Positions 1 through 64,000 of a stretch of 64,000 nt of DNA are shown here, one piece after another. The translations under genes were made by a program, and so were the position numbers. The stretch is taken from contig CM059428.1 in the NCBI GenBank assembly GCA_030390025.1, forward strand, positions 92,690,001 through 92,754,000. The letters are read 5' to 3'. The notes beneath the pieces were generated by a model that did not search any database, was not told the DNA's origin, and saw only the letters and a program-made list of their open reading frames with translations. This DNA is from Squalus acanthias (lineage: Eukaryota). Positions within the stretch are counted from its first letter, which is position 1. Every line of letters starts with the position of its first letter.

Positions 1-611
1 TCCTCACGTTGCGGTCAGTCATTCACTGCTCCGACACTGGCTGCGCTGTGCCCCGCCCCCCATAGCTGGCAATCAGTGACATCAGTGAAACTGATGCAAA
101 CTTGGGCTTTTCCACAGTAATATCTCTGTTAAATACCCCATTAAATAGGCCTTGTTGGATTAGGTGTAACTGGGGTTTTAACAGCTTATTGACTGCTAAA
201 CAAACATTATGGCCCTGAAAAAATAATTTTAATTTTGTGGAGTGTCAAATTTCTCCATTGTGATAAAAATTACAATTTTTAAGAAACTCTAAAAAAAAAG
301 TTCTTTTTTTTTTAAGATTGTTCATGATGTTTCACCTTATCCCCATGTGAGAGCCCCAATCTTTGTTTTGCTCTCTGTGACATTTTTAAAACGTCTGGAT
401 AAAAGCAGCTTCTCATTTCTTGGTTCCCTGTATGTGAGAATTCTGCAATGTGATTGGCTGCTTAGACAGCTTGTTGATGTCACAACAGACTGCACTAGGG
501 AATTCCCACTGCACTGCACTGAAAGCACTTATGCATCGAAAAAGGCAAACTTCTCGCCACAGAGATCACGAGATCTCTGCGGGCAGCTTTTTTTGAGGCA
601 AATTCCGGGCC
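1..611. mobile_element. Right portion of a non-autonomous Harbinger-like DNA element (truncated by window start)
   Basis: Ends in GCAAATTCCGGGCC (598-611), resembling the ..AAATTCCGGCC / ..GAATTTTGGGCCC termini of Harbinger-type elements at 32983 and 6005; left end not visible. Confidence 0.45.
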
Positions 612-1495
612 ATAGTTTCTCACTCCCCATTACTGAGGATATTATGAGGCTGTGAGGTCCATCATTAAGTGCTGTTGTGCAGAGTTCCAAACTGACGTTT
701 GCAATTTCAGCACCCATTTCTGGTGTTGAGTTTTAAGCAGTGTATTTCCCCTCCTCTTAATGAGAGATCCTACTTGGAGCTAGTTTTCAGCACTGTGAAG
801 ACAGTTTATTACATAACAAGGGGTATGTAATAGCTTTGATTATGGTAATGCTCTGAAAGTATATCAAGTAAAGTGACAGTAGGGGGTAAATGGTGCACGA
901 ACACCTATGTGTAGGGCACAAATATGGTATGCCTTGTGTATATTAGAGATATAAAACTCCTATGTGTGATTTATAAAATATAATAAATTACCCTTAGCTA
1001 TATACTTGGTTATGTGCACACTATAGATGAACTCCATGGTCCCCTACTGAACCTGCTAACTGTAGAGTTTTCTAGTGCTGTGGGATCTTCTTCCAAAATC
1101 ACTTTTGGCCTATTTTGGTGATCTTGACTTTGCAGCTCTAATTTCAGGAGAGCAGGGCTATACCGGCCTCCTCACACTGCTGTCCCTTCTTTATGCCCCC
1201 ACCTGGCCCAGTTCTTCATGAGACACTGAACAGTAGAGCTGGCAAATCTGGTGGCAGCTTATAAAACCCATAAAACCAAGCAGGAGCTCGCCACTGTCAC
1301 TGGAGCAAGGTCAGTTGATGCTATTAGATTTCTTGGTACAGCTGATAGCAGAAGAATGGTGTCTGTGCTAACAGCTGTAGTTTTGTAACCAAAAAATAGC
1401 TTAACACTGAATGCTCTGGATTGATTGTTGGCCAACTCCTTTTGATCAGTGCTTACTCAAAGCATTTCTTCCTAAGGAATAGTTGCATGAAGTAA

Positions 1496-1615
<120 letters not shown>

Positions 1616-1765
1616 TGAATAGATATCTAGAAAAAGTGGTTCGAGATTAACTGTCTCTAAACCTTTCCTATTGCCATAGATAGTTAGGTACTTGGTAGAA
1701 ATTATTTAGTGTATAATACCTATTGTATTAAAAATGTTTAACAGGACCTTTTAATTCAGAATCTA

Positions 1766-2462
1766 GGGGGGGAAAATTGGGTGGTGCCCTTTTGGGGCAC
1801 TAACGTCGCCGGGGCGCTAAAGTTAGCGCCCCTCCGCTGTAAATTCAGTAGTAGCGCCCCAAGCAGGAGGTGGGTCGCTACTGGACCGTGCTCCACCTCC
1901 TGCTTGGGGCGCTACTACTGAATTTTGCGTCACTACATGCAGCCACGTCATTTCAGGCCTCCCTCCCCTGATTAAAGGGGAGGGGCCTAGCGCTGCACGC
2001 ACCGCGGCCCTGCCAGACCATCGGGGAGCGGGGTGCCGTGAACACAGCCCGGCACACAAGAGGAGTGCCGTGCTGAGCGATCGCAGCCAGCACCCCGCAT
2101 ACAAAAAAGTGAAAGGGGACAGGTGCTGGCAGTCGGCCAAAATAAAAATGGCCGCCTGACACCTGCCCCAGTAACTTGCGCCACTGCCGCTGCAAAAACG
2201 CCCCCTGATCCTGTCGGACATATCGTCCGTCGATAGGTCAGGGGGCGCAAGGGATGTTTGCGGCCGGGGCGCTACACACGGCGATGACGACATCACCAGC
2301 GGCACAGTGCCGCAGGGCGCTACTGGCTACCGCCGCTGCTAACCACCCGCTAAATTTTGTGGGAGGCGTTAGTGGCACCGCGCCCAGGCGATAGGGGATT
2401 TGCGCCCCATTAGCGCCCCCTGGGTGTGCTAACAAGAGGTGCAAACCAACCAATTTTCCCCC
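1766..2462. mobile_element. Harbinger-family MITE (~700 bp)
   Basis: TIRs GGGGGAAAATTGG / CCAATTTTCCCCC; GC/CpG-rich with many GGCGCTA/TAGCGCC motifs; right end similar to the element at 42291-46057; sibling at 49665-50160. Confidence 0.85.
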
Positions 2463-2904
2463 TGAGGAGTCCAACTTCTATGAGCCAGCTTCTGGTGATG
2501 ATACTGTCAACTCCATTTTTCATAGCCAGGTGGCAGACTCTTGCTCCCAGGTAAATAAATTGGATCTACCATCTGTTACTGGTTTAGGGAGAGTGAATAT
2601 AACAATGTAAATGCTGAGAGTGGGCTTCCAGAATACGAATGAAAGGAAAACCAATATAAATGAAGCTAATACTCTTTAGTGCAATTTTGAGATTTTCCTG
2701 ATGTTAATGTTATTGATTTCAAAATATGATAATTCATGTGATAAAATCATGAAGAGGCTATGCGGATCAGTCTCAGGAACGAAATTGGATATGGTTAATT
2801 TTTCATTCTACATTCTTAGTAGGTAGCACTGTGTCAAATATATCCAAATATTTGTTGGAAAACTTACTTCAAAAGAAATTACATTAAATTTATTGTATCT
2901 GTTG

Positions 2905-3135
2905 CTCTATTGGAACTAAACTATACAAGCAAGAAAGGTCCTTGGTTTATCCCTGGTCAGTGCAAAGTTGGCTAATCTCAGCTAAAAAAGTGTTAGGTCT
3001 TAGTGTCCCTGAGCTAAGCACGAGTAAAATAAACCAAGGTTCAAACTTTCTCACTACTATCCATTGATCCCTGCTGGAAAGTGCATGTTTGCATAGGCTG
3101 AATAATGCTCCACTGTGATGCCCCAAGGATTGAAT
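2905..3135 (+). mobile_element. Old SINE fragment
   Basis: Shares blocks (..CCCTGCTGGAAAGTGCATGT.., ..TGTGATGCCCC) with the tRNA-headed SINE at 46553-46815. Confidence 0.5.
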
Positions 3136-3439
3136 TAGGCACAGTTGTGGCGCCCTTCACATAGTCACACATGAAGACTGAGCACTTGGGCAGGGTATGA
3201 AATGAAGCTCACACCAATGGAATCGTATCGCAGCATGAGTCAGTACCTTGAGAAAAGGAGTGAAAGTTGTGGCAAGGGATTGAACATATGCAAAAAAAAT
3301 TAAATAAATAAGATGGAGCCCAACATTCCCCATTTTTTTGGTGTAAAAGGGGCAATGTTCTGGCATATCAAACCAGAATTTGTTTACAGCAGATATGCCA
3401 AGTAACAATGTTTTCAAATGTGCACTAATTTCTGGTAGA

Positions 3440-3640
3440 ATTGGTTACTGGTGGAAGGTGTGCCAGTCAACCAAAGTGGTGCCTATGTGCACATGACAGG
3501 ATAACGTGATTGACTCTTCACTGCCCTCTGAAGTGGCCTAGCAAGCCATTCAGTTGTATCAAACTTTTTCAGGGAAACTAGGGATGGACAATAAATGTCA
3601 CCCTTGTCAGCAATGCCCACATCCCAAGAATGAATAACAA
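3440..3640 (+). mobile_element. SINE 3' portion with LINE-derived tail
   Basis: ..CCCTCTGAAGTGGCCTAGCAAGCCATTCAGTTG.. body and GGGATGGACAATAAATG..GCCCACATCCC..GAATAA tail, reverse-complement similar to 54720-54880. Confidence 0.65.
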
Positions 3641-3914
3641 AAAACCATGAAGGTAAAAGCTGTTGTCCCAGAAATACCACCATTTACACTAGAATTGCAC
3701 TTAACTTAAGTTAAGCCTGTGGAAAAGAGGGCTACTTTACCTCCATGACTTGTCAAACCAAGAAATGATTGAGTTCACCGGTCTTAAATGTCCACAAACT
3801 TTGTCGGCAATTTGAAAAGTATTTTTTTTAAGCTGTGCGACTAAGACAGGATTCTGCAAGCTGCCTTTCAGCAGTTTGAGGCAGGGAAATGTACTGCTTC
3901 CCACGCTTCTGTCA

Positions 3915-4483
3915 TGAAGCCTTTCCACCACCTACACGGCACAAGTCAGGAGTGTGATGGAATACTCTCCACTTGCCTGGATGAGTGCAGCTCCAACAAC
4001 ACTAAAGAAGCTCGACACCATCCAGGACAAAGCAGCCCGCTTGATTGGCACCCCATCCACCACCTCAAACATTCACTCCCTCCACCACCAGCGCACCGTG
4101 CCTGCAGTGTGTACCATCTACAAGATGCACTGCAGCAACTCACCAAGGCTTCTTCGGCGGCACCTCCCAAACCCGCGACCTCTTCTACCTAGAAGGACAA
4201 GGGCAGCAGGCGCATGGGAACACCACCACCTCCAAGTTCCCCTCCAAGTTCCCCTCCAAGTCACACACCATCCTGACTTGGAAATATATCGCCGTTCCTT
4301 CATCGTCGCTGAGTCAAAATCCTGGAACTCCCTCCCTAACAGCACTGTGGGAGTACCTTCACCACACGGACTACAGCGGTTCAAGAAGACAGCTCACCAC
4401 CACCTTCTCAAGGGTAATTAGGGATGGGCAATAAATGCTGGCCTTGCCAGCGATGCCCACATCGAAGGAACGAATAAAAAAAT
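3915..4483 (+). mobile_element. 5'-truncated LINE (Jockey/CR1-group), ORF2 C-terminus and 3' tail
   Basis: MEYSPLAWMSAAPTTLKKLDTIQDKAARLI; near-identical to copies at 9063-10632, 25945-28783 and 50298-50862; A-rich tail. Confidence 0.9.
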
Positions 4484-4489
4484 AAGTCC

Positions 4490-6005
4490 TGACCATGAAG
4501 TTTACTATGGGCATTCCCATAATTGTCCTTATAATGGAGCAGAACAAGAGCAGGAGGAAGATGAAATGAGAGAGGCATGCAGGATAAGAATAGATCAAAG
4601 AAAAAGACAACTAGGAGGTACCTTTCCTCCAGAGTCTACAGATCATGTTGCTCCCTCAATGATGTCTCAGAAGAGGTCTACTTAAGAAGGCAACACTTCA
4701 GTAAGGAGTCATGGAAAGAGCTGGCTCCTGTTTCAAACTGACCACCAAACCCTGCCAAACACAAATAACAAAGCGCAATCTAACTTCAGAATCATGGACT
4801 TCATAACAGAAAGTGGTTTCACTGTGCATGTATATATTTATAGCAAGTGCTTATTATTAACACCATGTCTACCGTTAGTTCCTTTCTGTACCGGTCTTAA
4901 ACCTATCCTGGTGCTGTGCTGAGGTAATACTTCAAAGCCAGGGACACCAGTGATGCTTTGGTGTGCTGTAATATTATGAGCCTCTTGGGACAGAGTTGAC
5001 CATATCTCATGGCCTCTGAGTCTTGGGAGGACTCTTTAGAAGGCTGTGTTGCCATTGCCGGTGATTGGGCAGCCTGGTCTTCTATCCTGACACCAACATT
5101 AGCAGGCAACTGAGGGGGCTGGTTAGAATGATCGCATGAGCAGTCACCAGGAAAAAGGATTCCATCATAAAGACATACTTTAGCTATGCCACATGTGCTG
5201 AGCCCTGGATCTGAATGTCCACTGATTAGCAGACAGGTATACCTAATGGTATCAGTTAGATTCTGCAGATCCTGAGAGTTAATGCCCTGAAGCTCTCAGA
5301 AGCCATTTTCCATCGTAAATGGCCTGAAGGCCAGTGGTTAAGGTCCCTGGTCTGGAGGCCTCACTGTCAAGTGGGGGGTGGAGGGGGGGTGGGGCGGTGG
5401 TCAGATACAGATGATGCCACCACCTGCTCCAGGTAGCACTTCATTGTGTTGAATTCTTCTTGTATATTGATATTGAAGATAGCATTGAACTTTGCCATGA
5501 CCCCTGCCATTTCTTAAGTCCTCAGAGACGGTGTTCAGTGCCTCCATGTGAGTATAATGACCGTCTGGACCCCATCCGTGGAGCCTATGTTCTCCACTGT
5601 CAGATCCCAGTTTCACCTCTGACTTCTCTAGCACTGTGTGCCAAATGGATGAAGGAATGCCACACATATGAAGTGACTGCAAGGAAAGGTCAGAGGAAGG
5701 TCACTTACCTTGGCTGCTCTGATGAGGCCATTAAACTTCTTCTTGCACTGCAAAGGAGTCGGGGGCTTTATGTGCTGCAGCTGCACCAGGTCTCTGCCTC
5801 TTCTTCAGGTATTTCCTGGCCTCCACTCAGCCACTTCTCCTCCCCAACCCTTCCGTACCTACAGCTTTCCTCTCTACTTCTGTTCTGGAGGCGTTGTGGG
5901 CTTTATTTAAACTGCTTGCACCCGTTCTGAGTATTTAAATTAGCTGACTTTGCAATTTATGGCAGGGTCGGTGCCATGACCTGGAAGTGGGTGGAATTTT
6001 GGGCC
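4490..6005. mobile_element. Highly decayed Harbinger element (transposase N-terminal remnant on +, Myb/SANT remnant on -)
   Basis: 4612-4705 resembles the RRPYPPRV..EEQCLRRLRF transposase block; minus strand ~5709-5760 reads QCKKKFNGLIRAAK followed by a GTAAGT donor; terminus GGAATTTTGGGCCC at 6005; left end uncertain. Confidence 0.6.
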
Positions 6006-6099
6006 CATTTTATCCAATTTACAGGTGACATTTTACAGGCCTTTTTTTTTAAAAAGAAAAATCAAATCCAAATGTTTCCACAGGCCTACACGAGACACT

Positions 6100-6346
6100 G
6101 GGGCAGATTTTAATCTTTTTGTGCTGAGACATAAGTAATTGCCTCGGCAGAGTACATAGAGAAAATCAGTCAAGAAGGATCACATACCCATAACAGAGGC
6201 TGCCTGATTTTCTTTCAATTAATTTAAATAGACCAAAAGTTGGACAGGCTCCATTATGGGAGGAGATCCTCCTGGCCTGATTTTTGTCTACGCTCTCCGT
6301 CCAGCTGATTATTTACATCCAAGTGCAAAAGAAGAACATCTGCCCC
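6100..6346. repeat. Palindromic mini-element (MITE-like)
   Basis: GGGGCAGAT..ATCTGCCCC ends; arms imperfectly complementary around an AT-rich centre. Confidence 0.65.
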
Positions 6347-7869
6347 TCCATCTTCCTGAAAGTGTTTTGCAAGCATTTTTCTTTTAATTTGTTTACCCGT
6401 ATATATTTTTCTGAATTTTTTTTTGAATGCTGAGAAAACCTCAAAAGGATTAACCCAGTTATTTTTCAGGTGTCATCAGAAACAGCTGAGCTCAACGCTT
6501 TAAATAGATTTCAAATAAGATTTACGAAACCACACAACAAATGAAACCATTTCAACATTTATTATCACTTCAGAGTGGCAGAAGTAGCAAAGCAATGGGG
6601 ACAACTATTACTATAGCCAAGTGTTATTTCTTATCAGTAGAGGGGGGGCGGGGGAGGGGGGGGAAATGCCTGCAGCAACCAACAACAAATTGTCATCAAG
6701 AAATTCTAAAGACGGGGTTGAAGGAAAATCTAGGGAAGGTAAAGCAGGCTTTGACAGATGTGAATTTCTATATTTCCAATATGCTCTTAATAAATGTTAT
6801 AAAAATATTACTGCTTTTTTAGCTTTAACAATGTAGTAATGCATTTTAGCTTTTTTTTAATCCAATAAGTAGACTGTGGGAAGCCAAGGCTTAGTCAAAT
6901 AATTACAGCAGAAAATTACCTGCTGAGTTCAATATTGGGTGTTAATGGAAGCCCTACCCAGCGACTTTTATCTCACACTACTCTTTTTTTCTTATTTAAG
7001 TCATCTCAGTTAGTTTAGGAGACCCCAGACCCTTTTAAATTAACCACAGGGGGCATTAGATTGCATATTTATCAAACCTTGCATGAGACGTACTTAAATA
7101 TGTATAAAGATGTGACTGACATGAATTAGTTAGAATTCAAATGCTGTGCACCATATTTTGCAGTGGACCCCCAACTGTTTGGCATTTCTTCCCTGTCAAA
7201 GATCAAATTATTTTAATTTAGCCTGTAAATTATATGATGTTACGGCTGCTTTCTGGGAATTCCCCATGGTCAATTGACTTTTGTTGTTCCTGTTACATGT
7301 CAATGTAAAAGATATAATATGTATGCAAATAAGGTTAAAAATATCTGCGTTTCCAATTATCCAGTCTTTTCTTGCCCAAATCCGCCACGCTAGGACAGTG
7401 GGAGTCCTGACATTTCATTTGCTAAGGCCACTGTGTATTTAACTAAGTGTAGTTTTGATGGGCCAAATGGCCTCCTTCTGTGCTGTAAGATTCTATGATA
7501 ATGAAATTAATGCCAGTCTTAGGCCACATTGTTGGCAACTGTGCACAATGATCATTGAACTATACACAAGCAACTGAATGAAGCTACTTTATAAAACTAC
7601 ACATCATAAAGTTTTCAAACTGTGATAATATTCATCTTTGTGCTTTAGATAGAAACACATTTTCCTTTCAATTCTGAGTAAGAAGATAAGCAGACTATGT
7701 TATTAACATGTAAATAATGTACACGGAGTTACAAATATCATTACAACTGCATTTATGCAATAAAAAATTATTTTCAAAACTGTAAATGTAGCCACAATTT
7801 TAATTTAAAAAAAATTGATATCAAAGTGCTACTAAAAATCAGAACCATTCTCACTCTGCTAATGTACAC

Positions 7870-8167
7870 GTGTCAGCTTAGCCCGGTCAGTAGCATTCTT
7901 GCCTCAGGGTCAGAATGTTATGGGTTCAATCCACAAAAAACCTTTCAGTGCAATACCAAGGGAGTACTGCATTGTAGAATGTGCTATGTTTTGGATGAGT
8001 TGTTAAATTGAGAACTTAAAAGAGTCTATGGCATTATTTAATGATGAGAAGGGAGGTCTCCCATGATCTAGCCAACTGACCTCCCTCAACGAGCACACCA
8101 AAAACAGGTTAAGTGGTCATTTGTCTCATTTGCTGCTTGGGGACCTTATTGTGCACAAATTGGCTGT
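7870..8167 (+). mobile_element. tRNA-derived Deu-domain SINE (SacSINE1/AmnSINE-like), 5' part
   Basis: tRNA-like head with GGGTTCAATCC B box; CAGTGCAATACCAAGGGAGTACTGCA..TTTTGGATGAG..GCACAAATTGGCTG core resembles the DeuSINE consensus as recalled; 3' part at 12218-12318. Confidence 0.75.
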
Positions 8168-8705
8168 TATAGAATCATAGAATTATACAGCATAGAAGGA
8201 GACCATTCGGCCCATCATGCCTGTGCCGGCTTTTTGAAAGAGCTGTCCAAATACTCCCACTCCCCTGCTCTTTCCCCATAGCCCAGCAAAATTCTCCTTT
8301 TCAGGTATATATCCAATTCCCTTTTGAAAGTTACTACTGAAACTGCATCCACCTCACTTTCAGATAGTCATTCCAGATCAAAGCAACTCGCTGTTATCTT
8401 CCCCCTGATCTTCTCCCTGGCTTTTTAGCCAATTATCTTAAATCTGTGTCCTTTGGTTATCGCCCGTCCTGCTTGTGAAAATAGTTTCTCCCTATCTACT
8501 CTATCAAAACTCTTCATAATATTGAACACCTCTATTAAATCTCCCCAATACCATCTCTGCTTTAAGGAAAACGACCCCAGCTACTCTAGTCTTTCCACAT
8601 AAGTGAACTTCATCATCCCTGGTACCATTTTAGTAAATCTCCTGTGCACCTTCTCCAAGACCTTGACATCCTTCCTAAAGTGTGGTGCCCAGAATTGGAC
8701 ACAAT
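8168..8705 (-). mobile_element. CR1 LINE 3' end (continues at 12000-12070)
   Basis: Minus-strand peptide CVQFWAPHFRKDVKVLEKVHRRFTKMVPGM; CR1-type 3'UTR with TTCTATGATTCTAT tail. Confidence 0.9.
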
Positions 8706-9062
8706 GGGCTGAATTTTGCCGGCACTCAGAGTGCGGGTTTGGAGGCGGATCAACTGTCAAAACCACAAAGATTGACAGCGGGTCGGTATCCCACTGTAAA
8801 CCCACTTCCTTGTCAGTTTCCCAAGTGTCGGGTCTGTCATCCCTGAACAGACCCGACACCAAGCAGTGGGTCAGCCAATTTAGATAGTTAAAAGCTTCAT
8901 AAAAGGTAGCTAAGAACCATTTTCCCCTGTACTTACCATTTTACCAGGTTTTCAACAAGGTTCCCGGAGAGCGGCTATTACGTCAGGTAAGTATGTCAGG
9001 TCCTCAATGACTCTGGATTGCTGTGAATAGGTGAAAGCTGCAAAAGTGGTATAAAACCTACC

Positions 9063-10632
9063 ATTTTTTTGTGGGCGTCATTGTCAAGGCCAGCATTTAT
9101 TGCCCATCCCTAATTGCCCTTGAGAAGGTGGTGGTGAGCCGTCTTCTGGAACCGCTGCAGTCCGTGTGGTGAAGATACTCTCACAGTACTGTCGGGAGGG
9201 AGTTCCAGGATTTTGACCCAGCGACGATGAAGGAACAGGCGATATATTTCCAAGTCAGGATGGTGTGTGACTTGGAGGGGAACTTGGAGGTGGTGGTGTT
9301 CCCATGCGCCTGCTGCCTTTGTCCTTCTAGGTGGTAGAGGTCGCGGGTTTGGGAGGTGCTGCCGAAGAAGCCTTGGCGAGTTGTTGCAGTGCATCTTGTA
9401 GATGGTACACACTGCAGCCACGGTACGCCAGTGGTGGAGGGAGTGAATGTTTAAGGTGGTGGATGGGGTGCCAGTCAAGTGGGCTGCTTTGTCTGGATGG
9501 TGTCGAGCTGCTTTAGTGTTGTTGGAGCTGCACTCATCCAGGCAAGTGGAGAATATTCCATCACACTCCTTACTTGTGCCTTGTAGATGGTGGAAAGGCT
9601 TTGGAGAATCAGGAGGTGAGACACTCACTGCAGAATACCTAGCCTCTGACCTGCTCTTGTTGCCACAGTATTTATGTGGCTGGTCCAGTTAAGTTTCTGG
9701 TCAATGGTGACCCCCAAGATGTTGATGGTGGGGGATTCGGCTATGGTAATGCTGTTGAATGTCAAGGGGCGGTGGTTAGACTCTTGCTTGATGGAGATAG
9801 TCATTTCCTGGCACTTGTGTGGCGCAAATGTTACCTGCCACTTATCAGCCCAAGCCTGAATGTCGTCCAGGTCTTGTGGCATGCGGGCATGGACTGCTTC
9901 ATTTTCTGAGGAGTTGTGAATGGCACTGAACACTGTGCGATCATCAGCGAACATCCCCATTTCTGACCTTATGTTGGAGGGAAGGTCATTGATGAAGCAG
10001 CTGAAGATGCTTGGCCTAGGACCGTGCCCTGAGGAACTTCTGCAGCGTTATCCTGGGGTTGTGATGATTGACCTCCAACCATCACAACCATCTTCCTTTG
10101 TGCTGAGTATGATTTCAGCCAGTGGAGTGTTTTCCCCCGATTCCTTTTGACTTCAGTTTTACTAGGGCTCCTTGATGCCACACTCGGTCAAATGCTGCCT
10201 TGATGTCAAGGGCAGTCACTCTCACCTCACCTCTGGAATTCAGTTCCTTTGTCCATGTTTGGACCAAGGCTGTAATGAGGTCTGAAGCCGAGTGGTCCTG
10301 GCGGAGCCCAAACTTGGCATCAGTGAGCTGGTTATTTGTGAGTCAGTGCCGCTTGATAGCACTGCCGATGACACCTTCCATCACTTTGCTGATGATTGCG
10401 AGTAGACTGATGGGGCGGTAATTGGCCGGATTGGAATTGTCCTGCTTTTTGTGGACAGGACATACCTGGGCAGTTTTCCAGATTGTCAGATAGATGCCAG
10501 TGTTGTAGCTGTACTGGAACAGCTTGGCTAGAGGCGCGGCTAGTTCTGGAGCACAAGTCTTCAGCACGACAGCTGGGATGTTGTCGGGGCCCATAGCCTT
10601 TGCTGTATCCAGTCTGCTCAGCTGTTTCTTCA
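9063..10632 (-). mobile_element. 5'-truncated LINE (RT domain and 3' end) nested in the Harbinger element
   Basis: KAMGPDNIP..NYRPISLLAIISKVME..MFADD RT motifs across frameshifted ORFs. Confidence 0.92.
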
Positions 10633-11499
10633 AGTTATTTCACAGCTGTTCACTTCTCAATCTTAGAAACTGGAGCATTAATGATTTGGAACCCACTTTT
10701 GAGCTTTATGCACTTTTGAAGTGTTTGCAGTAATCTCTCTATCCACTGTCACCTCCTTGGAACAACATGTCTCAACATTGACAGATTACTTCTGTCATCT
10801 CAAACTCACCTGCCATCTATTCCATCAGCATCGGAGCCCTTGAAATAATCTCACCTTGGTCCTCAGAATCCCAACACCAGCATCACCGGGCAAACCAGCA
10901 GCACCAACATCCACACCAAATCTCCGCAATCAACTGATGCTGCACTGGACACAGGGCATCATCAACCATGCACATTGCTGCCCGGGATGCCAGTGATGGC
11001 CTCACTATGTCCAAATTAGCTGTACACCCTGGTTGCCACATGATGCACCAGGTTGGCACCACCATAAAGCACCATAAAGCATGCCTACAGTGTCCAAGCC
11101 ATTCCTTTCACACTCAGCACCATTGGGGAGGGGGGAAGTTATGTCTCACCATTCACTGGAACTCACTAAGACACTTGCAAAGGCACACACAAATCTGTCC
11201 AAGAAGGCGAGGTGTTGAAAATAAAGATTTCAATGCTTGACACCACATTAACAGACACTTTACACAAACATTGGCTAAAGCACACAAGTGCCTACCCTTG
11301 TGTGTTGTTAGTTTGAATGATTGGACAAGGGTGAGGGTGAGTGTGAGTGGTGGCTAGTGAGATGGGGAAGTGATAATGTAGATAGAGTAGAGGTGTAAGG
11401 CAAGTTGGTGGGAGTACGGATGTGCAGGAGCAGGGTAGGGAAGGCAGAGTGATGTGGATGTGATGAGTGGCACAGCAGGATGAGGTTGAGTGTGGCTTT

Positions 11500-11818
11500 G
11501 CAGTAACATTTTGTGATCTACTGTGATCATTGAAAGGTTTGCACCACTGCAGCCAGGTCCTCCTGACGACATCCCTGCTGGTGCCCTCCTGTGTAATGTG
11601 CAACCAGGCTGTGTTGGTCTCCTGGGGAGGTGTCTTTTGCCCATTGGAAGGGAAGAGAACCTCTCTGCGTGCTGTGACTCCCTCCATAAGCAGATGGAGG
11701 GAGCAATGGGAGAGCCTGGGTGCAGCCGTGCACCTTTGTGCAGTGCTTGTCAGTGTTTGCAGCACCTCAATGCTGCAGAACACTGACAGCACAACTGTCA
11801 AAAATGATTGTGGACATG
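11500..11818 (-). pseudogene. Harbinger Myb/SANT-like DNA-binding protein, exon 1 remnant
   Basis: AAPRLS..LHLLMEGVTARREVLF..AWLHI..VVRRTWLQWCKPFND has the trihelix Myb/SANT pattern of Harbinger ORF2 proteins. Confidence 0.75.
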
Positions 11819-12217
11819 GTCCCTTTAAGGAAACCGGCTGATGACGCGTCATCAAATGACGTCATCAGACCCGCTTCCTATTAATTGGCCCCATCAACAG
11901 AATATCTTATTGGAGGCCGGGATCGACACAGATGCCTGGTCCCCACACGCCACGGACATCGCCCGCCCCGGACCCGCCGAGGTTGGAAAAATCCAGCCCA
12001 GTACTCCAGCTGAGGCCTAACCAGTGATTTATAAATGTTTAGCATAACTAACTTGCTTTTGTACTTTATGTCCCCGATATTTACAGGGAGGGTGCAGGGC
12101 GGCCGTTTTGCAGTCGGGAAACCCAGAAGAACGGGTTTCCCTCAGGACCTGCCGAATTTAACAGCAGGTCCTGATTACCATTTTTGAAATCCATTTCCCA
12201 GCTGCAGCCAGCCAGTT

Positions 12218-12318
12218 TACATAATAGTGACTATCCTTCAAAAGTAATTCATTGCCTTTTGAAGTGTTTCAAATATCTGAGGACATGAAACGTGCTATAA
12301 AATGCAAGTTCTTTCTTA
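12218..12318 (+). mobile_element. Deu-domain SINE 3' tail (continuation of 7870-8167)
   Basis: AGTGACTATCCTTCAAAAGTAATTCATTG..GCTATAAAATGCAAGTTCTTTCTT, an L2-like tail. Confidence 0.7.
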
Positions 12319-13349
12319 CTTCTGATCTTGACTTTATGCAATGGTGTAAAATGGGTGATAGCAAGTCAGCAGCCTGTTTTACATCTCTCCCGATTTTTAT
12401 TTCCATTGACTTTAATCTGTTGACCCCAATCTGTTAAAGAAAGCAAATATATGACTATTGTAACATCTGTATCTGTATGTTCCTCTTTACTGCATACAAG
12501 TGGAGATTGACACTGTCCCACCATGCTTGTCTTCTGTTTGGTGATTTCCTTCCACAACGTGAATGGGACTGTGGTCTTATTGATGCAAAGAATTGCAAAC
12601 AGAAATCCATGTACTAATACACCATAGCAATGTGTCACACACAGACACCAACATCAACTGCAGTGCCAGTATATTGACCATAATGCTCCACTCTCAAATA
12701 TCACTTACATTTGACATAATTTTAGAACACCATTTTGCATATAATGGATAAAATCTTTTCATAGCCAATGTTTAGCTTTGTTTTTAATGCAGCCCAATTA
12801 TTTATACAGTCTTAGTATTGCCAGCAAAAAAGAGATTAATTATAGTATTAAAAAAGATAGCATGGTGCTACTTGTGCTGATCTGGACAGAACTATAATTG
12901 GCATTGCTCTTTAGTAAACTGTGCACTTTTTGTCTTTGTTTTTATGTCTAGAATAACTACTTCTTCAAACCAGCTGATTATTCTCCTTTAGTCCAAAAAT
13001 AGCACAATGGGGCCCAGTTTGCAAAGGGCAGTTGGGACAAGTAGAGAAAGGATCCCTGCTATGATTAGAACTGCACGCCAATAATCCTTACAGGATTAAG
13101 GTTTACAAATTATCACTCAGCACCCACTGCGACATTTGTTGAAAACTGAAATCACAATAATATAAACTTACACAAAGATACTTAAAACAAGGAATGAGAG
13201 GAAAATGTGCACAGGATCTTTCCACAAGGTTTGCACCATTACATTTTCTTTCCACATAATTTAGTTTTCATCAGATGTTTCTGTTCTGAAGATAAAGGGT
13301 AGAAGTATCTTGCCACAAGTCAAGTAGGTGTAACCCCTGGATGATACAA

Positions 13350-13960
13350 TCAGGGACTTTGCCAAAGACAGTTGGAAATCATAGTGCTTCAGCTTCCTTC
13401 TGCCACTCGTCCATGATGGACCCCTGCAGCAATAGTAAAGCAGGTGGAAACTTGACTTTTTTGCCAAATTTTCAATATTTTGTATGCATGATAATGATTA
13501 CCTGCCATCTGGTCAATTTTGCTGATTTCACTCATGTGACAATTGTCGTTGATGATATATTTTGATTCCAGCATGTTGTCCCCTGTTGCCTTCTTCCTGT
13601 GACCTGTGTCAACAACCCTTCCTTCAGTAGCTGAGCAGTACATCTGTGCCTCCTTTATACTCCCCTTTACTACACAAGAGTGGAAGTTGTCAGCAATAAG
13701 ATTACTTCCTCTGTTCTTACTTTCCTATCAAATAGATTTGGAGGCATTCCCTTACAATTTGGCATTGCTGTGGCACTTAGCCCCAGTGCCAGTACTGTAT
13801 AAATCCTGCACATGCTTGAGGCTGGCAGAGTATTTGCCAACAAAGTCTTGTAGCTTTTGTTCTTGAACCTCTCAAAGCAAGGGCAAACAATGACCCTGTT
13901 GGTGTGATCGTGTTCCCATGAGTCATTGCCTTTGCCTGTGTATATTGTCCTAAATACATT
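13350..13960 (-). pseudogene. Decayed piggyBac-type (PGBD-like) transposase fragment
   Basis: Collinear blocks across frames: MYLG; FVGKYSASLKHVQDLYSTGTGA (cf. xDNxYTS..L..G..ACGT); MPNCKGMPPNL (cf. RxNRKGMP); IINDNCHMSEISKIDQM (cf. I.DYN..MGGVD..DQM); KKSSFHLL; DFQLSLAKSLI. Confidence 0.65.
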
Positions 13961-13970
13961 GAAACTGAAT

Positions 13971-14722
13971 GGCCTGTATTTTCCGATGCCTACGGGTGTG
14001 TACGTGCTGTGTACATACCCGTAGGGACATCGGAAATGCCGGTTTCAGGCATGCGAAGCGCATGCGCTGAAAACCAGCATTTCCGATCTGTCAAGAATGC
14101 TCTTGACAGATCGGACGCCTGCCCTGGAGAAGGGCCTCTGCGGGCAGAGAGTTCCGCTTTCTGCAGAACCTCCACCCGCTAAAAACCCTTAGAAATCTTA
14201 CGCCTGATAAAAGCGTAAGATTACCAGCATAAGATTTGAAAAAATGTTTTAAAAAAAAATTCTTTCATTAATTTATAATTTAAAAATACTTTTAATAAAG
14301 GTAAGTTTATTTTTAGCCCCGTAAAAAACTTTAATAAGTTTTTTCAAAAAATTTAATTTTTGTTTAAAATATTTAATTTAATGTAATTTTTAGTCATTTT
14401 AAAAACGTGATGGTTTTAAAAAAAAATGATTGAATGTTTTAGTGTGTTTTTGGGGTGGTCTCCATTCATATATTTGACAGGTCTACCTGTCAAAAGTATG
14501 AAGGGAGATTCCCTTCTCCCATTGGCTGGCCTGGCCCAAGTGATCCCAGGGACGCTTGCGAACTGCATGCGCCACTGGGATACGTGGGCCCTGCGCATTT
14601 CGACTGTGGAGAGGCCCAGGAGTGGAAGTGTCCGGACCTCGGGAGCCCTCAGATAAGTTCGTAGATTTTTTTCCGATAGGAGGCATCACATGCAGGAAGC
14701 CTCCTATCGGAAATTACAGGCC
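13971..14722. mobile_element. Harbinger-type MITE, 752 bp, complete
   Basis: TIRs GGCCTGTATTTTCCGAT / ATCGGAAATTACAGGCC (16/17 match); perfect 3-bp TSD AAT; AT-rich centre, GC-rich ends. Confidence 0.9.
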
Positions 14723-14734
14723 AATTAGACTCTC

Positions 14735-14973
14735 GGGGAAAAATTCGGTTGCTTTGCGCCTCCTGTTAGCACCCTAAGAGGGTGCTAATGGGGCGCAAAG
14801 CAACTAGTGCCCGGGCGCAGCGATGTTTGCGCCACTCGCGAAATTGACCAGACATTTTGTGGCGGCGCTAAACACTACCGCCACGATCTCCTGCGCCCGC
14901 AGATCGTGACGTCAGTCAAGCGTGCAACGCCCCGGTAGTGCTCCAGACCGGATATCGAGTGGCGCCCCCTGCC
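14735..14973 (-). mobile_element. Terminal fragment of the Harbinger MITE family seen at 53800-54693
   Basis: Reverse complement closely follows ~54464-54693, including the GGGGAAAAATTC TIR. Confidence 0.85.
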
Positions 14974-14979
14974 TTTCTC

Positions 14980-16390
14980 ATATGCAGGGAAGATATCTGA
15001 AGTGCTTTACATAAATGAGGAGAAAAGTTAGGTGTTGAGCAGAAGGAAAAAGGGAAAATAGGAAATGGAAAGGGTTAGGATTATGGAAGGGGTTTGGGGA
15101 AGAGAGGTGGTAAAGAAAGATTATGAAGGTGGACTTTGAAAGCAGAGAATCTGGTGGCAAGGCTGTCTGAACTAGGCAGGGAGTTCCAGAGGGCAGCAGC
15201 ATAGTTGTTGAATGCATGGCTACCAATGATGGTGAGTGTAAGCAGGGCACAGGGAGTAGCTTTGTGTTAGAGGAGCACAAGGTGCATGTGGGGATGTAAG
15301 GCTGGAGGAGATTGCAAATGTAGGGTAGGACCTTGAAAGGAGTTGAAAGTAAGGATGCGAATTCTGAAGTTAATTTACTGGGACACAGGCAGCCAATGGT
15401 ATTTGGAGGGGGCAGGGATGGTGGGACTTTAGAACTAGGGCACGGACTGTGAAATTTTGGATGAGTTGTAATTTGTAGACAGTTGAGTTGGAGAGGTTAG
15501 CTGTGAGAGCATTAAAGAAGGTAAGCTTCAAGGTGATGAAATCTTGGACCTCAGGTTTTGGCTGCGGTGGGCAGTTTTGCAGAGGGAGGGGCGAGGCCAT
15601 GGAGGGATTTGAAACAAGGATGATAATTTTAAAGTCGAGGTGTTGCTTAACTGGGAGCCAATGTAGGTCAGCAAGCACAGGGTGAACGGGACTTGGTGCG
15701 AGTTAGGACACGGGCAGCCGAGTTTTGGATAACCTCAAGTTTACGAAATGTAGAACGTGGGAGGCCAGCCAGTTGTGCGTTGGAATAGTCAAGTCTAGAG
15801 GTAACAAAGGCCTGGATGAGGGTTTCAGCAGCAGATGAGCTGAGGCAGGGGAGGAGATGGGCGATATTATGGAGGTGGAAATAGGCGGTCTTAGTTATAG
15901 CGTGGATATGTGGTCGGAAGCTGACTTCGGGGTCAAATATGTGAACAGTGTGGTTCAGCCTCAGACAGATGCTAGGGAGAGGGATGGAGTCGGTGGCTAG
16001 GGAAAGGAGTTTGTGGCGGGGATCAAAGACAATGGCTTCGGTCTTCCCAATAATTAATTGGAGGAAATTTCTGCTCATCCAGTACTAGATATCGGACAAG
16101 CAGTCTGACAATTTAGAGACCGTGGAGGGGTCAAGAGAAGTGGTGGTGAAGTAGAGCTGGGTGTCGTCAGCGTACCTGTGGAAACTGATGCTGTGTTTTC
16201 GGATGATGTCGCCAAGGGGCAACATGTAGATGAGAAATAGGAGGGGGCTAAGGCTAGATCCTTAGGGGACATCAGAGGTAACGATGCGGGAGCGGGAAGA
16301 GAAGCCATTGCAGGTGATTCTCTGGATATGATTAGATAGATAAGAATGGAACCAGGCGAGTGCAGTCCCACCCAGCTGGACAATGGTGGA
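14980..16390 (-). mobile_element. L2 LINE fragments (older piece ~14980-15540, younger RT C-terminal piece ~15570-16390)
   Basis: AAETLIQAFVTSRLDYSN..IQNSAARVLTR and LADLHWLPVKQ are typical L2 ORF2 motifs; near-identical to 34440-35480. Confidence 0.88.
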
Positions 16391-16648
16391 GAAGAGCATT
16401 AATGGTAACATCAACATTATCTATGCCTCTGAGCATTTAGACAACTGAATCATACCTCCACTCTCATTTTCTTTTCATCAATTATAAAAATAAATAAATT
16501 CTATCTGCTTCTCCAGACTAAGTTACAAACAATGCCCTTTATAAATGTTTGATTCCTAATGCTTCAATGTCCTATTTAAGGCAGGACATTCAAAAATGTA
16601 CACAAAACTCTAAATGCAGCCTTACTAGTCATGCAGGGTGAAAATAAT

Positions 16649-16831
16649 GGGGTAACTTTTCATCTTCACTAAATGGGCAGCAATCTTGCGGAGTGGATCA
16701 CACGCCGGTTATAGAACACAATGGATTTTCATTCCATTAAAATCAAAATGAAAATTAGGTGGCTTCTAAAGCAGACGGGCGATCTGCTCTGCCAGATTAC
16801 TGCCCATGTGGTGAAGACAAAAAATTTAGTT
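16649..16831. repeat. Palindromic mini-element
   Basis: TCTTCAC..ATGGGCAGCAATCT / AGATTACTGCCCAT..GTGAAGA complementary arms. Confidence 0.7.
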
Positions 16832-17329
16832 CAATATGTCAATTTCTGGTCAAATTCCCTCAAGGTGCCTCCCTCTACTTAAGGAGCATTGTGAATATAT
16901 ACATATTCTTGAAAGTGCAAGTTTCATCTTTGTAGGCAGCAATTGAATTTTACAGTGATTCAGTTCAGAGAAAGGTTGACTCTTCCCGACTAGAAATTTC
17001 AAACCTACCTTTTGCCAACTGAGCATCACAAAAATCTAATCGTTTTTTCTTAGTCTTTATCATTCTGTCAGTGTCACCCTATTGAGTGTGGTATTGTTGA
17101 TCATGAAATGCTACTTGCTGCACCTGTCCTTCTCAGCTACAGCTGGCCTCAGCTCCTCAGCTGTAAAGCAAAGCAAATTTAAGAACCCCTGTGGATCTTC
17201 TATTTAGCAGGATTACCCTTCACTTAAAGATTAAACACAGCATGTTAACTTTAATTACAGTTATAGAGGTTCAGAAATGAATTAATTAATTCAGGATCAA
17301 TTACAATGCATCATACTTCAAGAGATCTG

Positions 17330-17895
17330 GAGCCCAGAATTCTGATTGGCACAACTCTGACGGGTTGCCTGAGCGGGGGGCAGGAATTTCGGGCCAAAGC
17401 CAGCTCTGGAAGGAAACCATCCCCTTCTAAGTGCTGTTTTAAATTCCAGTGTGGAGGGGGTGAGGGATGAAATGAATGAGTCTTCAGCATCAAGCCCAGA
17501 ATGCCCTTATAAGGTCTTAAATGAACACTTGTCACCAAAGAGCTGACATGAGTTCCATGCAGGGCCCAGGAAAGGCCCCAGACGTTGCACATGCAAAGGT
17601 AAAGGGAATTGATTACCTTAAAATGTACACCTAAAGGCTCCCTTTGGAGTTGAAGATTTCTTTACTTATTTTAAGCTTCAACCCGGGAAGGGCCTTGGCG
17701 TCACCTAGTGGAGTGGTTTTGGAGTCAACCTTTCTCTGAACCGAATCACTGCAAATTGCGGTCGTTGCCTACAAAGATATAAACGACCCTGCCCTCGCAA
17801 TTTCAGATGGCGTCTGGGTCGTCCAATATTGGCGGGCTTATGGTCCGTTGCACCACACTTCATCAGAACATCAGGTCCATCAGAATTTCGGGCCC
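17330..17895. mobile_element. Harbinger-type MITE
   Basis: Imperfect TIRs GAGCCCAGAATTCTGAT / ATCAGAATTTCGGGCCC; no clear TSD. Confidence 0.6.
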
Positions 17896-18059
17896 TGACA
17901 GCTTACCAACCAACGGTTAGGCTCACAAAGTCTAATCAATAGATGGAACTGAACCAGCAGTCCATAGGAATATAGACCAGATATTTTGAATAGGGAAGAG
18001 CAATTTTGTAGAATTTGAATATATATTCCAAATCAAAACATACAAAAAAGGTCACTTAT

Positions 18060-18243
18060 GGGTCAATTTCCATAGGTTTATGCCCACCAATCCACCATAT
18101 AGCTTCAGTGGAAGAGCCACAGAAACTCTGGTGAAGCAGTGTAAGTGCCGTTTATGCCATTTTTCAATGATTTCCACAGCTCTTCCATCAACGCTACAGG
18201 ATACAAGCAGGAGAAGTCCCGCCCTCGCGGAACGTTACCCCCA
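18060..18243. repeat. Palindromic mini-element
   Basis: GGGGTCAATTTCC..GGAACGTTACCCC ends; inner TGGAAGAGC / GCTCTTCCA arms. Confidence 0.6.
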
Positions 18244-18598
18244 CTGTCTCCTTTTCTAAATCGAAAAACAAATAACTGTAAACAGAATCTTGGCATTTTT
18301 GATGTCTCTTGTCTTTAGAATGTTAAGTCTCGTGTTTCCCTGCCTCATAATTCTAAATACAGAGCAAAATCATTGTGATGACTGTCTGTAAGTGGTATAT
18401 TTATCTTTACAAAGCGTTAAGATTATAATATAGTGCCAGGGATCTACTGGGGAGGGGTACTAGCTGTAGTAAAATTGTGAACATGTTCTTTATGAATGAG
18501 TTAACAATTTTGCTACAGTTGCACACAGAGTAAGTCTTCACCTTGATATCTCTCCCGATGACCTAATTGAGATTTATAATTTGCCACTTTAGGAATTG

Positions 18599-18748
18599 TG
18601 GGCATGAAATTGGTCTTGGACAGTAGTGCAAAACAGGCGATAGCGAATCGGCAGCCCGGTTTGCACTATGCTCGATTTCCATTGAAGTCAATGGGCTGTC
18701 GATTCGCTATTGTCAATTTTGCACACCACCCAAGACCAATGTCCCCAC
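18599..18748. repeat. Palindromic mini-element (CCATTGAAGTCAATGG-centred family)
   Basis: ATTGGTCTTGG..GTGCAAAA..ATAGCGAATCG / CGATTCGCTAT..TTTTGCAC..CCAAGACCAAT arms. Confidence 0.85.
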
Positions 18749-18927
18749 TGTGAGTATCAACCTGTGTCTAATCATCCCATGTTGAAGTGCAGTGGTGCAC
18801 TGACCTGCTATTACCAACAACTGCCATGTACCAATAAATTATTTAATTAGGACTGAAGCTCACATGCAAACACATGTGTAATATAGATTTGTATCAATAA
18901 TCATTAGGAAAACTATACGTAACTAAC

Positions 18928-19113
18928 AAGTCACTGAATATATTTAAGAAGGAGATAGATTTCTAGACACAAAAGGCATCAAGGGGTATGGGGAGAGAGC
19001 GAGAATATGGTATTGAGATAGAGTATCAGCCATGATCATATTGAATGGCGGAGCAGGCTCGAAAGGCCAAATGGCCTACTCCTGCTCCTATTTTTCTATG
19101 TTTCTATGTTTCT
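18928..19113 (+). mobile_element. CR1 LINE 3' UTR with (TTTCTATG)n tail
   Basis: GGAGCAGGCTCGAAAGGCCAAATGGCCTACTCCTGCTCC stem-loop followed by TTTCTATG repeats. Confidence 0.85.
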
Positions 19114-19345
19114 AAACCTGTTCCGGCGAGAGACTAACAGGGCCTAAGCAGATGAGGCCCAGGAGTTAACATCTCACGCAGTGGAGGGCGGATGGTTTAC
19201 CACCCTCCTTGGCCCCCGCCACAGGATTACTGACTGGGAGTTAAATCGGGCCTATACGGACATTCTTGTGGTTAAAATGACAAATTTTAGCTATCTTAAT
19301 TCAAATATAGTAACTGTTTTTTCTTATTGTAATTCCTCTTTCCAG

Positions 19346-19541
19346 TGCGATGGAATTCTGCTAGATTTAAGCAATATGCCCTTGGAAGGCATAGCTATTT
19401 TGAATATACCAAGCATACATGGTGGATCAAACCTTTGGGGAGAGAGCAAAAAAAGACGCAGTTATCATCGAACCAGTAAAAAGGTGCCAGATAAACGGAC
19501 GACAGTTATAGATGCCAAAGAGCTGAAATTCTGTGTTCAAG
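19346..19541 (+). CDS. DGKB: Diacylglycerol kinase beta, internal coding exon (accessory catalytic domain), 196 nt
   Basis: ttcctctttccAG acceptor, GTAGGA donor; [56 protein letters not shown]; the ESKKRRS..DKRTTV.DAKELKF segment is characteristic of DGKB. Confidence 0.96.
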
Positions 19542-20347
19542 GTAGGAAGCTGTCTGGAAATGGTCTGTTAATTAATCATGTCAGCATTAGATACTGATTC
19601 TAAAATCAATACACAAATCAGATTTTCTTATTTATGAGACTCATATGCGAAAATGTTTTCCAATTTCTTTCATCATTCCATGAAACTCTTCTATTTAACC
19701 CTTTGAGAAGAATACATTTACACTTCATGAAATCTAATGCATTTTCAGGATTTTTTGTTTATTTTGAAAACAGTCAATAGTTTTGGCCATTTCTGCAACT
19801 CTTATAATATTTTGTATTAAATATGTACAGAAACTCATTTGTGCAGGTACAACATGAATTGAAAGATGAGAAAAAAGCAGAAATGTTTCTTTAATACCAA
19901 AGGAGACTCTATAAATAAAATGTATGTAGAGAGGCCAGTTCAGTGTCAAAAGTCTGAATTTAATCCAGAAAGAAGCATTTGTTAAAATGCAAATGCTTTC
20001 TGCCTTTCTGGAGTTTTTAACATATTAATATTTTGATGTTGATCACCAACAAACAGTTAAACTTCCAGGTTAGAATTAGGTACACAATTCTCAGGAGAGC
20101 CAAGAATCCTGCTTCTTCCAGTCCACCTCCATACAATTATATTTGAATTAAGATAAGGTACAGTTTGCAATCTTAACGACTAGGCTGTCAGTATATTTTC
20201 TGCTTTATGTGTGGACCTGGAATTGGAACCACGACAAAGTTGACTCGTGAAGATCCACCCTACACATTATCCCTTAGTCCTACGTTTGTGATTTATTTGC
20301 ATTCAACTTTCCTGCATGATTATTGTTACATGTGAGCTTCAAATCTA

Positions 20348-21016
20348 AACACACTCACACACACACTCACACACACACTCTCACATACACACGCACACAC
20401 TCACACACTCTCGCACACACACACACTCTCACACACACTCACACACACACTCTCACATACACACGCACANNNNNNNNNNNNNNNNNNNNNNNNNNNNNNN
20501 NNNNNNNNNNNNNNNNNNNNNNNNNNNNNNNNNNNNNNNNNNNNNNNNNNNNNNNNNNNNNNNNNNNNNNNNNNNNNNNNNNNNNNNNNNNNNNNNNNNN
20601 NNNNNNNNNNNNNNNNNNNNNNNNNCACTCTCATACATACTCTCACACACACACACACACTCTTTCTCACACNNNNNNNNNNNNNNNNNNNNNNNNNNNN
20701 NNNNNNNNNNNNNNNNNNNNNNNNNNNNNNNNNNNNNNNNNNNNNNNNNNNNNNNNNNNNNNNNNNNNNNNNNNNNNNNNNNNNNNNNNNNNNNNNNNNN
20801 NNNNNNNNNNNNNNNNNNNNNNNNNNNNNNNNNNNNNNNNNNNNNNNNNNNNNNNNNNNNNNNNNNNNNNNNNNNNNNNNNNNNNNNNNNNNNNNNNNNN
20901 NNNNNNNNNNNNNNNNNNNNNNNNNNNNNNNNNNNNNNNNNNNNNNNNNNNNNNNNNNNNNNNNNNNNNNNNNNNCACTCACCCCCCCCCCCCCACCCCC
21001 ACTCACACACACACTC
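20348..21016. repeat. Compound (CA)n/(CT) microsatellite containing two N-runs (20470-20625, 20673-20975)
   Basis: Directly visible. Confidence 0.97.
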
Positions 21017-21240
21017 AGGCATCAGACAGGTAAGGATTAAATTGGTGGAGTTTTCTATGAGGGAAAAACAACTTTGCTGCTCCTTATTTATTCCACTGCC
21101 ACATACAAATGGTAACTTCTGCCATTCCCTCTGGAAAGATCACTTGTGAACACTGTCGTATTCAATGCACCAATAGAGTGCTGTTGGCCCTCTCCTCTAT
21201 TCAGAAGATCATACGTTAGGCCTCGTCTCCCTGAATCTGT

Positions 21241-21382
21241 GGGGTAATTTTAACTTTATCACCAGTAAAAACTGGGTGATAACAAATCGGCCTCTCGTTT
21301 TACACCTTGCCCAATTTCTGCTGTTGGGTTGCCGATTCGCTATCACCCATTTTATGCCCAGCAATAAAATTCAAATTATCCC
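21241..21382. repeat. Palindromic mini-element
   Basis: GGGGTAATTT..GGGTGATA / TATCACCC..AAATTATCCC arms; same family as 18599-18748. Confidence 0.8.
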
Positions 21383-21672
21383 TCTTTCCTTGGTTCTCTT
21401 TCTCCTTTCACAAGAGCAAATTTCTAATTATCTCCAAGATTAAATAAACTTCAAATTATTGCTTATTGGCACGCTCTGTTCTGTTTTCTTACTGCACAAT
21501 CTGCCCTGTGTGCTATTTTAGTTCAACAGTGATTTTTTTTTCAAGTTTTATTTACTTTTTTATAAAGTTTTGTAAAGCCACTATCTTGTTCTGATTCACT
21601 GAAGCTATCTTGTGTCGTCAAGGCCAATTAAACTTGCATATGTGCCCATCAACTCCACTTTGACCTCTAGAT

Positions 21673-22300
21673 CATGGGTTCTCAACCGGGGGTCCATGGC
21701 CCCCTAGGGGTCTGTGAGAAGATTTCAAGGGATCCACGCCACAGGGGATCGACTGGTTTTAGCAGGTGGCTTTGGGTGGACCTGCCCCACTGCTGCCACC
21801 TGCAGGTGGCACCCTGCGGGGAAGTCGGCGGCCGGGCCTGGGCTCCCTGGGCCTTCGGTGGCGGTAGAGGTGCGCGCTGCCTGTGGGCGCTCATCGAACC
21901 AATCAAGAGCGACAGGTGGAGGAGGAAGATGGGCCAGAGCTTTTGCGGGAAACCAAAGACTTGGGGGCCATCACACTCTGCCAAGCCAGCCCGGGGCCTC
22001 GGTCTCTGTTTTAAATCAGTGCGGGTGGGCCTGAGGGATAAAAACCTACAAAATTACCCCGTAGGAGCCATGATGAAGGTACAGGTGAACGACATGGTGG
22101 TGCTGGACAACCCGTCGCCGTCTTTCAACCCTTTTCAGTTCGAGCCTATGCACTTTACTGGATACTGGATTAGAAGTAAAACCGTCAAGCGCTCTTTTAA
22201 TCAGATCTGTTTCACTGCTGGCAATCTTTGCACAGATCTTCTTCAACAGAAGGTGCAACTGTATTGTCAGTGAATTGTTGTTTTAGGACCTTGGTCCCCT
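21673..22300 (+). mobile_element. hAT (Charlie-like) non-autonomous element with captured host sequence; right end not identified
   Basis: CTCTAGAT (21665-21672) fits the NTCTAGAN Charlie target and is immediately followed by CATGGGTTCTCAACC (cf. CAGTGGTTCTCAA TIR); abrupt GC-rich island in an AT-rich intron. Confidence 0.6.
22070..22144 (+). pseudogene. ASF1A: Fragment of histone chaperone ASF1 (first 25 codons) with Kozak context
   Basis: GCC-ATG then MMKVQVNDMVVLDNPSPSFNPFQFE versus recalled human ASF1A MAKVQVNNVVVLDNPSPFYNPFQFE (20/25 identical); similarity stops abruptly with no splice donor. Confidence 0.88.
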
Positions 22301-25300
22301 CAGCATGCCCCAGTCCAGTCAAAAGCAGAAAATGTGAGATATGCACAGCAGGTCTGCCAGCATCTGAAAAAATAGGTCGCTATTTTGGGTAGGGACACTT
22401 ATTGAACCAACAAAAAAAAATCTCTATTCAAAACAATAACCCATGTTTTTTCTTTTTAGATGCTGAATGAGATTTCGGGAAGGTGCAGTTTTCTTTTTCC
22501 TTTTAAACATTTCATTGTATTTTCTATGGTGGATGCAGTAACATTTTTCACTCCTAACACACTGTCCTGTTGTTGAGGCCTGTTATCTGATCCCACCTTC
22601 ACAATTAAAAAAATACTGACCCGTTTCAAAAGTTGGTACATATAAACTTCTACGATCCTACAATATGTTTTATTGCTGCTGAGAAACCGTATAAAAAGGA
22701 ATAGAAGGAGCACTCTTACAAATAATTATTTCAACAAAGGTTTCCATTTTTGATAAGTGAAAAGCAGGATGGTTGCCATGATGGCCATGAGATCGTGTAG
22801 GGTCTTCTGCATAAATTGAGTTTCGCACCTGAGCCAGCGAGACCAAAAATCACTAAAGGTGTGCACGACACAGCAGCATTAGGCAATGATGATAGGTTTG
22901 TGCCCATTAAATGCATATTTAGTAGCTTAAGGACGGGCTCAGCAGCATTTTGCAGATACGTTCCAATTGGCTTCTCCGTTATCTGTTAGTTGTAATGCAT
23001 CTGAACTTGGACTGAATAAAGTTGCACAGGCCTGGCAGTATGCTAAAAATAGAGCAAGTAAAAATTAACATGCATTTAACAGACTCGCAGGGCAATAAGA
23101 GCAAATTAACCCACAAAGAGAAAACAAGTTATTCATTAGGTTAAGTTTAGCGTATGGATTTCTGAGTTCTTAATCACATGCACTGATTCTGCACAAAATA
23201 CCTGACTAAATCAACCTCATTTTTCTTTTATTTAAAAAAAGAAACTTGAAAAATATTCCCCTTTTTTCTTGTTTTCAAGAGACCTCATTTTCAAGGAGGC
23301 CTAATTGTCTTCCATTGGGAGTTTTTAATCTGGAACCTGCTGCCGGTAAAGGTCTGGGTCTGATACTAAATAACAAGCACTGGAAATGATATTGTGGAAC
23401 TAGAAAGTACCGTGGCACTAGAAGCTGACAGCATGAAGACTCGGGAGCAGAGTAAATGAACCATGTAAAAAGCAATGTCAGCGCGGGCTAATCTGCACCT
23501 GTGACTGTCAGTACTGCTGGTGTAGATTCAGATTTAGTACCAGTACGTGCAGAAGTGGTACTGATGCAGGTTTAATATTTCTACCAGGCACCAACTACTT
23601 TTTTCCCTCCTGAAGACTGACTCATGCTGGGGTAAAATTCCATATGCGCCTGCAGTAGCTATCCTTCAAGTGTGAAGTGGCCATCTAATTGAGGCTTTTA
23701 AAATTCTGGAAGGTTTTAAGCAGCAAAAGGCTACTTCCAGTAGTTGGCGAATCAGTAACAAGAGGGTGCAAACTCAGGGTTATTACTAGAAGAGTGATGG
23801 AGGAAGTTAGAAGGGATAGTAGAACAGGGAATGCTTTACCACAAGTATTGAGGCAGATGCCCCAATATTAACTGGAGAGGTGGGGCAGTGGGGGCGGTTT
23901 TTGGTGGGTGTGAATTGATTCCAGTTCAAAACTCACCCGCTCAGGATAAAGTGAGGCCCGGGTTATTTTAACTCCTGGGCCTCAATTAAAAGCCGCCAGT
24001 CGACTTGCTACCCATTAGGGGTAGAAAGTCAGCACAAAGCACCGCAAATTCGCACAGCTCAGAGGCCACACACCAAGAGAAGAATCAGCTTCCGGGGATC
24101 CCTATGATCGAGAGGGGAGGGCACGATTGCAGCAGAAGAGGCCTAAGATTCCCTATGAGACCTGGAGGTCCAGCAAAGTAGTCACTGTGAGCAGCAAATG
24201 CAACATCCTAGATTGGAAAAAGTCGATGTAAATGATTGTCTCACACGAAGAAGTGTTTGGGACTCTGTACAGTGGTGTTGGAGGAGGTGATTGGGCAGGT
24301 CTTTCAGTTCCTGCGATTACAGGGAAAAGTTCCAGCTGGAAATTGGGGTGGTGGAAGAGTGAACAATTCTGTCCCAGAGTGAGTAATCCCACCAGAAAGC
24401 AAAGAGGAAGGGAAAGGGAAGTGCTTGGTGGTGTGATCATGTTGTAGGAGATGGAAATTGCAGAAAGTGGTCTGGCAAATATGGAGACTAGTAGAATGAA
24501 ACTTTCTCCTGAATCTACTCTGAGCTGAAGAATTTATGATATAAAGGGGGAGTTTGAAGCTGTGCTTCCATTACAACACACAGACACAGGTTAGTCCTGC
24601 TGCAATTGGACAAAGGAGTTAGATAAAACTAGTTGATTCATCCCATGGGGTTAACATACTTCTATTTATAGCAGTGGCCTGGTTGTGTTGGTTTTCATTT
24701 GACAGGTAGTAAAGGTGCTAGTTTTCATGGATCTCATATGTCTTGTGCATTGAAGTCCCTCCTGACTTCAGGTGTTTCCTCTGTAGACCCCTGACGGATT
24801 CTTTTCTCCCCTTTTTAAAAGACTAACTGTCTGACAGGTTGACTAATGTTTGCTTGCAAGAAATAAAAAGTAATATATAATGTCCTGGAGCTGTAACCAT
24901 TCTTGTTGCCATAATCATTATTTGAGAAGTGGTTAAAAAAAATAGAATACAGGTGAGAATTAGAATAGATTTTTTTTAATAGACTTTGGTGAGGACAAAG
25001 TCAGATTCGCAAGTCAGCACAAACCAAAAGAAGTATTAATCTAACCAGGATTGTTCTGCCCAGAAACTTTACTGCCTTAAAGGTGCAATCCATTTATATC
25101 AGCAAAAACTGCTAATGTAGTTTATAGCCTTAAAATTGGGCGACTCGGCTCCTGGTGTACAGTCTCGCTCAACAAAATGCTGATCGGAGAATCAGCTCAA
25201 AGGTTTGAGCGGCTAATTCGTGGTACTGCCAATATTCTGACCATTAAAACCAATAGACAGAAAATTGGGAGTGTCACGAATTAGGCACAATAAGCCCCAC

Positions 25301-25356
25301 ACCTGATCCAGTGAGACTCCATGCTGGGAGCAGAGTCTCACAATTTTAGAGCTTAT

Positions 25357-25531
25357 CGGGATCATTTTAACTTTTATCACCAGGCAAAAATCGGATGATA
25401 GTGAATCGGTAGTGCATTTCACACCTTGCCCGATTTTGTTTTCTATGGAAAAGAAAATTGGGCAAGGTGTAAAAAAGGCTCCCGATTGGCTATCACCTGT
25501 TGTCGTGATGATAAACGCTAAAATGACCCCC
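25357..25531. repeat. Palindromic mini-element
   Basis: TCATTTT..TTTATCA..CACCTTGCCCGATTTT / AAAATTGGGCAAGGTG..TGATAAA..AAAATGA arms. Confidence 0.8.
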
Positions 25532-25554
25532 TATAAGTGTGTTAAGAGATTCAG

Positions 25555-25940
25555 GCCGAGAAATTTGCAGTCTTACCGCTGGCCGTTAAGGCCCATTTTG
25601 GGGAAAAAATAGGCCGCCGCCGCACTACCAACCACTGCCAGCAGCTCCCACGGCGGCCGCCATTTTCAGCAAGTGGGTAGTGCTGCCGTTGCCTGCGCTC
25701 GCCGAAAGTATTATAATTAGTCGAAGCGTGACGTCAATCGGTGTGCCGAGTTGACGGTCACTCGTCCATTTTGGATATCGCCGCTCCTCTTGCCACCCTC
25801 TTCAAAGCATGCCTGTGTGTGCAGCCACTAAAACTGCTTCAGTAGCGTAAACAGCCACCAAAACGCTTCAACTGACAAATGTGAGACAGACAGAAATATT
25901 ATCTCCACGTAGCAGTGTTTCTATTAATTGTAAGCCTAGG
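25555..25940. mobile_element. Left part of a Harbinger-type element, interrupted by a LINE
   Basis: Starts GGCCGAGAAATTTGC, CpG-rich, with a TGACGTCA motif like the other Harbinger ends. Confidence 0.5.
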
Positions 25941-25944
25941 TCAT

Positions 25945-28783
25945 TTTTTTATTTGTTTATGGGATGTGAGCGTCGCTGGCAAGGCCGGCATTTATTGCCC
26001 ATCCCTAATTGCCCTTGAGAAGGTGGTGGTGAGCCGCCTTCTTGAACCACTGCAGTCCATGTGGTGATGGTAGTCCCACAGTGCTGTTCTGGGAGGGAGT
26101 TCCAGGATTTTGACCCAGCGACTATGAACGATCGGCGATATACTTCTAAGTCAGGATGGTGTGTGACTTGGAGGGGAACTTGGAGGTGGTGGTGTTCCCA
26201 TGCACCTGCTGCCCTTGTCCTTCTAGGTGGAAGAGGTCGCGGGTTTGGGAGGTGCTGCCAAGGAAGCCTTGGTGAGTTGCTGCAGTGCATCTTGTAGATG
26301 GTACACACTGCACCCACGGTACGCCGGTGGTGGAGGGAGTGAATGTTTAAGGTGGTGGATGGGGTGCCAATCAAGCGGGCTGCTTTGTCCTGGATGGTGT
26401 CGAGCTTCTTGAGTGTTGTTGGAGCTGCACTCATCCAGGCAAGTGGAGAGTATTCCATCACATTCCTTACTTGTGCCTTGTAGATGGTGGAAAGGCTTTG
26501 GGGAGTCAGGAGGTGAGACACTCACCGCAGAATACCTAGCCTCTGACCTGCTTTTGTTGCCACAGTATTTATGTGGCTGGTCCAGTTAAGTTTCTGGTCA
26601 ATGGTGACCCCCAGGATGTTGATGGTGGGGGATTCGGTGATGGAAATGCTGTTGAATGTCAAGGGGAGGTGGTTAGACTCTCGTTTGTTGGAGATAGTCA
26701 TTGCCTGGCACTTCTGTGGCGCGAATGTTACCTGCCACTTATCAGCCCAAGCCTGAACGTCGTCCAGGTCTTGTTGCATGCGGGCATGGACTGCTTCATT
26801 ATCTGAGGAGTTGTGAATGGCACTGAACACTGTACAGTCATCAGCAAACATCCCCATTTCTGACATTATGTTGGAGGGAAGGTCATTGATGAAGCAGCTG
26901 AAGATGCTTGGGCCTAGGACACTGCCCTGAGGAACTCCTGCAGCGATGTCCTGGGGCTGAGATGATTGACCTTCAACCACCACAACCATCTTCCTTTGTG
27001 CTAGGTATGACTCCAGCCAGTGGAACGTTTTCCCCCCCGATTCCCATTGACTTCAGTTTTACTAGGACTCCTTGATGCCATACTCGGTCAAATGCTGCCT
27101 TGATGTCAAGGGCAGTCACTATCACCTCACCCCTGGAATTCAGCTCATTTGTCCATGTTTGGACCAAGGCTGTAATGAGGTCGGGAGCCAAGTAATCTTG
27201 GCGGAAACCAAACTGGGCAGCAGTGAGCAGGTTTTTGGTGAGTAAGTGCCGCTTGATAGCACTGTCGACGACACCTTCCATCACTTTGCTGATGATTGAG
27301 AGTAGACTGATGGGGCGGTAATTGGCCGGGTTTGATTTGTCCTGCATTTTGTGGACAGGACATACCTGGGCAGTTTTCCACATTGTCCGGTAGAAGCCAG
27401 TGTTGTAGCTGTACTGGAACAGCTTGGCTAGAGGCACGGCTAGTTCTGGAGCACAAGTCTTCGGCACGATAGCCGATTTTGTTTGGGGCCCATAGCCTTT
27501 GCTGTATCCAGTGCGCTCAGTCGTTTCTTGATATCACGTGGAGTGAATCGAATTGGCTGAAGACTGGCTTCTGTGATGGTGGGGACCTCTGGAGGAGGCC
27601 GATATGGATCATCACTTCTGTCTGAAGATGGTTGCAAACACTTCAGCCTTGACTTTTGCACTCACATGCTGGGCTCCACCATCATTGAGGATGGGGATAT
27701 TCATGGAGCCTCCTCCCCCATTAGTTGTTTAATGGTCCACCACCATTCACGACTGGATGTGGCAGGACTGCAGAGCTTTGATCTGATCCGTTGATTGTGG
27801 GATCGCTGAGCCCTGTCTATAGCATGCTTCTTCCGCTTTTTAGCATGCATGTAGTCCTGTGTTGCAGCTTCCCCAGGTTGGCACCTCATTTTTAGGTACG
27901 CCTGGTGCTGCTCCTGGCATGCTCTTCTACACTCCTTATTGAAACAGGGTTGGTCCCCTGGCTTGATAGGTAATGGTAGAGTGAGGGATATGCCAGGCCA
28001 TGAGGTTACAGATTGTAGTGGAATACAATTCTGCTGCTGCTGATGGCCCATAGCGCCTCATGGATGCCCAGTTTTGAGCTGCTAGATCTGTTCTGAATCT
28101 ATCCCATTTAGCACGGTGGTAGTGCCACACAACACGATGGAGGGTGTCCTCAGTGTGAAGATGGGACTTCGTCTCCACAATGACTGTGCGGTGGTCACTG
28201 CTACCAATACTACCATGGACAGATGCATCTGTGACAGGTAGATTGGTGAGGACGATGTCAAGTAGGTTTTTCCCTCATGTTGGTTCTCTCACCACCTGTC
28301 GCAAGCCCAGACTGGCAGTTATGTCCTTCAGGACTCGGCCAGCTCGGTCAGTAGTGGTGCTACCGAGCCACTCTTGGTGATGGACATTGAAGTCCCCCAC
28401 CCAGAGTACACTCTGTGCCCTTGCTACTCTCAGTGCTTCTTCCAAATGGTGTTCAACATGGAGGAGTACTGATTCATCAGCTGAGGGAGGGTGGCAAGTG
28501 GTAATCAGCAAGAGGTTTCCTTGCCCATGCTTGACTTGAAGCCATGAGACTTCATGGGGTCCGGAGTCAATGTTGAGGGCTCCCAGGGCCACTCCTTCCC
28601 GACTGTATACCACTGTGCCACCACCCCTGGTAGGTCTGTCCTGCCGGTGGGACAGGACATACCCAGGGATGGTGATGGAGGAGTTTGGGACATTGGCTGA
28701 AACGTATGATTCTGTGAGTATGACTATGTTGCTTGACTAGTCTGTGGGACAGCTCTCCCAATTTTGGCACAAGTCCCCAGATG
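25945..28783 (-). mobile_element. Near-complete ORF2 of a Jockey/CR1-group LINE (APE endonuclease + RT), frameshifted
   Basis: APE motifs (KLGELSHRLVKQ, WVGDFNVHH), RT motifs (NYRPISLL, QFGFR, ALDIKAAFDRVWH, GVPQGSVLGP, MFADD), 3' tail. Confidence 0.95.
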
Positions 28784-30129
28784 TCTTGAAAGCTAACCTT
28801 TGGGATTTGTAGGTAAAATTAAAAAAACATTTTGGTGGTTTGCTTATTTGAAACTGTCCTGTCTGAGATTGTAATACTGAATGTGTAACAAATGGGAAGA
28901 TGCAGAATATTGCAAGTGATTACTTCTGAGTGACGATAAGAGTAAGCTTGAGGTTTGGATTAGGAATCACTGATGGATATTCAGTGTTTCGATCTGATAT
29001 CTGAAGTGTGAATTGAAATTGTTGAAGTTATCCATTATGAGCACTTTCTCCTCACCATGGAGTAGTAAAAAGCCCTCAGTTGTCAGACCCTCCTAAGCCA
29101 GTGACTAAAGTGACCTCAGCTTATCAATGAAATTATGACTACAGTGTAATGGTTTCAAAAACTACAAAGCGCTGGATTTGATCGTTCCTGTCCTATATCT
29201 TTTTCTTCCTGCTACATGAAAATGTAAACAAGCATTTAAAATAAAGAGCTTGGCTCAGTCTCTATTCCTTTTGAATGAGATGTGCTTAAAGTGATAGGGG
29301 AGAGTCCTTGAAAGCATTAAATGGGCCACCTTGGCTCAATGGCAAAACAAACTGTGATCCCTTTCAACAACACTGAATGCTGCATATCTTCTTCAACACA
29401 ATGAGAGGTACTGAATTCTAATAATTAATTTGCCCTGTTGTACACCCATACCCTCCCCCTTCTCCTCCGATCCCATAAAACCCGAAGTCCGATCAAACCA
29501 CAAACTTCCCTGACGCAGTCGACAGATTCCCCATAAATGCATAAACAATTTGCCTGTAATATTGATTGGTGGCAGGTAAATTGTTGTAACAAATACGGCA
29601 ACTGATCTGTATGTGGCCTAAAGGTTCACTCGTTTCTTCCCTGCTCTCCTTAAATGAAGTGGAAGACAGACATGACCTCCTGCTGAGCTTAGCGCTGGAA
29701 AGAGCATGTTACACCACAAATTCTCCGCACCACTGATGTTAATTAGCAGGCAACACCAAAATAGCGGTGCTGTCTGCGCTCTCTCTGCGGACAGCCACTG
29801 CCTTGCCGGCACTGTTACCGGCAGGTTTCCAGCATACTGCAATTTCTCGGCCTCAATGTTTTTTTTGTTTTATTTTTCTAGAGTGTTACATTGGTTTACA
29901 TGTTGGGAGTCATTGTACATTTTTAACCTGAAGGTAATGGCCAAGATGCTATTAAGGTAGACAATTAAGAGTAAACTTAGTATGACGATGCTTCCAGCAC
30001 TGAACCTCATGATGAAAAATTGGATGTGCCACAATCTGTGTCTGATTCTCCAATCATTGCTCCTGTCAGGAGTGTAGCCTCACTAAATTTACCCTTTAAT
30101 TTCTTGTGTTTAGAATACAGGAACCTGAG

Positions 30130-32983
30130 GGAAAGTTGTTATTTTTGGGAGCAGGTTGAGAACCCGCTGTCATCCCGCTCCCATGCGCCTTTCCCCAGGC
30201 GCATCTGTCAGTGCATATGCGACCCAACTGGCAGAGGCAGGCGACCAAATTTAAAGTATTAGCAGCTTGTTGTCAGACCCTTAAGAGTGGTTTTAACCTT
30301 ACCTTTTAAATTTAGCTGGATGGCCACGGGAAACATGCTGCTCGGGAACTACGTCTGTCAACCTGAGGCAGGAGTTCAGTGGCCATTGCTCCAGCTGATT
30401 ACTTGACAGCATGAAATGTACTTTAAAAGCTCCCACTTGACAGATGATCACTTTCCTCAACAGAAGCTGTTTCTCACTGCATTCCCAGCACAGATTCTGT
30501 AGGCTGCAGTCTTTCCAGCAAAGTCGCCATCCAGTCTCACCTCATTGGAAGAACCTCTCTCACCAGTGACAGATTGCTTCTGTCATCTCTACTTGACCTG
30601 CCATCTATTCCATCAGCATGGATGCCATTTATACTGTCTCACCTTGGTCCTCAGAATCTGACCACGATGAGCCCCAACACCAGCAGCACCAGGCACACTA
30701 GCAGCACCAACAACACCACCAACCTTCTCCGCAATCACCTGATGCTGCACAGGACACAGGGCATCAGCACCCGACCATATTGCTGCCTGGGAGGCCTGGG
30801 ATGGCCTCATCATGGCCAGATTTACTTCACTTGACGCTGTACACCCATATGGCTGCCACATGATGTGCCAGGTTGGCACCACCCCACAGCAACATCATAA
30901 GACATCCCTGCAATGACCAAGCCATTCCTTTCACACTCACCACCATCACTGGAGATACTGTTATGTCTCACCATTCACTGCAACTCACTAAGCCACTTAC
31001 AAAGGTCACACAAATCTGTCCAAGACCAGAAAGTGTTGAAAATAAAGATTTTTATGTTTGACAGCACATTAACGGAAACTTTACATAAGCATTGGATAAA
31101 ACACCCAAGTGGCTACCCTTGTGAATCTACTTGCATGCCATCTTTCTCTTCTGCGTGCTTCTATGAGGTGCTAGGCCTGTGGCTTCAGCAGAGGTAGAGG
31201 CAGCCTGCTCAGTTCCCTACTGCCAAGGAGCTGGAGAGCACCTTGCTGCACATCAGTGGGGCCATGAGGACCCACATCTACGCTGACATCCCTCCTAGAG
31301 AGGAGGTCTATGAGCCTCTGCCATCTATTCTCCATAGATAGCCATCCATCCTCCATATAGAGACCATGTGCTCCTGTGAGTGGCGCATTAGCTGCTCCAT
31401 GCAGGTGGCCACCCTATCCATGGAGGAGCCTACAGTCGCCATCGCCTGTGACACGGAGGTGCTCATGTTGGAGATGGACTCCTCCATTCTTTGAACATTT
31501 GCAGACATTGGGCTCGCAAAACCTGTCAGAGCCTCCTGTACTTCCTGCACGACCAGGATCGCCCTCTTTCTGGATGGCCCCCGAGGCTCAGCGTCTGCAT
31601 GCAGCTGAGCAGAGCTGGGAGCGTCCTGCGCCCTCCAGCGAGGACTCTCCACTGCTGTCCCTGTCTCCACCATCTGCTCTTGCTCACTTGTGAGTTGTGA
31701 GACACCACGTGACAACGCTACTCGATCTCGCGTGGCACCCACCCAGGTGGGTGTATCTGCGCTGGTGCTGGGCGCGCTTATGTCTGGTGATGCTGCACCC
31801 TCAGAGGCTGGAGGCTCCTCTGAGGAGTCATCTTCCTCTTGCTCCTGGACAGTAGTGGCGGTGGGAGGCGGCGGGGGGGGGGCTCTTGATGGACCTCTGG
31901 GAGAGTAAAGAGATGAGTTAGATATGCCATATGAAGAATGGGTACAGATATCATTATGCACATGATGACCATTCAGTGGCTGCTGACATCAGTGTCCATA
32001 TGAGTGACTGATATATGCCATGTAGCTGTATGATATGTAATTCTGTCACCAGGTTGCTGAGATGTCCCCCTCTCTCCATCTCCCACCTCCAGCTGCTCGG
32101 CGACTCCAGATATTTCTAAAGCAGCCTCCGCTGCTGTTGTAAGGTTTGCAAATAATGGAGGGCCACCGCTGGTTCTCTCCCTCTCCCTCTTATTTTGGGC
32201 TCTCTTTTCCTGCAAAGAGGGAAAGAAGAGAAGATTGTGAGAGTGCAGGAATGAGTGTAAGGAATGGATGGGTTATGTCTTTAGAGGGTGACTATGATGG
32301 AATTGGGTGCCAAAGCCAAGTGGCCTCTTTGTGTGTTGTTAGTTGGTATGATTGCACTAGAATGAGGGTGAGTGTGAGGGGCGGCTAGTGAGATGGGGAT
32401 GTGATAATGTAGATAGAGAGAGAGGGATGGGTGGTCATACAAGGTAAGTTGGTGTGAGTAAGGATGTGCAGGAGTAGGGTTGGGAAGGCAGAGTGATGGA
32501 GATGTGATGAGAGGCACAGCAGGATGAAGGTGAGTGTGGCTTTGTACTCACCTTTCCTGATCTACTGAGATCATTGAAATGTTTGCAGCACTGCACCCAG
32601 GTCCTCCTGACCATATCCCTGCTGGTGACCTCCTCTGCAATCTCCAACCAGGCTGTTTTGGTGTCCTGGGGAGGTCTCTTCTGCCCATTGAAAAGGAAGA
32701 GGACCTCCCTGCGTGCTCTGACTCCCTCCATAAGCACTATGTTACATTGACATTCAAATCCAATATGACCATGGCTCCTTGAAAGATCTCAGCTGAAAAC
32801 ACGTCATCGATGACGTCACCAGACCCACACCATTTAATTGGGCTAGGTAACCCGCAGGGCGGGCTTAATAGGCCCTATTAACGTAAAGTTGTTTATAGCA
32901 GCGGGATGGAGCCAGCAGTGGGGTCGCGACCTGCCATCGCCACCACCCGCAGCGGACCCGCCCAGGTAAGCAAAATTCCGGCC
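30130..32983. mobile_element. PIF/Harbinger element with deleted transposase and 3-exon Myb/SANT gene remnant
   Basis: Right terminus GCAAAATTCCGGCC; 30520-31125 and 32300-32740 are homologous to the interior of 8706-11999; left end degenerate. Confidence 0.8.
31308..32737 (-). pseudogene. Harbinger Myb/SANT-like protein (exons ~32737-32552, 32209-32050, 31896-~31308)
   Basis: LMEGVRARREVLF..AWLEIAEEV..RRTWVQCCKHFNDLSRSGK|GTGAGT; EKRAQNKRERERTSGGPP; acidic, low-complexity exon 3; canonical GT-AG sites. Confidence 0.82.
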
Positions 32984-34439
32984 AGAATTTCTTCACTGGG
33001 ACAGTGGGGAGAGTGGGGAGGTAGATTTTGACATTATATGTTGCTCCCCTGCAGTTTCCAATGATATATATCCATGCCAAACATAGTAGCATTACTTTTG
33101 TGACTGCATTCGCAGTCTTCCCCCATGACCTCGGATTATCTCAGGATTAGTTACATTTGGGGGTGCATTAGAATACATATTTTATGCAGTAAATAAAACT
33201 GACAGTAAACTGATAAAAAGGAATGCTTCGATCTTACCTCTCTACAAGGGGAGTGGAGACAGAGGGAGGGAGAGAAAATTGGCAAGAAGACAGCACCATA
33301 CACAAGTGAAAGTTGTAAATTAAATGGTACTTCAATTCTATGGCATATACATGCTAATCATTATACGGAAAATAAATGCCAGTCTCCTGTTTTATATTCT
33401 TTAGTCTCATGATGCTCCATTCACAGATTAAACAAGTTCTAAACTAGTGATTAAATGACTGCACCATCACAGAAGACTTTCATATTCATACATTTTTCAT
33501 CTTACCTCAGGTCAAAACTTAAATACTTAACTAGAAGTGTGAGGGAACCTAAGAACCAGCCACGCAGAGGTGGTATGCTTTGTGTTTGTCTTGATTTAAC
33601 ACATTTCAGTAGCATAAGCTATTTTTGTCTTTTTATATACTAACTATGCAGCAAAATATTCAGTGAAGAAGCATATTCAATGTACACATGAATTTGATTG
33701 CAACTCCCGCCCAAACCAGTATGACAAATGGGCAGTTTTGTAAATGAAGCAGCTAGACGATTACTTTCATGCACAAAATACCCAATAGGAAGCAAAAAAC
33801 ATTCTATAATCATAATAACCTCCTAAGCAAAATCTAATTAAAAACAGCAAAAATATTCAGTTTTACCTTTTGAATTCTATGCCCTGTATCAAATCATCAT
33901 ATTTTTAATTATCTGTTGCCACAGGAAATGGTCGCCGGTTCCACCCACTCAGCTCATTGAAGTATTTGTTGCTTCCTGTAAAATTCGAATAATTCCTGTT
34001 GCTCTAATCAGCCTCTGTTCACAGCAGCCTACTATATCGGCCCATCTGTCAACTAGCCTGCGCGCACCGATGAAAATTTCAATCTTGAAAGCAAATCAAT
34101 AAGAAAGATAATTAGTTGTTGGTTCCTGAAAGTGCTGCTTTTTAATAAAACGTTGATATTGTTGCCACCTTTGCTTTTTTTATTTAATGGAAGAAGTTTA
34201 TATATCAAAGAAAATCATACATTTATATATAAAAAAGTTTCTGCAAACTTTCACATCATTTTCCTATTTTGTGTGGTCATTGAATAATCAAGTAACAAAA
34301 TTGATATGCCAGCATCAAACACTTCTAAATCAGATTTAAAGGTAACATTTCAGTGATCGAACCTTGTTATATCTCTAAGCACTGTACTACAAAACGTTCA
34401 CACCACATAAGTGACAGACGATATAAGAAAAAATCCACA

Positions 34440-35480
34440 CAACAACAACTTGTATTTATATAGCACCTTTAACGTAGTAAAATGTCCCAAGGCGCTTCAC
34501 AGGAGTATTAAAAGACAAAAAATTTGACACCGAGCTACATAAGGAGAAATTAGGGCAGGTGACCAAAAGCTTGATCAAAGAGGTAGGTTTTAAGGAGCGT
34601 CTTAATGGAGGAAAGAGAGGTAGCGAGGCGGACAGGTTTAGGCGGGAATTCCAGAGCTTAGGGCCTAGGCAACAGAAGGCACGGCCACCAATGGTTGAGC
34701 GATTATAATCAGAGATGCTCAAGAGGGCAGAATTAGAGGAGCGCAGATATCTCGGGGGGTTGTGGGGCTGAAGGAGATTACAGAGATAGGGAGGGGCGAG
34801 GACATGGAGGGATTTGAAAACAAGGATGAGAATTTTGAAATCGAGGCGTTGCTTAATGGGGAGCCAGTGTAGGTCAGCGAGCACAGGGGTGATGAGTGAA
34901 CGGGACTTGGTGCGAGTTAGGACACGGGCAGCCGAGTTTTGGATGACCTCAAGTTTATGAAGGGTAGAATGTGGGAGACCAGCCAGGAGTGCATTGGAAT
35001 AGTGAAGTCTAGAGGTAACAAAGACATGGATGAGGGTTTCAGCAGCAGATGAGCTGAGGCAAGGGCGGAGACGGGTGATGTTACGGAGGTGGAAATAGGA
35101 AGACTTAGTTATGGTGCGGATATGTGGTCGGAAGCTCATTTCAGGGTCAAATACGACACCAAGGTTGCGAACAGTGTGGTTCAGCCTTAGACAGATGTTA
35201 GGGAGAGGGATGGAGTCAGTGGCTAGGGAACGGAGTTTGTGGCGGGGACCGAAACCAATGGCTTCGGTCTTCCCAATATTTAATTGGAGAAAATTTCTGC
35301 TCATCCAGTACTGGATGTTGGACAAACAGTCTGACAATTTAGAGACCGTGGAGGTGTCGAGAGAAGAGGTAGTGAGGTAGAGCTGGGTGAAGTTAGCGTA
35401 CATGTGGAAACTGACGCTGTGTTTTCGAATGATGTCACCAAGGGGCAACATGTAGATGAGAAATAGGAGGGGGCCAGGGA
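34440..35480 (-). mobile_element. L2 LINE 3' kilobase
   Basis: 347-aa ORF: [42 protein letters not shown]; (GTT)n tail. Confidence 0.93.
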
Positions 35481-36191
35481 TAGTGGAGAAAAGAAGCATG
35501 GGGTTATCCTTGTTTTTCAGGATGATCCTTGAGTAATAAATGGTTTTGGTAGAGGAGAGCGAGGCCTGATAGTGCTTGATGTGGTCCAGCCAGATATGGA
35601 GATCGATGGCTAAACTAGTTGTGCATCAGATACTCTCGGGTCTGCGTCCCTTGAACTTGAGGGAGTGAAGATGGGAGCCAAAGGAACAGCCAGAGTGGGA
35701 GAGAGTAAGGGTTTTACTGGGGATAAATGCATCAAAAGTGAAGGTACAGATTTGTTCTGCACATTTCCAGGGCTACGGCCTGTACGTGCATTGTACTAAG
35801 TATAATTTTCAATATTCAGCAGTCAGATTTACAAGCTATTGTCATGGTTACTAGCGATAATAAAAACGAACATTTTGTATATATTCAGTCCTGGCAGGAA
35901 TCTGAGCAGTTAAAAGAAGTCAAACTGTTTTAGTTTTGACCCTTTATGGCTTGAAAATTGTGGTTAATGTACATTGACATTCAGCTACCTGGACAAGATG
36001 ATGATTCAGAGTCTGTGCAGTAACAGTGATAATATGAAAGGATTTAATCTAGCTGTTCTTGTAGATTGCTAGAATATTATTATCTGTACTGCTCTGTTAA
36101 CAGAATAGCAGAAGTTGTTACATTGGGGAGAGTTTTATTTCCCCTCATGTTGGCACTTTCCAATGACATAATGTAACTGGATTGTAAGCTG

Positions 36192-37662
36192 TGTAGGGGG
36201 TGGTGGTTTGTGTCAGCTTCACCTCTGACTTCTGAGCGGTTCGAATCGCTCCCACTCCCTTGGTTCTAGACCTTGGACTTATTTGGGGGTTGTGACAAAA
36301 AGTGCAGCAGACAACTGGGTTTGATGCAAGAACTTTGGTCTTTATTCAAGAAAGTAAAACACAACACAAACACTCTTAACACTCTAAAAGTGGGGAACAC
36401 TTCGGTACAAACGAGGGAAATAACATTAGAAGAATACTTCACCCCTCCCAATCCCACTTCACTAGCTAGGTTGGACTCCAGAGGACCAGGGATGATACTC
36501 ATCAGAATCCTTGACAGTTGGGTTAGTTCGCGGTTTTGGGGTTCATTCTATATGTCGGTTGGGGTCTGCCGTACCCCGTACGCAGTAGAGGACTTCAACT
36601 GCGTATCTGGTCAGTCTTCGTGAGTCCGCTGATGCGGTAGGGTGCGTATTGGATTTATCAGGTGAGTACCCACTTTTCTTTGGCTTAGAAGTAGGGTTTA
36701 GAGTTTTTTTAGGGAAAATCTTACCCAGAGGTAAGTCAGGAGTAGATTGTAGAGTGGAAACTTTGCGGATCTTCGGTTTTTCTTCGAGTTGGTTTTCTTT
36801 GGTTACGGTGGCCCAATATTGGTACTTGATGTTCGGTTAGTTGTTTTCGTGAGGGCCTTGTTGCCGCGAGGTGTCCGATGGTCACTGAGGCGGTCATTCT
36901 GGTTTCTTCCACGTGTCGGCCTACTTCGTTGAATGGTCTGGCCTTCGAGCTGTCAACCTTCTGGCTGGACACGGAATGCTGAATGGTGGTGCTGGAGCAC
37001 TGTGTTGCGGTGAATGCCTCCGTGGATGTCTTGTTCTTCTTCCTTCCTCTTCTTTTTCAGGTTGAAAACGGGCCTTCAATTATACTAATTGAAGCTTCCT
37101 TATCTGCGCGCCAAATCAGATCCCGGTCATTGTTAGATTTTGGCGGGCTCGTTAACGGTAACTTGTTTGCTAATGTGTGAAGTGGTTTTGGGATGGCTCC
37201 ATCCTGTCGATCTTCTGGCTTGATTGTAGTTAATTGTTCTCAGGTTTTGGTTTCCTGACTGGGCCTGAGATTTCTATAGAGTGGGTCCAAGTGATCTGTG
37301 TTATGCATGGTTTTGATGGGTCCTGTAATTTGGGTGGGACTGCTTTTTCCCTGGGTCTATTGTTAGGATGTTAATATCTGCTGGGGCTTGAGTGAGGTCA
37401 TTACGGTTCCCCAGACAGTGTGATTAACTCCAATATCCAAACTGCTTTTACAGAGGTCGATCCCACCTCCTGTGCAGCCTTATGTTCCTTTACAGGCCCA
37501 AACATGTTTTAAAAATGCCAAAACGTGGTTTTTGGTCTGAATTTCCTTCTGTTAGGCCCAAATACATTTTATCACCCTGAGGTAGTTAGAAAAGAGTCCA
37601 AAGTCCTTTTCCTCAGGGTTTTTCTCCGAGTTTGGGGATCTGCAAATTTTGAGAATCTTACA
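36192..37662 (-). mobile_element. Solo LTR (~1.47 kb), Gypsy- or ERV-type
   Basis: Begins TGTAG, ends TTACA, flanked by the 4-bp direct repeat GCTG (36188-36191, 37663-37666); minus-strand AATAAA at 36346-36341 and TATA-like TATAATT near 37085; CpGs retained. Confidence 0.75.
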
Positions 37663-38164
37663 GCTGATGAATCATCATAGTAAAGTGTGAAACAAGAAAC
37701 ATGCCACCATACTACTGGGATTGTTTTGGTAACTCTCTTCATTACCATAATTATAGCACAAGATGGAACACAGTAAAATGGCTACTATCTTGATTTTCCT
37801 CAATCAGAGTTATAAAATGGCATCATTTTGAAAGCTACATCGATAATCAGTCAACAAACCCCTATGGAACTAATGGTGGATAGTTATACTGTATTGACAT
37901 AGCAACCTATCATGGAACTTTTATCCCTATTTAGAAGTCAAAGGCCTTGGGTCATTAGTCTGCATGTTTAGTTAGTAAAATGTACTCAGAAAACTACATT
38001 GGAATGTTTGTGCAGCAGACTGTTATCTTTGTGTTCTCCAGAGCTTTTTCCACTATTGGAGGAATGTAAAGCTGTAGTAAATTGTATGTTTTCATTACTG
38101 CAAATGTTACAGAATAAAATATTAGCATTTTGTATAAAGCTTATAGCGACCCAGAGTACAATTA

Positions 38165-38300
38165 GGATCATAAAATCATAGAAACATACAGCACAGAAGG
38201 AGGCCATTCAGCCCATTGGGCCTGTGCTGGCTCCTTGAAAGAACAGTCGTATTTAGTCCCACTCCCCCACTTTTTGTCTGTAAGTTCCTCATCCTCAAAT
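38165..38300 (-). mobile_element. CR1 3' tail fragment
   Basis: CATAGAAACATACAGCACAGAAGGAGGCCATTCAGCCCAT, same as the tail near 8170. Confidence 0.8.
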
Positions 38301-40169
38301 TGAACTATATACTTATGGCTTCTTCAGTTTCATTATTCCATGGGTTCCTATAAATGTCTTTTTTCATCCCTTCTTTAAATTTATTTATATATTTAATTTT
38401 ATTTATTCTGTCATTTTTCATCCCAGTTACCATGCTTCTTCAGATTTATGCAATTCTTCTATGTGTTTTAGACTGCATTTACACTACCATTAGAGGAGAG
38501 ATTCTCACTGTACTTCCCTCCAGAGTCAGGTCAGGATTTGACTCCAGATTTACATTACAACTTCTCAAAAATGGTACAAAATGAAACTACTTTGCACCAA
38601 AGCTACAATTTGACTATAAATGCAGCCTTTCAGTCTGAAACACCTCAGCCATAGAATTTGTCACTGAATGTAGGTTGAGCTGGATTTATATCTATTGCAT
38701 TCACTTCAGTGTAACTGTGCAAAGTACTCCTACTGTGGTTATCATTGCAAAATGTAATGTTAAACATGTCCACGCACTAAAGCACATATGCACAACAACT
38801 ACTCATAGGACTGTGAGATTCAGCCCCCTACCAAGTGGTGTATGCTGACAGTATAACTTTATTCTTCTCCCTTCAACTGCTGTCAAAATAACATCAATCA
38901 TATAAAGATGCCATTTAAGTCTTTCCACATCGTGTGCCATTCCTTCACTGAAACAGTGAGCATTCTGCACTGTAACATATCAGATTTGCGTGGGTAGACT
39001 CTTCATTTGCATCCCCCCCCCATTTTCATTCCATATATGGGTGAAAAGAAGCAAAGTTTAATTAAATTTGTAACGAGTCTCAAAGTTAATTTGCACCAAT
39101 TAGAAAGGGCATTGTCAGCTTTGTTGCATACAAACAGTTCAGAGAATCAAAGATGGAGCGGGGGATTTGCATCTGCTGCAACTTTTACAATGAAGACACT
39201 TTTGAACAGTTTCAAGCATGCCACATTCATGGAAAGAAAGCTTTTCTTGTGAGCCAGAAATCCATGACGACAAGATCCCGTTACAGCACAGCCCTTTCAT
39301 TTGGATCAGCAGCTGATTTTGAATGAACTGCAATTTACCATCTCCAGGCATACAGGGCTACAGTTAACATGCAATCTACCCTTTGCATATTCCCCCAGCA
39401 CGTTTACTATCGTACAAAATAAATACAATGTGGGCAGTATGCACGCGCTGCTTGAGTTCTGGACACTGGCCAGTGGTGTGCTAAATGCAGACATTTGGGT
39501 TAGTGTTCCAATGCGAGCAGCTGCAATAATAAAAAAGACATTCATTAGGAACAGGAAAACCTAGAACTGCCGTGACAATGGCTTGACCTTCGGAGAGTCA
39601 GTGTCCCAACTCAGGAGATTCAAAAGGAATGGATGGCGCAGCCACTGAACCTGAATGTAAAGTGTGTTGGAGACTAATGATGAAAAAGACATTTTCTGTT
39701 TTGCAGACATAAAGTAGAAAAATTAGGTCAGTTGATTCCCGTGCTGTAAGTGATGCAACTGTGCTAAACATCACCTTGCACATAAACAGAACCGTTCTAC
39801 TGTTTTCTTCACTTAAATACTACCATTCAAATGATCAACTTACTCTTCTGCAGCTTTTGATTTTTCTTTTATAAATGGGGAATACTTGATGAAGTATCGT
39901 TTCTTAGTCCACCTTTCAAACAATTCATTTCCCGCAGTAAAAGAACAATGACTCAAAAAGCTAGGAATGAGCCATGTTGAATCAATCCTTTAAAATAAAA
40001 TGGTTTGCAGAATTTGCCTCTGCACATGTCCAATGCTATTTCAATATTTGGCTGGTTGGTATCTATGTGATCAAAACAATAAAGGTAGCTTCATTTTGAA
40101 GTTATTTATACTTTAGGCATTAATAGTTAATCACTCTTTGCATGAAGAACTACACATCCTGACACCAAT

Positions 40170-40520
40170 TCTGAACTTGCCCTTTACCAGTTTGTACCTT
40201 TGGCCCCTTGTGCTTTAATTGTAGTTTAACTTGAAATAGCGCAAGGATTTTTATTTGCTATTCCAGTTGCTGTCCTATATGCCTCTGTAAGGTCCCCAAC
40301 TCATTCATCTCTTTCCAAGGCTGACAAGTCCAAGCTTTACAAACCTGTCCTCATAACTCATTCCTCTAAAAGTAAGATCCAGCCTTGTAGTCCTTCTTTG
40401 CACTGCTTATAGGATTTGATTGCTTCCCTTGTACCATGCTAGCCAGAACTAAATGTAACATTCACATTGTAGCCTGACAAGAGCTCTATAAACCTTCAAC
40501 AATAATCTCAGATTTATATT
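40170..40520 (-). mobile_element. Old CR1 ORF2 C-terminal fragment
   Basis: Degenerate similarity to 8440-8705 (CCTTGTAGTCCTTCTTTGCAC..CCAGAACT). Confidence 0.55.
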
Positions 40521-41954
40521 CAATTTATACATTGTTGGATCCAAATTCTACCATTTGGCAATTTTGTCCAGCACTCTGTTTGATGTGTTTCAATACCTTT
40601 GGTGGAAGGGTTTAATTCTTTGTCATCTATTGTAGATGGGGTAATAGATTCCAAGAAATCTAATGGGGAGGGATGTACATTTTGATCCTTGATGACCAAT
40701 TAAGGAGTATCCAACTCCAAGCAAGCAGTTTGCAATGAATAAAGATTGGAGAAAATGGGACAAGAAGAAATGGGCAATGCTGGGTCATTACACACAATTA
40801 ACAGTGTGCAGAACAGCAGCACCTTTACTCCATTCTCTCATTGTGGCACTGCACTGTAAAAGGGCAAGAAAAGTTAAAAGTTCTTTAATGAGGTAAAGAT
40901 GGGTCAATGCAAATCATGAGGCTTGACCTTGTTAACTACCAGATCCAAATAAATGTGTTGCATAACATTTAATGAAGCAGAAGACTTTGCATCTCTCCCA
41001 GAAACATTAACATGCAGCGTACTAAGATTCAATCCGAGTGGAAGATAGGAAGAGGAAACAACAAAGATTTTTGAACACCTTTTTAAACTCTCATATTTAT
41101 AATTCCAACACTGCACTTGAACCCTGTGGAGTTTTATGGACCCTCAAGAGTCCAACTTTGAAACTATCATCTGTAGGAATGGGTCCACGATGCCTGTTTT
41201 GCTTTTATAAGTTTTATAAATATATAGTAGCCAGATGCTTCTCCTGGGAACCTCGGTCAATGACCCCAGCAGACTTTTCAGAGTCGGGGGGATGCTCCCT
41301 CATCCGTATCTCAATGCCAGGTGCACATGCCAATAGGGGCCTATCTAGGTAACATCCGGCTCCAAGAGGCTAGAAGATTTGCCGATGGCTGGTGGGTTTG
41401 GTGGAAGGACAGGGAGTTGTTATCACCCTGGAAAGAAAGCTGATGTGGCCCCATGTTCCCCCTTTGTAAGGGGGCTGTTTTTTTAATTTTAAAATTTTTA
41501 AGCTTTTTCTTTACGGATTCTTGCCAGGTGGGACAACATCTGCCATCTGACAGCCTGGTATGCCTGGCATAGCAACACGGATAATACACCAATCTTTGAG
41601 AGGCATGGGAACTCCCAGCATTCGGACTGGCCTTGTTTGAGTGAATAGGGGCTCTGCCTCTGCTCCACAGAATCCTTGATGTAAGACCAGGACTCAGTAT
41701 GTCCAGGTTCGAGCCTAATTTACAGCCCATGTCAGCACACTTCTGTTGGAGTTACGGCAAGAATGTGTGCGCTGGAGGGGCAGTGGATTTTCACCCCCAC
41801 CGGTGGTAAAACCAGTTGGCAGTAAGTCCCGTGTTATGCTATCAAATGTCAGGATAAGAAGTTTGAATATAATTGATTTGAATAATATCTGTTAGTAATG
41901 TGTTTAATGTTGTGCTTGCACTTTAACTTTCTTGTGTCAATTAAAGGTTGGCAT

Positions 41955-42133
41955 TTACTATCAATGATGTTATCGTATGAATGACTAACACAGTTGTATC
42001 AAAACAACTCGCTACTGTTTTAATGGAGTTGTTAACCCATTTAAATAAATGGATTAAAGCTTCCATTAAAATAGCAGAGAGGAATTTGATACAAGCGTGT
42101 TAGCTATTCATTCGATAATATCATCAATAGTAA
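41955..42133. repeat. AT-rich ~180-bp palindrome
   Basis: TTACTAT..TGATGTTATCG..TAACAC..TTGTATCAAA..TTTTAATGGA / TCCATTAAAA..TTTGATACAA..GTGTTA..CGATAATATCA..ATAGTAA. Confidence 0.85.
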
Positions 42134-42597
42134 TTTGTAATCTAACATAGCTTAATGATGATGATAGCAAGCTACATAAACTGTAATTTTTCTTTGTATC
42201 AGCACAGAATGCTTCAGTCCAGTAAGACTAATAATGCACCTACAAGAGATCGTAGCAATGGTGCTCCATGTTCAGCCAATCAAATATTCGGGGGGAGAAA
42301 TTCGGTATCGCCCCATTTGGGGCGCTAAATTTTGAAATCGTAAAAAATTAACACCAGGCGCTAATGAGTCTGAGGTTTCCCTAAATTGGGTTGGAGCGCT
42401 AAATGAAGCACTAATGACCTAAGCAGGGCGCTACCAGCAGAGCGATAATGAATTTCAGGTGCAATGCAAATGGGAATGATCCTTCAAACTGGCTCCTTCC
42501 AGCTCTTAAAGGGGAGGTTGCATCATTGTGCAGATCCTCATTATCAGCAGTGCTGGCTGTGAAGGCGACCTGCAAACAACTCAATCCCCTGATCGTG

Positions 42598-44291
42598 ATG
42601 GCTGATCCCACTCCCAGCGAGAGAGCTTGTCAGTTCACGGATGAGGCATTGGACGCAGGAGTGGAGCGAAGGAGGGCAGTGCTGTTCCCGGATACTGGAA
42701 GGAGGCCATTGCCCTAGGTATTCAGGGCAATGTGGAGGGAAGTGGCCCAGGAGGTCTCGGCCTGTAGTGTGGGTGAACGCAGCCTGACACAGTGCCAGAA
42801 GAAATTCAACGACCTCACTCGGGCGGTCAAGGTGAGTACATGCTTCAACTAGTCCTACATACCAACATCTGAACCTCAGTCTGTACACACTGCACAAACC
42901 AGCACACCCCCACCACTCACCCACCAAGCATCTGCACCTACTCAAACTCACATCCACATCTCACTCTTTGCCTACAATCACAGCTATTCAACTACGGCAG
43001 GCATATCTACCAAACACATAGCTGGACTCTGACTCACACACATTAATTTCTCTTGCAGGCCAAGATGGCTCACAATAGGAGGGAGCAGCAGAGAAGAGGC
43101 GGGGGTGATGCGCAGCTCCAGCAGCTCTCAGACCTGGAGGAGCGAGTGCTGCGACTCATTGGGCAGCAGGTGGTGGGCGTCATGGCCCTTGGCAACATCG
43201 ACCCCCTTGGGGGCAACAACGGTATGTTCATCCCCTCTCATTCTCTTATCCTACTTCCCCCTCACACCACAAGCCTTTCCCACTTTCCAGCTCCTGATAC
43301 TGTCTGCATTCCTTGCTCCCTTCCTACCCCTCTTCCCTCACCTTAACACGAGTCTTGTGTCTTTATGCTTTCAGAGAATCAGCAACCAGATGACCAGCCT
43401 GTTCCTGAGCCTTCCACTGAGAGGGAGGAAGGAGAAGAGAAGGAGGAGCAAAGCACCGCGTCACTGCATCTCTCACCCGCAAGCACCACCTCAGATACTG
43501 GCACTACGCGATCTTGAGGCAAGTTTAGTGGAGGGGTCTGCACCGGGGACGAGCAGGCTGCAACAAGGCCAGGAGGAAAGGGTAGCTCGGGAGCCAGCTC
43601 CCCAGTGTACAAGTTCACGCCCATTATTTCCACTCTGCAGAGGATGGTGGACTCCCAGAGAGACCGTGGCGACCCAGACCTCATGCCGCGTGTGCTGGGC
43701 GATAAGGCAGCTTCCATTGCAGCACAGGTGGAAGCCGCGCAACGTCTTAGTGCTGTAATGCAGTCTATGGTTGGTGGCATCGAGTCTCAGACTGCTCTCG
43801 TGCAGTATCAGCTTGATACCACGCAAGCTCTGACTGCTGCCATCGTCGCTGGGTGCACCACAGTCCACTGAGGATCTCACGGTGTTGCAGCAGGCCACCA
43901 ATCTGTGCTCCAGCAGATTGGTAGCGATGCTGAGGTGCTCCCCTGGGGGAGTGGGAGTGGGTCAGTGGAGTGGGAAGCTGCTGTCCTCTCTCAGAATGAC
44001 AGCATTCCTGCTCCCACCACTGCCACTCCACCATTGCACTTGTCGCTGTCTGTCATCCAGCCAGCCCAGACTGCCGTCGCCCATCCTGAGGTGGTGCAGT
44101 CTACAGCCGGGCCTTCCAGGCCCAGAGCTGGTCGAGGGCGTCCTGCAAGGCCATCTGTAGTATCTGGCACCGACACTCAGCAGCCTTCCACCAGCCCTGC
44201 TGCAGTCACTGGGGAGACACTACGTAGGAGCACTAGATTAGGAAAAGGCACTGTAAAGAGGGGAAGTAAGGGTTTGCACAAGGATGATTAG
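42598..44291 (+). pseudogene. Harbinger Myb/SANT-like protein (exons 42598-42831, 43059-43221, 43375-44291)
   Basis: MADPTPSERACQFTDEALDA..RRAVLFP..MWREVAQEV..QCQKKFNDLTRAVK|GTGAGT; AKMAHNRREQQRRGGG; GT-AG sites; in-frame stops (e.g. 42715) and a deletion relative to the 47415 copy. Confidence 0.88.
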
Positions 44292-44449
44292 TTAATATTG
44301 TTGCTGTATATATGTGGTTGCTGAATTTGGATAAATTTATTATTGGAATGTTGCAGATTTGGGGCTGTGTCTCATTTCAGCTTTGGGGTGTGGTATGGAA
44401 TGAGAATTTGATGGAATGATGGGGACTGGATGAGCGAATGGGAAGTGGC

Positions 44450-45577
44450 CTCAAATTCATTGGAACCGCAGTCTGATGAGGCGTCCACAAGGCCGATGGA
44501 GTGGCTGGATCCTCCGTCGCTGCTGTTCGTGCTCCTGTACCTCCTCCTCCTCCTCCTCCTCTTCCTCCTCCTGCGGCTATGCCTGGTGGCAATGGCTGTG
44601 CCCTCATGATGGCCAAGTTGTGCAGCATGCAGCAGACGACGACGAAAAGGGATAGCCGCTCAGCCGAGTACTGGAGGGCTCCTCCTGAACGGTCAAGGCA
44701 GCGGAATCGTTGCTTGAGCACTCCGATGATCTGCTCGATGATATTCCTGGTGGCAGCATGGCTCTCATTGTATGAGTGTTGGGCACGAGTGCTGGGGTTG
44801 CAGGGGGAGTCATGAGCCAGCTGGAGAGCGGATAGCCCTTGTCTCCCAGCAGCCATCTGCTAGCTTGATGTGGTGGCTAGAAGAGGGCTGGTACACCGGT
44901 CTGACGCAGGATGAAGGCATCATGGCTGCTGCCAGGATAGCGGGCATTGACGGTGAGGATGCGTTGTGTGTGGTCGCACACCAACTGCCTTTGCGGTTAC
45001 GGAATACCTCAGGATTGTTATGAGGTGCCCACAAAACGACATGGGTGCAGTCAATGGCACCCTGCACCATGGGGAAGCCCGCTATCCTGGCAAAGCCACA
45101 TGCACGTTCGTCCTGCTTCTCTCTGGTCATGGGGAAGGAAATGTAGTCCCTTCTCCTTCTCTAGAGAGCATCTGTGACCTCGTGGATGCAGCAATGGACG
45201 GCAAAATGTGATATGTTAGATACGTCTCCTGTTGCACACTGGAAGGATCCACTGGCATAGAAATTGAGGACGATGATGACCTTGACTGCCACTGAGAGAG
45301 ACGTGGTGCTCCAGATGTGAGGTTCGAGGTCTGGCTGCAGGAGGTGGCAGAGCTCTGTGACCATGTCCTTGGTGAAGCGGAGCCTTCTAAGACATTGCTC
45401 CTCAGTAAGATTGATGTAGGAGAAATGCTGCCAGAATACCCTGGGAGGGTAAGGCCTCCTGCTGAGAGCCCTGTTGGCCCTCCTCCCTCTGGCCAAATTT
45501 TGCAATCTTTCTCTCTGCCTCTGCTGCCTCTGACGGTGACGCTGGAGGACGAGGTCCAGTGCCAGTACAGCCCCCAT
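44450..45577 (-). pseudogene. HARBI1-like DDE transposase, frameshifted
   Basis: CLRRLRF, LNFYASGSFQ, GFPMVQGAIDCTH, FRNRKG, YPGSSHDAFIL, LLGDKGYP, HAATRNIIEQIIGVLKQRFRCLD, CCMLHNLA. Confidence 0.93.
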
Positions 45578-45750
45578 TAAATGATGGAAATGTTGCAATA
45601 TCAAATGTAACCCAAATGAAAGTGATAAATTTTTCTCAGCCAGAATATTCCTTCAAGTTGAAAACGCTCAAATCGCTCAAAACGCCTGTTTGCTTTTATC
45701 AAACTGACAAGGCAGCATTCTTTGCCGACAAAAAAAACGGAAGTTGACGC

Positions 45751-45760
45751 CTTTATATAG
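45751..45760 (-). promoter_or_regulatory. TATA box of the Harbinger transposase gene
   Basis: CTATATAAAG on the minus strand ~175 bp upstream of ATG 45577; the equivalent position in MITE 53800-54693 reads CTATTTAAAG. Confidence 0.55.
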
Positions 45761-46552
45761 CGCTCCTCAAGCACTCATCCGATTGAATCCTGCCTCCTCT
45801 ACCTGTCGTTGCTAATGGCAGGCGCTCAGGCAGGGGGCGAGAGTGAATTTCAGAGCCGGGGCGCTGTGCACCCAGATGACATCATGATCTCCGGCCGCAG
45901 GAGAGCGTGGCGCTAGTGGTTACCGCCATCGCAAACCTCCACTTCAATTTTGTGGATGTCGGTACTATCGCCACGCCCAGTCGCAAAGCCGGTAACGCCC
46001 CGTTAGCGCCCCCCGGAGGTGCTAACGGGAGGCGCTAAGGTGCCCAATTTCTCCCCCTAAGAGACAAGGGTTGCTTTTTTTTAACCTCTAGCTCCTGATC
46101 AGGAGCCTTACATGCTAAGAACAAATCTTGGTGATTCAGGAATCCATCTGACCTGCCCACGATTTTCTGACCTTTTTTTAGATGGCTGGAAAATCTTATG
46201 CAGTATGCACCAGAATTTCTAATATGTGCTCTTGGCAGTTGAGGTTCTCTGCTGGTAACTGAAAGTCGGAACATTACCCTGACAGTGTCTGGTCTCCTGT
46301 CTCTGGTTGGGTGGGGTTCAATACCATTCATGCCATTTTCAGTTATTTATCTGTTTAGTCACAATGGTGCACAATCAACAGATAGTGGCCCCTTTAACTC
46401 CCAGCGATCCAGCACAGTAACAGTGATGTGAAAGCAAACTGAAAGAACATTTAGCATTTTACCATTCATCCAGTGTTTAGCATCTTAATGGTAAGAATCT
46501 CAATTAGTGCTGAGGTATGTAGTACAAATAAAGCTTGCTTCAGGGATCTTCT

Positions 46553-46815
46553 GGTGGCTTAGTGGCTAAATGTTGTGCTGGTGTGGTACTGAGCCATACA
46601 GCCCACAAAGACCCCAGATGTGATCTACAGCCTGTGCTGAATGTACTGACCTTGGCTGGAATGACCGTGTGACACTAGAGTTTAGCCTCATTGCACCTGG
46701 GCAAATGAGAGGAATAATCAGCTTTTGATTAATGTCTTGTGACCCATGCTGGAAACTGCATGTATGTGAATGGATCAGGTTAGGATCAGGGTTAGCTATG
46801 ATACCCTTACATGAA
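46553..46815 (+). mobile_element. Old tRNA-derived SINE
   Basis: GGTGGCTTAGTGG A-box head; body similar to 2905-3135. Confidence 0.55.
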
Positions 46816-47414
46816 ATTGTATCATAGCGTGAATCAATGGCTTCAGAAAAGGAGGGAAGAAAAATAAAGACTCATCCAAAACATGCAATAACAAGTTGCC
46901 TGTATTGCTTGCTGGAATAGTTCAGTGGACGCAAGATTTTTTTGTAAACTGGTTCAGTTTTATATTGAGAAGGATGCATAAACATTACCGTAGTACCAAA
47001 AAGGTTAATTTATCAGCAAGGTAAATAATAGAAACCACCATTTTCAAATAATGATCATAAAATATGTCTGGAGTCTTACTGAAATGCATTTTTTGCCTTT
47101 TCTTGCAAATCATCCAGCAATCCTTGAAGGATTGTCAGTTTGGTAAGATAAATAATGTAACTATTTAGAAAAAAAACAAGGACCTTCTCAGATGATTGCC
47201 AAAAGTAGGACATTAACAGTTTTGAAGTTATGTAACCAGTAACTGACTGTATCCCTTATGTTGGAACAAAGTTTGCACCCTACATATCAGAATTACATCC
47301 ATACAGTGCAATCATTCCATAAACTCGTGCTGTATCGTTATTAGAAAAGCAAGAGATTAGTATAGATACACGTGTTTGTGTGGTAACATTTGCTATGTGT
47401 AATAACATAATAAA

Positions 47415-49655
47415 ACAATGTAAAAAGAAAATACAGAGACGAAGGGCGGTGCTCTACCTGGCAAGTGGCAGGAGGCCCTCATCACAAGTCTTCCACACTA
47501 TCTGGAAGGAGCTAGCACAGCAGGTCTTGGGCAGCACTGTGGTCCCCAGGACCCACACACAGTGCAGGAAGAAATTTAGCAACCTCACTCGGGTGGTCAG
47601 GGTGAGTCAATGCTTCAGCAAATGCTACATACCACCATCTGAACCATAACTTCACACACTGCCCAAAGCACCACACCCCCAGCACTCACCCACCAACTAT
47701 CTCTACCTAGCAACACTCACACCCACATCTCACACCTTGCACACAATGACTGCTATTCAACTATGGCAGGCACATCACCCAAACACATTGCTCCACACTC
47801 ACTCACACACTTTCCTTTCTCTTGCAGGCCAAGGTGGCTCACAACAGGAGGGAGCAGGAGCGCACAGGCGGGGGACAAGCCAACACCCAATCTCTGTCTG
47901 TGCTGGAGAATCAAGTGCTGCAGATTATTGGGCGGCAGGTGGTGGGCGCCGTGGCCACCGGTGACGTTGACCCCCTTGAGGACAACAATGGTATATTCAT
48001 CGCTACTCCTTCTTCTCACACCCCACTTCCCCCTCACCCCACAAGTGTTTCGCACTTTCCAGCTAATCATGCTGTACACATGCATTTCTCCCTTTCTGCA
48101 CCCCTCCCCTCACCTTAACACGACTCTTGAGCACCGGAGCAGCCTGTCCCTGAGGGCACCATAGAGAGCGAGGCAGGAGAAAAGGAAGAGGAAGAACACA
48201 CCGCGTCACTGCATCTCTCACCCGCAGACACCAGCTCAGATACTGGCACTACGCGTTCTTTAGAGGCTAGTATAGTAACGGGATCTGCACAGGGTGAGGC
48301 ACCGGGGAACGAGTGGGCTGCAGCAAGGCCAGAGGGAAAGGGTAGCTCGGGAGCCAGCTCCCCAGAAGGTGAGTTTGCGTGCAAGTTCTGCTGCACAGGA
48401 CTCAGATGAGGACCTCGATTTGGAGATGTTTAGATGAAGGGTGATGGGCATGCACACGGAGATGATAGGTGCAATGGCAAGGATGCCCGAGAGCCTCTCG
48501 GCAATGGTAAGGAGTGTGGAGGAGTCCACCTCCAGCATTGCACAAGGCTCTGCGCACATCGTGGAGCCCATCATTTGCAGTCTGCAAAGGATGGTAGACT
48601 CCCAGAGAGACCGTGGCGACCCAGACCTGATGCCGCGTGTGATGGGCAATCTGGCAGCTTCCATTGCAGCACAAGTGGAAGTGATGCAACATCTTAGTGC
48701 TGTAATGCAGTCTATGCTTGGTGGCATCCAATCTCAGACTGCTCTCATGCAGTCTCAGCTTGATGCCACGAAGCTCTGACTGCTGCCATCGTGGCTGGGT
48801 CTACCACCGTCGACCGGGGCTTTCACGGTGCCGCAGCAGGCCAGCAATCTGTGCTCCAACAGATTGGTAGTGATGCTGAGGTGCTGCCCTGGGGGAGTGG
48901 CAGTGGGTCAGTGGAGCAGGAACCTGCTGTCCTCTCTCAGGATGACAGCATTCCTGCTCCCACCACTGTCACTCCGCCATTGCCCTTGTCACTGTCTGTC
49001 ATCCAGCCAGCCCAGACAGCTGCCGCCCATGCTGAAGTGGTGCAGCCTACAGTCGGGCCTTGCAGGTCCAGAGCTAGTCGAGGGCATCCTGCAAGGCCAT
49101 CTGAAGTCTCCACCAGCCGTGCTGCAGCCATTGGGCCAACACTTCTTAGGAGCACTAGAGTAGGAAAAGGCACAATAACGAGAGGCACTAAAGGATTGCA
49201 CAAGGGTGAATAGTTAATATTTTTGCTGTAAATATGTGTTTACTGATTTTTTGATAAATTTATTAATTCACTTACCATTCTTTTGTGGTGTCTGTCATTT
49301 CAGCTTTGCGCTGTGATACAGCTTACGAGAGGGATGGAATGATGGGGATGTGGTGATCAAAGGAGATCTGGGGTTTAAGTCATCCTGCTGTGAGGCTGGA
49401 GGTCTGTTTGGAGAAGGTGGCAGAGTTCTGTGACCACCACCTTGGTGAGGCGGAGCCGTCTAATACACTGCTCCTCGCTTCATTGAAGGTAGGAGAAGTG
49501 CTCTCGGAATACCCTCGAAGGGTAAGGCCTCCTGGTGAGAGTCCTGATGTCCCTCCTCAAATCTCTGCACACATGTTCCCGTATTTCTGGCTGCCTACAC
49601 TCCCTCCACCATAGATCCTGGAGGGCGAGGTGGCATGTCAGTACAGCCCCTATTA
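47415..49655. mobile_element. Second, deleted copy of the 42291-46057 Harbinger family (Myb/SANT gene on +, transposase 5' remnant on - at ~49385-49655)
   Basis: RRRAVLY..QCRKKFSNLTRVVR|GTGAGT; AKVAHNRREQERTGGG; SQRDRGDPDLMPRV shared with the first copy; RRPYPSRVFREHFSYL on minus. Confidence 0.88.
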
Positions 49656-49664
49656 ATGTTACTA

Positions 49665-50160
49665 AAGGCCCCAAAAAAGTTAGCGCCCCCGCGCCCGAAA
49701 TTGAATGGTAGCGCCCCAAGCAGGAGGCGGGGCGCTACTGGAAGCGCTCGAGAGGAGTGCCGGGCTGACCGATCGCGGCCGGCACCCCGCAGGAGGAGGC
49801 AAAAGGGGGCAGGTGCTGGCAGGCGGCCCAAAAAGAAAGGCTGCCCGGCACCTGCCCTTTAATTTGCGCTGCCCCAGCCGCAAACATGGCACCCTGACCC
49901 TGTCGGACATAGCATCCGGTGGTAGGTCAGGGGGCGCGATCAAAGTATGCGGTCGGGGCGCTACGAGGCGCTGCACACGGTGATGATGTCATCGCTGGAG
50001 ACGCAGCACCACGGGGAGCTACCGGCTGCCGCCGCTAACCTCCCACTAAATTTCGCGGGAGGCGTTAGCGGCACCGTGCCTGGGCGCTAGGTGCTTTTTG
50101 CCCCCTTATCGTGCCCTCGGGGCATTAACGGGAGGCGCAAAGCAACCCAATTTTTCCCCC
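49665..50160. mobile_element. Harbinger MITE (family of 1766-2462) lacking its left TIR
   Basis: Collinear similarity with 1820-2462; ends CCAATTTTTCCCCC. Confidence 0.85.
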
Positions 50161-50297
50161 TCAGTGTAGAAGTTTGAATCTTTGAAGAATAAATGTAGCT
50201 ACTTTTAAGTTGCCAGAAGACTCCTGATACAAAACTACCTTCAAATTACAGAATGAAACTGTTGCAGGGGGTGAAACTGACAAGAAACCATTGAAAC

Positions 50298-50862
50298 ACT
50301 GAGTGTCTCACCTCCTGACTCTATAAGACAGAAGTAAGGAGTGTGATGGAATACTCTCCACTTGCCTGGATGAGTGCAGCTCCAACAACACTCAAGAAGC
50401 TTGATACCATCCAAGACAAAGCAGCCCGTTTGATTGGTACCCCCATCCACCACCTTAAACATTCACTCCCTCCACCACCGGCGTACCGTGGATGCAGGTG
50501 TACCATCTACAAGATGCGCTGCAGAAACTTGCCAAGGCTTCTTCGGCAGCACCTCCCAAACCCGCGACCTGTACCACCTAGAAGGACAAGGGCAGCAGGT
50601 GCATGGGAACACCACCACCTCCAAGTTCCCCTCCAAGTCACACACCATCCTGACTTGGAAGTATATCGCCGATCCTTCATCGTCGCTGGGTCAAAATCCT
50701 GGAACTCCCTCCCTAACAGCACTGTGGGAGTACCTTCACCGCACGGGACTGCAGCAGTTCAAGAAGGCAGCTCACCACCACCTTCTCAAGGGCAACTAGG
50801 GATGGGCAATAAATGCTGGCCTTGCCAGCGACGCCCACATCCCGTGAACGAATTAAAAAAAA
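50298..50862 (+). mobile_element. 5'-truncated LINE 3' end (same family as 25945-28783)
   Basis: MEYSPLAWMSAAPTTLKKLDTIQDKAARLIG; conserved 3' tail and poly-A. Confidence 0.92.
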
Positions 50863-50879
50863 GGAACTGCACTAACCTG

Positions 50880-51232
50880 ACAGCTGCGAGTGATGACTGA
50901 TGATCGCTTTAAATAACATTCCTGGAGCCGGCTTCCTGGTGCTGCACGCCAGCTCTCACTGTCGGTCCTTACTCCAGGCACTGAGGTAGGTGGCGACAAT
51001 CAGTTTAGCAAATCGGGCAGTCAGTGAGCGTTGCACACTCACTGATGTCACGATGTACCTGCTGTTGATGTTCCCGACGAAACCTCTTACTGGTGGCGCT
51101 GCGGGGGGGGGGGGGGGCTGGATTTGCCATTCGGTGCTTCATTCACCTCGCCCCGGCAATGCTGCTCCCGCGCCCCCATTAGCACCATCTACTGGCACTA
51201 ACAGGAGACGCTAATGGGACAAATTTTCCCCC
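50880..51232. mobile_element. Right end of another Harbinger-type MITE
   Basis: CCCCATTAGCACC..GGCACTAACAGGAGACGC..AAATTTTCCCCC matches the right-end architecture at 2400-2462 and 54630-54693. Confidence 0.7.
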
Positions 51233-53799
51233 TATATCTTTCCCTTGGAAATTGAGTTTAAGTTCTAAACAATATTTGAAAGGAGATATAAGTAAAAGTT
51301 TTCCTGATACACGTTGCACAACTGGGATCTTATTTGAATAACTGTATATTTTGATATTTCAACAAGCCTGAGGGAAAAAAAATGAAAGAGCATATTATGT
51401 AGGTTACAGGTCCAGCCTGTAGAAGCCAATAAAAACAATGCTGTCTCTTTAACAAGTACATCAGTGCAGGCCAAAACCAGTTCTTTCGTGTCTAGTGTCT
51501 CTAAATGATTTCTGTACTGCTGCAGTCCTGTGCAAAGCTTTCTAAACTTAAAGAGGAAATGAGCAGTGTGTCTCCCTAGTGATTGCATCCCACCATTAGG
51601 AATGAGTAACAGGTCAGCCCCCTCTAAGTGCCATTCACAATTTGCTGACATCAGCACTCATTCATGAGACTGGGCCTTGTTTTCAGACTGCAGTAATGCG
51701 AAGAGACACGTGAAGCAGCTGAGTTTATAGAAAAGGGCAGGAGCTGCTGTGTGCTGTGTACACATTCCCACACAGCCTGCAAGCTCATTCACATTGAAAA
51801 TAAGCAGAGAGGGGAAAAAAAACAACCACTTTTCAAAACATAATCTTGCTGATACACAGCAGACACTTTGTGGACATTTCGAGTGCTGGATTTCATTTTA
51901 GTCTGTGTGCTCTCGTTTGCTAATTTTGAGAAGAGAAAAACTAGTTGAGGATTCAGATGCCTTTTCTTTTAACACTCATTAAGATAGCAGAAAAATTAAA
52001 GAAGTTTTAAATAAAAGCAAATTTTCCATAACAGCTTTTTAATATTTGCCCAGGAGTATGAAACTGTGTCACAACATTGTAGTTGTGAAATGTGTCGTCC
52101 ATGAAATTAATTTTCAGGTTTGATTTTTAGTATCAAGTGCGGGCAAAAAGTGTTCACTAGCTGATGTAATATGATTCTGTGAGGATTCCAAGTACCGCCG
52201 TGTGTAGCATATCTTTAGGAGAAGAAAGGATTTGCTGAATTTAGCAAGAGACGTGCAGTTCAGAACGGTGAAACCTGAAGATACTACGTGATTAGGATCA
52301 TTCGTTTTCTTTTTTTTCCTCTCCATAATCAGGAGTGTATAGGCCAGCTGGGTTCAGTTCACAAGAGTGTGTCCATACGCTCACCAAGCCTTACTTATTG
52401 CCAGGAGACTATGGGGAAGTCCGACTTCCTTGGTAAAGCCAATATGTTCGACATATGGCAATACTTCTCAGGAAACTTCCAACCTGCCTGCGCTTTCCTT
52501 CCATGCAGAGCTGCCAAATTTCAGTTAATAAGGAAACATGAGAGTTAAAGAACGCTGCAGCCCCAGAATTCAGATATATCATGTGCTGAAGGTTCACCGT
52601 ACACTCCTAATAAAGACAAAGTGAAGAGGACTCCGGTTTGTTCCTGCCTCATGTGTAGTATGTGAGACATCTAAATGCACCTTCTTGTAGTTAACAATTA
52701 CCAGGCTATGTTGAGAGATTTTAAACAGAAAAGAGCTGGCTTTATATTGTACAGTGTTATGATTTTGTTTCAGCGCACAGATGAGTGGTAATGTTTGAGG
52801 TTAACTCCAACTACTGGATTTTGCTGCAGGTTTTAAAATGTGTAATTTTTTTGTTGTGTGATACTGGTTACAAAATGTTTACATAGCTTTACAAAAAAAA
52901 CTACTTTTTCTCCCTTCCACCCCTGCCATACAACATTTGCTATTTTTCAGTTGAGAGAACAGGCAAGCAACCAACTTTTGGCTATGTCATGGTTGCTTAT
53001 TCTCTCACAGAGAGCAAAAAGTTAGTGAATAATTCTGAAACGCCTTCTTTGTCTTCTCATCTCCTGCTAAACTGGATACTTGCAGTCCAGTCATAACTCA
53101 CATTGACCCAGTAAAGGCAAACTGAATGGCATCAATCCAAGTTTTATGCATTATATTCTACTTAATCATGGAATAAGCATTCTCTGCAACTGTAGTTCAG
53201 ATTGTCTTGAATTAACAATAATCAAATGCCACCAAATTCAAGTTTTACAGGAGGATTTTTTTTGAAAGCTCTCATGATGTGATGTTTCACCACCAGCTAA
53301 GTACTGGTATGAAGCCAGTGTGGAAGTCTCTTCAGAGCTGGTGGTACTGAGCACCATCTGCCTGATTTGCATTTGGATAAATACACATCCAAATTTCAGA
53401 ACCTGAGTTGTATAATAAATTAAGGACTCTCCCACATCACTCATGCCAAGTGATAACACAGGACAAATTTTCTGTCCAGCAGGATTGATTCTGTTTCATT
53501 TTTGTTGACTCTCACCATTATACATAAGAATGCCCAGTGGGACCGCCTTCCAGGGAATGTGAGGCTGTCATTTTTGAACACTCCTCCAGTTTGGGTTCTC
53601 CCCTTATATACTCCGCCATCTTATCGGATAAGCACAGAAGTAACCTTCAGATATTGCAAGTTGAAGGAGCACATACAAAGTAACAGACATGTGCCCAACA
53701 TGCAACCAACCTTTGTGTCAACAAGTGAACTGCATCATGCCGCTAGGTTGTTTACAGTGCTTTTATGTGTGAAACCCTTGGAAGCTGTCAATATTCCAA

Positions 53800-54301
53800 G
53801 GGGGAAAAATTCAGTATCGCCCCGTTTGGGGCGCAATTATCGGCCGTGCGCAAAGTATAGCGCCTGGCGCTAATTATCGCCTCCGACTGCAAACTTGGCT
53901 TTTATCGCCCCTGGAGGTGAGTGGAGCGCTAAATCAGGCGCTTCACACCTGTCTTAAGGCGCAAAGGCCGAGGAGCGAGGCGCTACCTCAGAGCGCTGGC
54001 GAAGCTCATGTGATGCCAGTTAGCAATGGAACACAGACACAATGGCGCCGGCCAGTTCTTAAAGGGGAGGGTTGATCTTGCTCTACATCCACATCCTGCT
54101 CATTGCAGCCTTGAATCTCGGCCTGGAGAGACCTGTACATCAAATCTGCTGGAAAGAACAATGGAGAGAACCAGGGAAAGAGCTCAGAGTGCAGCCCCCA
54201 CAGTCTCTTCTAAATCGATACAAGGAAGGGCAAATCAAAATGAACCTGCAAACTGCTGCTCAGTACCCAAAACTCCTTCACACAGCGTTGAATTTCTCCA
54301 G

Positions 54302-54336
<35 letters not shown>

Positions 54337-54693
54337 AATGCATGGTTCAAAAATGTCACCAACAAAAAAAGGCAGGAAGCGGTCGCCTTTAAATAGCGCT
54401 CCCCCGGTCCCTTCCTGACTGCAAAACGCTCCCCTCAACCTGTCGTTGCTAGCGGCAGGTGGTAAGGCAGGGGGCGCCACTCAATATCCGCTCCGGGGCG
54501 TTGCGCACTCGACTGACGTCATGATCTGCTGGCCCAGGAGATCGTGGCGGTAGTGTTTAGCGCCGCCGCAAAATGTCTAGTTAATTTTGCGAGTGGTGCA
54601 AACATCGCCGCGCCCGGGCGCTAGTTGCTTTGCGCCCCATTAGCGCCCTCTTAAGGCGCCAACGGGAGGTGCAACTAACTGAATTTTTCCCCC
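53800..54693. mobile_element. Complete Harbinger MITE (894 bp) with internal (TC)n
   Basis: Perfect 16-bp TIR GGGGGAAAAATTCAGT; 3-bp TSD CAA; both ends resemble 42291-46057. Confidence 0.93.
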
Positions 54694-54719
54694 CAAGGCT
54701 TTCAGCTTGTAGTATTTTA

Positions 54720-55152
54720 GTTTTTTTATTATTCATTGTCTGGATGTGAGCATCATTGGCAAGGCCGGCATTTATTGCACATCCTCAGTTGCCCTGAGAA
54801 GGTGGCCACTTCTTGAACCACGGGTAGCGGTTTGATGCAATTGAGTGCCTTGCTAGGCCATTTCAGAGAGCAGTTGAGAGTCAACCATGTTAGTGTAGGA
54901 CTGGACTCACATTTTTGCCAGTCCAGGTAAAGCCAGAAGGTTTCCTTTCCTAAAGGGCATTAGTGAACCAGCTGGGTTTTTCCAACAATCTGACAGATTC
55001 ATGGTCACTTTTATTGATACTAGAATTTTATTTCCAGATTCTTATTAAACTGAATTCAAATTCTTAAACTGCCATGGTGGGATTTGAACTCATGTTCGCT
55101 AGATTATTAGTCTAGACCTCTAGATTACTAATCCAGTAAAATAACCACTAAA
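54720..55152 (-). mobile_element. Full-length tRNA-derived SINE with a 3' tail shared with the 25945-28783 LINE
   Basis: Minus strand: TAGTGGTTA head, GAGTTCAAATCCC B box; 54720-54820 matches the LINE end at 25945-26050. Confidence 0.85.
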
Positions 55153-55735
55153 ACACGCATTTTAATGAGTCCACTGCTGAAGTATGGGTAAGCAATGAAA
55201 GAGCTGTGAGGTGGCGTGAGGGCTTAACATGGACCAACAGTAATTGTGCAACAGGTTGACAGGCAATACTTGGACCATCTACCTGGTAATTGGTGTTGTT
55301 AGATCATTTTACGTTGGCAACCTTCGTAATTTGTGTCATCTTCTTCCACATTTACTCCCTGGCTATTGGCCTTGGTTTCCACCTACCACCAGCATGAACC
55401 ACTGCTGCCTACTAGATTTCCAGGAGGCCAAACAGGGCAGGCCTCATAACATGTCTCATGCAGCAGCAATTCCATTTTGCCATCATCCTGGAGTCTGGGG
55501 ATTGTCTCGCTCTGTGGTTTGCCCACACAGTTGGATTCCTGCATGCATGTTTATTTTTGCCTGTCACTGGCTTTGCTCCATCAGCCTTTGCAAAGGCTGA
55601 AAAATGAATGTGAAATATTTGCAGCCTTTGTAAAGACTGCGACAATCTTTAGTCCCACATATACTCATTACTTCACCTTTAATTGGCTGTATCTCTTTAA
55701 ATTTTAGTAACAACCCTTAAGGGCTGCAGACACAT

Positions 55736-57090
55736 GGGGGTGAAATTGGACTTTGTTGTACCTGTTTGCCGGGCAGAAAATGGGGGGACAGAGGTCCAAT
55801 TTAGTGGGTCAATCTCCTGCACCCGAACAGCGTCGGAAACACGTCCGATGACATATTGATTCGGCCGCTGTAGAGGCATCCATGGTGTCAGTTCATAATT
55901 AGGGTGATCATATTTTCTAATCTGAATCCGGGGACAAACAGGTTGGGAGCACAGCAAAGTAGCCAGGACGCGTTTCAAGAAAACCGGAATGATGACTTTG
56001 TTGCTTCTGCTAGTGGAATATGCGTAGAGACAACGCCATTTTCACTTTACACCGAATCTCGAATCTTGCTTGTGTTCCGGCAATAGTGCTGTCCCATCTA
56101 TACTCGTCCCCGAATACCCTAAATTTTAATTTCTCAACTTTAAATCTGTTCCAAACAGACTGAGATTTTCCATATAAGGTGTGAAACACCCTGTCTCGGA
56201 AGGTTTCTGAAACCTTCCCAGTGGGAGAATTTAGAGCTTGCCTTATTTAGTAAAAAAAAACACGATGCACCATGCTAATCTGACGTAAAGTAAATTACTC
56301 ACCCACCAGCTCTCACTGCGCCACCAGCTTCTCCCGCGCATTTTAAAGGTTCCGTCCTCCAGCCAGTCACTATTGGCCAAAACATGGGGTCAGGTGACTC
56401 AATCCCCCAGACTGCAGTGCGGCCCGAGCTATTGACGGGACCTTTTCTCCGCCGCGCTGCATTATGGGAAGGCAGGGTCGCCATTGTCGCCTCCGTTCAA
56501 CAGGCTCCTGGAATCCGTTCCTGAGCTCAAACTGGGCAGGAATGGGCCGAGAATCTCCCCACCAGGGTTTCTGGACATTCGTGTTTAAAAAAACAAAGAC
56601 TCTATACGGGGGGCAGGTTTTCTGAACCGGGGACTTTGCTGGGGATACTGTTTGCCCTGGGACACCGTACCTAATCCGGGGACTGTCCCTCGAAAATGGG
56701 GACGTATGGTCAACCTATTCATAACAGGCGTTAGGCCCAGTGACTATAATAATATGGGGCCTAATGCCTGTTTAGGACTCCTTTACCAAATTGGTCAAAA
56801 ACTAGACGGAGCATGCACTGCGCAATTTCTGTCAGTTTTTCATGTTGTACAGCAGCCTAACCAGTGGTCCTTATAGGCCGCCGATACCAGGTAAGTTTCA
56901 ACCTTTTAAAACGTACCTTAATGTAGAGCCAGGGGGATCAGGAGAGCTCCTCCTGCCATCAGGGCAATGCTGTCAGCTGCTGCCAGCCTGTGCTCGGCCA
57001 CTTCCTAATCACTTCCCCAACCCCCCTCATCCCAGGACCTATCTGAGGGCCAGAGCCAGCATCGCAGTGCCATAAAATTCATCTTGGCTT
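55736..57090. mobile_element. Old Harbinger-type non-autonomous element interrupted by a hAT insertion
   Basis: Starts GGGGGTGAAATTGG; resumes after the hAT TSD at 56726; right boundary approximate. Confidence 0.45.
55900..56717. mobile_element. hAT (Tip100-like) non-autonomous element, 818 bp
   Basis: TIRs TAGGGTGATCATA / TATGGTCAACCTA; 8-bp TSD TTCATAAT / TTCATAAC; subterminal GGGAC(A) repeats. Confidence 0.85.
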
Positions 57091-57711
57091 TGCCAGCGAG
57101 CGACATAGGTGTCTGCAGTGCGCCAGACTTAGTCAAATGTCCCACTCCCCCTAGGGTTGCTAATTCTAGTTGGACATATTCCTGGAAGATGTCATCACAT
57201 GACCTCCTGCCTCCAACCACCCTGCCTCCACACTCCTGCCATTGGTCGTCCAACATGCCCATACTTGTGGTGCACCACCTTCCTACACCAACTGGAAAGC
57301 AGATAGACTCTTCGGGGGGAATTTTAACCACCCCAGGACAGGCAGGACCGTGTTGGGGGGTGGGGGGGGTGCGGGGGTGGCATCTTTGACATGGTTAAAA
57401 ATGGGAAACCTGATCCAACCCGTCGCGAACACTCCTACTTCCAGTTAAACCACGGCGGGTTTGAGGTCAGCCGAGTAACTCACTCTCGTAATTATAATAT
57501 TTAAATGAGGCTCCATGCCTCAGATTTTGTCAGCAATTTGGAATTAACGTCTCCAGCAAGGGTTTCCCAGGGCTTGGGGAAACCAGCAGCTATGGGGAGA
57601 TGGAAGCTGCCAGATCCAGCAGGTAAGTGCTTTTCCAGCACTGCTTGTGGGCCAGGTGAAGCAGGAGTGCTTCCCCCGCCCCCCACCCACCCCCGATGAA
57701 CTGCCTCCATC

Positions 57712-58192
57712 CCCGTGATCTGATCTCTCTCCCCCATGATCTCTCTCTTTCCCGCAATCTCTCTCTCCCTGACATTGATCTCTCCCCCACGATCTCACCC
57801 GTGCGATCTCTCTACCTCCCCTGCGATCGCTCTCTCTCCCCCAAGTTCTCTCTCCCCATGATCTCTTTCTGTCCCCATGATCTCTCTCTCTCCCCGCGAT
57901 CTCTCTCTCCCTGCGATCGCTCTCTCACCCCGCGATCATGCTCGCTCCTGCGAACTCACTCTCTCCCCGCGATCTCGCTCTCCCCCAATTTCTGCCCGTG
58001 GTCTCTCCCTGCAATCTCTCTCTCCACGTGATATCTCTCCCGCCGCAATCTCCCTCTCCCCGCGATCTCTCCCCCGCAATATCTCTCTCCCCACGATCTC
58101 CCTCTCCCCGCAATCTCTCCTCCGTGATATCTCTCTCCCCACAATCACTCTCTCCCCTATGATCTCGCTCTCCCCGCAATCTCTCTCTCCCT
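57712..58192. repeat. Degenerate ~17-bp minisatellite (GATCTCTCTCTCCCCGC)n at the end of a non-autonomous element starting ~57314
   Basis: More than 20 visible variant units; strong pyrimidine strand bias. Confidence 0.9.
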
Positions 58193-58850
58193 GTGGGATG
58201 CTGGCTGCTGCTTTCTAGTAGATTAAAGCAACTAATGTATTTTACAATTATATAGTAATATGAAGCACAAAAATTTGCATTTACACTAATGAAGTCTGTG
58301 ATGAATCAGTGACACTTTGTAAAACAGCTTTAAATTAAGTATAAGAATCACATTCACTGCAACAAATAAAGTTCTGTTTTTGAATGGCGAATGTAACCTG
58401 TTTAATCTTCTTGCATATCTTCGGCATTAAATTATCCCATTGAAACTGAGCTTTTTATTCTGATTAAGCATCATCTATCTGTTATATGTTTAATTTGGTA
58501 TGTGGGGCCCACATTTCATTGAAAACTTGTTTTAAGTTTCTCTGCAATACATGTTTCTATTGTAGCAGAGGAGCCCACAGTATCTTTCCTCTGGTAATTT
58601 GAATTTGGAAAGCTCTAATTACCACCTGTGTTTTGTTGATAGTAATTAGAGTATTTACATTTTCTTGTAGCTATGAATGAAAGGGAGAGAGAGACAGAGA
58701 AAAATAGAGAGATATAAAGAAATTAATCACAAAACAGCAAATTCCATGTTTACAATGATCCCTTAATGCTGCTGGACATGAGATTTCTGGTCCCAACCAA
58801 TGCTGTCAGGCCCATGCCATGCCCTTCCTCTCACTGCTGACAGACACTAA

Positions 58851-58945
58851 GGGTAGATTTTGACTTTGTGCGATAGTGTAAAACAGGTGATAGCGAATCG
58901 GCAGCCCGTTTTACATCTCTCCCGATTTTTATTTCCATTGACTCA
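58851..58945. repeat. Half of a palindromic mini-element (further halves at ~12325-12415 and ~59600-59691)
   Basis: GTGATAGCGAATCGGCAGCCCGTTTTACATCTCTCCCGATTTTTATTTCCATTGAC, shared with 12355-12410 and 18636-18690. Confidence 0.8.
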
Positions 58946-60469
58946 CTATTCCCCCTATTGGTGCCACTATCTTTGCACTTTTTCACACCAGTTTTTACAT
59001 TCCAGTGTAGGCAAATGAACCCCGCAGGAAATTTTGGCGTAAGTTCTCGTCAGCAAGATTGGCGCAGAAACCAACGCCATTCTCAGCGTCATTTTTGCGT
59101 AAATGCGATTCAGGAAATTCGGGGCCTATGGGTCCCTGTTGGGCTGTAAGTTTCTATGGTACTATGTACCACACTGCTATTGGAGTCTTTCTTGATATCC
59201 AGGAGCCAGTAAAATGGTCAGGTGCATTGGTACTCGCAGCACCGATTGGGAGAGTGGGTTCATATAATTTGGCGAGTCTTAAATCTATTTGTCAACTGAT
59301 TCCCCCAAATTTCAAGAGCAGAGCAATTGCACTTTCATGCAATCCCTTCATTAATGACACAAAAGTTCTGTTAAAATATCTCCTGCCACTATTTCTCGAG
59401 TTCTGCGCTGAGATGCACTGAAGTCATTGAGGACCCTTTTAAAATAAAAGTTACACTGAAGACCATGGTTCATTCTGCTTTTTGCACTCTTTTCATTGTA
59501 TTTGGTGCTGGTTTCAATTCTGGCGGAGTGTTGAATTTTTGGACTTATTTGCAGTCCCCTATTTTTCATCCATAACTTGTTGGCAGCTGCAATTTTAGTT
59601 TCCATGGAAAAGAAAATTGAGCGGACTGTAAAACGGGCTGTCGATTCTCTATTGCTCGTTTTGCGCTAGTGCTCAAGATGAATTTCACCCACTTAGTCTT
59701 CACTGTGGGTCGTAGGAGTTTACGGCCGCCATTACTGCTTGTTTGGATGATGGTTTTTAACCACGCAATCCTGTGAGGGAGTGAAACAGCCGGGAGAGAG
59801 AGAAAGAGAAACAGCAAAAATAGAGACAGACGGCGAGAAATAATAGAGAGTGAAAGACAAAAAGCTGTGTGAGAAAGCAGTAGAGAGAGCATATTACACG
59901 GATAGGGGAGAGAGAGCAAAATGGCAGAGAGAGAAAGAGCATGGCACGGAAATATACAGCACAGAAAGAGAAACAGCAACGGCACGGAGAGAAAGAAAGA
60001 AACAGCATGGGGAAAGGCCACTTTCCATCAGGGGTTGCTGGATAGTGATTAAGAGTGTAAACTATCCATAATGTTGCCCCAGTCAGCTTTTGTTGACAAG
60101 CATCAGTTATGTCCCATTACACTTTCCATGCAACTACTTGTTTTCACGTGTTGGCACAAGCTCAGGGCGGTTTTTGAGTTCCCAGCTTTTAGGGGCTGTG
60201 TCAGCATTTTTAGAGTTTTATGCAGCTTTTGCTAGTTTTCTAGATTGGTATGTATGATTCTGATCTTGGTGGATTTGTTTTATTTCCAGTTTCCCAGCCT
60301 TCTGACCGGGCTGCTTCCTGTTACTCTGTTAAGCTGGGGTTTTTTAAAGAGGAAATGACATTGACAGGCTCACAGCAAGGATTCTCCTATTGTGATTCTA
60401 ACAGATCATTGAATAAGACTCCACTCTGGATCACTGACAAGAACAGATCCTTTTTGTCTGACTGTATTA

Positions 60470-60680
60470 AAAGCGGTTTTTGTATTGGGTTTAGTGGTGC
60501 ACTGGCTCCTGATGCACGGGTTTCCTGCAGTTAGCAGCAATCCAGAATAAATTTATTGGCTGCCTGCGAGGAAGAGCAAAATTAGTATTTTTATTCTGGG
60601 GTTGTTGCCACTGTGTGAAACCTTTGCATTGGGAGCTGGCGGCCCGAGCAGCCCCCCTAAACCAAATATAAGAGCAGCCT
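60470..60680. repeat. Palindromic mini-element
   Basis: GGTTTAG..GCTCC.GATGCA..CAGCAATCCAGAATAAA / TTTATTCTGG..GTTGCC..TGCATTGGGAGC..CTAAACC arms. Confidence 0.7.
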
Positions 60681-61959
60681 TAAGATAAAAATGTGTCTAG
60701 CTGGCTGTCGGCCTTAGTGAATCCAGAAGATTTGCTTTGGGACTAACACAGGCTGCATGTCAGGAGCTGACACACTAACATGGCACCAAACCAATATTAA
60801 AGAAGCTTAACATGGCTTCTGGTGGAAGCCTGCTATACATTTGGGGTCATTTTTATATACAAAAGCAATGTACTTGTTTAGCTCAATTCCATTTCCATCC
60901 AGACATTGCACAGGACATACTGACCCCAGCTTTCATACGTGGGAACTAGAATGGTCTGAAGAGTCAGATGTTTGTTGAAGATACAACAAAGTCCTTTAAT
61001 CAACCAATGGAACATTCTCAATTTCACATAAATTATTGTTTTCTCACTCACTTGAGGATGGGTTTGAATTGACAATCGACGACTTCATCACAAGATCACA
61101 AGTTAGATATGGGGAAGGCCTTTCGTCCATCTTAGCTCATACATTCAGAAAAAAAAAACAATCTCCCTGGCAGTGTTTTAAAATGATTGCAGCAGTACCC
61201 TACCTTAAAAGTCCATTCTATTTGTCAGTCACTCTTCATGGGAAGAAGAACATCCTCGTGAACTGCTTTTTGTATGCATAGATATTAAAATGAATGGTCA
61301 AGGAGCCACATGCTCAGGCCCGCGATTACCAAGATGTACTTCCTGCAAGTGCCACTCCCCGCTGGGAGCACCGGATTATTGATACAGACTTGCTCTCCTA
61401 AATCTGCAAATTATAGCTATGTCTTGAGAAACCCTTCAAAATTATTGTTTAAGGGAAGTGGGAACAAGATATGTAACATGCTTACAAATGGGGGATCGAG
61501 GGTCCTCCACCCACTTAGTCTCCATCTGTAGCAGGGATAAGTGAGAGCTCATTACACTGCCGATTCTGCAGTCAGACCAAAAATGCATTTGCATCCACAC
61601 CCACTCTGTTTGTTTGGTGATCAAACCCTGTCAGGTTCCAGAGAGTCAGCTAAATTGAATTATTTGCCTAAGCTCTCTGCACATTTTTACCGTGTGCAGG
61701 AAGTGCTTGGGGAGCAGGGAACCTGAAGTGTAGCAGCTTTTAAAGTGCTGCTGCAAGTTTGAGGAGCCATGGTGAATGGATGAACATATGCAGTCAGTGA
61801 AAGTCAAGTCACCAAGCTGAAGATGTTCACTTTCAATGAGATGTTATTAGTATTAGGGAGAGGATGTTAGACACCAAGTTGTGGCCAATGCTTTGTAGGC
61901 TGCATTATTGACGTGGTAACATGCGTCAAAGTCTTTGGGAAAGTCTTTGTGAGATTGTG

Positions 61960-64000
61960 TAGCAGCAGCGAAAGAATAAAGAGCGGTCCGGGAGCGGACC
62001 TGAATTAAAGCAGTGGGAGCGGCGAGAGGATAAAGAGTGGCCCAAGAGCAGACCTGAATTAAAGCAGTGGCAGCGGTGAAGCTCTGATTAAAAACAACAA
62101 CAAAAAATCAGAGTGACGTCGCAGGAAAGCAGGTAGGTGATTGGTTGGTGAGTATTACAGCTTTTTTTTGCTCTCTAAGTTAGGGAAGGGGGTTAAATTA
62201 AGAGCTGAGAAACTGTAACTTGCTAATACTTATTAAATTAATAACTTAAACTGGATAAAATAATCAAACAATAAAACTAAAATATCAATTGAATAAAAGC
62301 TTTAACTAATTAATGAATAAATAAAACAAGGTCAGAGAAGACAGGGCAGGTGGTGTGTCATATCTGCAGCATGTGGGAGTTGTGGAGAGCATCCCAATCC
62401 TGAGCAACCACATCTGCAGTAAGTGTCTGCAACTCGAGAACTTCGACTCAGAATTGTTGAGCTGGAGTACGAGCTGCAGACATTGCGATGCATCAGGGAG
62501 GGGGAGAGTTACCTGGACACTTTGTTCCAGGAGGCAGTCACACCCTTTAGGTTAAGTAGTACTTTAGAGTTCGTCAATGGTCAGGGACAGGAGGGTGTAG
62601 CCTGCGAGTCAGGAAGGTATGGGGACCCAGGATGTAGTGATGGAGGAGCCTCAGCCCTTGACCTTGTCCAACAGCTATGAGGTACTTGCTACCGGTATGG
62701 ATGAGAAAAAGGACTGCAGGGAGGATGGGCAAACTGACCACCGAAGGAAGGAATATTTTAGGGGACAGTATAGTCTCTGCAGCCGCAAAAGAGAGTCCTG
62801 AAGGCTGTGTTGGCTGCCGGCGCTAGGGTTAAGGATATCTCCTTGCGGCTGGAGAAGAACTTGGAGTGGGAGGAGGAGGATCCAGTTGTCGTGGTCCATG
62901 TAGGAACCAACGACATAGGTAGAACTAAGAATGAGGTTCTGTTGAGGGAGTTTGAGGAGCTAGGGTCTAAATTAATAAGCAGAACCTCAAGGGTAATAAT
63001 CTCCGGATTACTACCTGAGCCACGTGCAAATTGGCATAGGGTCAAGCAGATCAGAGAGTTAAATGCGTGGCTCAAAGAGTGATGTGGGAAGAAGAGGTTT
63101 CAATTCATGGGGCACTGGCACCATACTGGGGAAAGAGGGAGCTGTTCCGTCGGGATGGGCTCCACTTAAACTGGGCTGCGACCAGCGTCCTGGCGAATCG
63201 AATAACTAGGGCTGTAGATAGGGCTTTAAACTTAAAAAAGGGGGGGAGGGGTCAGGTGAGGGGAAATTTAGAAATCTAAAGAGAACGGTCAACGCAATAG
63301 AGCAGTGTAGTGATTTGGGTAAAAATATGTAGAGTGTGACAGGAAGGGACAGAGAGTTTAACAGTAGCAGTGCAGCAGATAATAAGGTCAAAGCAGGGAA
63401 TAATGGTAAAAAAATTAAATTAAAGGCTCTTTATCTGAATGCACGAAGCATTCGTAACAACAAAAGGTAGCTATTCACAGTGGCAGACGGTGGGTAGTGG
63501 TGTTCCACAAGGATCAGTGCTAGGACCACTGTTGTTCACAATTTATATTAACGATTTAGACTTTGGAATCAAAAACACAATTTCTAAATTTGCGGATTAC
63601 ACCAAATTGGGGGGGGATAGTCAATACTGAGGAGGACTGCAACAAGTTACAGGAGGATATTAATAAACTTGCAGAATGGGCATATAATTGGCAAATGAAG
63701 TTCAACACAGATAAATGTGAGGTATTACATTTTGGTAGGAAAAATAGGGAGGTCACTTATTACTTGGAGGGTGCGAGTCTAGGTGGGGTAGAGGAACAAA
63801 GGGATCTAGGAGTACAAATACACAAATCACTAAAAGTTGCATCACAGGTTAGCAAGGCCATAAAAAAAAGCAAACCAAGCACTAGGGTTTATTTCTAGAG
63901 GTATAGAATTGAAAAGTAGGGAAGTTATGCTAAACCTGTATCAAACCTTGGTTAGACAACACTTAGAGTACTGCGCACAGTTCTGGTCGCCATATTATAA
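61960..64000 (+). mobile_element. CR1 LINE: 5'UTR, ORF1 (zinc finger/leucine zipper + SGNH esterase) and internally deleted ORF2; runs off the window
   Basis: CHIC..HICSKC, LRLRIVELEYELQTL, VVVHVGTNDIG, DGLHLN; ORF2 start LKALYLNARSIRN; RT GVPQGSVLGPLLF..KFAD..WQMKFNTDKCEVLHFG. Confidence 0.93.

Follow-up and report, generated by a model that had tools for sequence, protein, structure and literature searches.

An intron of a diacylglycerol kinase gene in Squalus acanthias holds the decayed 5' fragment of a gene, joined to a single end of a hAT transposon, a locus whose broad kind is known. The fragment derives from ASF1, and the junction to its left is a genuine hAT terminus inserted at a preferred target, since the combination of target site and TIR exceeds chance. 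The reading that we favor, with a probability of about 0.45, is that the locus is a dead, one-ended Pack-TIR-like relic, in which 5' DNA of ASF1 would have been template-switched into a hAT element that later lost its right side. All coordinates refer to the window, the whole 64-kb stretch of DNA that was analyzed, in which the following features are distinguished:

19346–19541, + strand: host exon, diacylglycerol kinase accessory domain (Pfam DAGK_acc, E 7e-7; AG/GT borders read)
21665–21672, no strand assigned: one half of the hAT target site, CTCTAGAT, fitting NTCTAGAN (motif from Table 1 of PMC3014272)
21673–21688, + strand: hAT TIR of the SPIN/Charlie type, CATGGGTTCTCAACCG, 13/16 to the TIRs of SPIN_AC, SPIN_NA1 and hAT-N1
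21674–22273, + strand: 199-codon open frame with its ATG inside the TIR, running through the ASF1 piece; probably incidental
21689–21752, + strand: likely hAT subterminal region with GGG(G/A)TC repeats; inner boundary approximate
21753–22069, + strand: GC-rich block resembling a promoter and 5'UTR, running directly into the ASF1 start codon; probably the promoter and 5'UTR of ASF1
21897–21905, + strand: NF-Y-type CCAAT box AACCAATCA (such a box is present in 89 of 2000 shuffles)
21921–21932: 5'UTR-like motif GGAGGAAGATGG
21945–21952, + strand: candidate E2F-type site GCGGGAAA
22070–22144, + strand: decayed ASF1A-like codons 1–25, broken off after E25
22145–22450, no strand assigned: sequence past the ASF1 break, 40.5% GC, CpG o/e 0.24; intron-like composition, no gene match
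22438–22445, − strand: candidate right-end remnant AACCCATG, an exact inverse match to TIR bases 1–8; unproven

The host gene is recognized by DAGK_acc exons on the + strand, at ~1500–1610 and 19346–19541, and the fused feature lies on the same strand, 2.1 kb into the intron that follows the second of these. An earlier note, made from the sequence by a model, had placed it in an intron of DGKB; the domain match bears out the diacylglycerol kinase intron, and the paralogue is, going by resemblance, presumably DGKB. The exon had no match in PDB. A short-motif scan showed no further diacylglycerol kinase exon 3' of 19542, through 64000, which suggests that the host intron is longer than 44 kb. 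The local flanks are AT-rich, as had been described: 38–39% GC over 600 bp on each side, against 45% for the whole window.

The hAT terminus and the search for its partner

What marks the left junction as a transposon end? Charlie-related hATs of lizards have the target NTCTAGAN and TIRs such as CAGTGGTTCTCAACCT (PMC3014272, Table 1). Here, CATGGGTTCTCAACC begins at 21673, directly 3' of the CTCTAGAT target, exactly as the earlier note had it, so that an 8-bp NTCTAGAN-type target abuts a TIR of the CAG..GGTTCTCAACC type; the proposed check of this start for hAT homology came out in its favor, with 13 of 16 bases shared with published SPIN/Charlie-type TIRs. The YARNG start given for hATs in the portion of that source available (PMC3014272) fails at position 3, where the locus reads CAT, and the T of this CAT (published starts are CAG/YARNG) makes the ATG of the long open frame. 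By itself the TIR is not significant, there being nine sites in the window within three mismatches of the published motifs; among these, the target motif precedes only the one at 21673. Jointly, target motif and TIR have 3/16 mismatches, against 8 for the next best of the 26 NTCTAGAN site-orientations in the window, and three mismatches or fewer were reached in 1 of 300 simulated windows. Farther in, GGG(G/A)TC occurs at 21689, 21707 and 21729 and not again before 24095; going by hAT anatomy, these may be transposase-binding repeats. A perfect 18-bp palindrome, TGCCACCTGCAGGTGGCA, lies at 21794–21811, near the presumed boundary between hAT and cargo, and is the second longest of nine perfect palindromes of at least 14 bp in the window.

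A complete hAT element is not supported: the searches of the 42 kb downstream brought up neither an inverted second TIR nor, beyond the cargo, a duplicate of the target. A scan with the element's own TIR returned five matches where 3.8 are expected, TIR-plus-target composites of four lengths did no better over those 42 kb than shuffled patterns, and a gapped TIR-plus-target search stayed at chance level (478/1000). Published TIRs have 44 sites within four mismatches, none of which, downstream, combines a good TIR with a good target. The sole other exact CTCTAGAT in the window, at 55118, has no TIR adjoining it. Individual right-end candidates were rejected or stayed unproven: the best composite, at 62949/62950 (16/23), was equalled by 25 of 100 shuffled patterns, the site at 30154 has no target copy, and the one at 61756 was not upheld in the right-end searches.

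This leaves the remnant at 22438–22445. The sequence AACCCATG occurs only once downstream, and 81 of 5000 simulations yield one in 1056 nt; the remaining TIR bases do not match, and the score for TIR plus target is that of chance. It is possible that this was the right end, in which case the element would span 773 bp, but the point is left unproven. The right boundary given earlier, 22300, has no structural mark. Among 77 open frames of at least 30 codons between 22274 and 25950, searched against Pfam, no hAT transposase was found (one of the 77 had any match, which was below its cut-off).

The ASF1 piece, its upstream block and the tail

The claim of 25 codons that are 20/25 identical to the ASF1A N-terminus holds: residues 1–25 of human ASF1A are matched with 33 bits (E 7e-8; ASF1B 17.5 bits), and the match stops at codon 25, although the assignment to ASF1A over ASF1B was made against human proteins only. 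The ATG at 22070 had been called a Kozak start; in its GCC-ATG context the purine at −3 is there, but +4 is A, not G. The five residue differences from human ASF1A need at least six non-synonymous base changes over ~61 sites. Since this N-terminal stretch is strongly conserved in vertebrates, the differences are read as neutral decay, although one or two could be native to the host gene; that at codon 9 is compatible with CpG decay. GC3 of the piece is 21/25. The fragment ends, at codon 25, presumably before the first intron of the gene, and 25 of the ~155 core residues cannot make a histone chaperone. The 64-kb window contains neither the parental ASF1 exon nor a second copy of the ASF1 piece or GC-rich block. 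Misassembly of the real ASF1A gene is unlikely, given the five changed residues, though there are N gaps 700 bp upstream. A tandem duplication of TACTGGA, of the type found at repair junctions, lies 11 bp past the break, at 22156–22170; there are 16 such duplications window-wide.

The simplest reading of the block at 21753–22069 is that it represents the ASF1 promoter and 5'UTR, which would have been copied together with the start codon as a single segment. The host-gene sequence demonstrated as ASF1-derived amounts to 75 bp, to which 310 bp upstream would probably be added (the Pack-TIR range is 100–5000 bp). Between 21761 and 22069 the GC content is 63%, with a CpG o/e of 0.53, and between 21673 and 22144 it is 60%, with 0.57. 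The CpG-island-like character noted earlier stands on the loose thresholds (a GC content of 50% or more and an o/e of 0.6 or more over at least 200 bp), by which 28 200-bp sub-windows pass, and falls on the strict ones (at least 500 bp, 55% and 0.65), by which no 500-bp sub-window does. The loose pass says little alone, because 54 of 631 200-bp tiles across the window pass too. The best similarity to the block elsewhere in the window has an E of 0.74, and the block is unlike the window's other GC-rich repeats. An excess of TpG/CpA, a sign of CpG decay, is seen only in 21761–21900 (o/e 1.52, compared to 1.20 for the whole block and 1.27 for the window).

A CCAAT core (21899–21903) and the GGAGGAAGATGG motif (21921–21932) are present where the earlier note placed them. 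The NF-Y and E2F motifs occur together in 134 of 20,000 shuffles; of 1257 overlapping tiles of the window, 5 contain both, and each of these lies at the feature. Both motifs were picked post hoc, after the sequence had been viewed. Four of the nine motif patterns tried in the block (GC box, NRF1, ETS and TATA) are absent or at chance. Moreover, the consulted part of a review gives human ASF1B, not ASF1A, as induced by E2F1 (PMC13757706), which weakens a specific E2F link to ASF1A. At most, the block acts as a cryptic intronic promoter. Within GGAGGAAGATGG, the ATG at 21929–21931 is in frame with the ASF1 ATG, 47 codons upstream of it. The CCAAT region (21885–21908) also resembles a part of the tail (22393–22416) in 14 of the first 18 bases, with all four differences being transitions; 4 of 300 shuffles score as high, and the likeness is marginal after several tests.

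At 22145 the composition falls to flank level. The earlier note had taken 22145–22275 for an unrelated captured piece in a multi-gene mosaic, a view that finds no support in the flank-like composition or in the protein comparisons, which could reveal coding donors only and gave no second match; most simply, the tail is host intron reached by deletion. Five open frames overlapping 22145–22390 have no credible match in PDB or Pfam (one of the five was compared with Pfam only), and none of the other tail frames scores below E 0.5 against PDB. An origin of the tail from MCM9, the neighbour gene of ASF1A, read on the minus strand, has no support in PDB or Pfam. The minus-strand tail frame gave three matches in a representative library, all artefacts: these are long proteins built of repeats, in which many weak stretches add up to the score. 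No poly(A) signal was found near the A9 run at 22412, and the direct repeats flanking the block come to one 9-mer, below the ~2 expected by chance (an arithmetic estimate); the poly(A) tail and flanking direct repeat of a processed pseudogene are accordingly missing. A strong splice-acceptor-like tract ends at 22459 (22446–22482), with a weak donor-like site 23 nt on, which could be a cryptic micro-exon or chance.

The stop-free 199-codon frame reported earlier does run through the ASF1 piece. The 132 codons upstream of the ASF1 ATG are open in 574 of 20,000 shuffles (~3%) and the 42 codons downstream of the piece in 1986 of 20,000, making the frame mildly unusual for a single frame in GC-rich DNA. 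Could it be a functional chimeric gene or an alternative exon, with a frame of 199, 114 or 67 codons? This is highly improbable. It is the sole open frame of six over 21674–22270, blockwise shuffles leave any frame open in only 112 of 20,000 (a figure that takes in the 25 codons whose openness is inherited), the three ATGs, at 21674, 21929 and 22070, share one frame, and the Atlas recognition score of the 199-aa frame is 2926, where 9 of 100 shuffled sequences reach 2300. Against this, there are at least six amino-acid-changing substitutions within 25 codons, the upstream openness is no rarer than the figure just given, the first ATG sits in the TIR, upstream of the promoter motifs, and no strong acceptor stands in front. 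Neither the protein-collection nor the Atlas searches returned homologues of the frame, a result of little weight since they also missed ASF1 itself.

Origin of the fusion

How would such a fusion have come about? A non-autonomous hAT of the SPIN/Charlie type would have been inserted by a hAT transposase at a NTCTAGAN site, the event of which the left junction is the visible product. When a break within one copy of the element was repaired, synthesis may then have switched template to the ASF1 locus and copied ~390 bp of promoter/5'UTR plus codons 1–25. This mechanism is borrowed from the gap-filling model, as presented in the consulted part of PMC8277862, and is suggested here because the copied sequence is contiguous, has promoter motifs and shows no marks of a retrocopy. 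The element's right side, including its TIR and the second target copy, would later have been deleted or have decayed, so that the break after codon 25 may be a deletion breakpoint rather than a capture breakpoint. Since then the locus would have drifted neutrally, transposition being impossible with one altered end.

The relic reading is favored by a target and TIR beyond chance, the subterminal repeats, the ASF1A match and NF-Y and E2F motifs that co-occur only at the feature, as well as by the missing poly(A) signal, the composition step at 22145 and the non-synonymous changes. On the other hand, the right end is absent, so capture within an element is putative. The parent exon lies outside the window, whereas 57% of published cases are within 15 kb of their parent, and it is multicopy cases that more typically have distal and GC-rich cargo (PMC8277862). 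The induction of ASF1B rather than ASF1A by E2F1, the post hoc choice of motifs and the restriction of the TpG/CpA excess to 21761–21900 also count against it. A 5'-only fragment had earlier been taken as a sign of DNA-level capture. A hAT terminus at its preferred target, together with an ASF1A-like fragment contiguous with promoter-like DNA, does favor copying at the DNA level over ordinary retroposition, but the right side is lost, and the argument from the 5'-only fragment is weakened because that loss could also have cut the exon.

It is rather unlikely that the locus is instead a one-sided copy of a multicopy Pack-hAT family, in which the ASF1 5' end was captured once and spread by transposase, with or without further pieces. 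The clean, transposase-type insertion at the left junction and a parent that is absent from the window are what such a family would leave, and what is left of a worn right end could be the 8-mer at 22438, with its exact inverse match. The multicopy Pack-TIRs in the literature favor GC-rich cargo, are distal and include a hAT with a 5'UTR; in one published family, three of five copies lost or gained TE on one side. Multicopy elements, however, make up only 4 of the 281 unique cases in the survey (all as given in the consulted part of PMC8277862). There is no second copy within 64 kb, the right end is at chance level, and the tail resembles intron, not first exon. Protein and contig searches produced no other copy, but were nearly blind here, as shown by their failure to return ASF1 itself. 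Stray eukaryotic copies were absent from the prokaryotic genomes covered by two pattern scans.

Alternatively, the transposon may have captured nothing. A hAT end might already have stood upstream of ASF1 in a donor and been copied with it as a block by templated repair, or the two might have become neighbors by chance, after separate arrivals and a deletion; we regard this as rather unlikely. Either course accounts for the single TIR, the single target half and a break in the middle of an exon with no need for a lost right end, and the inner boundary of the hAT part is not fixed by the sequence at the locus. No positive sign points this way, however, and either the donor must have had a hAT remnant ~400 bp ahead of its ASF1 start codon or one more event is needed. 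Also unlikely, in our view, is a 5'-complete ASF1A retrocopy in or beside the hAT, followed by deletion of its 3' part, the poly(A) and the hAT right end. A single deletion would then explain why the exon is broken off and why a TIR is missing, LINE remains that include RT and endonuclease domains are numerous in the window, a long 5'UTR could account for the GC-rich block, and the fragment stops short of any exon junction at which the loss of an intron would show. Yet the CCAAT and E2F-type motifs suggest DNA upstream of the start site, and both flanking duplication and poly(A) tail are absent. Retrocopies are also scarcer outside mammals, according to the consulted part of PMC13320880.

Relation to known elements and genomic surroundings

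Vertebrate Pack-hATs are a class already known, and novelty of the class is not supported: surveying 100 animal genomes, Tan et al. (2021) count 370 Pack-TIRs, of which 208 are hATs, with a median cargo of 224 bp and copies that often lose TE on one side (PMC8277862). The frog Pack-hAT-N8_XT (hAT-N8_XT), for example, carries 291 bp of CAPSL 5'UTR at three sites. The elephant shark, the one cartilaginous fish found in the survey table, has 0 cases, and a term search of 12 supplementary files found neither ASF1 nor DGKB. The earlier note's rule that a single-copy fragment would refute the proposal is too strict, since most published animal Pack-TIRs are single-copy (all PMC8277862). Like these, the locus has a hAT end next to host sequence from the 5' part of a gene, some hundreds of bp in length, in an intron, with cargo near the published size. 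It works like a Pack-hAT and yet fails the definition, which asks for parts of the same TE on both sides of the cargo (PMC8277862): there is one end and one target half. Its cargo also looks older than the survey's 90% identity cut allows (~10% non-synonymous change relative to human) and, unlike that of the frog element, takes in the start codon and 25 codons.

Among hATs, the locus resembles the SPIN/Charlie-related elements (hAT-N1_AC and SPIN_NA1_AC of Anolis, and hAT-HT) in its TIR and 8-bp NTCTAGAN target, but starts with CAT, not YARNG, and has neither a second TIR nor a transposase (PMC3014272, in the part consulted). The GC-rich cargo preference of plant Pack-MULEs and Pack-hATs is described in the available portions of PMC5861414 and PMC8903248; the locus shares with them GC-rich genic cargo and a local GC more than 10 points over the flanks, but lacks paired TIRs and a TSD and gives no sign of several donors or of a family. 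Unprocessed pseudogene fragments, as treated in the consulted part of PMC13320880, are likewise partial, decayed and dispersed, with no sign of splicing or poly(A), but the locus, unlike these, abuts a hAT end whose target-site junction is intact. The open-access literature that was searched yielded no description of a transposon carrying ASF1. Plant Pack elements prefer capturing 5' gene ends specifically.

Why does the locus matter? As found, it is one more dispersed, decayed gene fragment adjoining a DNA-transposon end, but it would be more important if multicopy. That it represents a worn member of a multicopy hAT family, one that captured the ASF1 core promoter (NF-Y and E2F), 5'UTR and start codon and scattered them genome-wide, is unlikely. 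If true, such a family would have seeded introns with cell-cycle-type promoters and short, ASF1-initiated chimeric frames, some of them transcribed, and the spread of a whole promoter and start codon would offer a countable test of host-promoter distribution by vertebrate DNA transposons.

The surroundings hold other mobile elements. Rfam gave no matches over 21000–24000, nor did BLASTN against phages and plasmids. LINE remains (RVT_1, endonuclease) are abundant in the window, as are DDE_Tnp_4/Myb elements. One LINE with RT and endonuclease domains lies at 25944–28736 (minus strand), and its partial copies at 3917–4483, 9070–10630 and 50320–50860 are 90–93% identical, indicating a fairly young family. 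Assembly gaps, within a (CA)n-type array, occupy 20470–20625 and 20673–20975. An old palindromic MITE-like repeat family has copies at 21240–21385, 25357–25532, 18598–18740, 58838–58933, 12326–12396 and 59613–59697, one of which is ~290 bp upstream of the hAT end. Finally, a Harbinger-like element is present in two diverged copies (74–83%), at 42665–46061 and 47435–50164, with a DDE_Tnp_4 frame at 44380–44859; related Myb/SANT frames are found at 11295–11861 and 32438–32788.
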